Source of the DNA: a virus
Taxonomy: Duplodnaviria > Caudoviricetes
IMG/VR virus record: IMGVR_UViG_3300032373_000035
Coordinates: 1 to 43,052 of that record
Reading direction: 5' to 3' (one strand)
Length of the DNA stretch: 43,052 nt
How positions within the stretch are numbered: the first letter of the stretch is position 1; each line of letters opens with the position of its first letter. The translations under genes were made by a program, and so were the position numbers. Positions 1 through 43,052 of the stretch are shown one piece after another. The notes under the pieces were generated by a model. The model did not search any database, was not told the DNA's origin, and was given only the letters and a program-made list of their open reading frames with translations.

Positions 1-127
1 AGAAGGGCAAGAGGTGGGTCCGACACACCTTCGCCAGCCCTGGTCTTGAACAGTTCATCAGCGAGGCCCCCCCGGGTACCCCAGTAGCTTCCCCTGAGCC
101 GCTCTCTGCCGTCCCCTGTGGAGATGT
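1..127. repeat. Terminal overlap identical to 42926..43052 (circular assembly overlap)
   Basis: Exact 127-nt identity of both contig ends; it falls inside the RNAP reading frame, and 127 is a common assembler k-mer size. Confidence 0.95.
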
Positions 128-1520
128 GGACACTCCTGTGGGTATCCCGGGGGATGCGGCGGCAACCCTCCGTGAGCAGCCTTACACGCTGTCTCATGAG
201 GTGCTGGCTGTAGCGGAGGAACTGTACAGGCTGGGGTCTCCGCTGTTCCCCCCGAAGGATCCCATCCCTCTCCCGGAGAAGGGTGAGTTCTCGGAGTTGT
301 CGGAGTGGAAGCGGAGAGCGCACTGGATTCACGATCAGAACAGGAGGATGGTGTCCCGCAGACTGTCGTATCTCACTACGTTCCAAGGACTTAGGGCTGC
401 CGCTGCCCTGCCTGAGTTCTACATGGATGTGTTCCCGGACAGACGGGGGCGCTGTTACTACCGACCCACGTTCACCTCTGTCCAGGGATCAGACCTGTCC
501 CAAGGGTGTGCCCTGTTCAAATACAAGGGAGAGATTCATGAGGAGGCTAGGCAAAGGTATGCCGAAGCCCTGCTCCCGGGGTTCGATGAAGGATTCCGGA
601 GAGAGGTGGCTGCGGATCCCGTTGGAAGCCGTGGACTATGGGAAGGATCCAAGAAACCCTGGCCCCTCCTTCAGCTATGTCTTCATTGGGATAATCCTGG
701 CCTGCCTGTATCTGTTGATGCGAGCAACCACGGTCTCCAGTTGATGTCGATCCTCTGCAACCAGGGGATGGAACTGACCAAGGTGAAGGCGACGGACATC
801 CCCCCGGAGGACATCTACCTGCGGATCGGGAACGCGGTGCAGCCTGGGCTCCCCCGGGATCTCTGGAAGCACCCCATCATGACGCTCCCGTACGGGGCGA
901 GCAAGCTGTCCTGGGTGTGGAAGTTCTTCGCGGAGGAGGATCCGGAATCCCCGGGGAAGTACCGCTTCCTCCTCTCAGAGTGCTGGGACCTGGCTACCAG
1001 GCTGGAGCAGGAGGTACGGAGCCAGCTGCCCTGGGCGATGGACCTGTTCAAGTTCCTCCGTGCCATCGGTGGGAAAGCCAAGGCTCCCCTAACGTGGACG
1101 GTACCAGCAGGTTACAACGTCACCCAGTTCTACCCCAAGTTGAGTGACTACAAGATCCGGACTCGGCTCTTCGGTACGGCCAAGTCCAGTGTATACTCTA
1201 CCCCTACGGATGAGCCGAGTGGAAGGAAGAACGGCAAAGGGCTGACACCCAACCTCATTCAGAGCCTCGATGCCTCGCTTCTCCACTCTGCTCTCCGTGG
1301 TTGGGGTGGTCCGATTGCGACAGCGCATGATCGCTTCGCCACCACCTCCGACCATCTACCAACCCTGTATGCCAAGCTCCTGTCCAACGTGGACGAGCAG
1401 TTGTGCAGGGAAGGACTACTGCGGGATCTTCTATCTGGGTTCGCCCCCGACACGGAGATCCCGTTCGACATTCCTGAGTGGGAGACTTGGACAGTCAGCC
1501 CTCTCTTCTACAACTTCTAG
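3..1520 (+). CDS. T7-type single-subunit RNA polymerase, C-terminal part (gene starts at 42490 across the junction)
   Basis: DRRGRCYY, motif A PVSVDASNHGLQ, motif B RDLWKHPIMTLPYG, PNLIQSLD, motif C AHDRF; frame is open upstream of the listed GTG at 126 back to position 3. Confidence 0.9.
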   Translation, partial: KGKRWVRHTFASPGLEQFISEAPPGTPVASPEPLSAVPCGDVDTPVGIPGDAAATLREQPYTLSHEVLAVAEELYRLGSPLFPPKDPIPLPEKGEFSELSEWKRRAHWIHDQNRRMVSRRLSYLTTFQGLRAAAALPEFYMDVFPDRRGRCYYRPTFTSVQGSDLSQGCALFKYKGEIHEEARQRYAEALLPGFDEGFRREVAADPVGSRGLWEGSKKPWPLLQLCLHWDNPGLPVSVDASNHGLQLMSILCNQGMELTKVKATDIPPEDIYLRIGNAVQPGLPRDLWKHPIMTLPYGASKLSWVWKFFAEEDPESPGKYRFLLSECWDLATRLEQEVRSQLPWAMDLFKFLRAIGGKAKAPLTWTVPAGYNVTQFYPKLSDYKIRTRLFGTAKSSVYSTPTDEPSGRKNGKGLTPNLIQSLDASLLHSALRGWGGPIATAHDRFATTSDHLPTLYAKLLSNVDEQLCREGLLRDLLSGFAPDTEIPFDIPEWETWTVSPLFYNF

Positions 1521-1540
1521 TAACCAGAAAGCAAACCAGA

Positions 1541-2122
1541 ATGGGAACCAAATACACTACGACCGTGACGCCCGTTGGGGAGTTCGTCTTCCCCGCTCTG
1601 CTCCCGGGCAGCCCGGACAACTTCATGAACAAGAAGAACTACAAGGCTGACTTGAAGTTCCAGTCCAGGGAGGACATCCAGGATCTGATCACCCTCTGTG
1701 AAGCAGAGCTTGAGAAGTTCTGCAAGGACGAGGGCATCCCGATGGCAGATTGGGACATCAAGCCGATCTTCAAGGATGCTTCTTGGGAGGACAAGGAGAG
1801 CGGCGAGCAGCGGGACGAGGGCTCCATCAAGATCGAGAGCCGGATGGCCGCACAGTACATCCGGGGTGAGGCCCTTCAGACCAACGTGCCTGTCCGCGTG
1901 GATCACAACGGGGAAGCCCTCCCGGATAGCGAGGACATCAACCACGGAGACTTCGGGCGCATCATGGTTGCGCTCAAGCCGTACAAGTACGACGACAAGG
2001 GCTTCCTGGGTGTGCGCCTCATGCTCAACGGGGTCCAGCTGGTGAAGCGTGGCAGCGGTGGCGGTGCCCAGGCTGTCGCCTCGTCCTTCGGTGCGGTTGA
2101 CCCGGAGGATTTCGTTGAGTAG
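1541..2122 (+). CDS. ssb: ssDNA-binding protein (T7 gp2.5-like)
   Basis: TPVGEFVFPAL start, GVRLMLNGVQLV strand, acidic/Phe C-terminal tail, position after RNAP; ATG 1541 preferred over 1478. Confidence 0.8.
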   Translation: MGTKYTTTVTPVGEFVFPALLPGSPDNFMNKKNYKADLKFQSREDIQDLITLCEAELEKFCKDEGIPMADWDIKPIFKDASWEDKESGEQRDEGSIKIESRMAAQYIRGEALQTNVPVRVDHNGEALPDSEDINHGDFGRIMVALKPYKYDDKGFLGVRLMLNGVQLVKRGSGGGAQAVASSFGAVDPEDFVE

Positions 2123-2459
2123 TCTCACCTTCGCGGAGTACCAGGCCAAGTGCATGGAGACCACCGGGCCTATCGAGCACTTGAACCAAGAGGAGATGTA
2201 CTCCTACCTTGTCGCCGGTCTCGCTAGTGAGGCGGGTGAAGTGGCTGGGCAGTACAAGAAGTACCTGCGGGAAGGCGGTGAAGATCGTCTCGACAGCATG
2301 ATCTCTGAGCTAGGTGATGTCATGTGGTACTGCGCTGTTCTCTCGCTGGAGTTGCTTGGCAACGACTACGCGATGGAGCAGGCAGCTACCCGCAACATGA
2401 CCAAGCTCGCTGACCGCAAGCAACGCGGTACCCTGTGCGGTGATGGTGATGACCGCTGA
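2115..2459 (+). CDS. mazG: MazG-like nucleoside triphosphate pyrophosphohydrolase
   Basis: GLASEAGEVAGQYKK and ELGDVMWY motifs, tail NMTKLADRKQRGTLCGDGDDR; TTG start 2115 with GGAGGA at 2104-2109. Confidence 0.85.
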   Translation: MSSLTFAEYQAKCMETTGPIEHLNQEEMYSYLVAGLASEAGEVAGQYKKYLREGGEDRLDSMISELGDVMWYCAVLSLELLGNDYAMEQAATRNMTKLADRKQRGTLCGDGDDR

Positions 2460-2550
2460 ACTATTCACCGTCCTCGCCCTTCTCCTGATCTTCTCCTCGT
2501 TGGCGGTGAACACCCTCTACGATCTCTACAACCTCTACAAAAAATCGTGA
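2449..2550 (+). CDS. Small single-pass membrane protein (33 aa, not in ORF track)
   Basis: MTAELFTVLALLLIFSSLAVNTLYDLYNLYKKS; fills the gap exactly and its TGA overlaps the next ATG. Confidence 0.6.
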   Translation: MTAELFTVLALLLIFSSLAVNTLYDLYNLYKKS

Positions 2551-3179
2551 TGAAAATCCAAACGCTTCTAGTGGCAGCCCTTGCCACCGCTGGTCTGGCA
2601 TTCGCAGCCGCCCCTGGTACTGCGGTCATCGACCAACTCAGCAACATCTCCTTCATTGACGACAGCGAGATCGTCTACACCCTGGACAAGTTCGACCCCG
2701 CTATCGGTGAGCTTGTCGGTGTTCAGTTCGGGATCGAACTGGACGGTGAGTGGAACGATGTTGTCACCAACACTGGTACGGTTACCGACAGTGTTGCCCT
2801 CGGTTGGGACAGCAGCCTCGCTGGGTACTACCCTCCGACCCCCGCTGACATCGGCGCTGCGGGCTACTCTCTGTACGGGGTGACGATTGATGTCCCCGGT
2901 TCGGGTGTGTTCTCCCGGGTGATCTCCCGGCCTGTCAGCTACTCCGACACGCTTGCGCCGGGTGTCCCGCAGACGTTCCAAGAAACGGTGGACACTCCGC
3001 TGGTCTACAGTTCCGTGTACCGTGACCTTGCTGTTATCCGTGCTGTGCAGGGACGGGGGACGTTCCAGTTGAACGTCTCTACGGTTGGTCTGTTCGCTAA
3101 CTCTGGTCTCCCCCAGGGTACCATCGGTACCAACTACAGTGCGGACGGCACGATTGCTGTCCGGTACATCTACAAGTAG
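2547..3179 (+). CDS. Secreted protein, choice-of-anchor E (PEP-CTERM-associated)-like beta-rich domain
   Basis: Sec signal MKIQTLLVAALATAGLAFA; KFDPAIGELVGV, GRGTF and terminal GTIAVRYIY resemble that family; no C-terminal anchor. Confidence 0.6.
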   Translation: MMKIQTLLVAALATAGLAFAAAPGTAVIDQLSNISFIDDSEIVYTLDKFDPAIGELVGVQFGIELDGEWNDVVTNTGTVTDSVALGWDSSLAGYYPPTPADIGAAGYSLYGVTIDVPGSGVFSRVISRPVSYSDTLAPGVPQTFQETVDTPLVYSSVYRDLAVIRAVQGRGTFQLNVSTVGLFANSGLPQGTIGTNYSADGTIAVRYIYK

Positions 3180-3186
3180 AGCAAAA

Positions 3187-3241
3187 GGTTTTAGTGGTCC
3201 TTCCTCAAGGACTACCGAGCGGGTGCGAGGCCCGTGCAACC
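3187..3241 (+). ncRNA. Structured RNA motif B, copy 1 (three-way junction with T-loop-like arm)
   Basis: GGTT-TTA-[GTGGTCCTT/AAGGACTAC]-CGA-[GCGGG TGCGAGG CCCGT]-GC-AACC; second copy at 9673. Confidence 0.6.
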
Positions 3242-3266
3242 ACAACAAGTAGACAAAGGACTAGAC

Positions 3267-3662
3267 ATGACCAAGATTGCGAGGAAAGACAAACAGTTCG
3301 AGTGTGCAGTCTCAACGTCAGTGGAGATGCTGAACAGCTTCGGCGTTGAACTGTACCCAGAGGTGAAACAAAAGTGGCTCAAGGCTCTGCGGAGTGGGAG
3401 GTACGAGCAGGCTAATGGTGCTCTGGAAGAAGACGGTAAGAACTGCTGTCTCGGAGTTCTTGCCTGCGAAGAGCCTGAGCTTTTCGATAAGGACCCTTAT
3501 TCATACCTCCCTGACTTCACGTTCAAGGGAACAGATTGGCAAAACGAAGGGTTTCTCCCCGAGTTCTACATGGATGCGCGAGTGCAGAACGTGCTAAGCG
3601 ACCTGAACGACCGTGATGTCTCCTTCGAGACCATCGCCAACATCATCGAGGAGTGTCTGTAG
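3267..3662 (+). CDS. Hypothetical protein, WxxALRSG...CCLGVL family (paralog of 38199 and 38661)
   Basis: KWLKALRSGRYEQ..CCLGVL..LNDRDVSFETIANIIE; ATG 3267 after AAAGGACTAGAC. Confidence 0.75.
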   Translation: MTKIARKDKQFECAVSTSVEMLNSFGVELYPEVKQKWLKALRSGRYEQANGALEEDGKNCCLGVLACEEPELFDKDPYSYLPDFTFKGTDWQNEGFLPEFYMDARVQNVLSDLNDRDVSFETIANIIEECL

Positions 3663-3679
3663 CTGTGCTAAGGTAGGGC

Positions 3680-4033
3680 ATGGCCTCACCTACACAGCTA
3701 TCCCTGAAGCGTCTCCGCGAGGATGACTGGTCCCCCTGGGTTGTCGAGTTCTGGAACCCGCACAGCCGCACCCGCCTGGACCTGTGGAACTTCGGAGACA
3801 TCCTCGCACAGCGCCTGGACAGTGCCCCGCTCATTGTTCAGACGACTTCCTACGGCAACGTGTCCGCTCGCCGGAAGAAGATCCTCGCCAACGAAGACGC
3901 ATACATCTGGGTAAAGAGCGGCAACCTCATCGAGATCCACGGTTGGCACAAGAAGCCGAAGAAGCCTGGAGCAAAACAACTGACCTGGCAAGTCCGGGTC
4001 CTAGACATCACACAAGATGACTTCCAATTCTAG
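3680..4033 (+). CDS. PD-(D/E)XK-type endonuclease, putative Holliday-junction resolvase
   Basis: DLWNFGDILA..LIVQTTS..IEIHGW pattern; occupies the T7 gp3 position. Confidence 0.6.
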   Translation: MASPTQLSLKRLREDDWSPWVVEFWNPHSRTRLDLWNFGDILAQRLDSAPLIVQTTSYGNVSARRKKILANEDAYIWVKSGNLIEIHGWHKKPKKPGAKQLTWQVRVLDITQDDFQF

Positions 4034-5651
4034 AGAGAGAGAGCCGGAAATGTACCGGGTTGGGCTGAACGCGCTTCTACGGCAGAGGCGTGACTCGAAG
4101 TACAGTGGGCAGACCACCCTTGATCGGCTGAACTACATGGTAACCAGCGTCAAGAACGCATTGAGCGAACCTACCCACGTTCCGGTGCCGACTCCCGTGG
4201 ACAAGAGGCGTCCCGGGCCGCAGCGCAACCGACCCCCGCAGCTTCCCCCGGTTGCTCCCACTTTCGATTTCTCTATCGAGGACTCGGACGGGGGCGAGTA
4301 CGAGGCGTTCTACGGTGAGCCCATTGATCTCCCCGGGGGTGCCCAAGTGACTATTCACAGGGACAGAGGCATGGAGGTTCACGTTGTCCGCAACATGGGC
4401 CACGCTCCGAAGGCGGTCACCTTCTGGTACCGAGGTAAGTCTCACGCCTACCTCCTCCAGCCGGGTGGTCTCGCGGTTCGCTTCGAGGAGGGGTACCACC
4501 AGTTCACCTATGACTCTGGTTTCCCGGAGATCCCGGAGGAGATGTTGCAGGCTATCGCCGCCAACGCTTCCGATACTCTGGTGGGCCTCCGGGCTAGGTT
4601 CTACCCCACGGATCCGAACGAGGGTGGTGGGTTCCTTGTCTACCCGAACCAAGAGTGGATGAACTGCACGCCTGGGCTGCAGATCGCTGCCGAGTGGGCT
4701 CGCCTGTATGCGAACTGCATCACTACTGCGTTCGACTACGACAACAAGCCGGATAGCTTCATCGGTGTGGATGAGAGCCGGGGCTACGTTGACGCTGAGT
4801 GGTACGGCAAGGACGGTGTCGTCTCCCAACTGCGGGCATTCGATGGTGGCCCCCGAGAGCTAGACTTCGAGCACCTGTCCCGCATCACCACCCCGCTGTT
4901 CCGCCTTGCGAAGAACGGGTACGGTTGGGCGTCTCAAGTGTTCGAGATTGTCCTCGAAGGTGTTATCCAAAAGTGGTGCCGCCGCAACGTCAGCGATGGG
5001 AAGAGCCACATGGTTTCCTGGTGGAGTGCCTTCGGTTTCCTGGAGCACACCAAGCCTGGTCTCGGCACCGAGCACATGGGCCGCAACACTGGGCACGCAC
5101 TCACCGCTCTTGCCTACGGGTACGAGTTGGGGATGGTGGAAGACAGCGATATCGACCTCGTTGTGAAGATGGTGGAGCATATGATTGTGCCTGGGCACAG
5201 CGTGGTTCACATGCTGCACTACAACGACCCGATCAATGGTGCGAAGAGCAACGCCTGGGATGACAAGTTCAACAAGTACGAGCACAGCATCCCGAGTGGG
5301 ACTGATCTCGAAGACATCCAACTCACTGTTGGGTTCGAGGAGATCATCATTGCTTGGGGTATCGAGATGCTGTCGGAGGCTGGCGCTCTCGATGAGTCGT
5401 CCGACCTGTACCACCGTGTCCACAGCCGGATCCAGCACAACCCCTACCAGTTGACTGTCTTCTACAATGGTCTGCTCTCTCCTAGATGGAGCGACACTCG
5501 CCCGAGCACTTGGTCCTCGTACTACCTTGGGGATCTGGACGGAGACGAGTACATCGGGGACAAGAGTACCTACGCCTCCAACCCTCTGACCATCGTTCCT
5601 TCGGACTTCAGCAGGATCCTTGGTGTGGATGACGAAGCCTTCGACCTCTAA
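4017..5651 (+). CDS. Large hypothetical protein (544 aa; alternative start 4050)
   Basis: Long ORF with genome-typical codon bias, coupled to neighbours; Pro-rich linker; no motif recognised. Confidence 0.8.
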   Translation: MTSNSREREPEMYRVGLNALLRQRRDSKYSGQTTLDRLNYMVTSVKNALSEPTHVPVPTPVDKRRPGPQRNRPPQLPPVAPTFDFSIEDSDGGEYEAFYGEPIDLPGGAQVTIHRDRGMEVHVVRNMGHAPKAVTFWYRGKSHAYLLQPGGLAVRFEEGYHQFTYDSGFPEIPEEMLQAIAANASDTLVGLRARFYPTDPNEGGGFLVYPNQEWMNCTPGLQIAAEWARLYANCITTAFDYDNKPDSFIGVDESRGYVDAEWYGKDGVVSQLRAFDGGPRELDFEHLSRITTPLFRLAKNGYGWASQVFEIVLEGVIQKWCRRNVSDGKSHMVSWWSAFGFLEHTKPGLGTEHMGRNTGHALTALAYGYELGMVEDSDIDLVVKMVEHMIVPGHSVVHMLHYNDPINGAKSNAWDDKFNKYEHSIPSGTDLEDIQLTVGFEEIIIAWGIEMLSEAGALDESSDLYHRVHSRIQHNPYQLTVFYNGLLSPRWSDTRPSTWSSYYLGDLDGDEYIGDKSTYASNPLTIVPSDFSRILGVDDEAFDL

Positions 5652-5926
5652 TGGCTAGGCGGGACGTTTCCCGCGAAGCACTAGGAGACCGGCTGAGATC
5701 CTTGCGGGTGTCAGCCGGTCTCTCTGTCCGAGACATGGTGCAGAAGACAGGCATCCCCCGTTCCACTATCTATCGGTGGTTCATCGGTGACGCTGTCCCC
5801 ACCATCGAGGATATGTGGTTGCTTTGCGATGTGTTCGGGGTTGACCCGAACGGACTACTCGGTTACACACCACCGGAAGAACAGTTTGATGACGAAAGAA
5901 TCCGAGACCCTGGCAGTCCTTTCTGA
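5651..5926 (+). CDS. XRE/Cro-CI family helix-turn-helix regulator
   Basis: LGDRLRSLRVSAGLSVRDMVQKTGIPRSTIYRWFIGDAVPTIEDMWLLCDVFGVDPNGLLG. Confidence 0.85.
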   Translation: MARRDVSREALGDRLRSLRVSAGLSVRDMVQKTGIPRSTIYRWFIGDAVPTIEDMWLLCDVFGVDPNGLLGYTPPEEQFDDERIRDPGSPF

Positions 5927-6056
5927 TCTGTGGGCACTCTTCTGGGAGTGCAAGCAGCCGTTCGATGATACCGCAGAGCAAGCCGACGAGTTCGGTATCT
6001 GCACAAAGAGACAGTTCGTGGAGTTCATGAAGAGACTACAGGAGAAGCAGCGATGA
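5889..6056 (+). CDS. Small hypothetical protein (55 aa)
   Basis: ATG 5889; stop overlaps next ATG (ATGA). Confidence 0.55.
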   Translation: MTKESETLAVLSDLWALFWECKQPFDDTAEQADEFGICTKRQFVEFMKRLQEKQR

Positions 6057-6622
6057 CCTGGGAGCCGACAGAGGAAGAGGTGCAGAAGTACATGGAGGCT
6101 CACGAGAAGATCGACCTGGAGCCGTACATGTCCCCCAACCTCTACTACGCTGCGCTCCTCCGCGCCGCCTGGGCCGTGAGTCCTGGGCCGGGGCTGGAGG
6201 CCGCGCTCAAACACGAAACCGACAACCGCCGCGATCAGGTGAGAAAGAAGCGCAGGGGCCAAGAGATCCACAAGCAACTCCGCGCCCGCGTGGCCGAACT
6301 GAAGGACCTAGTCGGCGGCTGGTACGCCTCAGCCCACCTGCGCGGCCTCTGTCCGTCGAACTACGACCCCAGGGATCCGTTCTACCCCGATGGCGAGATC
6401 CTGGGACGAGGCGAGACTGCCCGCCTCCGAGGCCGCGTGGCCGAACTGGAGGCGCGCATCGAGAGGGCGAAGAAGGTGCAGCGGTACGCGAACTGCATCG
6501 ACGTAAGCAGCACCAGCGGCGAAGTGTCGTATGGGTACGAGCCGGTGGACGGAGGCGACATGATGCTCGCGCGCTTCGTGCTCGCCGCCCTCACCCCCAC
6601 CAAGGAGGAGACCGATGGGTGA
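6053..6622 (+). CDS. Hypothetical protein with two LRxRVAEL coiled-coil repeats
   Basis: SD CAGGAG; 16-bp direct repeat 6286-6301/6433-6448; CG-rich codon usage. Confidence 0.7.
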   Translation: MTWEPTEEEVQKYMEAHEKIDLEPYMSPNLYYAALLRAAWAVSPGPGLEAALKHETDNRRDQVRKKRRGQEIHKQLRARVAELKDLVGGWYASAHLRGLCPSNYDPRDPFYPDGEILGRGETARLRGRVAELEARIERAKKVQRYANCIDVSSTSGEVSYGYEPVDGGDMMLARFVLAALTPTKEETDG

Positions 6623-8210
6623 AGGAACGTACATCAAGAAGGAGGACTGCCCCGACTGCGGGGGAGAAAGCTGTCTCTCCATCTACACGGACGGCAAGTA
6701 TTGCCACAAGTGTGAGAAGGCGAGCGGTGCTAAGGGAGAGCCCAAGGTGTTCCGCCCTATCCATGATCGCAAGATCAGCAAGGCTACCTGTATGCACTAC
6801 GGGTACGAGGTGCTGGACAACGGGGACCACCGCTGGCCTACCCTTGGGGACACCGGGCAGAAGCCTCGCGGTACCAAGGTCAGGAAGAAAGCTCTGGACT
6901 CCAAGGGGAAGAAGGTCTTCGTCCTCAAGGGTGGGACACCCACTGCATTCTTCGGGCAGAACAGAGCGGACACCCGGAGTAAGTTCCTGGTGGTGACCGA
7001 GGGTGAGCTTGATGCGATGTCAGTCAACCAAGCCTTCGGCAACAAGTGGGCTGCTGTCTCCCTCCCTAACGGGGTGGACTCGGTGAAGGCTGTGTTCGCC
7101 AAGCAGGCTGCGTGGATCGAGCAGTTCCCCAAGGTTGTCCTGTGGTTCGACGCAGACGAGCCTGGGCAGAAGGCAGTGCGGGATGCCATCGCGTGCATGA
7201 CCCCGGGCAAGGCGCATGTCGTTCAAGAGCATCCAACGATCAAGGATGCGAACGAGATGCTGATGACCCTGGGCGAGAAGGACATCGTCAACAGGGTGTG
7301 GGGTGCTGAGAAGTACATCCCGGAGAGTGTCGTCCAAGGTGAGGCACTGCTCGACCACCTGTTCCGTCCTGTTGAGCAGGGCATCCCCTACCCTATCGAC
7401 GGGCTGAACGCGAAGCTGCGAGGCATCCGTAAGAAGGAGATCGTGATGTTCACCGGGGGCTCTGGTACTGGCAAGTCCACGGTGGTGCGGCAGATTGCAC
7501 GGGAGCTACCCAAGCTGATCCCCGAGGGATCCAAGGTGGGGTACATCGGGCTCGAAGAGACGGTGCAGACATCGCTGCTGAAGATGATCGGACCTATGGC
7601 TGGAGTTGCCGAGCTTCACCTGGACCCTTCCCTTCTCCCCGAGGAGGAGATCAGGAAGTACGCTAGGGAGATCATGGATCAGTTGGTGTTCCTGGATATG
7701 AGCTTCACCTCCTCCTCAGCGGCTGACCTGAAGTACAACATCAGGTATCTGGTGCAGGGGTGCGGGTGTGACTACATCATCCTCGACCACATCTCCTTCG
7801 TGATCTCCGGGGAGACCACGGACAATGAGCGGAAGACCATCGACACGCTGATGCACTCTCTCCGCACGCTGTGTCAGCAGATCGACGCTGGATTCATCCT
7901 GGTCTCTCACCTGAAGCGACCCGACAAAGGGAAGTCCTGGGCTGAGGGACGGATCCCCCAGCTGACTGACCTCCGAGGGTCCGCGTCCCTGGAGCAGCTG
8001 TCGGATGTCATCGTGGGGATCCACAGGGATACCACGGAGGAGGAGGACAGAAATGTTCTTCACCTGACTGTTGTGAAGAACCGACCAGTGGGCTATCTAG
8101 GCTACGCTGGGTCAATGACTTACGACACTGCGACCGACAGGCTGGTCCCGAATGCGGAGACTCTTCCCGAAGATCTTGGGCCGGTTGACGTTGACGCCTT
8201 CGAGCGATAG
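6615..8210 (+). CDS. DNA primase-helicase (T7 gp4-like)
   Basis: Zn finger CPDC..YCHKC, TOPRIM VVTEGELDAMSV and FDADEPG, Walker A GGSGTGKST, ILDHIS, VSHLKRP, DLRGSASLEQLSD; SD AAGGAGGAG. Confidence 0.95.
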   Translation: MGEGTYIKKEDCPDCGGESCLSIYTDGKYCHKCEKASGAKGEPKVFRPIHDRKISKATCMHYGYEVLDNGDHRWPTLGDTGQKPRGTKVRKKALDSKGKKVFVLKGGTPTAFFGQNRADTRSKFLVVTEGELDAMSVNQAFGNKWAAVSLPNGVDSVKAVFAKQAAWIEQFPKVVLWFDADEPGQKAVRDAIACMTPGKAHVVQEHPTIKDANEMLMTLGEKDIVNRVWGAEKYIPESVVQGEALLDHLFRPVEQGIPYPIDGLNAKLRGIRKKEIVMFTGGSGTGKSTVVRQIARELPKLIPEGSKVGYIGLEETVQTSLLKMIGPMAGVAELHLDPSLLPEEEIRKYAREIMDQLVFLDMSFTSSSAADLKYNIRYLVQGCGCDYIILDHISFVISGETTDNERKTIDTLMHSLRTLCQQIDAGFILVSHLKRPDKGKSWAEGRIPQLTDLRGSASLEQLSDVIVGIHRDTTEEEDRNVLHLTVVKNRPVGYLGYAGSMTYDTATDRLVPNAETLPEDLGPVDVDAFER

Positions 8211-8240
8211 TGTAGGATTGCCTCCCTGTCCTCTGTCTCG

Positions 8241-8284
8241 GTGCCCCCTGCGTCGTCCCCGTACAACGTGGGGGGCACTTCTTT
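8241..8284 (+). terminator. Terminator-like hairpin after primase-helicase
   Basis: GTGCCCCCTGCGT / ACGTGGGGGGCAC stem followed by TTCTTT. Confidence 0.5.
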
Positions 8285-8304
8285 AGTGCACACAAAAGAA
8301 ACCC

Positions 8305-9666
8305 ATGACTACCCTACTTCCCCCCGGCTTTGGTAACCCGAGCCGACCCCCGGGATCACAAGTCCCCATCTCGCCAGACTTCTCTGGTTCCTCCGAGCTT
8401 GTTGTTCGGATCAACTGCCCCCCTTCCCAGAGTCACCCGCAAATCGTCAAGTTCGTTGACAATGACACGAAGGTCTTCGTCGTCTGGCAACAGCGGATCT
8501 CCGACCGAGACCGTGCTGAACTGTACGATGCCGTTACAGGTGCCTTCATCTGGGGCTACGATCTGGAGCAGAACGGATGCACCGGACACCGTGTAGAGGT
8601 GAGCACTGACGGCTCCCGGTGGGCTCTCACGTTCTTCCACAACGGTATCCGCAACTTCGTCTCTGAGTTCACCGTCGCCGGCCAGGTCTACTACCAGGCT
8701 ACTCACACCAGCGACACCGGGGGCTACCTCTCCGGGTCCGAGACTGCTGGTGGTATCTTCGGTCTCTCCGGGGACGGCACCCGTATGGTGGCCTACGACC
8801 AGTTCCTCACCGGGGATCTCCTGCTGTGTGACAGCGGGGATGGTGAGCCTGACACCCGCGTGGACATCGGGGAGGTTGCGTTCAACAACACCTTCAACGA
8901 CATCGACTCCTGTGCTCTGTCCAGTGATGGTGCGGTGATCGCTATCGCTGGCGTTGGGGTGGACAACGGTGCTGGCGGTGTCGGCATCTACAACACGGCG
9001 GACGGGAGCGAGAGACTGGATCCGGCGACGGAAGCTCGGTACACCCCGGGGATCTACGGCGGGCTCAACGCTCTGTCCATCTCCTCTGACGGTGCCGTGG
9101 TTACCTTCGGGAACGCTACCGAGATCGTTGTGCTCAAGTGGGGCGGTGCCTCGTACACCCGCACTTCCATCCCTGTCCCGGCTGGTGTCGTTGCAACCCA
9201 TGTGTCGGAGGACGGGGACCATGCCCTCGCCTTCGTCGGCTTCCCCCGAACCTGGGGCGGGTACGGAACCTGCTCCGTGTACGAGCTTGATACCAGCGGA
9301 ACCCCCGCTGTCGCCGCTGCTCCCTCCTTCCCGTTCAACCAGAGCAGCCCAGCTTCGCTGCTGTACCACAGCCCCAAGGCTGCGAGGTTCAACGCGACGG
9401 AGACCAAGTACGGTCTGCTGTTCGGGATGGGAACCTACGACACCCCGCAACTGCACGTTGTCAAGTCCGGGGAGAGCGTTAGTCTTCCTCTCCGACAGTA
9501 CCCCGAGAACCCGCTGAACGGGTACGGCTCTCGGTTCTGCACCACGGGCCACTTCAACGCTGCTGTTACCCGCGCCGCCATCGGCATCGGCTCCAGCCGG
9601 AACCCTGGTAACAGTCCCCCCTCTAACAGCTGGGTGGATATCGTCACGGTACCCGACCTGGCGTAG
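8305..9666 (+). CDS. WD40/YVTN-like beta-propeller protein
   Basis: Repeated blades VSTDGS, LSGDGT, LSSDGA, ISSDGA, VSEDGD, FNATET, FNAAVT. Confidence 0.7.
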   Translation: MTTLLPPGFGNPSRPPGSQVPISPDFSGSSELVVRINCPPSQSHPQIVKFVDNDTKVFVVWQQRISDRDRAELYDAVTGAFIWGYDLEQNGCTGHRVEVSTDGSRWALTFFHNGIRNFVSEFTVAGQVYYQATHTSDTGGYLSGSETAGGIFGLSGDGTRMVAYDQFLTGDLLLCDSGDGEPDTRVDIGEVAFNNTFNDIDSCALSSDGAVIAIAGVGVDNGAGGVGIYNTADGSERLDPATEARYTPGIYGGLNALSISSDGAVVTFGNATEIVVLKWGGASYTRTSIPVPAGVVATHVSEDGDHALAFVGFPRTWGGYGTCSVYELDTSGTPAVAAAPSFPFNQSSPASLLYHSPKAARFNATETKYGLLFGMGTYDTPQLHVVKSGESVSLPLRQYPENPLNGYGSRFCTTGHFNAAVTRAAIGIGSSRNPGNSPPSNSWVDIVTVPDLA

Positions 9667-9672
9667 CAGTAC

Positions 9673-9725
9673 GGTCTTACTGGTTGATACCGGAACCAGC
9701 AAGCGGGTGGGAAGCCCGCACAACC
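9673..9725 (+). ncRNA. Structured RNA motif B, copy 2
   Basis: GGTC-TTA-[CTGGTT/AACCAG]-CAA-[GCGGG TGGGAAG CCCGC]-AC-AACC; same architecture as 3187 with a different first hairpin. Confidence 0.6.
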
Positions 9726-9765
9726 CTAACCTCCGGAACCAAACCGGCTGATCAAATACCAAGGC

Positions 9766-11682
9766 ATGAGCGACAAGAGATACTGGATGTACGATCTGGA
9801 GACTGACAACCTCCTACCAGGGATCACCAAGATCCACTGCGCTGTCTTCGAGTCCCCGGAAGGAGAGATCTTCGCCTTCCATGACAGGCCCACCTGGCGG
9901 TACCAGGAAGGAATGTACTGGAACGGGACAGTGGGACAGATCAAGGAGTTCATGGAGCAGCAGGAGAACGCTGTCTTCGTGGCCCACAACGGCAAGAGGT
10001 TTGACGAGAAAGTCCTCAGGGATTTCTGCGAGGAACCTCAGGTAGAGTACGAGGACACTCAGATCATGTCGGAGCTACGGTATCCGGACATGCTCACCTA
10101 CGACTGGGCCAAGTACCACAAGACCCTGGCGCTCCCCAAGAAACTCTGGGGCAGGCACAGCCTGAAAGCCTGGGGCATCCGGACAGGCGAGGAGAAGGAC
10201 GAGTACACCGGAGGGTTCGAGCAGTTCAATCCTGACATGCTCCGGTACTGCGTGCAGGATGTCATCGCCCTGCGCTCCGTGTTCAACAGACTGTGGCTGG
10301 GAAGGTCGCCGCACCATGACCGCGAGGACATCTTCGCTGGACACGCTGCCAACCAGAACACACTCGGCTGCACCTACAACTTGGACAAGGCGCATGACCT
10401 CCTGGGAGAGCTTGTGGTGGCACGGGCCGGGGCACTGCAGGCCATCCGGGAGAGGTGGCCGGATCGCACTGTGGTGGAGTACACGCCGGTACGGAAGAAG
10501 CGGAAGGAGGTGACGCTCTCCTTCAACCCCCGCTCCTCCAAGCAGCTGATCGAGTACCTCACCCCTCTCGGCTACAACCCCCTCAAGAAGACGGACAAGG
10601 GACAGCCGAGCACAGAGGAGGACGAGCTAGTCCAGTTCTCCAAGGAGCTACACCTGGCTGGGAAGGAGAAGGACGCTCTCGATGTCGAGGCTGTCACCAA
10701 CTACCGGATGGTGTCCAACCGTCTGACCAAGCTGGAGGAGGGGAAGTCTGCCTTCGCCCACCACGTTCGAGAGGACGGCAGGCTCCTGCACTTCCTCAAG
10801 CACATCGGCACCACCACTCACCGCTGCGCTCACTCTGCCCCTCCCATCGGACAGGTAACCAGCGTGAAGAAACCCTACGGCAAGGAGTTCCGGAATCTCT
10901 TCGAGGCTTCCCCGGGGTACAAGCTGGTGGGTGGCGACCTTGCCTCATGTCAGCTACGCCTGCTCGCTCATGAGTTGGCGGCGTTCGACGGTGGGGAGTA
11001 CGCGAAGATCGTCCTCCACGGGGATCCCCACGACTACAACCTGAGCATCCTCCAGAAGTACGCACCGAAGGCTACGAGGGACACGGCGAAGACATTCTTC
11101 TACGCCCTCATCTTCGGCGCTGCTGCTAAGAAGATCGGCAGCATCCTTGGCATCTCCCCGAAGCTGGGGAAGAAGGCGCTGGATGGTTTCATGAAGGACC
11201 TGACGGGATACGATGCCTTCGGACAGAAGCTCCGTAAGTCCCTGCAGGATAGGAAGATGGGCTCATGGGAGATGAACCGATGGGGCAAGCAGTACTTCAA
11301 GCTGAAGCCCGGTGCCTCCCTCATCGGCCTGGACGGTCGCCGCATCCCAGTCCGGAGCGACCACTCCCTGATCAACTTCCACATCCAGACTGCTGAGGCT
11401 GTGGTGATGAAGGAGTGTACGAACAGGTTCCACGACAAGTGCGCTGCAGCTGGTCTGACCCAGAGCATCTGGAACTGCAAGACGAAGAAGGTGGAGCACG
11501 GGGACTACGCCCAGGTGCTACACGTTCACGATGAGATGCAGGTTGAGTGCCTGCCTGAGCACGTTGAGAAGATCGAGCGGTTCTTCCTAGAGTCCGCATC
11601 CGAGACCACCGAAGTCTTCTCCCTCCGCTGCCCGATGGCTGGGGATGTGAAGAACGGTGACAACTGGTTCGACACCCACTAG
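9766..11682 (+). CDS. polA: Family A DNA polymerase (T7 gp5-like)
   Basis: ExoI YDLETD, ExoII HNGKRFD, ExoIII YCVQDV, motif A DLASCQLR, motif B RDTAKTFFYALIFG, motif C HVHDE. Confidence 0.95.
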   Translation: MSDKRYWMYDLETDNLLPGITKIHCAVFESPEGEIFAFHDRPTWRYQEGMYWNGTVGQIKEFMEQQENAVFVAHNGKRFDEKVLRDFCEEPQVEYEDTQIMSELRYPDMLTYDWAKYHKTLALPKKLWGRHSLKAWGIRTGEEKDEYTGGFEQFNPDMLRYCVQDVIALRSVFNRLWLGRSPHHDREDIFAGHAANQNTLGCTYNLDKAHDLLGELVVARAGALQAIRERWPDRTVVEYTPVRKKRKEVTLSFNPRSSKQLIEYLTPLGYNPLKKTDKGQPSTEEDELVQFSKELHLAGKEKDALDVEAVTNYRMVSNRLTKLEEGKSAFAHHVREDGRLLHFLKHIGTTTHRCAHSAPPIGQVTSVKKPYGKEFRNLFEASPGYKLVGGDLASCQLRLLAHELAAFDGGEYAKIVLHGDPHDYNLSILQKYAPKATRDTAKTFFYALIFGAAAKKIGSILGISPKLGKKALDGFMKDLTGYDAFGQKLRKSLQDRKMGSWEMNRWGKQYFKLKPGASLIGLDGRRIPVRSDHSLINFHIQTAEAVVMKECTNRFHDKCAAAGLTQSIWNCKTKKVEHGDYAQVLHVHDEMQVECLPEHVEKIERFFLESASETTEVFSLRCPMAGDVKNGDNWFDTH

Positions 11683-11685
11683 ACT

Positions 11686-12042
11686 ATGGAAACAAAAGTA
11701 TGCACGAAGTGCTTCAGGGAATTTCCCCTGAGCAAGTACCAGACAGACTCCAGGACTCCGGACAAGAAGCGTTCGGAGTGCCGGGAGTGCAAGGCCGCAC
11801 TGGATCGAAAGACCAAGTACGGTATTCACGATGACCTGTATCAAGATATCTATATGGAGCAGAAGTGCTTGTGCGCTATCTGTCTCATCCCACTAGCCAA
11901 GGTGGTAGTTTGCGTAGACCACGACCACGCGACTGGTAAAGTCAGAGGGTTGTTGTGCCGCAGCTGCAATCAAGCCTTGGGTTTGTTCCGTGACCACCCT
12001 GAAATCCTAAGGAGAGCATCCGAATATGCACGCCCTAGTTGA
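11686..12042 (+). CDS. Endonuclease VII-domain (HNH-like) protein
   Basis: CAIC..VDHDHATGKVRGLLCRSCNQALG plus N-terminal CTKC/CREC. Confidence 0.9.
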   Translation: METKVCTKCFREFPLSKYQTDSRTPDKKRSECRECKAALDRKTKYGIHDDLYQDIYMEQKCLCAICLIPLAKVVVCVDHDHATGKVRGLLCRSCNQALGLFRDHPEILRRASEYARPS

Positions 12043-12829
12043 CGCTGACTCCATCCTGTACCGAGCAGCAATCGAGAACGAGATCCGTATCGAGCATCCG
12101 GACACTGACTGGATCTCTATCGGATTCCGAGAGGGAGACCTCTCCACCACCTGTTCCGCCATCCTCAGCCAGTGGCTGATGACCGCATCCGAGTACCTCC
12201 CCATCGACAAGGTGACGCTCTGCTTCACCGACTCCCGGAGGAACCCCGTTGGCCCCCGCCACACAAACTTCCGGAAGAAGCTCTACTCTCCGTACAAGGA
12301 GAACCGACAGCGCAGCGGGGTGGGGAAACCGCACGGCTTCTACCACATGCTGGAGAAGTGGTACAACGACACGGACCACAAGACTCTCATCTGGCCTGGG
12401 CTGGAAGCGGATGACATCTGCGGCATCATGCAGACGTACTCCCCCAACGGCACCGTCATCCTGTCTATCGACAAGGACATGCGGACGATCCCCGGTATGC
12501 TGGTGAACCCCGACACTGACCGAGTGTTCGAGACCAGCGAGAGGGAGGCGGAAGAGAACCACATGATCCAGACCCTCTCCGGAGACAGCACGGACAACTA
12601 CCCGGGGCTCCCTGGGATCGGCCCCGTGGGTGCCCGTAAGCTGGTCAGGGCGGACACCACCTGGAGAGACCTCATGGAGCACTGGAACGATGTCAGCGTG
12701 AAGCTCCTGGAGAAAGGGAAGTCCACCACCAACATGCTGACGCAGGCGCGGATGGCGAAGATCCTCACCAACCTGGAGTGGGATGCGAAGAACGAGCGGG
12801 TGATCCCGTGGGAGTTCCCGAGTGAGTGA
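12026..12829 (+). CDS. 5'-3' exonuclease (T7 gp6-like)
   Basis: LVDADSILY, NFRKKLYSPYKENR, LEADD, SIDKDMRTIPG, GDSTDNYPGLPGIGPV. Confidence 0.92.
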   Translation: MHALVDADSILYRAAIENEIRIEHPDTDWISIGFREGDLSTTCSAILSQWLMTASEYLPIDKVTLCFTDSRRNPVGPRHTNFRKKLYSPYKENRQRSGVGKPHGFYHMLEKWYNDTDHKTLIWPGLEADDICGIMQTYSPNGTVILSIDKDMRTIPGMLVNPDTDRVFETSEREAEENHMIQTLSGDSTDNYPGLPGIGPVGARKLVRADTTWRDLMEHWNDVSVKLLEKGKSTTNMLTQARMAKILTNLEWDAKNERVIPWEFPSE

Positions 12830-13175
12830 CCCCGTGAACAACCCGGACCACTACAACTCCGGGGACATAGAGTGCATCGACGCTATCCGTGCCAGCATGT
12901 CCCCCGAGGAGTTCCAGGGGTACCTCAAGGGCAACACCCTCAAGTACCTCTGGCGGTACCGCTACAAGGGGAGCCCCCAGGAGGATCTGGCAAAGGCTCA
13001 GTGGTACCTGGGGAGACTGCAGGACCGCCTCTGGGATCAGGAGGAAGGGACATCTCGACCTGTGGACGTACCCACTCCTGAGTGCGAACACGAATCAACG
13101 ATGTACAGATTCACCCTGCACAACGGGATCGTCGGCAACTGCGCTGACTGCGGAGAGAAGATCCCGGAGATATAG
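12822..13175 (+). CDS. DUF3310 protein (T7 gp1.7 nucleotide kinase-like) with Cys/His-containing tail
   Basis: DPVNNPDHY..IECIDAI..GYLKGNTLKYLWRYRYKG..EDLAKAQWYL. Confidence 0.85.
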   Translation: MSDPVNNPDHYNSGDIECIDAIRASMSPEEFQGYLKGNTLKYLWRYRYKGSPQEDLAKAQWYLGRLQDRLWDQEEGTSRPVDVPTPECEHESTMYRFTLHNGIVGNCADCGEKIPEI

Positions 13176-13186
13176 GTAATCCTACT

Positions 13187-13223
13187 GGGACCCACATGGT
13201 GTAAACTGTGTGGGTCCTTTTTT
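13187..13223 (+). terminator. Intrinsic terminator
   Basis: GGGACCCACATGGT-GTAA-ACTGTGTGGGTCCT stem with GNRA loop, then T6. Confidence 0.8.
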
Positions 13224-13230
13224 CATATAC

Positions 13231-13818
13231 ATGCTCGAAGTAATCCTGACCCTCCTCGCCTTCCTGATCCCTGCAGCCAAGAAGCTCTTGGATAGCCACC
13301 TCAGGAAGCAGCACGAAAAGATCATCGAGACCAACGCTGAACTCTACCGGATCCTCCGGGAGTTCCGCGTGAATCTAGATGCCCAGCGTGTAGTCACCAT
13401 CAAGTCGGAGAACGGTGGGGGTGTCCCGGACATCGGAGCCACCTGTTGGGTCAGCGTCCTTCATGAGAGCGTGCAGGATGACTTCCCCTCAGTGATCGAC
13501 TACCGGACCAGGATGGATATGGAGTATTCCGAACTGCTCCGAAGTCTGTGGAAGAACGGGCATGAGTGGGTCGTCGCCCACACCCTCCCGGAAGACTCTA
13601 CCCTAAGAGGGAAGTACGAGGCTGACGGGATCTACGCATCCTTCGTGTTCGCCATCGCCACAGACCCTAAGCGTGCGACCTACTATGGCTCCGCGAACTT
13701 CAGCGAGGAAGGGTACCTGGCGCTGATGGGGAACCCAGTATCCAGGACCAAGAAGATGGACTACGTCCTGGATATCAGGAACCTGTACGAGAAAGCCGGT
13801 TACGTCCGGTCCTTCTAG
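13231..13818 (+). CDS. N-terminal TM + putative GAF-like domain protein, possible holin
   Basis: MLEVILTLLAFLIPAAKK then LDAQRVVTIKSENGG..SVLHESV..GIYASFVFAI; the listed GTG 13210 lies inside the terminator stem, so ATG 13231 is preferred. Confidence 0.5.
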   Translation: MLEVILTLLAFLIPAAKKLLDSHLRKQHEKIIETNAELYRILREFRVNLDAQRVVTIKSENGGGVPDIGATCWVSVLHESVQDDFPSVIDYRTRMDMEYSELLRSLWKNGHEWVVAHTLPEDSTLRGKYEADGIYASFVFAIATDPKRATYYGSANFSEEGYLALMGNPVSRTKKMDYVLDIRNLYEKAGYVRSF

Positions 13819-15570
13819 CTACCCCCTCAGGAACTTCCGCGCTCTCCCTACGGTTCTCCTGGGGGGAGGTCCATCCATCATCACCACCTCTGGCTTGCGG
13901 GGGGCGAACAGTCTCCTCCGAGTCTGCTCTCGCTCATCCCGCTGGCCCGGGGAGACTGCCATCTGGGCGAGGAAGGCAATCCCCTGGGACACCGCATCCA
14001 CCCTGTCGTCATGGGCGATGCAGCCCCGGTCCCGGGTCATCCGCGTCAGCTGGTACATGAAGGAGCGGAAGATCCAGTTCTCCCCACCGTACTCCTTCGC
14101 GCTGTCATAGTCCTCCCTCAGCGCCTGAGCCGAGACGACTAGACGGTGGGAGGCAAGGACAGGCTCCAGGGTGCGGACGATCCGCAGTTCCTTCTGAGCC
14201 GAAGCCCTCTCGTACTCCAGCTGGACACTGTGCTGGACATCCGTGCAGTAGGACCGCAGCGTCTCCGCGAACGTCTGCCCGCCGAAGTTGCTCTCGACCA
14301 GGAGGACGTTGGCGTTGTAGAACTTGATCTTCTCTGCAAGCCCCCTGAGAGACTCTGAGGAGCCATCGGGAAATCCCCCGACACCCAGGAGGTACAGCAT
14401 TCCTTCGTGCTCTCCTACGGCAGCCCAGGCGGTCTCATCGGCTCCTGCTCCTGACTGGTCTACAGAGAAGACTACCCGGCTGCACTTTGTCCAGTTCTCC
14501 GGGGGCTGCATGGGTCGGTAGAGGAAGTCCCCGTCCTTGCCCAAGCTAGGGATATCCAGGATCATCCGGCTCCTGTCGTTGCACCAGATGACTCTGCGGG
14601 GGACCGTCTCCGGGGTCAGGTCGCAGATGACCATGTCCCTCAGCTTGAGGGGCTGCTTGGCCGCGTCCGACAGGGACGGGTTGAGCATGAACTGGAGGGA
14701 GAATCCTGCCAGCCCGTAGGTCGCTCTCTTCTCCGCGAGGACGGAGGCGGGGAAGCGGACGGTGTCCGTGGGGGTGCCAGCGAGAGAGGGGTTCTTCTCC
14801 AGGTTCTCCCGCAGGGTGTCCGCGAGGGTTCCCTCGTAGTGATCCAGCGGAAACTCCCCATCCCCCGGGTACTGCCCCGGCCAGATGATCACCTGGACAC
14901 CCCGCTGGGGGACCACCTGATAGACGGTGTCCTCCGACTGCGGAGTACCCAGCCACACCTGACGGTGCCCCGGGTTGCCGATGGCTTCCAGTTCCTTCGT
15001 CCGCTCCTTCAACTTCTCCCGCGCCTGGGGAGTGTCGGAGTTGTTCGGGATCTCGATGTCGTCGGGGACGATCAGGTCAGCGTGAGAGCCAGCCATCTGA
15101 CCCATGACACCAACCGCCTTCACACTGGGGTCGTGCCCCTTCGGCGCTCCCCGCAGGTCATAGCTGAGGGCAGACATCCGATCTCCCTGCCGGGGGTCCG
15201 GGAGGAGATGCTGCAGGAAGGGGACCTCACGCAGAAGAGTGAGCGTGAAGGTGGTGAAGGCGATAGCTCGCTTCTCACTAGCGGAGACGACGAAGCACTT
15301 CTTAGCAGGCCACCAGTAGTTCACCCAACAGACGAGCACAGAGGCCAGGACAGACTTGCCCTCGCCTCGCTGCGCCTGCACCATGAGACGGACGGAGACA
15401 TCATCCCCACCCAGCACAGCCCGCTGCATCTTGTCAGCGATGTCGTACTGAATGGGGGTAGGGTCCACCCCCCAGACATGGTGGAGGATCAGGTAGAGGA
15501 AGTTGCGGAAGTCCTGTAGAGACTTCTCCCTCCCCCCGAGATCCTCAGGGAACTCCCAGCGGTTACTCAA
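13819..15570 (-). CDS. terL: Terminase large subunit (T7 gp19-like)
   Basis: QAQRGEGKS, ADLIVPDDIEIPNNSDT, LGTPQSEDTVY, DQSGAGADET, ESNFGG, HDDRVDA. Confidence 0.95.
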   Translation of the reverse strand: MSNRWEFPEDLGGREKSLQDFRNFLYLILHHVWGVDPTPIQYDIADKMQRAVLGGDDVSVRLMVQAQRGEGKSVLASVLVCWVNYWWPAKKCFVVSASEKRAIAFTTFTLTLLREVPFLQHLLPDPRQGDRMSALSYDLRGAPKGHDPSVKAVGVMGQMAGSHADLIVPDDIEIPNNSDTPQAREKLKERTKELEAIGNPGHRQVWLGTPQSEDTVYQVVPQRGVQVIIWPGQYPGDGEFPLDHYEGTLADTLRENLEKNPSLAGTPTDTVRFPASVLAEKRATYGLAGFSLQFMLNPSLSDAAKQPLKLRDMVICDLTPETVPRRVIWCNDRSRMILDIPSLGKDGDFLYRPMQPPENWTKCSRVVFSVDQSGAGADETAWAAVGEHEGMLYLLGVGGFPDGSSESLRGLAEKIKFYNANVLLVESNFGGQTFAETLRSYCTDVQHSVQLEYERASAQKELRIVRTLEPVLASHRLVVSAQALREDYDSAKEYGGENWIFRSFMYQLTRMTRDRGCIAHDDRVDAVSQGIAFLAQMAVSPGQRDEREQTRRRLFAPRKPEVVMMDGPPPRRTVGRARKFLRG

Positions 15571-15826
15571 CTCTGTGCGGTAGGGAGTTCATGACTCCCA
15601 TGTCAAAGCCCGCATCCTTGCCGGTGACCAGCGTGGACGCCTCGCGGTAGTCGAACTTCTGCGTCTTGATGAAGTCCAGGACGAGCTTCATGGTCTCATC
15701 GCTAGGGTCATCCTCGTTCAACCGCAGCTTCAGTTCCTGCACGAAGGCATCGAACAGAGCCAGCATGGATGCCTGCTGCTTGGGGACGGTGGGGTTATCC
15801 CCCATCTCTTTCTTCAGCGCCTGCAT
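15563..15826 (-). CDS. terS: Terminase small subunit (T7 gp18-like)
   Basis: Short helical protein (LFDAFVQELKLRL..VLDFIK..LP) coupled to terL; ATG 15826 (or 15805). Confidence 0.65.
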   Translation of the reverse strand: MQALKKEMGDNPTVPKQQASMLALFDAFVQELKLRLNEDDPSDETMKLVLDFIKTQKFDYREASTLVTGKDAGFDMGVMNSLPHRVE

Positions 15827-15827
15827 C

Positions 15828-16271
15828 TTAGTAGCGGACGCCGATGCCGAAGGAGAGGGAGCCACCAGGGACACCAGAGGTGAACTCCCAGACGTACTTG
15901 CCGGGAACGAGGGCTGCCGTAACGTCAAGCGTCTTCGCCACCGAAGTCCCCCCGTCATCCCCAGGGGCATAGACATCCGTGCCGGTGGTGTCCACAGTGT
16001 TCATGTCGATGGTGAAGAGCGCGGAGGAGTAGTCCACCCCAGCACCGCTAGGGTCAACCGCGTAGATGGAGATCACATCCCCGGTCCAGGCCCCATCCGT
16101 CACGGAGACAACCAAGTTGGTGGTGTCTCGCTCCCCACCGATGGTGAAGCCGTGAGCAGTCAGCTGATCCGCATCCCGGAGGACACCGAAAGGCTTGATC
16201 GTGGGATGCTCCGGGGTAACAACGGGGACGGCCCAGTCAAGGAAGCCGACAGTTTCGTGGTAAGAAGTCAT
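15828..16271 (-). CDS. Hypothetical beta-rich protein, likely virion component
   Basis: 147 aa, Thr/Gly/Val rich, tightly packed between gp16-like gene and terS. Confidence 0.65.
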   Translation of the reverse strand: MTSYHETVGFLDWAVPVVTPEHPTIKPFGVLRDADQLTAHGFTIGGERDTTNLVVSVTDGAWTGDVISIYAVDPSGAGVDYSSALFTIDMNTVDTTGTDVYAPGDDGGTSVAKTLDVTAALVPGKYVWEFTSGVPGGSLSFGIGVRY

Positions 16272-16274
16272 GTC

Positions 16275-19200
16275 TTAGAAGGAGTAAGAACGGGTGTTGA
16301 TGTCGAGGAGGGATCGGTTGTAGTCAGCGCCACCGGACTCAGCCAGCGCCGCCTGATCCTGAGCGAGCGCCCAGGTGGCTTGTAGTTCAGGGGATTCCCG
16401 GAGGACCCTCTGGAATGCAGACTGTCGGTACTGGTTGATGTACCGGGTGATGATCTTGACCTTGTCCACGTTGTCCATCTTACGGTAGATGGCGCTCCCC
16501 ACAGTCTTCTCTAGGCGTTGGCGTAGGTTCTTCCCACCCAGGGTGATGTTGCCCTGCAGTTCCGCCCATCGGTCGTAGGTGTTCTGCCCAGACTTGGTCT
16601 GGAAGGAGACGATGTCCACCCCGAAGAGCTTGGTAGCCGGGGGCTGGAAGCCGTGCTGAAGGTTCGCAAGCTCCTTGTCCAGCTTCTTGTTCGTGACAGT
16701 GGTGTAGGTGATCGGGTTCCACATGTTGACGAAGTCCCCGATGGTGTCGTTGCCGAGCGCCTTGGGGCGGCGAACCACCTCACCCAGCATGTTGCGCCGA
16801 GAGGGGAGGTTGTCGGAGAGACCAGGGATACGCTTCATGAAGGTCTCCATGAACCCCCTGGCTTCCCTCAGAGCAGGGTCAACCGTCTTCACCCCAGCGG
16901 CGGCGATAGAGGGAGCGAACAGAGAGCCGAACTTGGAGGCAAGCCCATCGTCAGACAGGCCATCGTCGGATTCCAGAACGTCGAACAGTTCCGAGAACCC
17001 GCTCATGAAGGTCTTGTCCATGACGACACCGAAGATCGCGGTGGAGATCCCAGCCACGTTGGTGGCGAACTCGTTCTCGTCCTGATCCGCGTAGTTCGCG
17101 TAGTCGTGCATGTCGGCCACCAGCTGCAGGGTGATGCCGATGGGGTCCGTGTTGTTGTACTTGACGTAGCGGTTGCCGATCCGGATGCTGTACGGGCTCC
17201 ACCCGGCGTTCTCCATGTCCTTCCGGATGTTCTTGTCAGCAGGGCCACGGCCAGTCAGGTTGCCTGCAGAGGCAAGGGCAACCCCGGTAGCCATGAAGCT
17301 CAGGCCAAGCGAAACGCGACCCACAGCATCGTTGCGACGAACAGGATCTCCAGAGTTGTAGTCAGAGAGGAACTTGGTCTGGTTGTCCTTGAGCCTGTTC
17401 GACAGCCCAGGAACTTTCGAGAGGTCGATGTCGGTGTACCGCTTGAGGATCTCATGCCCACCACTCAGGAAGTCCAGGGAACGAGCAGCCTCGCGGGCGA
17501 TGTTCGTCGGGGTCTGGAAGAAGGGGACGAAGAGACGGAGGATGGGCATCTGGTAGCGGAGCCCGTCCACAGTCTTCAGGATCTTGTCGATCCGGGTACC
17601 CTCAGCAGCGAAGTTCGAGGTGAAAGACGAACGCTCTGCAAGTTCTCTCGCGTTGTTCGTCACAGTCCGGATCATCGCGTTCGTGACTTCCCCCGCTTCC
17701 CTGGTCATGGCGGACTTGTACCGCTCCACGATCATGTTCTCCCGGTCGAAGCTCGACAGCCCCTCGATAGCGGAGACCTCCTTGGTGATGGAGTGCCACA
17801 CTGCCTCATCCGTCTGCAGCGCACCTTCCTTGAAGACTTGCTTGCGGATGTCGTTCACGAACTGCCCCCGCATTTCCTGGGGGAGCCCAGAGGCGTCGAA
17901 CAGGGAGTGAGCGTTGGTCTCCACCGTGGAGTTGGCAGAGAGGGCCTTAGCGAACTCGTCGCCAGCCTGCAGGATTCTTCCGGGGACGGTGCTGGCGTAG
18001 GAGACTAGCTGACTCACGGACTTCAGCAGACCATTCCCGGCGATGCTCGCAGACGCAAGCTCTGCCACGGAGAGGCTGGACTGCCCCTGGATCTCCCGAG
18101 TGGTGTTGACCACCCGCATGGCATCGTTGAAGTTGGTCGCATCCGTGGCCGTGTTGATCGACTGCGGAAGGGTGACACCCCGGTTCATCTTGAAGGCATC
18201 CAGCGCCTGCTTGAACGCCTGGGTGCCGTTGGAGACGAGACCACGGAGAGCGTGGACACCGGGGTCCGTGCTGCCCTGGGTGATGATCCCACCCACAGCC
18301 TGAGACATGGCCGTGTAGGTGCTCGACAGCGTAGCAGAGGCCACGTTGACAACAGCAGTGGTGGGAGCGGACAGCATACTGGCGTACATGAAGTGAAGCC
18401 CCAGACCAATCTTGCTCCGGGCCGCTTCATCGAACGCAGCGATGGTGTCCATCGTGTTGTTCCCCAGGAGGTTCATCTCCTCCATCACCTGGAGTTTCTT
18501 CCGCAGCTGCTTGACGCCACCCCAGTCTTCCAGCAGGGCATCGACAGTTGCCTTGTGCTTCTTGGAGTGCTTCATGTACGCCTTCGCAGCAGGGCCACCC
18601 TTGGCCCCCCGCTTGGAGACCCGCAGGAATTCAGCGGTAGCTCCTTTCTTGAAGGTGTTCAGGAACCGACCAGCCCCCGATGCAGTGCGTCGGTAGAGCG
18701 CGGTGATCGACATGGCCTCCATGACAGGGGCCAGCATCTGAGCGATCTGCACGTTATCCACCAGGGTGTCCGGAGTGTTGTCCAGATACTCCTTCATCTC
18801 CAGGACACCACGGTCAGCAGCATCCCCAGCGTCCGAGACCAGACGCTTGAAGACACTGACCCGGGTGATGAGGCGGTTGAGCCCATCCAGATCGTTTGCC
18901 TGCTCCATCCGCACGATGTCCGTGTCGATGATGTCGAGCAGGTTGGGGGCACCAGAGGCACGGTCCCCACCGACGAAGGCGTTAGCCGCCTCCTCGTAGG
19001 TCAACCCCGTCTCCTGGGAGAAGAGGGTGATGGCTTCCCTGGCAGTTCTCCCCCAGGTCTTCACATCCGTACCCAGGTTCTTCTCGTTCATTGCCTTGAA
19101 CGGAGTTCTCAGAGTAGCTTCTGCGGTACGCAGGGTGGTGTTGACCCGCCCAGCGTCCTTGGGGTCGTAGTAGTTGATGTAGTGGACATCGTCCGTGAGG

Positions 19201-20099
19201 AGCTTGGGGATTCTCCCGGTGCTCTCGAAGTCCTCGACGGCAGACTTCTGCCAGGTCTCGACGAACTCGTCTAGCTCCTTCCTGTCAGTCGGAATCTTCT
19301 TCTCGACCGACTGGGCTACAGCGTCGGCAGTGGACTTCTCCTCTTGTTTGATGAGGCCATGCGCTTCTCGCTTCCCAAACTCCGCTTCCAGGTTCCGAGA
19401 CTCTTCGAGTTCGATCCTTTGGCGCGTGTCTTCCGGCCTGGTTGCGACGGCTTCTGCGGCTTTTGCTTCGGGGACAAGCTCAGACAACTCAATGTCCCGG
19501 GATACAGTTTCCCCGGTTTCCGCCACCGATTCAGCAACCGCTCCATTTGCACGGTGCTTCCGGATTCCCTTGACCCCCATCTTGAGGGCGCTAAAAATGC
19601 CATCGAACGCGACACCAAGTGCAGCGCCTTCCAGCATGTTCTTGACTCGGCCCTCAAACTCACTATCATCCTCGTCAGCAGCGATCCACTGAGTGACTGC
19701 GTTGTTGAGGGCAGGGCTGTCGAACTGGGTGAGGACGTTTGAGAGTCTCTCTTCGTGTCCATCATAGGCGGTGAAGTCAGCGACGGCACCCTGGAAGGCA
19801 CCCTTGGCGATGTTGCTTGCTTGGAACAGACGGGCAGCTGCGGGGATCTTGGAGGCCAGGCCCACGGCACCAGCACCGGGGATCAGGAAGCCGACAGCGA
19901 ACTGGGCAATGGACTCTGCAACGGCAGCAGCACCCCGAGCCCGAGGCGCTTCCACCTCGAACCAGTCATCCGGGAGGACTAGATCACCGATAGCGTCCAG
20001 TCCCCGTAGGGCTCCGTTGGCGGCCCCTTGGAAGACGTTGGAGGTTCCAGTCCTCTCGAACCCGGGGGTCGGGGAACCGAAGTGTTGCTTACTCTGCAT
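16275..20099 (-). CDS. Internal virion (ejection) protein, gp16-like
   Basis: 1274 aa, synteny; LFVPFFQTPTNIARE, GNLTGRGP, GWSPYSIRIG, RRNMLGE motifs typical of podophage ejection proteins. Confidence 0.8.
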   Translation of the reverse strand: MQSKQHFGSPTPGFERTGTSNVFQGAANGALRGLDAIGDLVLPDDWFEVEAPRARGAAAVAESIAQFAVGFLIPGAGAVGLASKIPAAARLFQASNIAKGAFQGAVADFTAYDGHEERLSNVLTQFDSPALNNAVTQWIAADEDDSEFEGRVKNMLEGAALGVAFDGIFSALKMGVKGIRKHRANGAVAESVAETGETVSRDIELSELVPEAKAAEAVATRPEDTRQRIELEESRNLEAEFGKREAHGLIKQEEKSTADAVAQSVEKKIPTDRKELDEFVETWQKSAVEDFESTGRIPKLLTDDVHYINYYDPKDAGRVNTTLRTAEATLRTPFKAMNEKNLGTDVKTWGRTAREAITLFSQETGLTYEEAANAFVGGDRASGAPNLLDIIDTDIVRMEQANDLDGLNRLITRVSVFKRLVSDAGDAADRGVLEMKEYLDNTPDTLVDNVQIAQMLAPVMEAMSITALYRRTASGAGRFLNTFKKGATAEFLRVSKRGAKGGPAAKAYMKHSKKHKATVDALLEDWGGVKQLRKKLQVMEEMNLLGNNTMDTIAAFDEAARSKIGLGLHFMYASMLSAPTTAVVNVASATLSSTYTAMSQAVGGIITQGSTDPGVHALRGLVSNGTQAFKQALDAFKMNRGVTLPQSINTATDATNFNDAMRVVNTTREIQGQSSLSVAELASASIAGNGLLKSVSQLVSYASTVPGRILQAGDEFAKALSANSTVETNAHSLFDASGLPQEMRGQFVNDIRKQVFKEGALQTDEAVWHSITKEVSAIEGLSSFDRENMIVERYKSAMTREAGEVTNAMIRTVTNNARELAERSSFTSNFAAEGTRIDKILKTVDGLRYQMPILRLFVPFFQTPTNIAREAARSLDFLSGGHEILKRYTDIDLSKVPGLSNRLKDNQTKFLSDYNSGDPVRRNDAVGRVSLGLSFMATGVALASAGNLTGRGPADKNIRKDMENAGWSPYSIRIGNRYVKYNNTDPIGITLQLVADMHDYANYADQDENEFATNVAGISTAIFGVVMDKTFMSGFSELFDVLESDDGLSDDGLASKFGSLFAPSIAAAGVKTVDPALREARGFMETFMKRIPGLSDNLPSRRNMLGEVVRRPKALGNDTIGDFVNMWNPITYTTVTNKKLDKELANLQHGFQPPATKLFGVDIVSFQTKSGQNTYDRWAELQGNITLGGKNLRQRLEKTVGSAIYRKMDNVDKVKIITRYINQYRQSAFQRVLRESPELQATWALAQDQAALAESGGADYNRSLLDINTRSYSF

Positions 20100-22686
20100 A
20101 GTAGTCCATCATCTTGGCTTTCAGTCTGTCGATCATCCTCTCCGGACTCTCTGCGCCGGTCGCCTTGTAGGTTTCCGTGAGGAGTTGAATGTACTCTTCA
20201 TCCATGAAAGCCTTTTCCACATCGGCCAGATCAGAGTACATAGGGGCTGCGTCTAGCTGGATGGATTGTAGCACTTCCGGGGACAGGTCTACCGTGAATG
20301 CCGGGACAGTAAAGGATCGGTTTCTAGGAGTCTTCATAAATGAAGTCTCTGTGTTCCGCACCCCAGTGGCGCGAACTTTCACCTTGCCCTTGACTGCTTC
20401 CGTCCAGTGGATCAGACCGGAGGTGGCAGCCAGCTTGAGCAAGTCCTGATTCCCCTTAGAGGATAGGTCTGCGGGAGCCCCGGGGATTTTCTGGGGAGCG
20501 TTCTTGAGTAGGTTCCGAGCGCCAGCAGATTCGCTGGTAGAAACCTCCATCCAGAGGAAGTTGTTCGTCTCAACCAGCTTGTTCTCGAACTGCGGGTCAA
20601 TATCAGAAATGGTGCCTGCGTACCGCCCGAGGATGACAGCACGGGAGATGTCCCCCTTCGTGTTGCTGCTGGAGATGTTTGCGACCTTCCCTCCAGTCCG
20701 AGACAGCGTACCGACTAGAGCCCCATCGGCCCTAGCTTTGTTCGTCATCAGGAACTCTCCCGGGGACTCCGGAGCTAGTGCCGTGGCGAGGTCCTGTACG
20801 TCTACCCCGAGACGGTTGTACTCCTCCTGCTGGGTGACCGTGACATCCTCATCCCGAGCGACCGTACCTAGTCTGTCACCGAAGACCGTCTCTCGCATGT
20901 CTCTGTCGAAGGTAGTACGAAGGTCCTCCCTGCGGGCAAAGCCGGAAGACCTATCGTTCAGCAGAGTCTGGAACTCAGTAACCTTCTCCTGCGCGTCCAG
21001 AGGATCGTACCTGGAGGAGATTTCCCTGAGGACATCGGAGACGTACCGCTCTCGATCCCTTGCAGCGTTGTCCCTCATCTCCACAGCCTCCGTGTACAGC
21101 GGGGAGTGCTGCGGGACACCCTTGGGGTACGAAGCAGTGTCAACCCCGGGGAGACCGGAGTACCCACTAGCCAGCCCCACGTTGAGCATGACACGGCGAG
21201 TCTCGTTGTACTTCCGCTTCACCCGATCAAGAGTGCGTTGCATCTCCTGGGGCTTCATCTCCGCGAACTGCTCGTAGGTCGGAAGCTCGAACCCGATGGA
21301 CTCTGCCTGGGGGATGGCTTGCCGCTCGTACTGCGTGATCTTCTGGTGGACACCCCGCTGGATGTACCCGGTGCGCTCCTCAGCGTACCCCGCGAGAACG
21401 TCCTTGTCGTCTGCGGTGAGGTCTCTACCAGAGGCGATGATGCGGGCGATTTCTCCTTGGCCGCTGGCCTCCGTAAGCTCGTTGATCAGGGCCTCCCTCT
21501 TGGAAGCAGAGGCAGTCTCCCCGAGGACAGCACTGTTGCGGGCAGAGGTGACGCCACGATTGATCAGCGTCTCTGCGTACTCCGGGCGGATAGTGTCCCC
21601 CTGATCCTTCCGCTTCTCCAGCATCGCCTGGACAGCTTCCGTCATGCTGAGGGTGCCCGCAGCCACAGCCGAGCCAATCTCCGCACCGTCCTGCTCTCGC
21701 CCACTCTGGTTCCGAAGGCCCCGGGCGGCGCTGCTGTTCTCCGCAGCTTCCAGGGAAGCCTCAATCCGGTTGAACATGTCGATCAGCCCAGCATTCCGGG
21801 GGTCTCCCAGGGGGATTCCGTTGACCCCCTCCACCTCCATCAGCTTGGCAAAAGCATCCCTACCCTTCCCGGGGAAGGTCTTCTCGTAGTCTGCGATCTC
21901 CCGGGCGATCATCCGGATAGTCGCTTCCTGTGCTCCGTCCGAGAGCGAGGAGAAGTCGGCAACCCAACTACGGGCAGTCTCACCGCCCTTCTCGTCAGAG
22001 ATGTTGAGTTCAGCCAAGGATGCGGAAAAGCCAGAGGTGATCAGCTGCGTCTGCCGGGTCTCCAGCGCCGTAGTTGCCTGCTTGTTGCTCTCGGTCGAGT
22101 ACGCCTGCTTCCACCGTGCCGCCTCCGTGAGCCAGACTTCCGACCCGACCTCCGTGCTGAGGGCAGAGTTGCCGTCGAACCCGGAGATGACATCCTGGAA
22201 GACAGTCTCGAAGTCTTCCCCGGGGATGATCTCTTGGGTCTCCTCGTCGATCTTCGGGGAGGTGCGCTGCTGGGTGACGATGGCGTCGTTCAGCCGACCC
22301 TGCAGGACTTGCCCCGCACGGATGGCCTCACGCTTGTTCCACACATGGCGGAAGTAGGGGCTGTCCGACGCGGGGAGTAGACCGTCTTCCACGGCCCCCT
22401 GGAACATGGCTTCGCGGGTGGCATCGTCCTTCGCATTCCGGAGACCCTGGGTGAACTGCACCCCAGTCTCCGAGTTCAAGAAGGTCTCGATGGTACGGAC
22501 CCGCTCTGCCCGGTGCTCCTGGACTACCTTACGGGTAGCACCAGTGAGCGCAGGGATGGCCCGCTCCAGAGCGGAGACGACATCTCCCCCCTCCACGCGG
22601 TTCACGGCGATGCGCCCCAGGTTGACCCCAGAGGGGCCAGCAGAGGGCTGCAGGGGGTTCGAGAAGTTCGGAATGGATGCAGTCAT
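20089..22686 (-). CDS. Internal virion protein, gp15-like
   Basis: 865 aa helical protein between gp14-like and gp16-like genes. Confidence 0.65.
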   Translation of the reverse strand: MTASIPNFSNPLQPSAGPSGVNLGRIAVNRVEGGDVVSALERAIPALTGATRKVVQEHRAERVRTIETFLNSETGVQFTQGLRNAKDDATREAMFQGAVEDGLLPASDSPYFRHVWNKREAIRAGQVLQGRLNDAIVTQQRTSPKIDEETQEIIPGEDFETVFQDVISGFDGNSALSTEVGSEVWLTEAARWKQAYSTESNKQATTALETRQTQLITSGFSASLAELNISDEKGGETARSWVADFSSLSDGAQEATIRMIAREIADYEKTFPGKGRDAFAKLMEVEGVNGIPLGDPRNAGLIDMFNRIEASLEAAENSSAARGLRNQSGREQDGAEIGSAVAAGTLSMTEAVQAMLEKRKDQGDTIRPEYAETLINRGVTSARNSAVLGETASASKREALINELTEASGQGEIARIIASGRDLTADDKDVLAGYAEERTGYIQRGVHQKITQYERQAIPQAESIGFELPTYEQFAEMKPQEMQRTLDRVKRKYNETRRVMLNVGLASGYSGLPGVDTASYPKGVPQHSPLYTEAVEMRDNAARDRERYVSDVLREISSRYDPLDAQEKVTEFQTLLNDRSSGFARREDLRTTFDRDMRETVFGDRLGTVARDEDVTVTQQEEYNRLGVDVQDLATALAPESPGEFLMTNKARADGALVGTLSRTGGKVANISSSNTKGDISRAVILGRYAGTISDIDPQFENKLVETNNFLWMEVSTSESAGARNLLKNAPQKIPGAPADLSSKGNQDLLKLAATSGLIHWTEAVKGKVKVRATGVRNTETSFMKTPRNRSFTVPAFTVDLSPEVLQSIQLDAAPMYSDLADVEKAFMDEEYIQLLTETYKATGAESPERMIDRLKAKMMDYYAE

Positions 22687-23282
22687 TATTCGTTGCTGTC
22701 CTCGCTATCGTTCTGCTCATCAGACGAGGGAGCCTGACCTCCGATCAACGCACCCCCTCCGATAATGCCGTCGAAGTCTCCGTTGGCGAATGCCCCGGCA
22801 GCAGCGGTACCGATCTGGATGAAGGCTGCGAGGGGGTTCGGTCTGGTTCCTTGTCCAACGCTGAGGATAGAGGAGAACTGACGATCCACCACACCCAGCT
22901 TCTCCTGGAAGATTTGATCTGTGGTGTTGTCCAGGTTCGTCCGCTCCCGGAGGACTGCCTGAGCGGCAGCCCGGTTGACCTCTTGGAAGATGTCCTGAGC
23001 AGTGGTCCCGGAGATACCAGCAGATCCAGCCTGGGCTCTGTTGCGCCCCTGGTACTGTTTCGCTGCCCGGTCGATGTCTGCGATCCGCTGACCAGAAGCC
23101 TCCCGCTCCTGCTCCAACCGCGTCTCCAGAGCAGAGATGTTGCGCTTCCGGACCTCGCCAGCGTAGGTCTTGTTCAGGTCGTGCGCGGCGTCCTGGCCTT
23201 TTGCCTGGGCACGCTGAACCTGCTGCGACATGATTGAAGTCACAGCAGTTGTTCCGACAGCGACGAGTCCGGGGTTACACAT
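22686..23282 (-). CDS. Internal virion protein, gp14-like
   Basis: MCNP start, Ala/Gln-rich helix, AGSAGISG; synteny. Confidence 0.75.
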   Translation of the reverse strand: MCNPGLVAVGTTAVTSIMSQQVQRAQAKGQDAAHDLNKTYAGEVRKRNISALETRLEQEREASGQRIADIDRAAKQYQGRNRAQAGSAGISGTTAQDIFQEVNRAAAQAVLRERTNLDNTTDQIFQEKLGVVDRQFSSILSVGQGTRPNPLAAFIQIGTAAAGAFANGDFDGIIGGGALIGGQAPSSDEQNDSEDSNE

Positions 23283-23793
23283 TGGTCAGTTCTAGGGTGA
23301 ATGGGAAGAACGGGACTTCCGGGTTGTGGAGGAAGACTGACTCCTCCTCATCCACAGAAAAGCCCAAGTGCTTCAGCCAGTTGATGTGCTTTGTATTGCG
23401 AGAATCAACGTAGTTCATCATAGCATCTGCCTGTAGAGACAAGACAGGGAGCCACTCTTTGCTGATCTGCATGAGTTCCTTGGGGTTCACCGTCAGCTGA
23501 TCTGTTCCAACCATCCAGATCCAGGCAACCCTCTCGCCTTCCACGGGGAGCACGGAGGAGGTTCCGAAGAGACCAATGGGGACACCAGCCCGGAAAGCGG
23601 TGAAGGTCAGGATCCCCCGGTAGAACCCACGGGCAAGAGAGGAGAATGCATCCAGCCCAGTAGCCGCAGTGATCTCTTCCTGATCCGCTCTTCGCAGATT
23701 CTTAGCGATGAACTCTACATCGTGGATGTTGGAGGGACGGATCTCGATTACAGGACGGACCACCCGCGTCGGGTGTTCTGAAGGAGCTGCCAT
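23275..23793 (-). CDS. gp13-like GNAT-fold protein
   Basis: NLRRADQEEI, IWMVGTD, NYVDSRNTKHINWLKHLGF. Confidence 0.8.
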   Translation of the reverse strand: MAAPSEHPTRVVRPVIEIRPSNIHDVEFIAKNLRRADQEEITAATGLDAFSSLARGFYRGILTFTAFRAGVPIGLFGTSSVLPVEGERVAWIWMVGTDQLTVNPKELMQISKEWLPVLSLQADAMMNYVDSRNTKHINWLKHLGFSVDEEESVFLHNPEVPFFPFTLELTNV

Positions 23794-26700
23794 TCGATAG
23801 ACTCAAATCGTAGGTGAAACGGAAGCGAAGTCTTGAGAGTGACCTCGATGTCATGGTTGAGCCCACCGATAGGATAGGTGAGGAACCCATCAGTAGGGAT
23901 AGCAGATCCGAGCACCAATTCGCTGATGTTCGGAAGGATGTACTGCTTGGAGTACAGGGTAGCTCCAGACTGCACTTCTACAGTCAGGGCTCTGGTGTCT
24001 AGGACACCCATCGTCACCCCTTCTACGGTGACCACTTCTTCCGTGCTGGCGAGAGAACCGTCTCTGGTCTCTCTCCGGTTGTACGGACGCGATAGCGTGA
24101 CTAGGCTAGTGAAGGGACTTCCAGCAGTAGCGGTGACGGCGTCGGAGACATCGGCTTGGACCGTGATTTCGTTACCGCTGACTCCGAGTACAGGGGTTTG
24201 CACTCCGTCCAGGACAAGGGCAGCGTCTGCCGGAAGATCGTTTTCAAACGTGAACGTAGTCGTGTCCACACCGTCGTAAACGGCAGAAATTGCCCGCTGC
24301 TTGAAGTCGAGGAATACAGATGATGGCGATACGGGGCTGCTGAACGACTCAAGGTACTTGACTCCATCTCTGTCTACCAGACAGAAGAAAGTGTTCTGGA
24401 TGTATTCAACAGCAAGCAGGCGGTCTCCGAAGGTCCACTTAGACCAACCCCCCAGCTGCCGGTTGAACGGATCCAGGTTGTAAACGAAGGCGTCTCCGCT
24501 GCTCCCCACCCAGACAAGCTTCTGGGCCACCGTCGAAACAGCAGAGTCCAGAAGGTTCTCGTCTAGGTACCTGGGGACGGAGACCGAAATGTTCGCAGTG
24601 GGGAACTCTTCCGACTGCGATCTAGGGAGGATCTGATCCACCCGGGAGTAGTTGCCTGCAGGCCCCACAACGAACATAGAGCCATCAAGCTCCCGGGGTT
24701 CTACGAGGAAGACATCCGCCTCCCGGACGACTCTCTGACCGATGTTCAGAGGTGTGAGGGCTTCCCCGTCCCCCTGGGCGTACACGACATACTGTACGGA
24801 TCTACCACCCATGTAGATGCTGCGGTTGATCTCTTTTGCCCAGACGATGTCTACCGCTCTCTTCCCCTCGATGGTGAAGTCGATACGGTCGTCGTTCGGG
24901 ACAGCTTGCGTGGTGCTGCGCCAGAAGTCGAACAGGTCGGAACTGCGAGAGAGGACACCACCAGTTGCGGTGACCAAGTGCAGGCGTCCCTCGAACACAT
25001 CAATCGCACGGATCTCCCCGCCGATGAACGAGGGATCTCGGTTGGTCGCCACATCTCCCACTTCCCTGTTGCTCCAGTCAACGGTGGACAGGAGGAAGTA
25101 GATGCTTCCGGGGATCCCTGTCTTAGTCCCAAGGACATCGTCCTGCAGGCGCTGCATCTGGTGAGGCATGGTTGCCTCGTCGATGATGTAGGGAATCTCA
25201 GGAGCGACGGTCTCTGACCACTCCCCCTCCCCCGTGGGATCTCCTGAAAAGGTAGTGAACTCAACCCAGGTGTCGTCCACTTCCGTCGAGAGGGACCCAG
25301 AGAGCTTCACCTTGCGCCCGTTACGGAAGACCGTGGGGAGCCCGGTGATCTCCGAGACCGTGTCGAACAGAACGACGACCTGCTGGTCATTCTCTAGGGA
25401 GTCCTCTTGGAACTCGAACGAAGTTTCCTTTACGGTCGTCAAACCGTTGTAGTTCTTGACTGCCTTCCAGGTGTACTTGGCTTCCTGGGAGAGAGCCACC
25501 ATCTCCATCTTCTCCACCTCGTACCCAGCCGCAGCGGTGATGAAGACAAGGTTGTCCTCCAGTTCCACCGTTCCCCAACCAGCTGCGACGATATCCGCAC
25601 CTCCACCGTTTCCGTACCAACCAGAAGTGGCGGACAGGTCTTCCGTCAACTGGTAGTGGAAGGCGGCGGCGACAGAGATCGGGGTGCCGTTGCACTCGAC
25701 ATACGAGTACGGGGTCTCCCATGAGTTTGACCCCGCTCCATCGGATTTCGGCGTAAGCGTTCCAACCTCGTTAGAGGTTCCATCTGCACGGTTCTCGGAG
25801 AACACCGTGTACACCTGTTCGTCCTCCAGGGTGTCCGTGTTCGTGTCCCGGAACTGCAGCTTCATCTTGAAGCCGGTACGCTCCTCGGAGTACCCACGCA
25901 CCCAGAGAGCCCCGAAGGAGTCTTGTGCGGGCGTAAGGTCTGCCTTCATCGCAGGGGTGGCTGCGGTGTTCAGCAGGAACGTAGTGTCGCCCACCGTGGT
26001 GAGCTTCAGGTTCTCCACGAACTTGGGCCGCTGGACGTAGGGGACCCGGATCTGTGCATTGAGCCCATCCTCGTTCAGCAGCATGTTCCCCCACAGGAAG
26101 AAGTCACCGTTGTTAGTGCTTCCGTCCGTGCGGATCTGGAGGACCGTGGGCTCCGTGTCAAACGCCACATCCCCGAACTCCAGGGGACGGCGGGACATCT
26201 GGATCTCGTACCAGCCATCCCCAAGGTCTGTCAGCAGAGCGTCCATGTAGGCCGAGTCGGTCCCTGCTACAGCCACTCCAGTGATCTCCGTACCGCTGGT
26301 TGTGATGTCAACCCCAGCGATCACCGTAGCTCCGTTCAGCAGCTGCATCTGCAGCGCATCCGGATACCTGGCTTCACTCTTGATCCGAGTGCTCCAGAGG
26401 ATGTTCTTGGTCCCGTCGAAAGAGGCAGAGAACGGGGCCAGGTTCAGTTCCCAGTACTTCCCCGCCCCGGAGCCGTTCATGGAGAACTCTCGGGAGTACC
26501 CGAAGTACAGCGGGGAGTCGTTCAGTTCCGACAGCGCAGAGCTTACCCCACCAAACGAGATGAACGGGCTGTTCTCCGAGTACCCCGTAGTTAGGATCTG
26601 CTCAGTCCTGTGATCTAGGTACGCTGCAATCGGGTCAACCAGATCCGGCCCGGTAGAAACGCTAGTGCTCTCCGTGTAGACAGGGATAGCTTCTCCGTCT

Positions 26701-27032
26701 TCCCATCTGTTGACATACAGGTTCGCCTGCCCAGTGTGGGTAGAACTGGAACCAACAGAGGCCCCAACGGGACCCAGGGAGACAAGGTACTTTTCCGTCT
26801 CATCCCGGTCGATGGAGTGCAGCACCATTTGCTCCGATCTCCATGTCGTCGCACTAAGCTGCCCCCGGAGACCCACCGTGGCAAGAAGGTCCGTTCCGGA
26901 TCTCCGGGTCATCCCGTCAACGAGGGAGAACTCTACGTTCTCAAGCTCCTCAAACGTGTTCGAGGGGCGCTCCGCAGGACTCTGCTGGGAAACGCCCCCT
27001 GTGAGGTTGCTCAGTGTTCTGTTGCTAGACAT
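23748..27032 (-). CDS. Tail tubular protein B / nozzle (gp12-like) with internal insertion
   Basis: NLTGGVSQQ, IDRDETEKY, TVGDTTFLLN, ATMPHQM, WSNREVGD..NRDPSFIG, GWSKWTF. Confidence 0.9.
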   Translation of the reverse strand: MSSNRTLSNLTGGVSQQSPAERPSNTFEELENVEFSLVDGMTRRSGTDLLATVGLRGQLSATTWRSEQMVLHSIDRDETEKYLVSLGPVGASVGSSSTHTGQANLYVNRWEDGEAIPVYTESTSVSTGPDLVDPIAAYLDHRTEQILTTGYSENSPFISFGGVSSALSELNDSPLYFGYSREFSMNGSGAGKYWELNLAPFSASFDGTKNILWSTRIKSEARYPDALQMQLLNGATVIAGVDITTSGTEITGVAVAGTDSAYMDALLTDLGDGWYEIQMSRRPLEFGDVAFDTEPTVLQIRTDGSTNNGDFFLWGNMLLNEDGLNAQIRVPYVQRPKFVENLKLTTVGDTTFLLNTAATPAMKADLTPAQDSFGALWVRGYSEERTGFKMKLQFRDTNTDTLEDEQVYTVFSENRADGTSNEVGTLTPKSDGAGSNSWETPYSYVECNGTPISVAAAFHYQLTEDLSATSGWYGNGGGADIVAAGWGTVELEDNLVFITAAAGYEVEKMEMVALSQEAKYTWKAVKNYNGLTTVKETSFEFQEDSLENDQQVVVLFDTVSEITGLPTVFRNGRKVKLSGSLSTEVDDTWVEFTTFSGDPTGEGEWSETVAPEIPYIIDEATMPHQMQRLQDDVLGTKTGIPGSIYFLLSTVDWSNREVGDVATNRDPSFIGGEIRAIDVFEGRLHLVTATGGVLSRSSDLFDFWRSTTQAVPNDDRIDFTIEGKRAVDIVWAKEINRSIYMGGRSVQYVVYAQGDGEALTPLNIGQRVVREADVFLVEPRELDGSMFVVGPAGNYSRVDQILPRSQSEEFPTANISVSVPRYLDENLLDSAVSTVAQKLVWVGSSGDAFVYNLDPFNRQLGGWSKWTFGDRLLAVEYIQNTFFCLVDRDGVKYLESFSSPVSPSSVFLDFKQRAISAVYDGVDTTTFTFENDLPADAALVLDGVQTPVLGVSGNEITVQADVSDAVTATAGSPFTSLVTLSRPYNRRETRDGSLASTEEVVTVEGVTMGVLDTRALTVEVQSGATLYSKQYILPNISELVLGSAIPTDGFLTYPIGGLNHDIEVTLKTSLPFHLRFESIEWQLLQNTRRGWSVL

Positions 27033-27595
27033 TACCGGCGATAGAGCTTGGTGATCTTGTGCATGTAGCGGCTGCGGCCCACGTTGTGCCTGTTGCTCCG
27101 GTAGTCCTGGCTCTTGACCATAGCGCGTGCCTGGTCCCTGGCCTGTGCCACCGTAGCAGAGCTACCAGTGTTCCCCCGGAGGCTCTGGTGAAGCTGCAGG
27201 GCAGCCTCGCGGGCAACGTACTCTTGCCAGGCTGTGGGCGTGTCCTCGAAGTCGATCAGGTAGGTCAGGTACGCGGAGAGCGAGGAGCCCCACTCGTCCG
27301 TATCGTTGACCATGTCGTAGAGGACGCCTCCACGGACAGCCACGATGTACCTGTCGATGGTGGGTTGAACGGACAGGACCGACGACGAGATGAGGATGTT
27401 GTCGTTTACGTCAGGGGAGAGGGTCTTCTCTCCGGTCTGGTTGAACCACCAGCCCTTTTCCTGTTCCGTGCGGTCGATGTCCTCCACAAGAGCCTTCGCT
27501 CGCGCAACGACAGGAGAATCAGGCGTGTCCACTGAAGCAGCTTGCTCCAGATTCACAGAGGTAAGGACTACGTTGACTGCGCTGAGTAGAGTCAT
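27032..27595 (-). CDS. Tail tubular protein A / adaptor (gp11-like)
   Basis: LSAVNVVL, QEKGWWFN, RGGVLYD, FEDTP..EYV; follows capsid gene. Confidence 0.88.
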   Translation of the reverse strand: MTLLSAVNVVLTSVNLEQAASVDTPDSPVVARAKALVEDIDRTEQEKGWWFNQTGEKTLSPDVNDNILISSSVLSVQPTIDRYIVAVRGGVLYDMVNDTDEWGSSLSAYLTYLIDFEDTPTAWQEYVAREAALQLHQSLRGNTGSSATVAQARDQARAMVKSQDYRSNRHNVGRSRYMHKITKLYRR

Positions 27596-27613
27596 GTGGG
27601 TGTGGTGGAGAAG

Positions 27614-27648
27614 GAGAGGCCCCCCGGGGTTTCCCCAGGGAGCCCCTC
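27614..27648 (-). terminator. Long hairpin after capsid gene (T-phi position)
   Basis: Minus strand GAGGGGCTCCCTGGGG-AAA-CCCCGGGGGGCCTCTC with G-U pairs only on this strand; weak pyrimidine tail. Confidence 0.65.
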
Positions 27649-27655
27649 AGGGTTC

Positions 27656-28702
27656 CTACGGGCTCGTCAGGTCGGGTTGCGAGGCAGCCGAGTTGATCTC
27701 GACAGCAGCTTCCGGACGGGTGACGTTGGTACCCTTCATGACTTTCGACACGAGGATATCACCCTGGTACTCGATGCTGTACTCACGCTCGATGCTCATG
27801 CCACGGAGCCATGCCGAAGAGATGGCATCGCGGTGGAACATGGTCGTGAGGTAGCCAGCGCGGGTATCCGAACCGATGTTGGAGGCGGTGAACTCGCCCA
27901 GGTAGTCGTTGCCACCCGTGATGCCAGAGCCGTAGCTCGCGGTCACGAAGTCAGCGGTCGGGACGTTGTTGCTAACCAGGACGGTCGCACCAGCCATTCG
28001 CGTGACGTTACCTTCCGTGATCACAGCGGTTCCGCCGTAGTCTCGGTTGATGATGTCGCGGAATCGCATGATGTACCAGTAGTCGCCGGGGAGCAGCGGC
28101 AGGTACCGCTCACTCTTCGGGACATCCTTGGCGTCCATGATAGCCGCAGCGGCCTCGAACGACTCGTAGAGGCTCTCAGCCGAGCCCGCCGTGAACTGCA
28201 CATAGCCACCGAAACCGAGCGAACCCAGGTCGGTGTTGCAGATCGACGGAGCGGTAGTCGAGTTCGACCGGGCAGCACGGGCAGACATGACGAAAGCAAG
28301 CTGGTCGTACTGGACGGCCATGCCTTCACCAAGCTGCTTCGCGTACTCGGAACGAACCTCGTACTCGTTCATGTCGTCCTCGGACTCGTCCAGGAAGGTC
28401 GAGTTGACCATCTTGCGGTCGATCTGAACGGGGCGCTTCACCGAAGCAATCGCGTTCAGGTAACCGTCGTCGATGATCGACTCGCCCGGAACGTGCCAGG
28501 TCGGGACGGAACGACCAGTCGCCGGGAAGCTCGTGGACTTACCGTGCGGAATGGTCTTGTTTCGGATGAGGGAGTTGACTTGCGTAGAACGGTCATACGC
28601 AGCCATCACCTCACCCGCGAAAAGCTCCAGGTTCAGGGCTCGACTGTCACCAGACGAGTTGACCTGACCCGGGCGTGAGAAAATGTCGCTCGGAAGGGGC
28701 AT
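27656..28702 (-). CDS. Major capsid protein (T7 gp10-like)
   Basis: RALNLELFAGEV, TIPHGKSTSFPATG, YEVRSEYAKQLGE, VSNNVP, RPEAAVEI. Confidence 0.95.
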   Translation of the reverse strand: MPLPSDIFSRPGQVNSSGDSRALNLELFAGEVMAAYDRSTQVNSLIRNKTIPHGKSTSFPATGRSVPTWHVPGESIIDDGYLNAIASVKRPVQIDRKMVNSTFLDESEDDMNEYEVRSEYAKQLGEGMAVQYDQLAFVMSARAARSNSTTAPSICNTDLGSLGFGGYVQFTAGSAESLYESFEAAAAIMDAKDVPKSERYLPLLPGDYWYIMRFRDIINRDYGGTAVITEGNVTRMAGATVLVSNNVPTADFVTASYGSGITGGNDYLGEFTASNIGSDTRAGYLTTMFHRDAISSAWLRGMSIEREYSIEYQGDILVSKVMKGTNVTRPEAAVEINSAASQPDLTSP

Positions 28703-28779
28703 TTTTCAGAAAGGGGTTTGGGTTTCTCGGAAAAGAATGTTTGGCGGGTGATGGTGCGGTATCCGGATCGTGCCGGGCG

Positions 28780-29121
28780 CTACGGAAGTCTTGCGAGTTC
28801 GCCAAGAATGACTCGCTCCCACTCCTCGGGGGTGTACATGGTGGCCGCTCCAGGCGGCAGGGGGTCCAGGAGGTCTCCAGTCCAGTGCTGTCCACTGGCA
28901 ATCTCAAGAGCGAACCAAGTTCCCTCGTTGACATCCAGGGGGAAAGTCACAGTGAAACCCTGGGGGAGATACGTCTGGACATCGAGGCTCGCCGCCCCTA
29001 CTGCAACGACCCACTGGTCGGATGCCTTGATGTGCCCACGGAGTTCCCCGTCGATCTGGGTGAAAGTTCCAGCTTGACAGGAGACCAGCAGGGAGAGCAG
29101 TAGGGAGGCGACGAACTTCAT
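28780..29121 (-). CDS. Putative lipoprotein (113 aa)
   Basis: MKFVASLLLSLLVS-C lipobox; ATG 29121 lies 4 nt after the scaffold stop. Confidence 0.65.
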   Translation of the reverse strand: MKFVASLLLSLLVSCQAGTFTQIDGELRGHIKASDQWVVAVGAASLDVQTYLPQGFTVTFPLDVNEGTWFALEIASGQHWTGDLLDPLPPGAATMYTPEEWERVILGELARLP

Positions 29122-29125
29122 GTGA

Positions 29126-29851
29126 CTAGTTGCGGAAGAAGGAGGATCGGGAGAGCTTCTCTTCGACTTCTCGCCGGTAGGAAGCATCCGTTTCGTACAG
29201 GACAGCGCCGGAAGCGTCTCTCTTCTTCATCGCGGAGATCATCTCCGAGCGAGAAAGAAAGCCGGTCGTCTGGTTACTCAGCGAGGTGTTGGTGATCGGG
29301 GATGCCGGGTCTGTTCCGACAGCGGAGACATAGGCGCTCTTGATGCTTTCCAGCGCAATCTCCCAAGCAGCAACATCACCGCGAGCAAGAGCATCGTTCG
29401 CCACCTGTGCCTTGTCCTGAGCGTTCACCCCGGCCCACTGCGTCATCGCAGCATACGCCTCTTCCCCACCAACGATCTGCTTCCCCTTCGAGAGCGTCTG
29501 ATCAGCCAGGGCCTTGACGGCGTTCAGGTGAGTCTGCACGATCTCCTCGGGGAATCCCATCTGGGTCAGTTGGCCGATACTCTCAGCTGACAACTCACCC
29601 TTCTCCGCATACTCTTGGTAGAAAGCGTTGAGATCCGTTTGCGGAGCATCAGGAGCAGCAGGAGCTTCTCCCCCGCCAGCAGTGGGGGTAGTCCCCGGGG
29701 CCTCAGGTTTCTCTTCTCGCGGTTCTCCAAGCTTGGACTCCAGAGACTTGTACGCCTCCTCCAGCTTCTCCACGCTGTCGAACTTGCCAGCGTAGGTGAC
29801 TGCTTCGGTCTCCCCTTCGATGCCCGTGGGGACTTGCGGTTCGGTTTCCAT
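29126..29851 (-). CDS. Capsid scaffolding protein (gp9-like)
   Basis: AGKFDSVEKLEEAYKSLESKLG, VGGEEAYAAMTQWA, YETDASYRREVEEKLSRS. Confidence 0.9.
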   Translation of the reverse strand: METEPQVPTGIEGETEAVTYAGKFDSVEKLEEAYKSLESKLGEPREEKPEAPGTTPTAGGGEAPAAPDAPQTDLNAFYQEYAEKGELSAESIGQLTQMGFPEEIVQTHLNAVKALADQTLSKGKQIVGGEEAYAAMTQWAGVNAQDKAQVANDALARGDVAAWEIALESIKSAYVSAVGTDPASPITNTSLSNQTTGFLSRSEMISAMKKRDASGAVLYETDASYRREVEEKLSRSSFFRN

Positions 29852-29853
29852 GT

Positions 29854-30279
29854 CTAGTTACTCAGCTGCTCCATGATCGCGGCGGCGTTCGCGGCCCGCT
29901 GTCCTTGGCGCACCTTCTGCAGAGCTGCTCGCTCCGCTGCACCGGCTTCCCAGACAGCTGCGTCGATGTCGTCCCGTTCCTTCGGGGATCGTCCAGTGTT
30001 GATGTAGTGCGTACCACACCAGATGGCCCCGGGGTGCTTTGCTTCAACCTCGGGGTACCTCTTGGACCCGGTAACGCCGACGACCTGAGCCGTGCAGTTC
30101 TGCACCAGCGCAGCCAGCCGCATCTTCGACGGAGACTCCCCACCAGCACGCTCTTGGCGGCTCATGGGAATCGAGTTCGCGGTCTGCGGGGCAGGGGCCT
30201 CGGGGGCCGCTTGGGGCTCCTCAGACGGGCGCGGAGGAAGCGTGACTTCTTTACTGACTTTCTTGTTCTCGCTGGGCAT
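29854..30279 (-). CDS. Hypothetical protein between portal and scaffold
   Basis: 141 aa, overlaps the portal stop and ends 2 nt before the scaffold ATG. Confidence 0.6.
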   Translation of the reverse strand: MPSENKKVSKEVTLPPRPSEEPQAAPEAPAPQTANSIPMSRQERAGGESPSKMRLAALVQNCTAQVVGVTGSKRYPEVEAKHPGAIWCGTHYINTGRSPKERDDIDAAVWEAGAAERAALQKVRQGQRAANAAAIMEQLSN

Positions 30280-31750
30280 TGAGTTCGTCCTGAATCAAGG
30301 GAAGACCTTGCTGGGCAACGGCGGCTTGTTGCTGCGCCTGGAGTCCCTGCTGGTATTCTTCTAGGGTTTTCACGAAACTACCAGTCTCAACTCCAGAGAC
30401 CTTTCCGACCTCTAGCAAGATGTTGTGATAGTTGATCATCAACTCCAGGTGCTGCGGGGGGATAGACCCCTGCGCCATGCTGTTGAAAATCTGGAGAGCT
30501 TCCATTTCAGTGGAGCGCCCAAGACCTTCGATCCCGGTGATGAGTTGTAGTTCTACCACATTCTCGGGTAGAGCCGCCAGAACTCCAGTTTTCTGGAGGA
30601 AGTTCTCGGTGAGGGTCACGACTGGACCCTGGATGTCTTCCGCCATCTGACCGAAAGCTCCACCCAGGGCAACGTCGAGTTCTCTAGCGAGATAGGAGAT
30701 TTCTGTAGCGGTGACCCGCTCCCCCGATCTCTGAATGGTGGATCCCATGAAGAAGGCTTCCCGAAGCTCTTCCCGGGTTTCCCGGAGGAGACCCGCAGCT
30801 GTCTGCAGATCACCGAACTTGTCCAGCTTGGTGGTCCCGATGTCCTCCTCTACCCCGGTGATGCAGGCACCATTGTCTGCCATCTCGAAGTCTTGGATGT
30901 TCGTGACCCCCGCAGGGTTGAACAGGAAGACGACCCTGGCAGCGATGGCGGCGATGTCGAGGAGAGCCTCGGAGAGCCCCTCAGCAGACGCCAGATCCCC
31001 CACGATCTTGTCGATGAAGGAGCGCCCGTAGTCTTCCCCGGAGTGGTGCTCCCACCGCAGAGGGCGGAAGGGGACGAGGTGCTCGGGGTACGTTGCCTCA
31101 GTTCCAGGGACCAGCTTCTCGTCAGCTTCCTGCCAAGAGTCGAACATCTTGGGTCCGGTTCTCCGGAAGCAAGTGTAAATCTCCGTGGTCTCCTTATCAG
31201 GCGTCCGATACTCGGGCTCCAGCATGACACTGGCAACCTCTTCCCTGACGATGCTCTTGAGGATGTTGTCGGCGCTGTCCCGGGAGACAACGTAGTTCCT
31301 GAGAGGGACGAAGCGGAATCGAGCGGACTTCGGGACTTGCCACAGGGCTCCGTTCCCGCCGATGATCAGATTTCGCAGCAGTTCCGCAATACGGGGGCGG
31401 AACCAGGGCTGCTCCAGGGTGCGCCAGACGACCCTCGCTCTGTCCTGAAGCTGCTGGTCTACAGCCGGTTTCAGCCCCTTGCTCTGGGACACCTCGCTCT
31501 CGCCCTCGGCTGTGAGCCTGTGCTGGAACCACTGGACCCCCGTGGGGAACAGAGTGGTGAGCAGCTTGGAGGTGAGGTTCTCTACCCCCCGGGACCCCAC
31601 CGACTGATAGGGGTCGTTGAAGTTGGAGGAGGCGTTGTGCCCGTCTTGCGGGAACACAATGGGCTGGGTGAGCAGAGAGGCACGCTGTGCCCGGTCCATG
31701 AAGTGCTCACGGGCACCCAGCATGTGCGTGTACTCTTTCTTGAGGCTCAT
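30251..31750 (-). CDS. Portal / head-tail connector (gp8-like)
   Basis: PYQSVGSRGVENLTSKL, GEDYGRS, RSGERVTATEI, ITGIEGLGR. Confidence 0.95.
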   Translation of the reverse strand: MSLKKEYTHMLGAREHFMDRAQRASLLTQPIVFPQDGHNASSNFNDPYQSVGSRGVENLTSKLLTTLFPTGVQWFQHRLTAEGESEVSQSKGLKPAVDQQLQDRARVVWRTLEQPWFRPRIAELLRNLIIGGNGALWQVPKSARFRFVPLRNYVVSRDSADNILKSIVREEVASVMLEPEYRTPDKETTEIYTCFRRTGPKMFDSWQEADEKLVPGTEATYPEHLVPFRPLRWEHHSGEDYGRSFIDKIVGDLASAEGLSEALLDIAAIAARVVFLFNPAGVTNIQDFEMADNGACITGVEEDIGTTKLDKFGDLQTAAGLLRETREELREAFFMGSTIQRSGERVTATEISYLARELDVALGGAFGQMAEDIQGPVVTLTENFLQKTGVLAALPENVVELQLITGIEGLGRSTEMEALQIFNSMAQGSIPPQHLELMINYHNILLEVGKVSGVETGSFVKTLEEYQQGLQAQQQAAVAQQGLPLIQDELNAQREQESQ

Positions 31751-31921
31751 CTACCTGGCGAGGGGGATCGTGAGGGAACTAAGGGCAGCCTGCTGCAGCT
31801 GTCCCTCTAGCGTGGTAGGACGGGCACCCGAATTGGCCTGGAATGCCAGGGCACCCTCTTCCGGCGAGGGAAGGGGCGGCGGGGGCGGTGTGGGTTGTTT
31901 CGGAGCGCCGGGGCTACACAT
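31751..31921 (-). CDS. Small Pro-rich virion protein, gp6.7/7.3-like (56 aa, not in ORF track)
   Basis: MCSPGAPKQPTPPPPPLPS...SSLTIPLAR; stop abuts the portal ATG. Confidence 0.7.
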   Translation of the reverse strand: MCSPGAPKQPTPPPPPLPSPEEGALAFQANSGARPTTLEGQLQQAALSSLTIPLAR

Positions 31922-32144
31922 CTTCTCGTTGGGTTTCGTACATGATTCGCAGTTTCCGGATTAGAGACACGACCGCAGCCCGCTGCAGGAAGTCCTCTCT
32001 GGTAGTATCCGGGGAAGGGCACTTGTCAGGGTAGGTCCGTTCGAGCCATTCAAGAAGATTCAAGGAGATTTCCGGTTGATGGTCTCTTGAAGGCTCGGAA
32101 GCTGATACCCGCCCACGAAGTGCTTGTGATCTTGCTTTCCTCAT
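31914..32144 (-). CDS. Small conserved podophage protein at the gp6.5 position
   Basis: PEISLNLLEWLERTYPDKCP..AAVVSLIRKL; ATG 32144 avoids overlap with the + strand gene. Confidence 0.65.
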   Translation of the reverse strand: MRKARSQALRGRVSASEPSRDHQPEISLNLLEWLERTYPDKCPSPDTTREDFLQRAAVVSLIRKLRIMYETQREDV

Positions 32145-32178
32145 TATGCTACCATAAGAGAAACCGACCACGAATCTG

Positions 32179-32316
32179 ATGAAAAAACTGAACAAAGTTC
32201 TCTCGGTCCTGCCGAGTGTCCTCAAGCTGGTCCCTACAGATTGGCCCTCTCTGCTCCGCTTTTCGGTCTTCCTGGCTGTGATTCTCGGGGCTTCCTACTT
32301 CCTGAAGTTCCTCTAG
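32179..32316 (+). CDS. Small membrane protein, possible holin (45 aa, not in ORF track)
   Basis: MKKLNKVLSVLPSVLKLVPTDWPSLLRFSVFLAVILGASYFLKFL; ends 3 nt before the fibre ATG. Confidence 0.6.
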   Translation: MKKLNKVLSVLPSVLKLVPTDWPSLLRFSVFLAVILGASYFLKFL

Positions 32317-32319
32317 AAC

Positions 32320-34941
32320 ATGAATTCTTTCTCTCTCTACACCGTGAGCGGGGGCCAGACCCTGTTCAACATTGGGTTTGAGTACCTCCGAGCAGCCTAC
32401 CTACGGGTCTCCATCAACGATGTCCTGACGAGCGACTGGGCTCTGGCTGGCAGTGGGACCCAGGTGGACATCAGCGCCGCAGGAGCCATAAATGGTGATG
32501 AGGTAAAGATTTACCGCGTTACCCCCGTGGCTGACGATGACCGCCTGGTTCAGTGGCTGGATGGTGCCTTCCTCAACCAAGAGAACCTGGACACCCACCA
32601 GCTGCAGCTTCTGCACTCCATCCAGGAACTCATCGAGAACCCTGGGGAAACCGGGACGATCTTCGGAATCCCCACTGGGGGCACGACCTCTCAAGTCCTG
32701 ACCAAGCTGTCGGACACGGACTACGACGCCGACTGGGTTGATGCCTCCGGGGGTGGCGGCGGTGCCGTGGATAGCGTCTTCGGGCGCACCGGGGCTGTGG
32801 TCGCTGCTACCTCTGACTATGACGCCTCCCAGGTTGACAACGATGCCTCGGGCTTCACTGCTACGGATGTGGCGGGTGCACTGGAAGAGCTTCTGACTCA
32901 GGCGGGTGTCTCTTCTGTCTTCGGGCGCACTGGAGATGTGGTCGCTACTGCAGCGGACTACGACGGAATGGAAGTCACTGTGGGTTCCTGGGCTGGCGGC
33001 TCTCACGACTACGTCACCGACGCCCTGAACTTCCTCTTCGCCAGCAAGGACGACGGAGATGTGATCGGCCCGGGGTCCTCGGGGACCCGGAACATCTGCA
33101 CCTTCGCGGACACCACGGGTAAGCTGATCCAGGACTCTGCTGTGGAGGTCACCGCACTGCGGGTCATCCAGAACATCCTGGCACTGAGCGTCACCAACAG
33201 TAGCTCTGCTACCCCGGTGCTCGCAGCCAACTCTGGTGGTGCCACTTTCGACATCCGCTGTGGTTCCGGTACCCCAGCTGCTGAAGGACTCGCCGGAACT
33301 CTGGGTGCCCTTTACGTCCAGTGCACACCCGCTGCCGAAGGAGCCCTCTGGATCTTCACCTCCTCTGGTTGGGTGGACCTGACCGCAGCTACCGGCTCTG
33401 GGGATGTCTCTGGTCCTGGCTCCGGTACCGACAACGCTATCGCCCGCTGGGATGGGACTGGTGGGGATACCCTTCAGGACTCCGGTATCACCATCGACGA
33501 TGATGAGAACATCGACGGGGTCAACACCATCTCTGGCACGCTGCAAGAGAGTGCTGTCTCCGGTGGTCGCACCTTCCTCGACCTCAACTTCACCGACCCC
33601 GCAGACGGCACCACCGCCCGCACTGCTCGACTCTACATCGGCACGGAAGACCCCAACCAGAACTTCGACCCCTCCGGTGCCGCGTCTGCTGGCTCTGTGG
33701 GTGGGGACATCTTCTGGAAGATCGACGAGGATGGTCTGGGGAGCAACGACACCTCAGCCCTCTACCTCTGCACCAGGGGAGATGACTGGAAGCGCCTCCT
33801 AGCTACCAATGTTGCCACCACCCCCGGGCACTACTACGCTGATCTCAAGAACAGCGATGACAACACGACCCAGCCTGACACCAATGAGGTGATGAGGATG
33901 GAGTCCACGGGGACCAACGGGGATACCTGCAGGGTCTACGTCGGCACCCAGGACCCTAACGGTGTTGTCACCGGCACGGACGGAGCCCTGTACATCCGCT
34001 GTGCTGGATCTGCCTCCGCTCTCTACGTCAACACTAGCTCCTCCTTCTCCACTACCTGGACAGAGCTTGGGGCAGCTACGGGTACTTTTGTTGACAGTGT
34101 CGCCACCAGTGCATCCCTCGGGGAAGTTGCGCTGTTCTCTGACGATGACACGATCACTAACCTTACCTACGTCAACCAGAAGCTGATCCACGAAGCCAGC
34201 AATGGTCAGGATGGTTTGGCCGCAGGCTACTTCAAGGCTGACAGCACCGCCGCCGATACTGTCCCTGTCCTGGATCTCCAGAATTCTGGGACGAACGGTG
34301 GTGACGCCGATGTCTATGTCGGGAACAGGGACCCTGACAGCAACGTCACGGGAACCCTGGGGGATCTCTACCTGAATGACACGGGGGGCACCCTCCATGT
34401 CAACAAGGGAGGGAATGACTGGTCAGAGGTGGTAGACAAGGAGAGCGTCCGGGTGAACCGGGCCTACGCTGCAATCACCCACGGTGCTGGTACCACAACG
34501 CTGAACAGCACCACGCTTACCAGGCTGGACTACGATGACACCACTGCCACCCTGGCGAACGGGTTCGTTGCCACGGAACTGGATGGTGCTACCACAGGGT
34601 TCGACGCTCTGACCTGGAGCCCGGCTGATGGCCGCACCGCCACCTTTAGTCTGGTGTACAAGATGACGATCAAGACTACCTCCTCTGCTGAGATGGAGGC
34701 GAGGATCATCCCCAACATCAACTCCGGTGGGACCACCCTCACCAACGCTATTCTCTACTGCACCACCCACTCCAGGAACAACTCCAGGCAGTCAGCTACT
34801 GCTGCTACGGTGATCACCCTGACTGATGGTGACACCCTGGAGTTCCCCGCCTCCCTGGCCTCTGGCTCCAGCAACAACGGTGTTGTGGACAACTATGGCT
34901 TCTCGGCTACCCTGATCGAGCTTTCCTCCGACAATGAGTAG
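32320..34941 (+). CDS. Tail fibre with T7 gp17-type N-terminal attachment domain
   Basis: FNIGFEYL..IYRVTP..LVQWLDGAFLNQENLD..QLLHSIQE; internal SVFGRTG, GDVxGPGS and YxGxxDP repeats. Confidence 0.9.
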   Translation: MNSFSLYTVSGGQTLFNIGFEYLRAAYLRVSINDVLTSDWALAGSGTQVDISAAGAINGDEVKIYRVTPVADDDRLVQWLDGAFLNQENLDTHQLQLLHSIQELIENPGETGTIFGIPTGGTTSQVLTKLSDTDYDADWVDASGGGGGAVDSVFGRTGAVVAATSDYDASQVDNDASGFTATDVAGALEELLTQAGVSSVFGRTGDVVATAADYDGMEVTVGSWAGGSHDYVTDALNFLFASKDDGDVIGPGSSGTRNICTFADTTGKLIQDSAVEVTALRVIQNILALSVTNSSSATPVLAANSGGATFDIRCGSGTPAAEGLAGTLGALYVQCTPAAEGALWIFTSSGWVDLTAATGSGDVSGPGSGTDNAIARWDGTGGDTLQDSGITIDDDENIDGVNTISGTLQESAVSGGRTFLDLNFTDPADGTTARTARLYIGTEDPNQNFDPSGAASAGSVGGDIFWKIDEDGLGSNDTSALYLCTRGDDWKRLLATNVATTPGHYYADLKNSDDNTTQPDTNEVMRMESTGTNGDTCRVYVGTQDPNGVVTGTDGALYIRCAGSASALYVNTSSSFSTTWTELGAATGTFVDSVATSASLGEVALFSDDDTITNLTYVNQKLIHEASNGQDGLAAGYFKADSTAADTVPVLDLQNSGTNGGDADVYVGNRDPDSNVTGTLGDLYLNDTGGTLHVNKGGNDWSEVVDKESVRVNRAYAAITHGAGTTTLNSTTLTRLDYDDTTATLANGFVATELDGATTGFDALTWSPADGRTATFSLVYKMTIKTTSSAEMEARIIPNINSGGTTLTNAILYCTTHSRNNSRQSATAATVITLTDGDTLEFPASLASGSSNNGVVDNYGFSATLIELSSDNE

Positions 34942-34988
34942 TCCCTGACTTCCCGCGCCGTGCTAGATGGAACTTCGCTGCTGCGGGC

Positions 34989-35028
34989 GGGGGTTTCCTG
35001 GGGTAAATCCTGGGGAACCCCCCTTTTT
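34989..35028 (+). terminator. Intrinsic terminator after tail fibre
   Basis: GGGGGTTTCC...GGGAACCCCC stem followed by TTTTT. Confidence 0.7.
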
Positions 35029-35100
35029 ATTGGGGGTGAGCTGGCGATCCCACACTCTATGTCCATTGTGGGGCAAATAGGGCCGACTTGTGGTGTTCTT

Positions 35101-35417
35101 GGGGGGTTCTGTGGGGGTTCTGTGGGGATTCTGTGGTGCCACTTCTGGGACCCCGGGGAAAAATACTGCAGAAACCTGTTCACCCTAACGAAACCCTGCC
35201 GGGTGGCTGTTCCCCCCCGGTGCCCTGCGCGTTTCCCCGGGGAAAGCCCTGGGGAATTCCCTACTGTCTTCCCTGCTTCCTGACACTGTGTATCCCTGGG
35301 GAATTCCCTGGGGAAAGCCCTGGGGAAATCCCTACTGTCTTCTTCGGGGAGTACCCTGGGGATCCTACCTACTAGTAGGGAGCCTGACGCCGTGTTTCCC
35401 TGGGGAATTCCCTGGGG
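35101..35417. repeat. Short-repeat array, probable genome-terminus region
   Basis: 11-bp GGGG(G/A)TTCTGT x3; 12-bp CCCTGGGGAANN tandem units; 37-bp repeat 35235-35271/35306-35342; GGGAATTCCC palindromes. Confidence 0.7.
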
Positions 35418-35665
35418 ATTAGGGCTTTGTTAGGTGTCGGTGAGGCACCATAAGGGAACGTCTCCGAGAAAGCCGAGGGGGGGACCCTGGGGACTTCTTT
35501 GGGACACCTAAGTCCCTGCTACCAAAGGACTTACGACGATTGCAGGCAGGTTCTTTGGGGTACCGCGTTCGGTTCCTCGAAACGATCCGCTCAGTCATCC
35601 GCAGGGAGAGCTGCCGGGGGGATCCCCGGGACAGCCGACCCTGCAACCCACAACCAGAGACAGAC

Positions 35666-36052
35666 ATGACAGACAGCATTCAAGCGGACCCGCTCCAGCG
35701 TTCCTACGATCGCGACGGCCTCCAAGACATGTTCCACCGGGAACTGGCTCCTTGGGCCTTCGATCCGAAGGACTGGCCCACGGGGCCGCCGACACTCTCC
35801 CAAGCCATCGCGGCTCGGATGCTCCCTCCAGCAGACCTTCCGGGTCCCCGTTGGTCCCAGGGGCTTCTCGACCGATGGCGGGACGGTGACGAAGAGGAGG
35901 AAGCTCTCCTCAAGCTCGCGAACCGCATCCGGCAAGCGAGGGAAGACCGCTACGAACGCTGGCGGGGAATGGTCGAGAGAGTCTACTCCTGGGCTCCTGA
36001 GATTGGACCCTGCCCCAGCCGAGCTTCGATGCTCGCAATCTGCCGGGACTAA
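35666..36052 (+). CDS. First early gene, hypothetical (128 aa)
   Basis: ATG within the GAGACAGACATG leader motif. Confidence 0.7.
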   Translation: MTDSIQADPLQRSYDRDGLQDMFHRELAPWAFDPKDWPTGPPTLSQAIAARMLPPADLPGPRWSQGLLDRWRDGDEEEEALLKLANRIRQAREDRYERWRGMVERVYSWAPEIGPCPSRASMLAICRD

Positions 36053-36074
36053 CCCGGGGGGGCTTCGGCCCCTA

Positions 36075-36142
36075 CCCTAGACAGACCCTCCGCCTTGACG
36101 CGGCTCTAGGGCTCCCCACAATCGGTGGGGTCCAAGGGAGGG
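36075..36142 (+). ncRNA. HDV-like ribozyme candidate 1
   Basis: P1 CCCTAGA/TCTAGGG, P2 CCCTCC/GGGAGGG, P3 GCC/GGC, L3 TTGACGC, P4 CCCCAC/GTGGGG, J4/2 TCCAA. Confidence 0.8.
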
Positions 36143-36161
36143 ACTACAACCAGAGACAGAC

Positions 36162-36530
36162 ATGATGAGAAGCGCGCATACCGCACAACGGTCGAAGCGT
36201 AGGCTTATGCCAGCGTGGATCGCCGCTACCGCCGAGCAGCATCTCGTAGACGCAGCTAAGATGGGCATGCCCTACAGCTGTGCTTGCGGGGAGGCTTGGA
36301 CGGATGGTGAGGATCCGAAGACGGGGGAAACCCTGTCTGGACTCTCGAACGCGATCCAATGCGGATTCTGCAAGAACCAGCTTTCGCCCGAAGTGTACAA
36401 GCATCGCGCCGTGACGTTCACGGACGCGGACACTGGAATGGCCTACATCGTGTGGCAGCGGGGATGGAAAGCCGTCCAATGCGTTCGCCCGGATGTGGAC
36501 GAGTGGAAGAAAGCGAATCAAGAAAAGTGA
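36162..36530 (+). CDS. Early hypothetical protein with Cys pairs
   Basis: GAGACAGACATG leader; CAC and CGFC. Confidence 0.7.
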   Translation: MMRSAHTAQRSKRRLMPAWIAATAEQHLVDAAKMGMPYSCACGEAWTDGEDPKTGETLSGLSNAIQCGFCKNQLSPEVYKHRAVTFTDADTGMAYIVWQRGWKAVQCVRPDVDEWKKANQEK

Positions 36531-36582
36531 CAACCCATCGTTCGGTTCCCCGAAACGTCCCGCTTAGTAGGGGGACCGAGCA

Positions 36583-36644
36583 CCACTAGAACAGACTGGC
36601 CTTGACGCGGCCTAGTGGCTCCCGGCAACGGGTCTAACAGTCTG
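36583..36644 (+). ncRNA. HDV-like ribozyme candidate 2
   Basis: P1 CCACTAG/CTAGTGG, P2 CAGACTG/CAGTCTG, P3 GCC/GGC, L3 TTGACGC, P4 CCCG-GCAA-CGGG, J4/2 TCTAA. Confidence 0.85.
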
Positions 36645-36666
36645 ATAACTCCAACAAAGGACAGTG

Positions 36667-36888
36667 ATGGATAACAACGTGAACGAAGTGTGCGATGCCA
36701 TTCTTGAGCGCATCCACAAGGCGGGACGGCTCTCGGATGAACTTCGAGAAGAGGGCGGTAACGAACGCTCCGTCGAAGGCTTGGAGCGCATGGTCACCTA
36801 TCTGTGCGCTGTCGTCGTCGCCCTCCGGGTCGATGTGGACAACAAGCAAAGCGTGCTTGAGTACCTCGCGGATCTTCCGCGCCTCTAG
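36667..36888 (+). CDS. Early hypothetical protein
   Basis: AAAGGACAGTGATG leader. Confidence 0.7.
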   Translation: MDNNVNEVCDAILERIHKAGRLSDELREEGGNERSVEGLERMVTYLCAVVVALRVDVDNKQSVLEYLADLPRL

Positions 36889-36918
36889 ACCGAGACAGAC
36901 ATCCAACAAAGGACAGTG

Positions 36919-37236
36919 ATGGACAAGACAAGACAGCAGGATCTTCGCGCCCTGTGGCAAAGGTACTTCGACGGAGAACTCTTCCCGGAGACCTGCGAGG
37001 ACTGGATCGAGAGCCGTATCGGTGAACGGTCCTGGGCTTCGCTCGCCAACAACGGAGACACTTGCGCCGTCCCTGCGCTTCTCGGTGCGCCGCACGATAG
37101 CGTGCCGTTCAACACCGTGGAAGACCGGCTCGGTATGGCCTTCTGGTCTGCCGTGTCGGCGCAGAACAGGGGTGGAGCTAGGTACATCTTCGAGGCTCTG
37201 GGAGCGCTTGCACAAGAGCGGGGGGTGGCTCGATGA
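36919..37236 (+). CDS. Early hypothetical protein
   Basis: Same 22-bp leader as the previous gene. Confidence 0.7.
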   Translation: MDKTRQQDLRALWQRYFDGELFPETCEDWIESRIGERSWASLANNGDTCAVPALLGAPHDSVPFNTVEDRLGMAFWSAVSAQNRGGARYIFEALGALAQERGVAR

Positions 37237-37439
37237 AGCTCCACCCTAGCGTGACCCAAGAGCGGATCATGGAGCGAGCCATAGCAGGTATGTACGGGTT
37301 GGATAACCCTGGTATCTGTAGGGCTTGCGGCGAAGACCAGGAAGGCTGCGAGCCTGACGCAGAGCACTACACTTGCGAGTGCTGCGATGCGAACGAAGTG
37401 TTCGGTGCCGAACAACTCCTCATCATGTACGGCGGATGA
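37233..37439 (+). CDS. Small zinc-ribbon protein
   Basis: GICRACG..EPDAEHYTCECCDANEVFGAE; ATGA overlap. Confidence 0.75.
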   Translation: MKLHPSVTQERIMERAIAGMYGLDNPGICRACGEDQEGCEPDAEHYTCECCDANEVFGAEQLLIMYGG

Positions 37440-37504
37440 CGAAACAAACCATCTGTGAGATCGCCTTCATCGGTCTCCTCATCCTCTCAACCTTCCTCAT
37501 CTAA
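37436..37504 (+). CDS. 22-aa hydrophobic peptide (not in ORF track)
   Basis: MTKQTICEIAFIGLLILSTFLI; ATGA coupling, stop directly before the hairpin of ribozyme 3. Confidence 0.55.
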   Translation: MTKQTICEIAFIGLLILSTFLI

Positions 37505-37522
37505 CAGGGGCCTTCGGGCCTA

Positions 37523-37583
37523 CCCCTGGAATGACTCGGCCTTGACGCGGCCCAGGGGCTCCCATTGTGGGTCTAACGGAGTC
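37523..37583 (+). ncRNA. HDV-like ribozyme candidate 3
   Basis: P1 CCCCTGG/CCAGGGG, P2 GACTCG/CGGAGTC, P3 GCC/GGC, L3 TTGACGC, P4 CCCA-TTG-TGGG, J4/2 TCTAA. Confidence 0.8.
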
Positions 37584-37609
37584 GGACAGACATCCAGCAA
37601 AGGACAGAC

Positions 37610-37930
37610 ATGGACATCCAGAAAGCGGAACCTCGCACCGAGCCTTCCATCCGGACTCGGACTCGGACTCGGACTGTTGAGGTTGAGGAGGAAGTCGAGG
37701 TGACATCCGGGTTCGACCTGGAAGTTTCCCTCAGCCTCCAGGAAGCGGAGCACTTGCGGGCTCTCCTCAAGTGTTCAGACCTCCTGGACCCGTTGTTCTA
37801 CCGGGTTGAGCGTCTCCTTCATATCGCAACTGAAGCGGACCACACTCCCTTCAGTCGTGGGCAGATGGAGCGGGGTGGCACCCGCATCCCGGTCAACGGA
37901 CTCGAATTCAACGGCGGGAAGAAGTTCTAG
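37610..37930 (+). CDS. Early hypothetical protein (LxxxEAxxLxALL family)
   Basis: AAAGGACAGACATG leader; (CGGACT)4 microsatellite at 37652-37675. Confidence 0.7.
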   Translation: MDIQKAEPRTEPSIRTRTRTRTVEVEEEVEVTSGFDLEVSLSLQEAEHLRALLKCSDLLDPLFYRVERLLHIATEADHTPFSRGQMERGGTRIPVNGLEFNGGKKF

Positions 37931-37934
37931 AATC

Positions 37935-38189
37935 ATGAAAAGCAAATGCAAAGTCGAGGCTGTGAAGCTCGAACCCGTGTTCAAGGTGAGCATTGAGCTT
38001 ACCCTCGAAGACGCCCGGAACCTGCAAGCCCTGTGCTGGACGATTCCTGCGGATCGTCTGGGCGGTTCTGAGGTGCTGTGCGACCTGTACTACAAACTGT
38101 CTAGTGCAGTGAACGACTACCCTGGTGTCGCTAAGAACGTCGAAGTCAACGGCGAGGAAATCTCCTGCAACACCCTGACTTTCCGATAG
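37935..38189 (+). CDS. Early hypothetical protein (LxxxEAxxLxALL family)
   Basis: ELTLEDARNLQALCWTI..LYYKL..VNG..CNTLTFR, similar to 40778. Confidence 0.7.
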   Translation: MKSKCKVEAVKLEPVFKVSIELTLEDARNLQALCWTIPADRLGGSEVLCDLYYKLSSAVNDYPGVAKNVEVNGEEISCNTLTFR

Positions 38190-38198
38190 AGGACAGAC

Positions 38199-38657
38199 AT
38201 GAAGAACAAGAACCTGCGAAGAGACATCATCGCCAAACAACGGCGTATCACGATCCGGGACCTCCGGAAAACCCTCAGGCAAGCCAGGAAGGGACTACCC
38301 GAGGGTAGCTCTCACCTGAGCCCCGAGGACAAGGCGCTGTGGATAGCAGCTCTCCGGTCTGGTCAGTTCAGACAGGGGAAGTTTTGCCTCCAGCCCGCCA
38401 AGGATACCTACTGTTGCCTTGGTGTGCTGAACTGCCTAGTGCCTGAGGAAAAACAGGCAGACCCGGGGAACTCGTACCTGAGCTTCCTCCCGAAAGAAAT
38501 CCAGCGTCCCCTCGCTGGGGCTAATGACCTGATGCATGGGGCGGATGCCACAAATGGGTGGCTGCTGTACATCAACAAAGATCCTATCGGAGAGGCCACC
38601 CCTCAGATCGCACCCACCTTTCACCAACTCGCAAGAGTCATCGAGGAGGAGTTGTAA
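38199..38657 (+). CDS. WxxALRSG...CCLGVL family protein
   Basis: LWIAALRSGQFRQG..YCCLGVL..AND..TFHQLARVIE. Confidence 0.8.
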   Translation: MKNKNLRRDIIAKQRRITIRDLRKTLRQARKGLPEGSSHLSPEDKALWIAALRSGQFRQGKFCLQPAKDTYCCLGVLNCLVPEEKQADPGNSYLSFLPKEIQRPLAGANDLMHGADATNGWLLYINKDPIGEATPQIAPTFHQLARVIEEEL

Positions 38658-38660
38658 GGC

Positions 38661-39083
38661 ATGAAGCTCGAACAGATCAAGAAGATCCGTGACGATTGGG
38701 TCGCGGCTCTCCGGAGCGGTGAGTACACACAAGGCAGAAAGACCTTGTACCGAGGGCCGGTTGACTCGGAGCACGAAGTTCCAGCAACTTACTGCTGCCT
38801 GGGTGTGCTCGCTGCCCAGAGTGGGGTGAGCGAGACGGAACTAGCGGACCTCCACTACCTGGACGACCTGAATATCCCCGGAGTAGCGGCGCTGGAGACA
38901 GCAGCGGATGCGCTGGGCCAGCTGATCCCACTAGATGCTCTGAAGCCAGACGGGACCATCATGACCGTGAACTGGGACCACAAGCTCTTCGCTGAGTTGA
39001 ACGACTCCCAGGGTAAGACGTTCGCTGATATCGCGGACATCCTGGAGAAGATGGACCTGTCCACGACTCCCCCGGAGAACTAG
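38661..39083 (+). CDS. WxxALRSG...CCLGVL family protein
   Basis: DWVAALRSGEYTQG..YCCLGVL..LND..TFADIADILE. Confidence 0.8.
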   Translation: MKLEQIKKIRDDWVAALRSGEYTQGRKTLYRGPVDSEHEVPATYCCLGVLAAQSGVSETELADLHYLDDLNIPGVAALETAADALGQLIPLDALKPDGTIMTVNWDHKLFAELNDSQGKTFADIADILEKMDLSTTPPEN

Positions 39084-39710
39084 ATGGGAGACTTCAGCAA
39101 GCCGAGCAAAATGCCCTGGCTGGCCTGGAGCACCCCAGCTAAGGACTGCAAGAACGGTAGCAAGCTCCACGATGTGCCTGGGAGCGTCTGTGAAGGGTGC
39201 TACGCACTCCGGGGCTTCTACAACATGGGAACCACCCGGCGAGCTATGGCGCGCAGACAGGCAGCCTGGAAGGAACCTGGGTGGACGGGTCGGATGATTG
39301 ACGACCTGTACGAAGAGTCCCAGAAGGTAGCGCCGAGCCTACGGTTCTTCCGATGGTTCGACTCAGGAGACATCCAGAGTGTCGCCCAGCTGCACAAGAT
39401 CGTGCTGATTGCGGAGGCACTGCCGGGGATCGGGTTCTACCTTCCGACCAAAGAGTACGGGATCGTGAGACAGTACTTGAAGCGGAATGAGGTCTATGGA
39501 TTCCCCAGGAACCTAGTGGTGCGTCCAAGCGCACCTATGGTAGATGAGGACATGGTACCCATCCCCGGACTCACCCGCTCCAAGGTCGAGAGCGACCCGG
39601 ACATGAACTCTCCGGATACCTGCCCGGCTAAGTTGCAGGCTAACAAGTGCTGGGATTGCAGGATGTGCTGGGATCCCGAGCAAGAACTCATCATCTACCC
39701 TCACCATTGA
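39084..39710 (+). CDS. GP88-like Cys-rich protein
   Basis: SKPSKMP..PAKDC..GSVCEGCYA, FRWFDSGD, LPTKE, CPA..CWDCRMCWD. Confidence 0.7.
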   Translation: MGDFSKPSKMPWLAWSTPAKDCKNGSKLHDVPGSVCEGCYALRGFYNMGTTRRAMARRQAAWKEPGWTGRMIDDLYEESQKVAPSLRFFRWFDSGDIQSVAQLHKIVLIAEALPGIGFYLPTKEYGIVRQYLKRNEVYGFPRNLVVRPSAPMVDEDMVPIPGLTRSKVESDPDMNSPDTCPAKLQANKCWDCRMCWDPEQELIIYPHH

Positions 39711-39775
39711 TCGTATTCGTCCTAGCAGGGCTCTTCGTCCTGTTCATCATCGTCAACCTGGACTACGAGTGGTAG
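39707..39775 (+). CDS. 22-aa hydrophobic peptide (TTG start, not in ORF track)
   Basis: MIVFVLAGLFVLFIIVNLDYEW; TTGA overlap with the previous stop. Confidence 0.45.
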   Translation: MIVFVLAGLFVLFIIVNLDYEW

Positions 39776-39797
39776 TCCCAAGCAAGAGACAGACAAA

Positions 39798-40766
39798 ATG
39801 CACGAAATTACTGAGACAGACAACGCGATGTACGTTGGGAAACCGGCATGGCACGGACTCGGAACCGTGGTGCCGGAAGCCAACGCTCGGACCTTCGTTC
39901 GGGATGCTGGTATCGGGGATGAGATCCTCGAACGGCCTCTCTACGATGGGGACATGAACCAGCTTGAAGGCTGGAAGGCCATCGTCCACTCCGGGAACGG
40001 TAACGTCCTGAACGTGGCGCGGAACACCTACAAGGTGATCCAACCTGCGTTCCTCCAGGAAGTCTGCAATGTCCTGGCGGATGACGGGGCGACCCCAGAG
40101 GCTGGGTTCAGTATGAACGGCGGGAAGGAACTCGCTGTCCTGCTCAACCTGAACGCCCCCCTGGTTCTTCCTTCGGGTGAGGATCATGTGGTGCCGTATG
40201 CCATCATGCATACCAGCCACGATGGGACGGCAGCCTTGACCCTCTCCGGTACTACCATCCGGGTGCAGTGTAAGAACATGCTGCGGATGGCCTTCGGATG
40301 CCGGAAGGCTGAGGGAGTCTATCGGATCACCCACAAGGGTAACGTGGAGTCCGAGCAGGAGACCCTGCTGGCTTCCCTGTCCGGTATCCGCCGACAGCTG
40401 GAGGAATTCGAGGCCCGTGCCTCCCTGCTCTGTGAGGTCAAGGTCTCCGAGCAGGACCGAAGGGATCTGATCGAGGGTGCCTACAGGTACATCAACGATC
40501 TGGAGGAACTCCCGCAAGGGGGAGACAGCAAGGGTGAGAAGTCCAGGCTGACCCGGTGGAAGAACTTCCAAGCGGAGTCCACGCTGGTCTACCACGGACC
40601 CACCTGTGACAACATCCGGGGTACTGCCTGGGGTGTCATGAACAGCATGACGGAGGTGTTGGAGAAGTCCAACTCGAAGGACCGTAGCGCCTCCCGAGTC
40701 AACGGCACCATCTCCCGGAAGCGGGAGGATGTGGCTACCTACATCACCGAGACCATCCTGAGCTAG
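39798..40766 (+). CDS. DUF932/DUF945-family phage-plasmid protein
   Basis: MHEI..PAWHGLG, YKVIQ, EAGFSMNGGK, TSHDGT, IRVQCKNML, ITHKG, GTAWGVMNSMTE. Confidence 0.85.
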   Translation: MHEITETDNAMYVGKPAWHGLGTVVPEANARTFVRDAGIGDEILERPLYDGDMNQLEGWKAIVHSGNGNVLNVARNTYKVIQPAFLQEVCNVLADDGATPEAGFSMNGGKELAVLLNLNAPLVLPSGEDHVVPYAIMHTSHDGTAALTLSGTTIRVQCKNMLRMAFGCRKAEGVYRITHKGNVESEQETLLASLSGIRRQLEEFEARASLLCEVKVSEQDRRDLIEGAYRYINDLEELPQGGDSKGEKSRLTRWKNFQAESTLVYHGPTCDNIRGTAWGVMNSMTEVLEKSNSKDRSASRVNGTISRKREDVATYITETILS

Positions 40767-40777
40767 AGGAGACAGAC

Positions 40778-41062
40778 ATGGAAACCAAAGCCAGTCTTGA
40801 AGTTGTCAAGACCATGAAGGAAGAAGTTGTCACCACCGAGGTCTCCGAGACCTTCGTGGATGTGAGGCTGAAGCTCACCATCACGGAAGCATCGAAGATG
40901 CGGGCTCTCCTCTGGGGTATCAAACCCGAGGACTGTCCCGAACTGTATGAGATGTACTTCACTCTCGGAAACGTGCTCCGGGAGCACGATGAGGACTTCA
41001 AAGACTACGCAGTCTATGTGAACGGCGCATGGCTGGCGTGCAACCGACTCGAATTCAAGTGA
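40778..41062 (+). CDS. Early hypothetical protein (LxxxEAxxLxALL family)
   Basis: GAGGAGACAGACATG leader; KLTITEASKMRALLWGI..CNRLEFK. Confidence 0.75.
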   Translation: METKASLEVVKTMKEEVVTTEVSETFVDVRLKLTITEASKMRALLWGIKPEDCPELYEMYFTLGNVLREHDEDFKDYAVYVNGAWLACNRLEFK

Positions 41063-41082
41063 AACCCAACAGAAAAAGAGAC

Positions 41083-41358
41083 ATGATCTACGAACGATTC
41101 GCATTCGAGAAACCCGAACCCGAGCGGCAGGATGCTGTAATCAGCATCAAGTTGGACCCCGAGGCTGCCGATCAACTCGCAGTCTTCCTGGGGAACATCG
41201 GCGGGGACCACCACACCACCCTGCGGGGGTTCTTCGACCTGATGGCCCGTCAGCTGGACTCCCAGGGGTACACCTTCGGAAACGGGGCGAGTAAAGGGTA
41301 CCTCATGGGGAAACTGGCTCGCCTTACCAGCAACACCGTCGTATTCCAGAAACAGTAG
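41083..41358 (+). CDS. Early hypothetical protein
   Basis: AAAGAGACATG leader; IKLDPEAADQLAVFLG. Confidence 0.65.
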   Translation: MIYERFAFEKPEPERQDAVISIKLDPEAADQLAVFLGNIGGDHHTTLRGFFDLMARQLDSQGYTFGNGASKGYLMGKLARLTSNTVVFQKQ

Positions 41359-41360
41359 AC

Positions 41361-41612
41361 ATGATCGCATCAACCAACATCCACCACGTTCGCTCCCTTC
41401 GCATCTCCTTCGACAACTGCGGAACGTCAGCCTGGCTGAAGCTAGACGCCCGCACCGGGGAGGAGAACAGCTGTGACCACTTCTCCATCACCCTGTTCAA
41501 GCGGAAGGAGGAATCCTACCTGGATCTCATGCGGGGTCTAGTCAACCAGCTGGAGAGTGAAATCTCCAGGATCGGGACCGCGCGGACCCTCGCCAAAGCG
41601 TCGAGGGAATAG
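41361..41612 (+). CDS. Early hypothetical protein
   Basis: Tightly packed ORF after TAGACATG. Confidence 0.65.
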   Translation: MIASTNIHHVRSLRISFDNCGTSAWLKLDARTGEENSCDHFSITLFKRKEESYLDLMRGLVNQLESEISRIGTARTLAKASRE

Positions 41613-42076
41613 TGACGGACAAGAATAAGACACTGGCACCGGGGTCCTACTACCTGGGCTCCCTGTGGAAGTGCTACACCCGAGAGGGCATCTATCAGGA
41701 GGTCGCCGGAGTGATTGACCTGATGAGGGTAGCAGTGCCGACAACGCTGCTCTCCCTGGAGAATCTCATGATCCGCCAACGGTTGTGGGAGTACAACAGG
41801 AGGAACCGCTGCTCCCGAGAACTCCATGCGGTTCTCTTCCTGGTGTCAGCGGACACTCACGACAAGGACCTCTGCAAACAGGCAGCTGAGTCCTTCAACC
41901 AGAGTGGGGGGAGCATCATGGACCGCCTCATCTGGGGTCAGACCAGGAGCTACCCGGACATGCCGTTCACGGCTAAGGACTGCGAGCTAGTCTTCCCCGA
42001 GGAGTCCCTGCAGGAGTCCATCACGGCGAGCCTTGCGCTCTACGATGGAGACCCCACCGGAAACAAGGAAGGGTAA
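41612..42076 (+). CDS. Early hypothetical protein
   Basis: GTG overlapping the previous TAG, SD-like GAGGGA. Confidence 0.65.
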   Translation: MTDKNKTLAPGSYYLGSLWKCYTREGIYQEVAGVIDLMRVAVPTTLLSLENLMIRQRLWEYNRRNRCSRELHAVLFLVSADTHDKDLCKQAAESFNQSGGSIMDRLIWGQTRSYPDMPFTAKDCELVFPEESLQESITASLALYDGDPTGNKEG

Positions 42077-42257
42077 CCCTTAGGGTAACCCTGGGGGGTT
42101 CCAGTTGTCTGTCCTGGGACTCCCCTTTCCTCCCTCTGTGTGGCTTCTACACCCTCACCCCTTTTGTTTTCCATCCTCGCTCACCCCTTCGGGGTTCACT
42201 CCTAGCTGGGGTCCCCAAAGGGGGTCAGGGGTCCCTCCATACGCTCTCTCTCTAAGC

Positions 42258-42608
42258 ATGATACACGATGATCCGGCCCCCTTTCGGGAGCTTCTTTGTA
42301 AAACTCCAGAGCCCGTCCTAAGTGCTGCTCCCTGCACTACTTGCAACGTGGTACCCCCAGAGAAACAGGGACCGTATCCGAAGAATGTCTGCCGTGTCTG
42401 CCACGAAGGACGAGGAGCAGAGAGGGCTAACGGTATCGCCGCAGCCATCAGGGTCATGGCCTTCACCAGCATTCAGGAACAACTAGATCATGCATCCGAC
42501 GAACAAGAACCTGCTCCCTGTCTTGGTGGACACCTTGGCAGAGAGGTTGAAGGACTACTGCCTCCGGGTGAGACAGGGACCCAAGACCACGAGAAATCTG
42601 CTGACTGA
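42258..42608 (+). CDS. Possible zinc-finger protein overlapping the RNAP start
   Basis: CTTC..CRVC; overlaps RNAP by 119 nt in another frame. Confidence 0.4.
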   Translation: MIHDDPAPFRELLCKTPEPVLSAAPCTTCNVVPPEKQGPYPKNVCRVCHEGRGAERANGIAAAIRVMAFTSIQEQLDHASDEQEPAPCLGGHLGREVEGLLPPGETGTQDHEKSAD

Positions 42609-43052
42609 CCATGTCTCTCACTCCTACCACGGTGCTGCAACTGTGGTCTGGGGGGTGCTTCTCAGTCACCTGGGTAAACCAAGATCCCACGCAGTCAACA
42701 AGATTGGGACATCCCTGAATGATGAGGGCATGGCCCGGTGGGTACAACGGAAGTACCCCTGGAAGTACCGCCAACTCCAAGCGGTATACACTTCCGGGGT
42801 GTTCCGTGGAATCCTCCGGAACTTCCCCGATGCCCCTAGCCTGACCCTCAAGGAGCGGGCTACCCTTGGCCTGGTGTGCTACGAGCTTGCACTCCTGGGT
42901 GGGGGGATCACGGAGAAGAAGATCAAGAAGGGCAAGAGGTGGGTCCGACACACCTTCGCCAGCCCTGGTCTTGAACAGTTCATCAGCGAGGCCCCCCCGG
43001 GTACCCCAGTAGCTTCCCCTGAGCCGCTCTCTGCCGTCCCCTGTGGAGATGT
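42490..43052 (+). CDS. T7-type RNA polymerase, N-terminal part (continues at window start)
   Basis: Hand translation MHPTNKNLLPVLVDTLAERLKDY..AVNKIGTSLNDE..LKERATLGLVCYELAL is open to the end and in frame with 3..1520; resembles T7 LLPKMIARINDW / IGRAIEDE. Confidence 0.85.
   Translation, partial: MHPTNKNLLPVLVDTLAERLKDYCLRVRQGPKTTRNLLTDHVSHSYHGAATVVWGVLLSHLGKPRSHAVNKIGTSLNDEGMARWVQRKYPWKYRQLQAVYTSGVFRGILRNFPDAPSLTLKERATLGLVCYELALLGGGITEKKIKKGKRWVRHTFASPGLEQFISEAPPGTPVASPEPLSAVPCGD

Follow-up and report, generated by a model that had tools for sequence, protein, structure and literature searches.

HDV-like ribozymes with a C1-G37 pair follow a hairpin and a single A in a T7-like phage and likely divide an early message

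The window analysed here, a stretch of 43,052 nt from a tailed phage (Caudoviricetes; IMG/VR record IMGVR_UViG_3300032373_000035), carries three HDV-like folds that were located by a descriptor scan and that each lie one A behind a hairpin. We consider it likely, with a probability of roughly 0.6, that these RNAs, which are marked by C1-G37 and G22-C38 pairs, cut an early polycistronic message into end-protected pieces. Cleavage would split the message at the three ribozymes. The upstream piece would then end in the hairpin, which would protect its 3' end from exonuclease, and the downstream piece would begin with the knotted ribozyme followed by a ribosome-binding site. The hairpin may also insulate P1 from upstream sequence in the manner of a P(-1) helix, and it would occupy the place that is held by the tRNA before theta ribozymes. 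Protection and insulation are functions that we infer; the features observed across a whole subfamily are the fold, its covariation, an invariant catalytic C, the hairpin-plus-A geometry, the absence of tRNAs and a fixed distance to the start codon.

All three copies follow the nested double-pseudoknot order P1-P2-P3-L3-P3-P1-P4-J4/2-P2 with a 7-bp P1 and a 3-bp P3 (Table 1). The P1 sequences differ between the copies, and all 21 pairs are Watson-Crick (7/7 in each). The core GCCTTGACGCGGC occurs exactly three times in the genome, and each copy has the catalytic C as the first base of J4/2, together with U20 and G25 in L3. P1.1, between L3 and J1/4, is present as the single pair G22-C38 plus U21/U39, which in the window copies takes the place of the classical CC/GG P1.1 of published descriptors (PMC6326823, PMC11331408). 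Similarly, the classical purine at +1 (G1-Y37) is replaced by C1-G37 in 3/3 copies and in 84/84 subfamily representatives, G37 having been fixed by most search patterns. The window copies have a P4 helix of 4-6 bp; many relatives have the minimal form that lacks this helix.

Table 1. Positions of the ribozymes, flanking hairpins and neighbouring ORFs in the window.
Feature	Position	Strand	Remarks
First putative early ORF	35666..36052	+	128 aa, without PHROG or Pfam match
Copy 1 upstream hairpin, GGGGGC-TTCG-GCCCCT	36058..36073	+	6 bp, UUCG loop, about -11 kcal/mol
A(-1) of copy 1	36074	+	predicted post-cleavage 3' end, position by HDV homology
HDV-like ribozyme copy 1	36075..36142	+	sequence and descriptor scan
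Copy 1, P1	36075-81/36105-11		C1-G37
Copy 1, P2	36086-91/36136-42
Copy 1, P3	36092-94/36102-04
Copy 1, L3	36095-101
Copy 1, P1.1 pair	36097/36112		G22-C38
Copy 1, P4	36114-130
Copy 1, catalytic C	36132
ORF separating copies 1 and 2	36162..36530	+	about 122 aa, Cys-rich, without family match
Copy 2 upstream hairpin	36540-36551/36570-36581	+	12 bp (two G-U), 18-nt loop, about -21 kcal/mol
Motif GAAACGTCCCGCTTAG in copy 2 hairpin loop	36552..36567	+	further sites 35579 (+), 5670 (-)
A(-1) of copy 2	36582	+	descriptor scan
HDV-like ribozyme copy 2	36583..36644	+	sequence and descriptor scan
Copy 2, P1; P2	36583-89/36612-18; 36592-98/36638-44
Copy 2, L3; P4; catalytic C	36602-08; 36621-32; 36634
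Three small ORFs separating copies 2 and 3	36667-36888, 36919-37236, 37233-37439	+	without family matches
Hydrophobic candidate ORF	37436..37504	+	22 codons, overlaps preceding stop (ATGA)
Anti-P1 segment of copy 3, CAGGG	37505..37509	+	complementary to 37524-37528; trap predicted to form transiently during transcription
Copy 3 upstream hairpin, GGGCC-TTCG-GGCCT	37508..37521	+	5 bp, UUCG loop, about -8 to -9 kcal/mol
A(-1) of copy 3	37522	+	descriptor scan
HDV-like ribozyme copy 3	37523..37583	+	sequence and descriptor scan
Copy 3, P1; P2	37523-29/37552-58; 37533-38/37577-83
Copy 3, L3; P4; catalytic C	37542-48; 37561-71; 37573

The C at +1 counts against the preferred reading, as it conflicts with the requirement of HDV ribozymes for a 5' purine that is stated in PMC11331408, citing Cerrone-Szakal 2008. 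A C. briggsae HDV-like ribozyme with U-1/C1 cleaves at 9.3/min according to a 2026 preprint (bioRxiv 10.64898/2026.02.27.708514), the text of which is inconsistent twice on the C+1 assignment; its methods place dU at -1. The same preprint gives 4.2/min for an HDV-like ribozyme of an Ackermannviridae phage with a U:A/U:U P1.1 and attributes both ribozymes to Weinberg et al. Both resemble the window copies in the double pseudoknot and the catalytic C, the C. briggsae ribozyme also in its C at +1 and the Ackermannviridae ribozyme in a P1.1 that combines a single Watson-Crick pair with U:U. They differ in that this pair is U:A instead of G22-C38, and the preprint describes them without an upstream hairpin, genomic context or function. 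From homology to HDV, including the published fast C1 ribozyme, self-cleavage is predicted between A(-1) and C(+1).

The three elements are members of a large subfamily in phages that is marked by C1-G37 and a flipped G22-C38 P1.1. The scans yielded at least 102 unique cores with these pairs, drawn from a range of uncultured phages and metagenome contigs; the flank statistics given below refer to 84 non-redundant members. P1 and P2 covary across the subfamily, with pair counts within the set partly circular because folds were chosen on P1/P2 pairing. The presence of U20 and G25 in relatives was preset by the search patterns. The P1.1 position covaries between sets as C-G, G-C and U-A, each pattern having fixed its own pair. 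The first broad pattern matched mostly by chance (folds at 5/119 loci). Combining C1-G37 with a canonical CC/GG P1.1 gave folds at 0/12 loci, and G22-C38 without G37 gave five unique folds at 10 of 45 loci, all with G1 and tRNA-adjacent. A scan for U22-A38 gave ten unique folds in 120 loci (five C1, five G1), and a hairpin ending at -2 was found in none of these ten. BLAST searches of cultured phages with copy 1 and with L266 each returned no full relative.

It is very improbable that the elements do not cleave and are instead catalytically inert pseudoknots, or DNA elements whose TTGACG serves as a -35 box, even though the C at +1 breaks the textbook purine rule and one sigma-70-like match overlaps L3 of copy 1. 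P1 and P2 covary. In a scan that targeted catalytic positions other than C, 57/72 core matches still had 7/7 P1 pairs, and the J4/2 C was kept in 24/24 unique folds, six of which were re-read by eye (CAGA/CAAA, from the P2 position). L3 varies between TTGCCG, TTGTCG, TTTACG and TTTTCG, and a C1 ribozyme is active (bioRxiv 10.64898/2026.02.27.708514). L3 as a -35 promoter box was rejected, the single sigma-70-like match being at chance level (0.9 expected).

The preliminary description had placed each ribozyme behind a hairpin plus one A, and this geometry proved exact in all three copies, with P1 starting directly after the A. Among the 84 non-redundant relatives a helix ended exactly at -2 in 41, against 12.6 expected from dinucleotide shuffles, when helices of -5 kcal/mol or lower were counted; the maximum in 200,000 shuffle simulations was 29. 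An A stands at -1 in 60/84 and associates with a helix ending at -2 (34/41 with the helix, 26/43 without, p 0.03), and mean flank pairing was 0.57 at -2 and 0.14 at -1. One phage (L135/L285) has seven copies whose hairpins are all different, with hairpin plus A in every copy. The hairpin plus A is a real, recurrent cassette across unrelated phages. The exact geometry is absent in the other 43 members, 18 of which have no helix of -5 kcal/mol or lower and 25 of which have a helix ending 2-15 nt away. Canonical phage folds away from tRNAs likewise have upstream helices (13/24 vs 4.4 shuffled), so that the upstream hairpin is not special to the C1-G37/G22-C38 subtype.

The likeness of the hairpin to the tRNA ahead of theta ribozymes, also proposed earlier, gained comparative support from the 41/84 count and from tRNA adjacency, which was found in 0/81 subfamily members vs 27/59 canonical phage folds. 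In the tRNA-adjacent controls, too, A is the most frequent base at -1 (22/27). On the downstream side, a Shine-Dalgarno sequence with ATG follows in 34/84 members vs 0/84 on the opposite strand, and the ATG lies 25-41 nt past J4/2 in 30/47. Intergenic hairpins are common in phages, and some cassette hairpins may be leftover terminator-type stems.

The spacing is sharp, with one unpaired base in 41 members, two in seven and three in seven, and the closing pair is purine-first in 35/41 helices (GU 14, GC 11, AU 10). Both features would suit a hairpin that belongs structurally to the ribozyme, stacking on P1 across the single A and positioning the scissile phosphate, with end protection incidental; it might then be likened to the theta tRNA acceptor stem plus discriminator. 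We regard this as unlikely, since the hairpin is missing in about half of the members, the published C1 ribozyme is fast with a 7-nt leader (bioRxiv 10.64898/2026.02.27.708514), and selection for the shortest 3' overhang would give the same exact spacing. Less likely again is a reading in which ribozymes settled beside ordinary intergenic stems of the terminator or pause type, with no cleavage-linked role for the hairpins. They are GC stems with UUCG loops just past stop codons, some relatives (L273, L454, L460) carry a hairpin plus U-run, and similar hairpins occur in phages without a match to the ribozyme part, as in intergenic stretches of Arthrobacter phages matched by the copy 1 hairpin. 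However, none of the window copies has a U-tract or was called as a terminator, helix enrichment is confined to the neighbourhood of the cleavage site (55 vs 20.8 at -2, 19 vs 17.8 at -9), and the register is constant across the seven different hairpins of one phage.

Competing anti-P1 folds beside stop codons had been proposed for copies 1 and 3, together with a folding switch driven by the terminating ribosome. Such folds can be drawn in both: a G7 run at 36056-36062 lies 3 nt after the TAA at 36050-36052 in copy 1, and CAGGGG at 37505-37510 directly follows the TAA at 37502-37504 in copy 3. They are predicted to be populated in copy 3 only, where the anti-P1 fold is locally favoured over the hairpin (-11.5 vs -9.0 kcal/mol) and the trap reaches 0.67 but is lost once transcription has supplied the 3' strand of P1, when native P1 prevails at 0.97. 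With bases through stop+12 blocked as a ribosome model, this trap dropped to 0.22. The copy 1 trap of 0.09 (0.02-0.10) is a 3-bp extension of its own hairpin and loses to a second, 5-bp hairpin at 36043-36057, the loop of which holds the TAA of the first ORF; under the ribosome model it went up to 0.21-0.35. For copy 2 the trap was 0.00.

Across the family the switch found no support. Native and swapped flanks gave the same P1 trapping (0.324 vs 0.319, p 0.98) and similar flank-P1 duplex energies (-4.82 vs -4.67, p 0.67), and trapping was lower with native than with shuffled flanks (0.32 vs 0.40, p 0.005). It did not clearly depend on how far away the stop lay (rho -0.24, p 0.069, n 56), a stop within 35 nt being present in 7/13 trapped vs 18/43 untrapped members. 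Hairpins start 0-14 nt past a stop codon in 21/43 members, a count without control, and the modelled ribosome block lowered the trap by more than 0.3 in 12/56 members and raised it in three. A conserved mutually exclusive fold over the ribosome footprint was not found in the family, and copy 3 alone fits one. That a G-run traps P1 until the terminating ribosome covers it, so that cleavage follows translation of the upstream ORF, is therefore improbable with these flank comparisons, and the ORF ahead of copy 3 is putative and has 22 codons. Physically the switch is possible for copy 3 only, where the modelled anti-P1 pairing would at most delay folding. Most likely such pairing is a by-product of G-rich hairpin arms beside a C-rich P1.

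The early polycistronic RNA of T7 is cut between genes by RNase III, which leaves a 3' stem on the upstream piece. That processing needs a host enzyme, whereas the cut predicted here would take place without protein and yield 5'-OH and 2',3'-cyclic phosphate ends. Flanking helices are also familiar from the genomic HDV and CPEB3 ribozymes, the P(-1) and Alt-P1 pairings of which reportedly aid or hinder folding via sequestration of P1 or P1.1 (Chadalavada's work of 2000 and 2010, cited in PMC11331408 and PMC4836649); the CPEB3 ribozyme likewise has a one-pair P1.1 with U-U. In contrast to these pairings, the helix here abuts the cleavage site with a fixed one-base gap and is formed by unrelated sequences in many phages. 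A broader proposal is that phages punctuate their messages with a portable module that needs no protein (stop, then hairpin, A, C1 ribozyme, leader and Shine-Dalgarno sequence) and that replaces RNase III independently of the host, hairpin plus A standing for the theta tRNA acceptor stem and discriminator. In single copies, copy 3 for instance, the terminating ribosome would release the anti-P1 trap and thereby make cutting dependent on translation upstream. As a whole we hold this to be improbable.

Theta ribozymes (Kienbeck et al. 2024, PMC10879173) are likewise HDV-like phage RNAs that cut directly behind a helix. There they have a purine at +1, a CC/GG P1.1 and no P4 helix, and lie mostly behind a tRNA in the rows examined; the elements described here carry C1-G37 and G22-C38, form a P4 helix in the case of the window copies, have a simple hairpin where the tRNA would stand and a protein-coding gene behind, and 0/81 are placed to cut at a tRNA 3' end. 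Tandem hammerheads in prophages (Perreault et al. 2011, PMC3088659) are similar in that several flank small blocks or single genes and, in the passages available, were proposed to process long transcripts; native polycistronic constructs of about 2 kb were cleaved in vitro. They belong to another ribozyme class, those passages hold no hairpin-plus-A geometry, and they report that circular or spliced products were not detected.

Rfam gave no match in the window at the gathering threshold and three chance matches at E<=10. Its HDV families (RF00094, RF02682 and others) gave none in 20 relatives at E<=1, at a sensitivity that was low because six canonical control folds returned only sub-threshold RF02682 matches. 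The subfamily core had 0 matches vs 9,767 for a canonical-core control in the searchable files of the theta supplements, where pipe-split columns were unmatchable. We found no description of the hairpin-plus-A flank or the G22-C38 subfamily in the literature covered, which excluded most subscription papers. Neither classical G1/CC-GG descriptors nor Rfam pick up the subfamily, and therefore counts of phage ribozymes are likely too low. A recurrent hairpin plus A at the predicted cut site together with a fixed leader offers direct comparative evidence of a division of the mRNA into segments with protected ends, and bears on the question of the biological role of most bacterial and phage ribozymes. 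Hairpin-ribozyme cassettes resemble synthetic ribozyme insulators and could serve as natural parts.

The array lies in what is putatively the early operon of this T7-like phage, the genome of which is complete. The neighbouring genes define no pathway (Pfam matches in 6/69 proteins), ARAGORN found no tRNA in the window, and the first ATG after copy 3 is at 37610. Among DNA reads from three runs, copies 1 and 2 were covered only in one possible source sample, without variant letters, and a related strain matched only 35544-35925. The 5' arm and loop of the copy 2 hairpin repeat 35566-35595. The GAAACGTCCCGCTTAG motif, with its three sites, is possibly a promoter or operator, in the latter case perhaps for the HTH protein encoded at 5651-5926, and the copy 2 stem may be partly a DNA motif.

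The three hairpins, each followed by a single A, were read in the sequence where the preliminary description had placed them, and directly behind each A a descriptor scan recovered a full HDV-like fold (3/3 copies). P1 is Watson-Crick paired at 7/7 positions in copies 1-3, with three different sequences, and all copies also have P2, a GCC/GGC P3, an L3 loop UUGACGC, P4 and a J4/2 strand C(C/U)AA. The classical HDV descriptor, as given in PMC6326823, fixes G1-Y and a CC/GG P1.1; the window copies depart from it in two features. Position +1 is a C paired with G37, and P1.1 consists of G22-C38 with U21 opposite U39. A one-pair P1.1 with a U-U is already known for CPEB3 from passages in PMC4836649 and bioRxiv 2022.09.22.508989. 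Rfam gave no match for the window copies or 20 relatives, and only sub-threshold RF02682 matches for six canonical folds (phage HDV-like folds with CC/GG P1.1, used as controls).

Pattern scans that left the upstream flank out of the pattern returned at least 494 loci, including three from the window genome. The descriptor applied to these loci and the window gave at least 107 unique cores, of which at least 102 were kept (score cut-off, J1/4 CU or AU); the other 5, which include one canonical core, were set aside. After similar flanks were merged, 84 representatives remained among the matches listed, including the three window copies and two U22-A38 forms. The C1-G37 pair occurs in 84/84, but since most search patterns fixed G37, the coupling was tested separately. 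The same loop without G37 gave 5 unique folds in 10/45 loci, all with G1 and all behind tRNAs, and none of 12 loci combining G37 with a canonical P1.1 folded. When the search targeted catalytic positions other than C, it gave 72 matches to the core, of which 57 had a 7/7 P1; the catalytic C was kept in 24/24 of its unique folds, with six by-eye re-readings as CAGA or CAAA. The searchable supplements on theta ribozymes, the phage HDV-like ribozymes mostly behind tRNAs, did not contain the subfamily core (positive control 9,767 matches; pipe-split columns cannot match). The same held for the core of five theta-like G1 folds that adjoin tRNAs and carry a G22-C38 P1.1 (loci L495, L497, L510, L521 and L529 in other DNA). 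At four further loci (L764, L778, L846, L856) U22-A38 folds with P4 lie behind tRNA-like ends, the tRNAs being judged by eye, and one of these folds has C+1.

A 5'-purine requirement is stated for HDV ribozymes in a passage of PMC11331408. Crystal structures and rates of two ribozymes are reported in bioRxiv 10.64898/2026.02.27.708514: one from C. briggsae (U-1/C1, P1.1 of U:A + C:U) cleaving at 9.3/min, and one from an Ackermannviridae phage (P1.1 of U:A + U:U) cleaving at 4.2/min. Both are credited there to Weinberg et al.; the -1/+1 letters are swapped in two places, and the methods put dU at -1. These published results make C+1 less novel and cleavage activity of the window copies likely. 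G22-C38 members may already be present in the Weinberg 2015 alignments or in the supplements of 10.64898/2026.02.27.708514.

For the flank, -1 was held unpaired, a helix cut-off of <= -5 kcal/mol was applied and dinucleotide shuffles supplied the expectation. A helix ended exactly at -2 in 41/84 representatives, compared with 12.6 in the shuffles and a maximum of 29 in 200,000 simulations; in the remainder it ended at -3 (7), at -4 (7) or further off (11), or was absent (18). The upstream-helix excess shrank with distance, from 55 vs 20.8 at -2 to 19 vs 17.8 at -9. At -1, 60 representatives had A and the others U (19), C (4) or G (1); A was associated with the exact hairpin (34/41 vs 26/43 without, p 0.03). 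One 42-kb phage (L135 1197/2445/3985 and L285 2484/2951/3664/4921) holds at least seven C1-type copies whose hairpins differ, all in the hairpin + A register; two of them stand before MoxR AAA and vWA genes. A tRNA adjoined the ribozyme in 0/81 relatives vs 27/59 canonical folds. Among canonical folds lacking a tRNA (24, with 8 more left out for T-loop-like flanks), upstream helices were also seen (13 vs 4.4), less sharply than in the C1 subfamily, and -1 was U in 17/24.

Downstream, a Shine-Dalgarno sequence plus ATG lay within 120 nt in 34/84 representatives vs 0/84 on the opposite strand, and the start codon came 25-41 nt after J4/2 in 30/47 members having an ATG ORF. Flank geometry and downstream start together define the unit as a cassette of stop, hairpin, A, ribozyme, short leader and start. 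The hairpin + A flank is real and conserved, and the ribozyme behind it is a new form within a known class. A literature search found no description of the hairpin + A geometry or the G22-C38 subfamily.

RNAs that end in a 3' hairpin with a one-base overhang resist 3'-5' exonucleases, and messages are stabilised by a pseudoknotted 5'-OH end. The sequences establish the fold, its covariation, the conservation of the catalytic C, the geometry of the flank and the gene context. The predicted cleavage between A(-1) and C(+1) would leave such a hairpin on the upstream piece, which would resist these nucleases, and such a 5' end on the downstream message, which it would stabilise. The hairpin might also give P1 mild insulation. 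The protective role proposed in the preliminary description, or an insulating one, is likely. Segmentation of phage transcripts by hammerhead arrays was proposed in 2011, according to a passage in PMC3088659.

It had also been proposed that a ribosome ending at the upstream stop switches an anti-P1 fold; we examined this trap with equilibrium, pseudoknot-free models. In copy 3 the competing fold (CAGGG with CCCUG, UUCG core kept) is predicted to be favoured locally (-11.5 vs -9.0 kcal/mol) and to trap P1 with a probability of ~0.67 as long as the P1 3' strand has not been made; native P1 then climbs to 0.97. With bases blocked as far as stop+12, the modelled trap fell to 0.22. In copy 1 the G-run would only lengthen the hairpin by 3 bp, the modelled rival is another hairpin with the stop in its loop, and the trap was 0.09; modelling a ribosome raised it to 0.21-0.35. 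No trap was predicted for copy 2. Across the family, the trap was as strong with native as with swapped flanks (0.324 vs 0.319, p 0.98), duplex energies did not differ significantly either (p 0.67), and shuffled flanks trapped P1 more than native ones did (0.396, p 0.005). Trap and stop distance correlated weakly (rho -0.24, p 0.069, n=56), close stops occurring in 7/13 trapped vs 18/43 untrapped members, and a modelled ribosome lowered the trap in 12 of 56 members and raised it in 3. The hairpin began 0-14 nt past the stop in 21/43, counting family members alone. A ribosome switch is unlikely, copy 3 perhaps excepted.

The 5' arm and loop of the copy 2 hairpin are repeated at the operon head. 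The loop carries a 16-nt motif, present also at 35579 and on the minus strand at 5670, that may be a promoter or operator. In a related strain (one low-depth contig) the 35579 copy is closer to the loop motif. If transcription began near 36570, self-cleavage of copy 2 would remove a leader of 13 nt, and the hairpin would form on read-through RNA only.

Coordinates of features in the window
Feature	Position	Strand	Remark
16-nt motif	35579-35594	+	head of putative early operon
16-nt motif	36552-36567	+	copy 2 loop
16-nt motif	5670-5655	-	antisense in first codons of HTH gene
Repeat of copy 2 hairpin arm and loop	35566-35595		
XRE-type HTH gene	5651-5926		HTH_31, E 6e-13
P1 start, copies 1, 2, 3	36075, 36583, 37523		
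RNA polymerase match	126-1520		C-terminal part only, at record start
Structural genes	13819-32225		opposite strand to replication genes
Repeat cluster	34989-35420		
Terminator-like stem	34989-35022		strong, in repeat cluster
Long hairpin	35601-35644		internal loops
Early-gene leaders	35658-40770		seven genes
22-codon ORF	37436-37504		hydrophobic; overlaps preceding stop (ATGA)

The record is complete (43,052 bases, direct terminal repeats). Genes for a single-subunit RNA polymerase, a DNA polymerase, a T7-type head-tail adaptor and a major head protein mark it as a T7-like podophage; T7 itself differs in the strand layout of structural and replication genes. The ribozymes lie within a series of small + strand ORFs beginning at 35666, which by analogy with the T7-like layout we infer to be the early operon. 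PHROG and Pfam gave no match for the tested ORFs adjoining the three elements. An unusual leader, (A/G)GACAG-N1-3-ATG preceded by A/C-rich stretches, is common to seven early genes and may be a host-specific ribosome-binding signal. The 22-codon ORF could encode a small membrane peptide. The long hairpin precedes the first early ORF, in the place where the next genes have ribozymes, and is possibly an RNase III-type site. Between a tail-fibre-like gene and the early operon lies a cluster of short repeats of the CCCTGGGGAA type, both direct and inverted, together with the terminator-like stem.

Some of the loci also contain hatchet, hammerhead, twister, RAGATH-5 or GOLLD RNAs; at L304 (2484/2837) and L281, C1-type ribozymes lie near GOLLD RNAs and inside tRNA clusters. 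Directly 3' of the ribozyme, three loci (L058 2772, L410 1558, L422 977) have a structured stretch with GTAAGTCCT in common.

Follow-up and report, generated by a model that had tools for sequence, protein, structure and literature searches.

Three HDV-like ribozyme variants between genes of a T7-like phage and their possible role in punctuating early mRNA

Three short intergenic elements in a T7-like phage genome, here termed E1, E2 and E3, have the double-pseudoknot fold of HDV ribozymes, and covariation across about 100 relatives, together with the activity published for the nearest variants described, strongly supports their identity as HDV-type ribozymes. That all three are active ribozymes is in our judgment very probable. 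On balance we also favor the view that they cleave themselves and so split a presumed early polycistron into four separately protected units; given activity, the processing and stabilization of mRNA is, from the layout of the surrounding sequence, their probable role. The window analyzed is the whole virus record IMGVR_UViG_3300032373_000035, which comprises 43,052 bases and has a 127-nt terminal repeat.

The + strand of the window carries genes for a T7-like RNA polymerase, ssDNA-binding protein, primase/helicase, DNA polymerase and exonuclease, and the - strand carries T7-like terminase, internal virion, tail, capsid and head-tail genes. Relative to cultured T7-like phages the genome is remote: its DNA polymerase shares no more than 32% identity with theirs, and it has an inverted structural module, which occupies 13819-32225 on the - strand in the orientation opposite to the replication genes and is followed by a long tail-fibre-like gene on the + strand (32320-34941). 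A query with the portal protein found no close phage relatives, one with DUF932 returned four distant loci (25-34% identity), none with a ribozyme copy, and blastn of E2 against cultured phages gave no match. Upstream of the RNA polymerase gene is a run of small + strand ORFs (35666-42076), mostly without family hits, which we infer from T7 gene order alone to be the early region. The RNA polymerase frame itself runs across the terminal join (42487-42925 and 1-1520) and has about 652 codons, which is short for a T7-type enzyme (883 in T7). Three paralogous small proteins (3234-3662, 38199-38657 and 38661-39083) match phrog_18067. The elements and their neighbors are listed in Table 1.

Table 1. 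Coordinates of the three elements and of adjacent hairpins and ORFs; ribozyme assignments and cut sites are predictions.
Feature	Position	Strand	Remarks
ORF, 128 aa	35666..36052	+	first of presumed early region, upstream of E1; no family hit
GC hairpin, cUUCGg loop	36058..36073	+	just past stop of ORF 35666-36052; from sequence and fold
Ribozyme E1	36075..36142	+	catalytic C 36132; P4 6 bp; predicted cut A36074/C36075
ORF, 122 aa	36162..36530	+	start 19 nt past E1; GAGACAGAC leader; no family hit
12-bp hairpin before E2	36540..36581	+	5' arm overlaps 30-nt repeat (copy at 35566-35595)
Ribozyme E2	36583..36644	+	catalytic C 36634; P4 with GCAA loop; predicted cut A36582/C36583
Three small ORFs between E2 and E3	36667-36888, 36916/9-37236, 37233-37439	+	no family hits
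GC hairpin, cUUCGg loop, before E3	37508..37521	+	from sequence and fold
Ribozyme E3	37523..37583/4	+	catalytic C 37573; predicted cut A37522/C37523
ORF, 106 aa	37610..37930	+	start 25 nt past E3; opens ORF run continuing to 42076

Each element can be folded into a nested double pseudoknot (P1-P2-P3-P1.1-P4) with the strands in the correct order, a P1 of 7 bp and a P3 of 3 bp. The helices P1 and P2 are CCCTAGA/TCTAGGG and CCCTCC/GGAGGG in E1, CCACTAG/CTAGTGG and CAGACTG/CAGTCTG in E2, and CCCCTGG/CCAGGGG and GACTC/GAGTC in E3, and common to all three are P3 (GCC/GGC), L3 (TTGACGC), J1/4 (CT) and J4/2 (TCYAA). The original prediction had described three intergenic elements with this core and these helices, and they are present as described on the + strand; the HDV strand order, the U20 and G25 equivalents in L3 (UUGACGC), and the catalytic C that opens J4/2 and is followed by NAA were likewise found in every element. 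Its description was accurate for the core and the helices and overlooked two features: the cleavage-site pair (HDV genomic numbering) is C1-G37, and P1.1 consists of G22-C38 and U21·U39. In addition, a hairpin upstream of each element stops one base, an A, short of the predicted cut, so that the base at position -1 is A in E1, E2 and E3 alike.

The elements resemble one another in the core alone (66-74% over 35 nt), and their P1, P2 and P4 helices differ by compensated changes. This bears on the proposal that they are copies of a small repeat, mobile or selfish, that multiplied within the early region and does nothing for the phage, a proposal which the presence of several copies per genome would suit and to which we give hardly any weight, since similarity is limited to the core, the helices are kept by compensation, and every copy in the window lies between genes and on the coding strand. 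For the elements taken by themselves, minimum-energy folds calculated by a method that excludes pseudoknots are no better than those of shuffled sequences (z = -1.0, -1.6 and +0.85 for E1, E2 and E3), and in the pseudoknot-free fold of E2 the P1' strand is drawn into a local hairpin.

When position 1 was left free, an HDV descriptor of the kind called for by the original prediction gave three hits on the + strand and none on the - strand of the whole window, compared to none on both strands of 40 first-order Markov shuffles of it. When 61 sequences of other contigs were used to build a covariance model, it found E1, E2 and E3 only (E = 2.7e-8, 3e-8 and 2.3e-7, the E-values being rough), and its next best match in the window had an E-value of 1.8. 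The MAFFT alignment (A1) was poor 3' of J1/4, and the covariance model and the pair counts were therefore restricted to P1, P3 and P1.1; the P1 pair counts from this alignment are circular, as members were chosen for pairing. Neither a relaxed descriptor nor the covariance model with its filters off found a fourth copy in the window, and the structured leader at 35560-35670 was rejected as an HDV-like element because its fold is not HDV-like. Rfam 15 gave no meaningful match in the window (E<=5) or within 36000-37650 (E<=10).

To collect relatives of the elements, viral and metagenome contigs were scanned by pattern; this yielded at least 413 loci, and the family counts are lower bounds. In these loci the descriptor gave at least 160 hits and at least 102 unique folded sequences, including E1-E3. 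Among the matches listed, 101 of the 102 unique sequences have C1-G37 and the remaining one is canonical, and within the 101 the P1.1 pair is G22-C38 in 91 and U22-A38 in 10. The C1-G37 variant of the HDV ribozyme is widespread, with at least 101 unique sequences and covariation of G-C and U-A at P1.1. P4 is absent in about half of the unique sequences among the matches listed, and an A at -1 is found in 85/102 of them (same matches). In the U22-A38 subtype P4 is mostly AGUA/GAA, which we take to be E-loop-like. The constancy of U20 and G25 in the family is built in, as both positions are fixed in the descriptor.

Because G37 and the catalytic C were set in several of the scan patterns, separate checks were carried out in which these positions were free. 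Where the catalytic position could take any base, 9 of 28 cores fold, and C is found in all nine; with position 37 free, 5 of 119 cores fold and all five have G, which is present in 41 of the 119 cores overall, and none of 20 core matches with a base other than G at position 37 folds. When positions 22 and 38 were each allowed two bases, they were paired in 95 of 98 distinct cores and in 59/59 of those that fold (among the matches listed), where independence of the two positions would, by our own arithmetic, give about 26 mismatches among the 98. P1 and P2 are formed by 54 of 102 distinct metagenome cores that had been found by sequence only (among the matches listed), compared to 0-3 after their upstream flanks were swapped. 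In prokaryote genomes the fold is present in only 6 of 121 core matches, and the variant family therefore looks mainly viral.

These patterns of covariation indicate that the fold of the family is under selection as RNA, and this argues against the elements being purely promoters. In that reading the TTGACG of the core serves as a sigma-70 -35 box, and the main function of the elements is that of promoters for the host polymerase; E1 does contain TTGACG-16-CACAAT with 9/12 matches; a sequence that is both promoter and HDV ribozyme has been reported for L1Tc, in a source available to us in part. One such site, however, compares to 0.9 expected, there is none at E2 or E3, the covariation of P1 and P2 is left unexplained, and the paired change of G22 to U and C38 to A breaks the -35 box and keeps the pair. 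A promoter as the main role of E1-E3 is thus very improbable and was rejected on the site count and the G22/C38 to U22/A38 covariation.

The canonical cleavage-site pair of HDV ribozymes is G1·U37, and according to a 2021 review G1 is invariant. Canonical HDV ribozymes, theta ribozymes and RF02682 combine G1, in a G·U or G-C pair, with one or more C-G pairs in P1.1 (CC in L3 and GG in J1/4), and neither feature is found in E1-E3; C1-G37 and a P1.1 of G-C and U·U rule them out as theta or canonical HDV ribozymes. The Rfam families RF02682 (HDV-F-prausnitzii) and RF00094 (HDV ribozyme) share with them the double-pseudoknot order and the catalytic C, and differ in having G1 and a C-G P1.1, and neither model matches E1-E3 at E<=5 or E<=10. 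Theta ribozymes, as far as they are covered by the available part of Kienbeck 2024 (PMC10879173), have the same scaffold as the variant family (P3 RCC/GGY, an L3 ending in ACGY, a CYAA junction), are likewise found in Caudoviricetes, and even share P2 sequences (ATAGCAA/TTGCTAT) with some variant relatives. The theta rows examined in that work have G1·U37, an L3 of U-CC-ACGU, GG at J1/4 and no P4, and are located mostly at the 3' ends of tRNAs, whereas E1-E3 differ at these positions, have a P4 and lie in a window in which, as the original prediction held, there is no tRNA (ARAGORN finds neither tRNA nor tmRNA). The string GCCTTGACG does not occur in the nine text supplement files of the same paper. 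Since Rfam 15 does not detect the variant family and the theta data files searched do not contain it, current counts of phage ribozymes are likely to be too low.

Much closer to E1-E3 are two of the "HDV variants" that Weinberg et al. (2015) reported; one of the two comes from a phage, and their structures are described in Luo 2026 (PMC13635239), a source again available in part. Both have a P1.1 of U:A plus U:U or C:U and cleave at 4-9/min, their C-to-U mutants being inactive; the Caenorhabditis (C. briggsae) variant has C1, A23, G25 and C18:G28, the cleavage rate given for the described C1 variant is 9/min, and an HDV variant from Ackermannviridae was crystallized. E1-E3 resemble these variants, as portrayed there, in having C1, A23, G25, C18:G28 in P3 and a catalytic C in J4/2, in the non-Watson-Crick nature of the second P1.1 pair, and in that both groups include a phage example. 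They differ from them in that the Watson-Crick pair of P1.1 is G-C and not U:A, the base at -1 is A where the variants have U, and the P4 hairpins are plain. The U22-A38 subtype of our family (10 sequences among the matches listed), compared by description, fits the account in the available part of Luo 2026. Because this subtype fits the published landmarks and covaries with the G22-C38 form present in the window, E1-E3 are likely to be members of the Weinberg-2015 HDV-variant clade, matched by described landmarks rather than full sequences. The RNA type of E1-E3 is therefore likely to be already known, and the G-C P1.1 subtype, which is the majority form, may be undescribed, the published variants having been compared by description. 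The novelty claimed by the original prediction was overstated in this respect, as phage HDV ribozymes away from tRNAs have been published, both as 526 non-tRNA theta hits (Kienbeck 2024, PMC10879173) and as the Ackermannviridae variant (PMC13635239), according to what is available of these papers.

The same comparisons bear on whether E1-E3 cut. They could instead have an HDV-like fold that cleaves very slowly or not at all and serve as leader structures, roadblocks or protein-binding sites. Both C1-G37 and A at -1 are suboptimal for canonical HDV ribozymes (from a review and an abstract), the preference of the genomic HDV ribozyme at -1 being U > C > A > G in a source seen in part, and no value for a C1-G37 double mutant was found in the available part of Roberts 2023. 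Yet the active C. briggsae variant shows that C1 is no bar to activity, the catalytic C is constant in folded hits in which that position was free, and, as described below, the variant occurs in the same gene arrays as canonical HDV, twister and pistol ribozymes, all of which makes a fold that does not cut improbable.

The surroundings of the relatives are informative about function. A ribosome site and an ORF no more than 60 nt downstream (mostly 18-29 nt) are found for 42 of 98 members among the matches listed, compared to 3 of 98 in an opposite-strand control, and a simple ribosome-site regular expression is failed by 56/98 of the members listed, including E1. In the window a GACAG-type leader precedes the start codons downstream of E1, E2 and E3, which, in line with the original prediction that the elements end shortly before start codons, lie 19, 22 and 25 nt past them; the second of these opens the first ORF after E2 (36667) and has a AAGGACAG leader. 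Upstream, 52 of 98 members among the matches listed have a folded 40-mer (z<-1.5 relative to 20 mononucleotide shuffles, with no control region), and 35 of these 52 folds end 0-1 nt before C1. The order of hairpin, cut site, ribozyme and ribosome site thus recurs in other phages, and this recurrent layout makes the punctuation of mRNA their likely role. Only 2 of 100 members among the matches listed adjoin a tRNA 3' end, from which it follows that the family has more than one use. In one tRNA cluster (L322, G005) C1-type variants are located directly 3' of tRNA-Leu and tRNA-Val, a theta-like use by a kind of ribozyme that is not among the theta rows examined in the available part of Kienbeck 2024.

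Several loci contain arrays of the variant. In one genome (G001, L418 4900-14420) there are seven C1 variants within 10 kb, the copies examined each precede a gene start, and the genes are small ORFs, MoxR AAA and vWA; one canonical G1-type element (RF02682, 37.9 bits, below the gathering score) occupies the same type of slot. Two further loci, L551 and L545, have five and four copies, all of which lie between or overlap called ORFs, and pistol, twister-P1 or RAGATH-5 RNAs occur beside the variant motif in 4 of 12 chosen loci. That the variant interchanges with unrelated ribozymes in such arrays suggests that cutting itself is the selected trait. At a separate locus (L298, 4546-5160) a canonical G1 minimal HDV element begins at the 3' end of a tmRNA-like gene and has a hatchet ribozyme and a C1 variant near it.

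According to the mechanism that we propose, the nascent early transcript would cut itself at 36074/5, 36582/3 and 37522/3, giving four units that comprise ORF 35666, ORF 36162, ORFs 36667-37439, and ORF 37610 onward. As in its ribozyme class, the C75 equivalent would act as general acid together with Mg2+ in a cut 5' of C1, which would leave a 2',3'-cyclic phosphate on the upstream piece and a 5'-OH on the downstream piece. The layout suggests that the stable hairpin one base before the cut would shield the upstream piece against 3' exonucleases, and that the 5'-OH of the downstream piece, held in the folded ribozyme 19-25 nt before the start codon, would give protection from 5'-end-dependent decay; the cut would also free the downstream ribosome site from upstream structure. 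The original prediction spoke of capped units, which should read as units with a 5'-OH end buried in a pseudoknot. Of its wider reading, an HDV-ribozyme system for processing mRNA, the ribozyme identity is supported by the covariation across about 100 relatives, and the processing role is the best explanation offered by the layout.

The main rival to protective processing is cleavage-triggered decay, in which E1-E3 are active and their cleavage mainly makes the neighboring messages unstable or silent, so that early genes would carry their own shut-off, much as with glmS. That self-cleavage of glmS triggers decay is established (according to a review), early genes require turning off, and the cut parts gene units from the 5' triphosphate end. 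On the other hand, the hairpin ends at the cut in E1-E3 and in the 35 of 98 relatives noted above (among the matches listed), which looks like 3' protection, the downstream message keeps an intact pseudoknot at its 5' end, and 5'-OH RNA is a poor substrate of RNase E (review). We consider a shut-off unlikely, and protective processing remains our preferred reading.

In T7 the host RNase III, which acts on dsRNA stems, cuts the early mRNA between genes. E1-E3 would do this job without a host enzyme. As in T7, a T7-like early polycistron would be cut between genes to give structured ends; unlike the T7 process, which depends on a host protein, the cut would be catalyzed by RNA and the ends would be 5'-OH and cyclic phosphate. 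With three copies at the boundaries of genes, each accompanied by a hairpin and a ribosome site, this complete T7-like genome offers a direct parallel to the RNase III sites of T7. A search whose coverage mostly excluded subscription journals found no publication in which ribozymes process the early operon of a T7-like phage. Ribozymes near phage genes have been proposed in a review to process polycistrons, an idea described there as unproven and their role as an open question, and in this respect too the novelty of the original prediction was overstated. No role has been assigned to cellular HDV ribozymes, according to the available part of Luo 2026 (PMC13635239). More tentatively, and as a possibility rather than a probability, a T7-like lineage may have given up the processing of its early operon by host RNase III in favor of an array of self-cleaving HDV ribozymes with a flipped core, and the cassette of hairpin, ribozyme and ribosome site may be a general, nuclease-independent device by which phages punctuate mRNA. 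If true, such a device would give a function to many orphan phage ribozymes. One catalytic C-to-U change per element provides a simple reporter test, in the clean and testable setting of a T7-like early operon, and short ribozymes that tolerate C1 could serve as transcript insulators.

Other sequence features were observed in and near the early region. A 30-nt repeat (87% identical) occurs at 35566-35595, ahead of the first early ORF, and at 36539-36568, just before E2; it has an imperfect inverted core and could be an operator or promoter, and a repressor-like HTH gene is present at 5651-5926. A cluster of GGGGAAWKCCC-type palindromic repeats at 35220-35430, between the last gene of the structural side and the early region, is possibly related to an origin, to packaging or to the terminal repeat. 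Between 35659 and 40780, seven early starts have an unusual GACAG(AC/TG)ATG leader instead of the classic GGAGG, which is a possible clue to the host.
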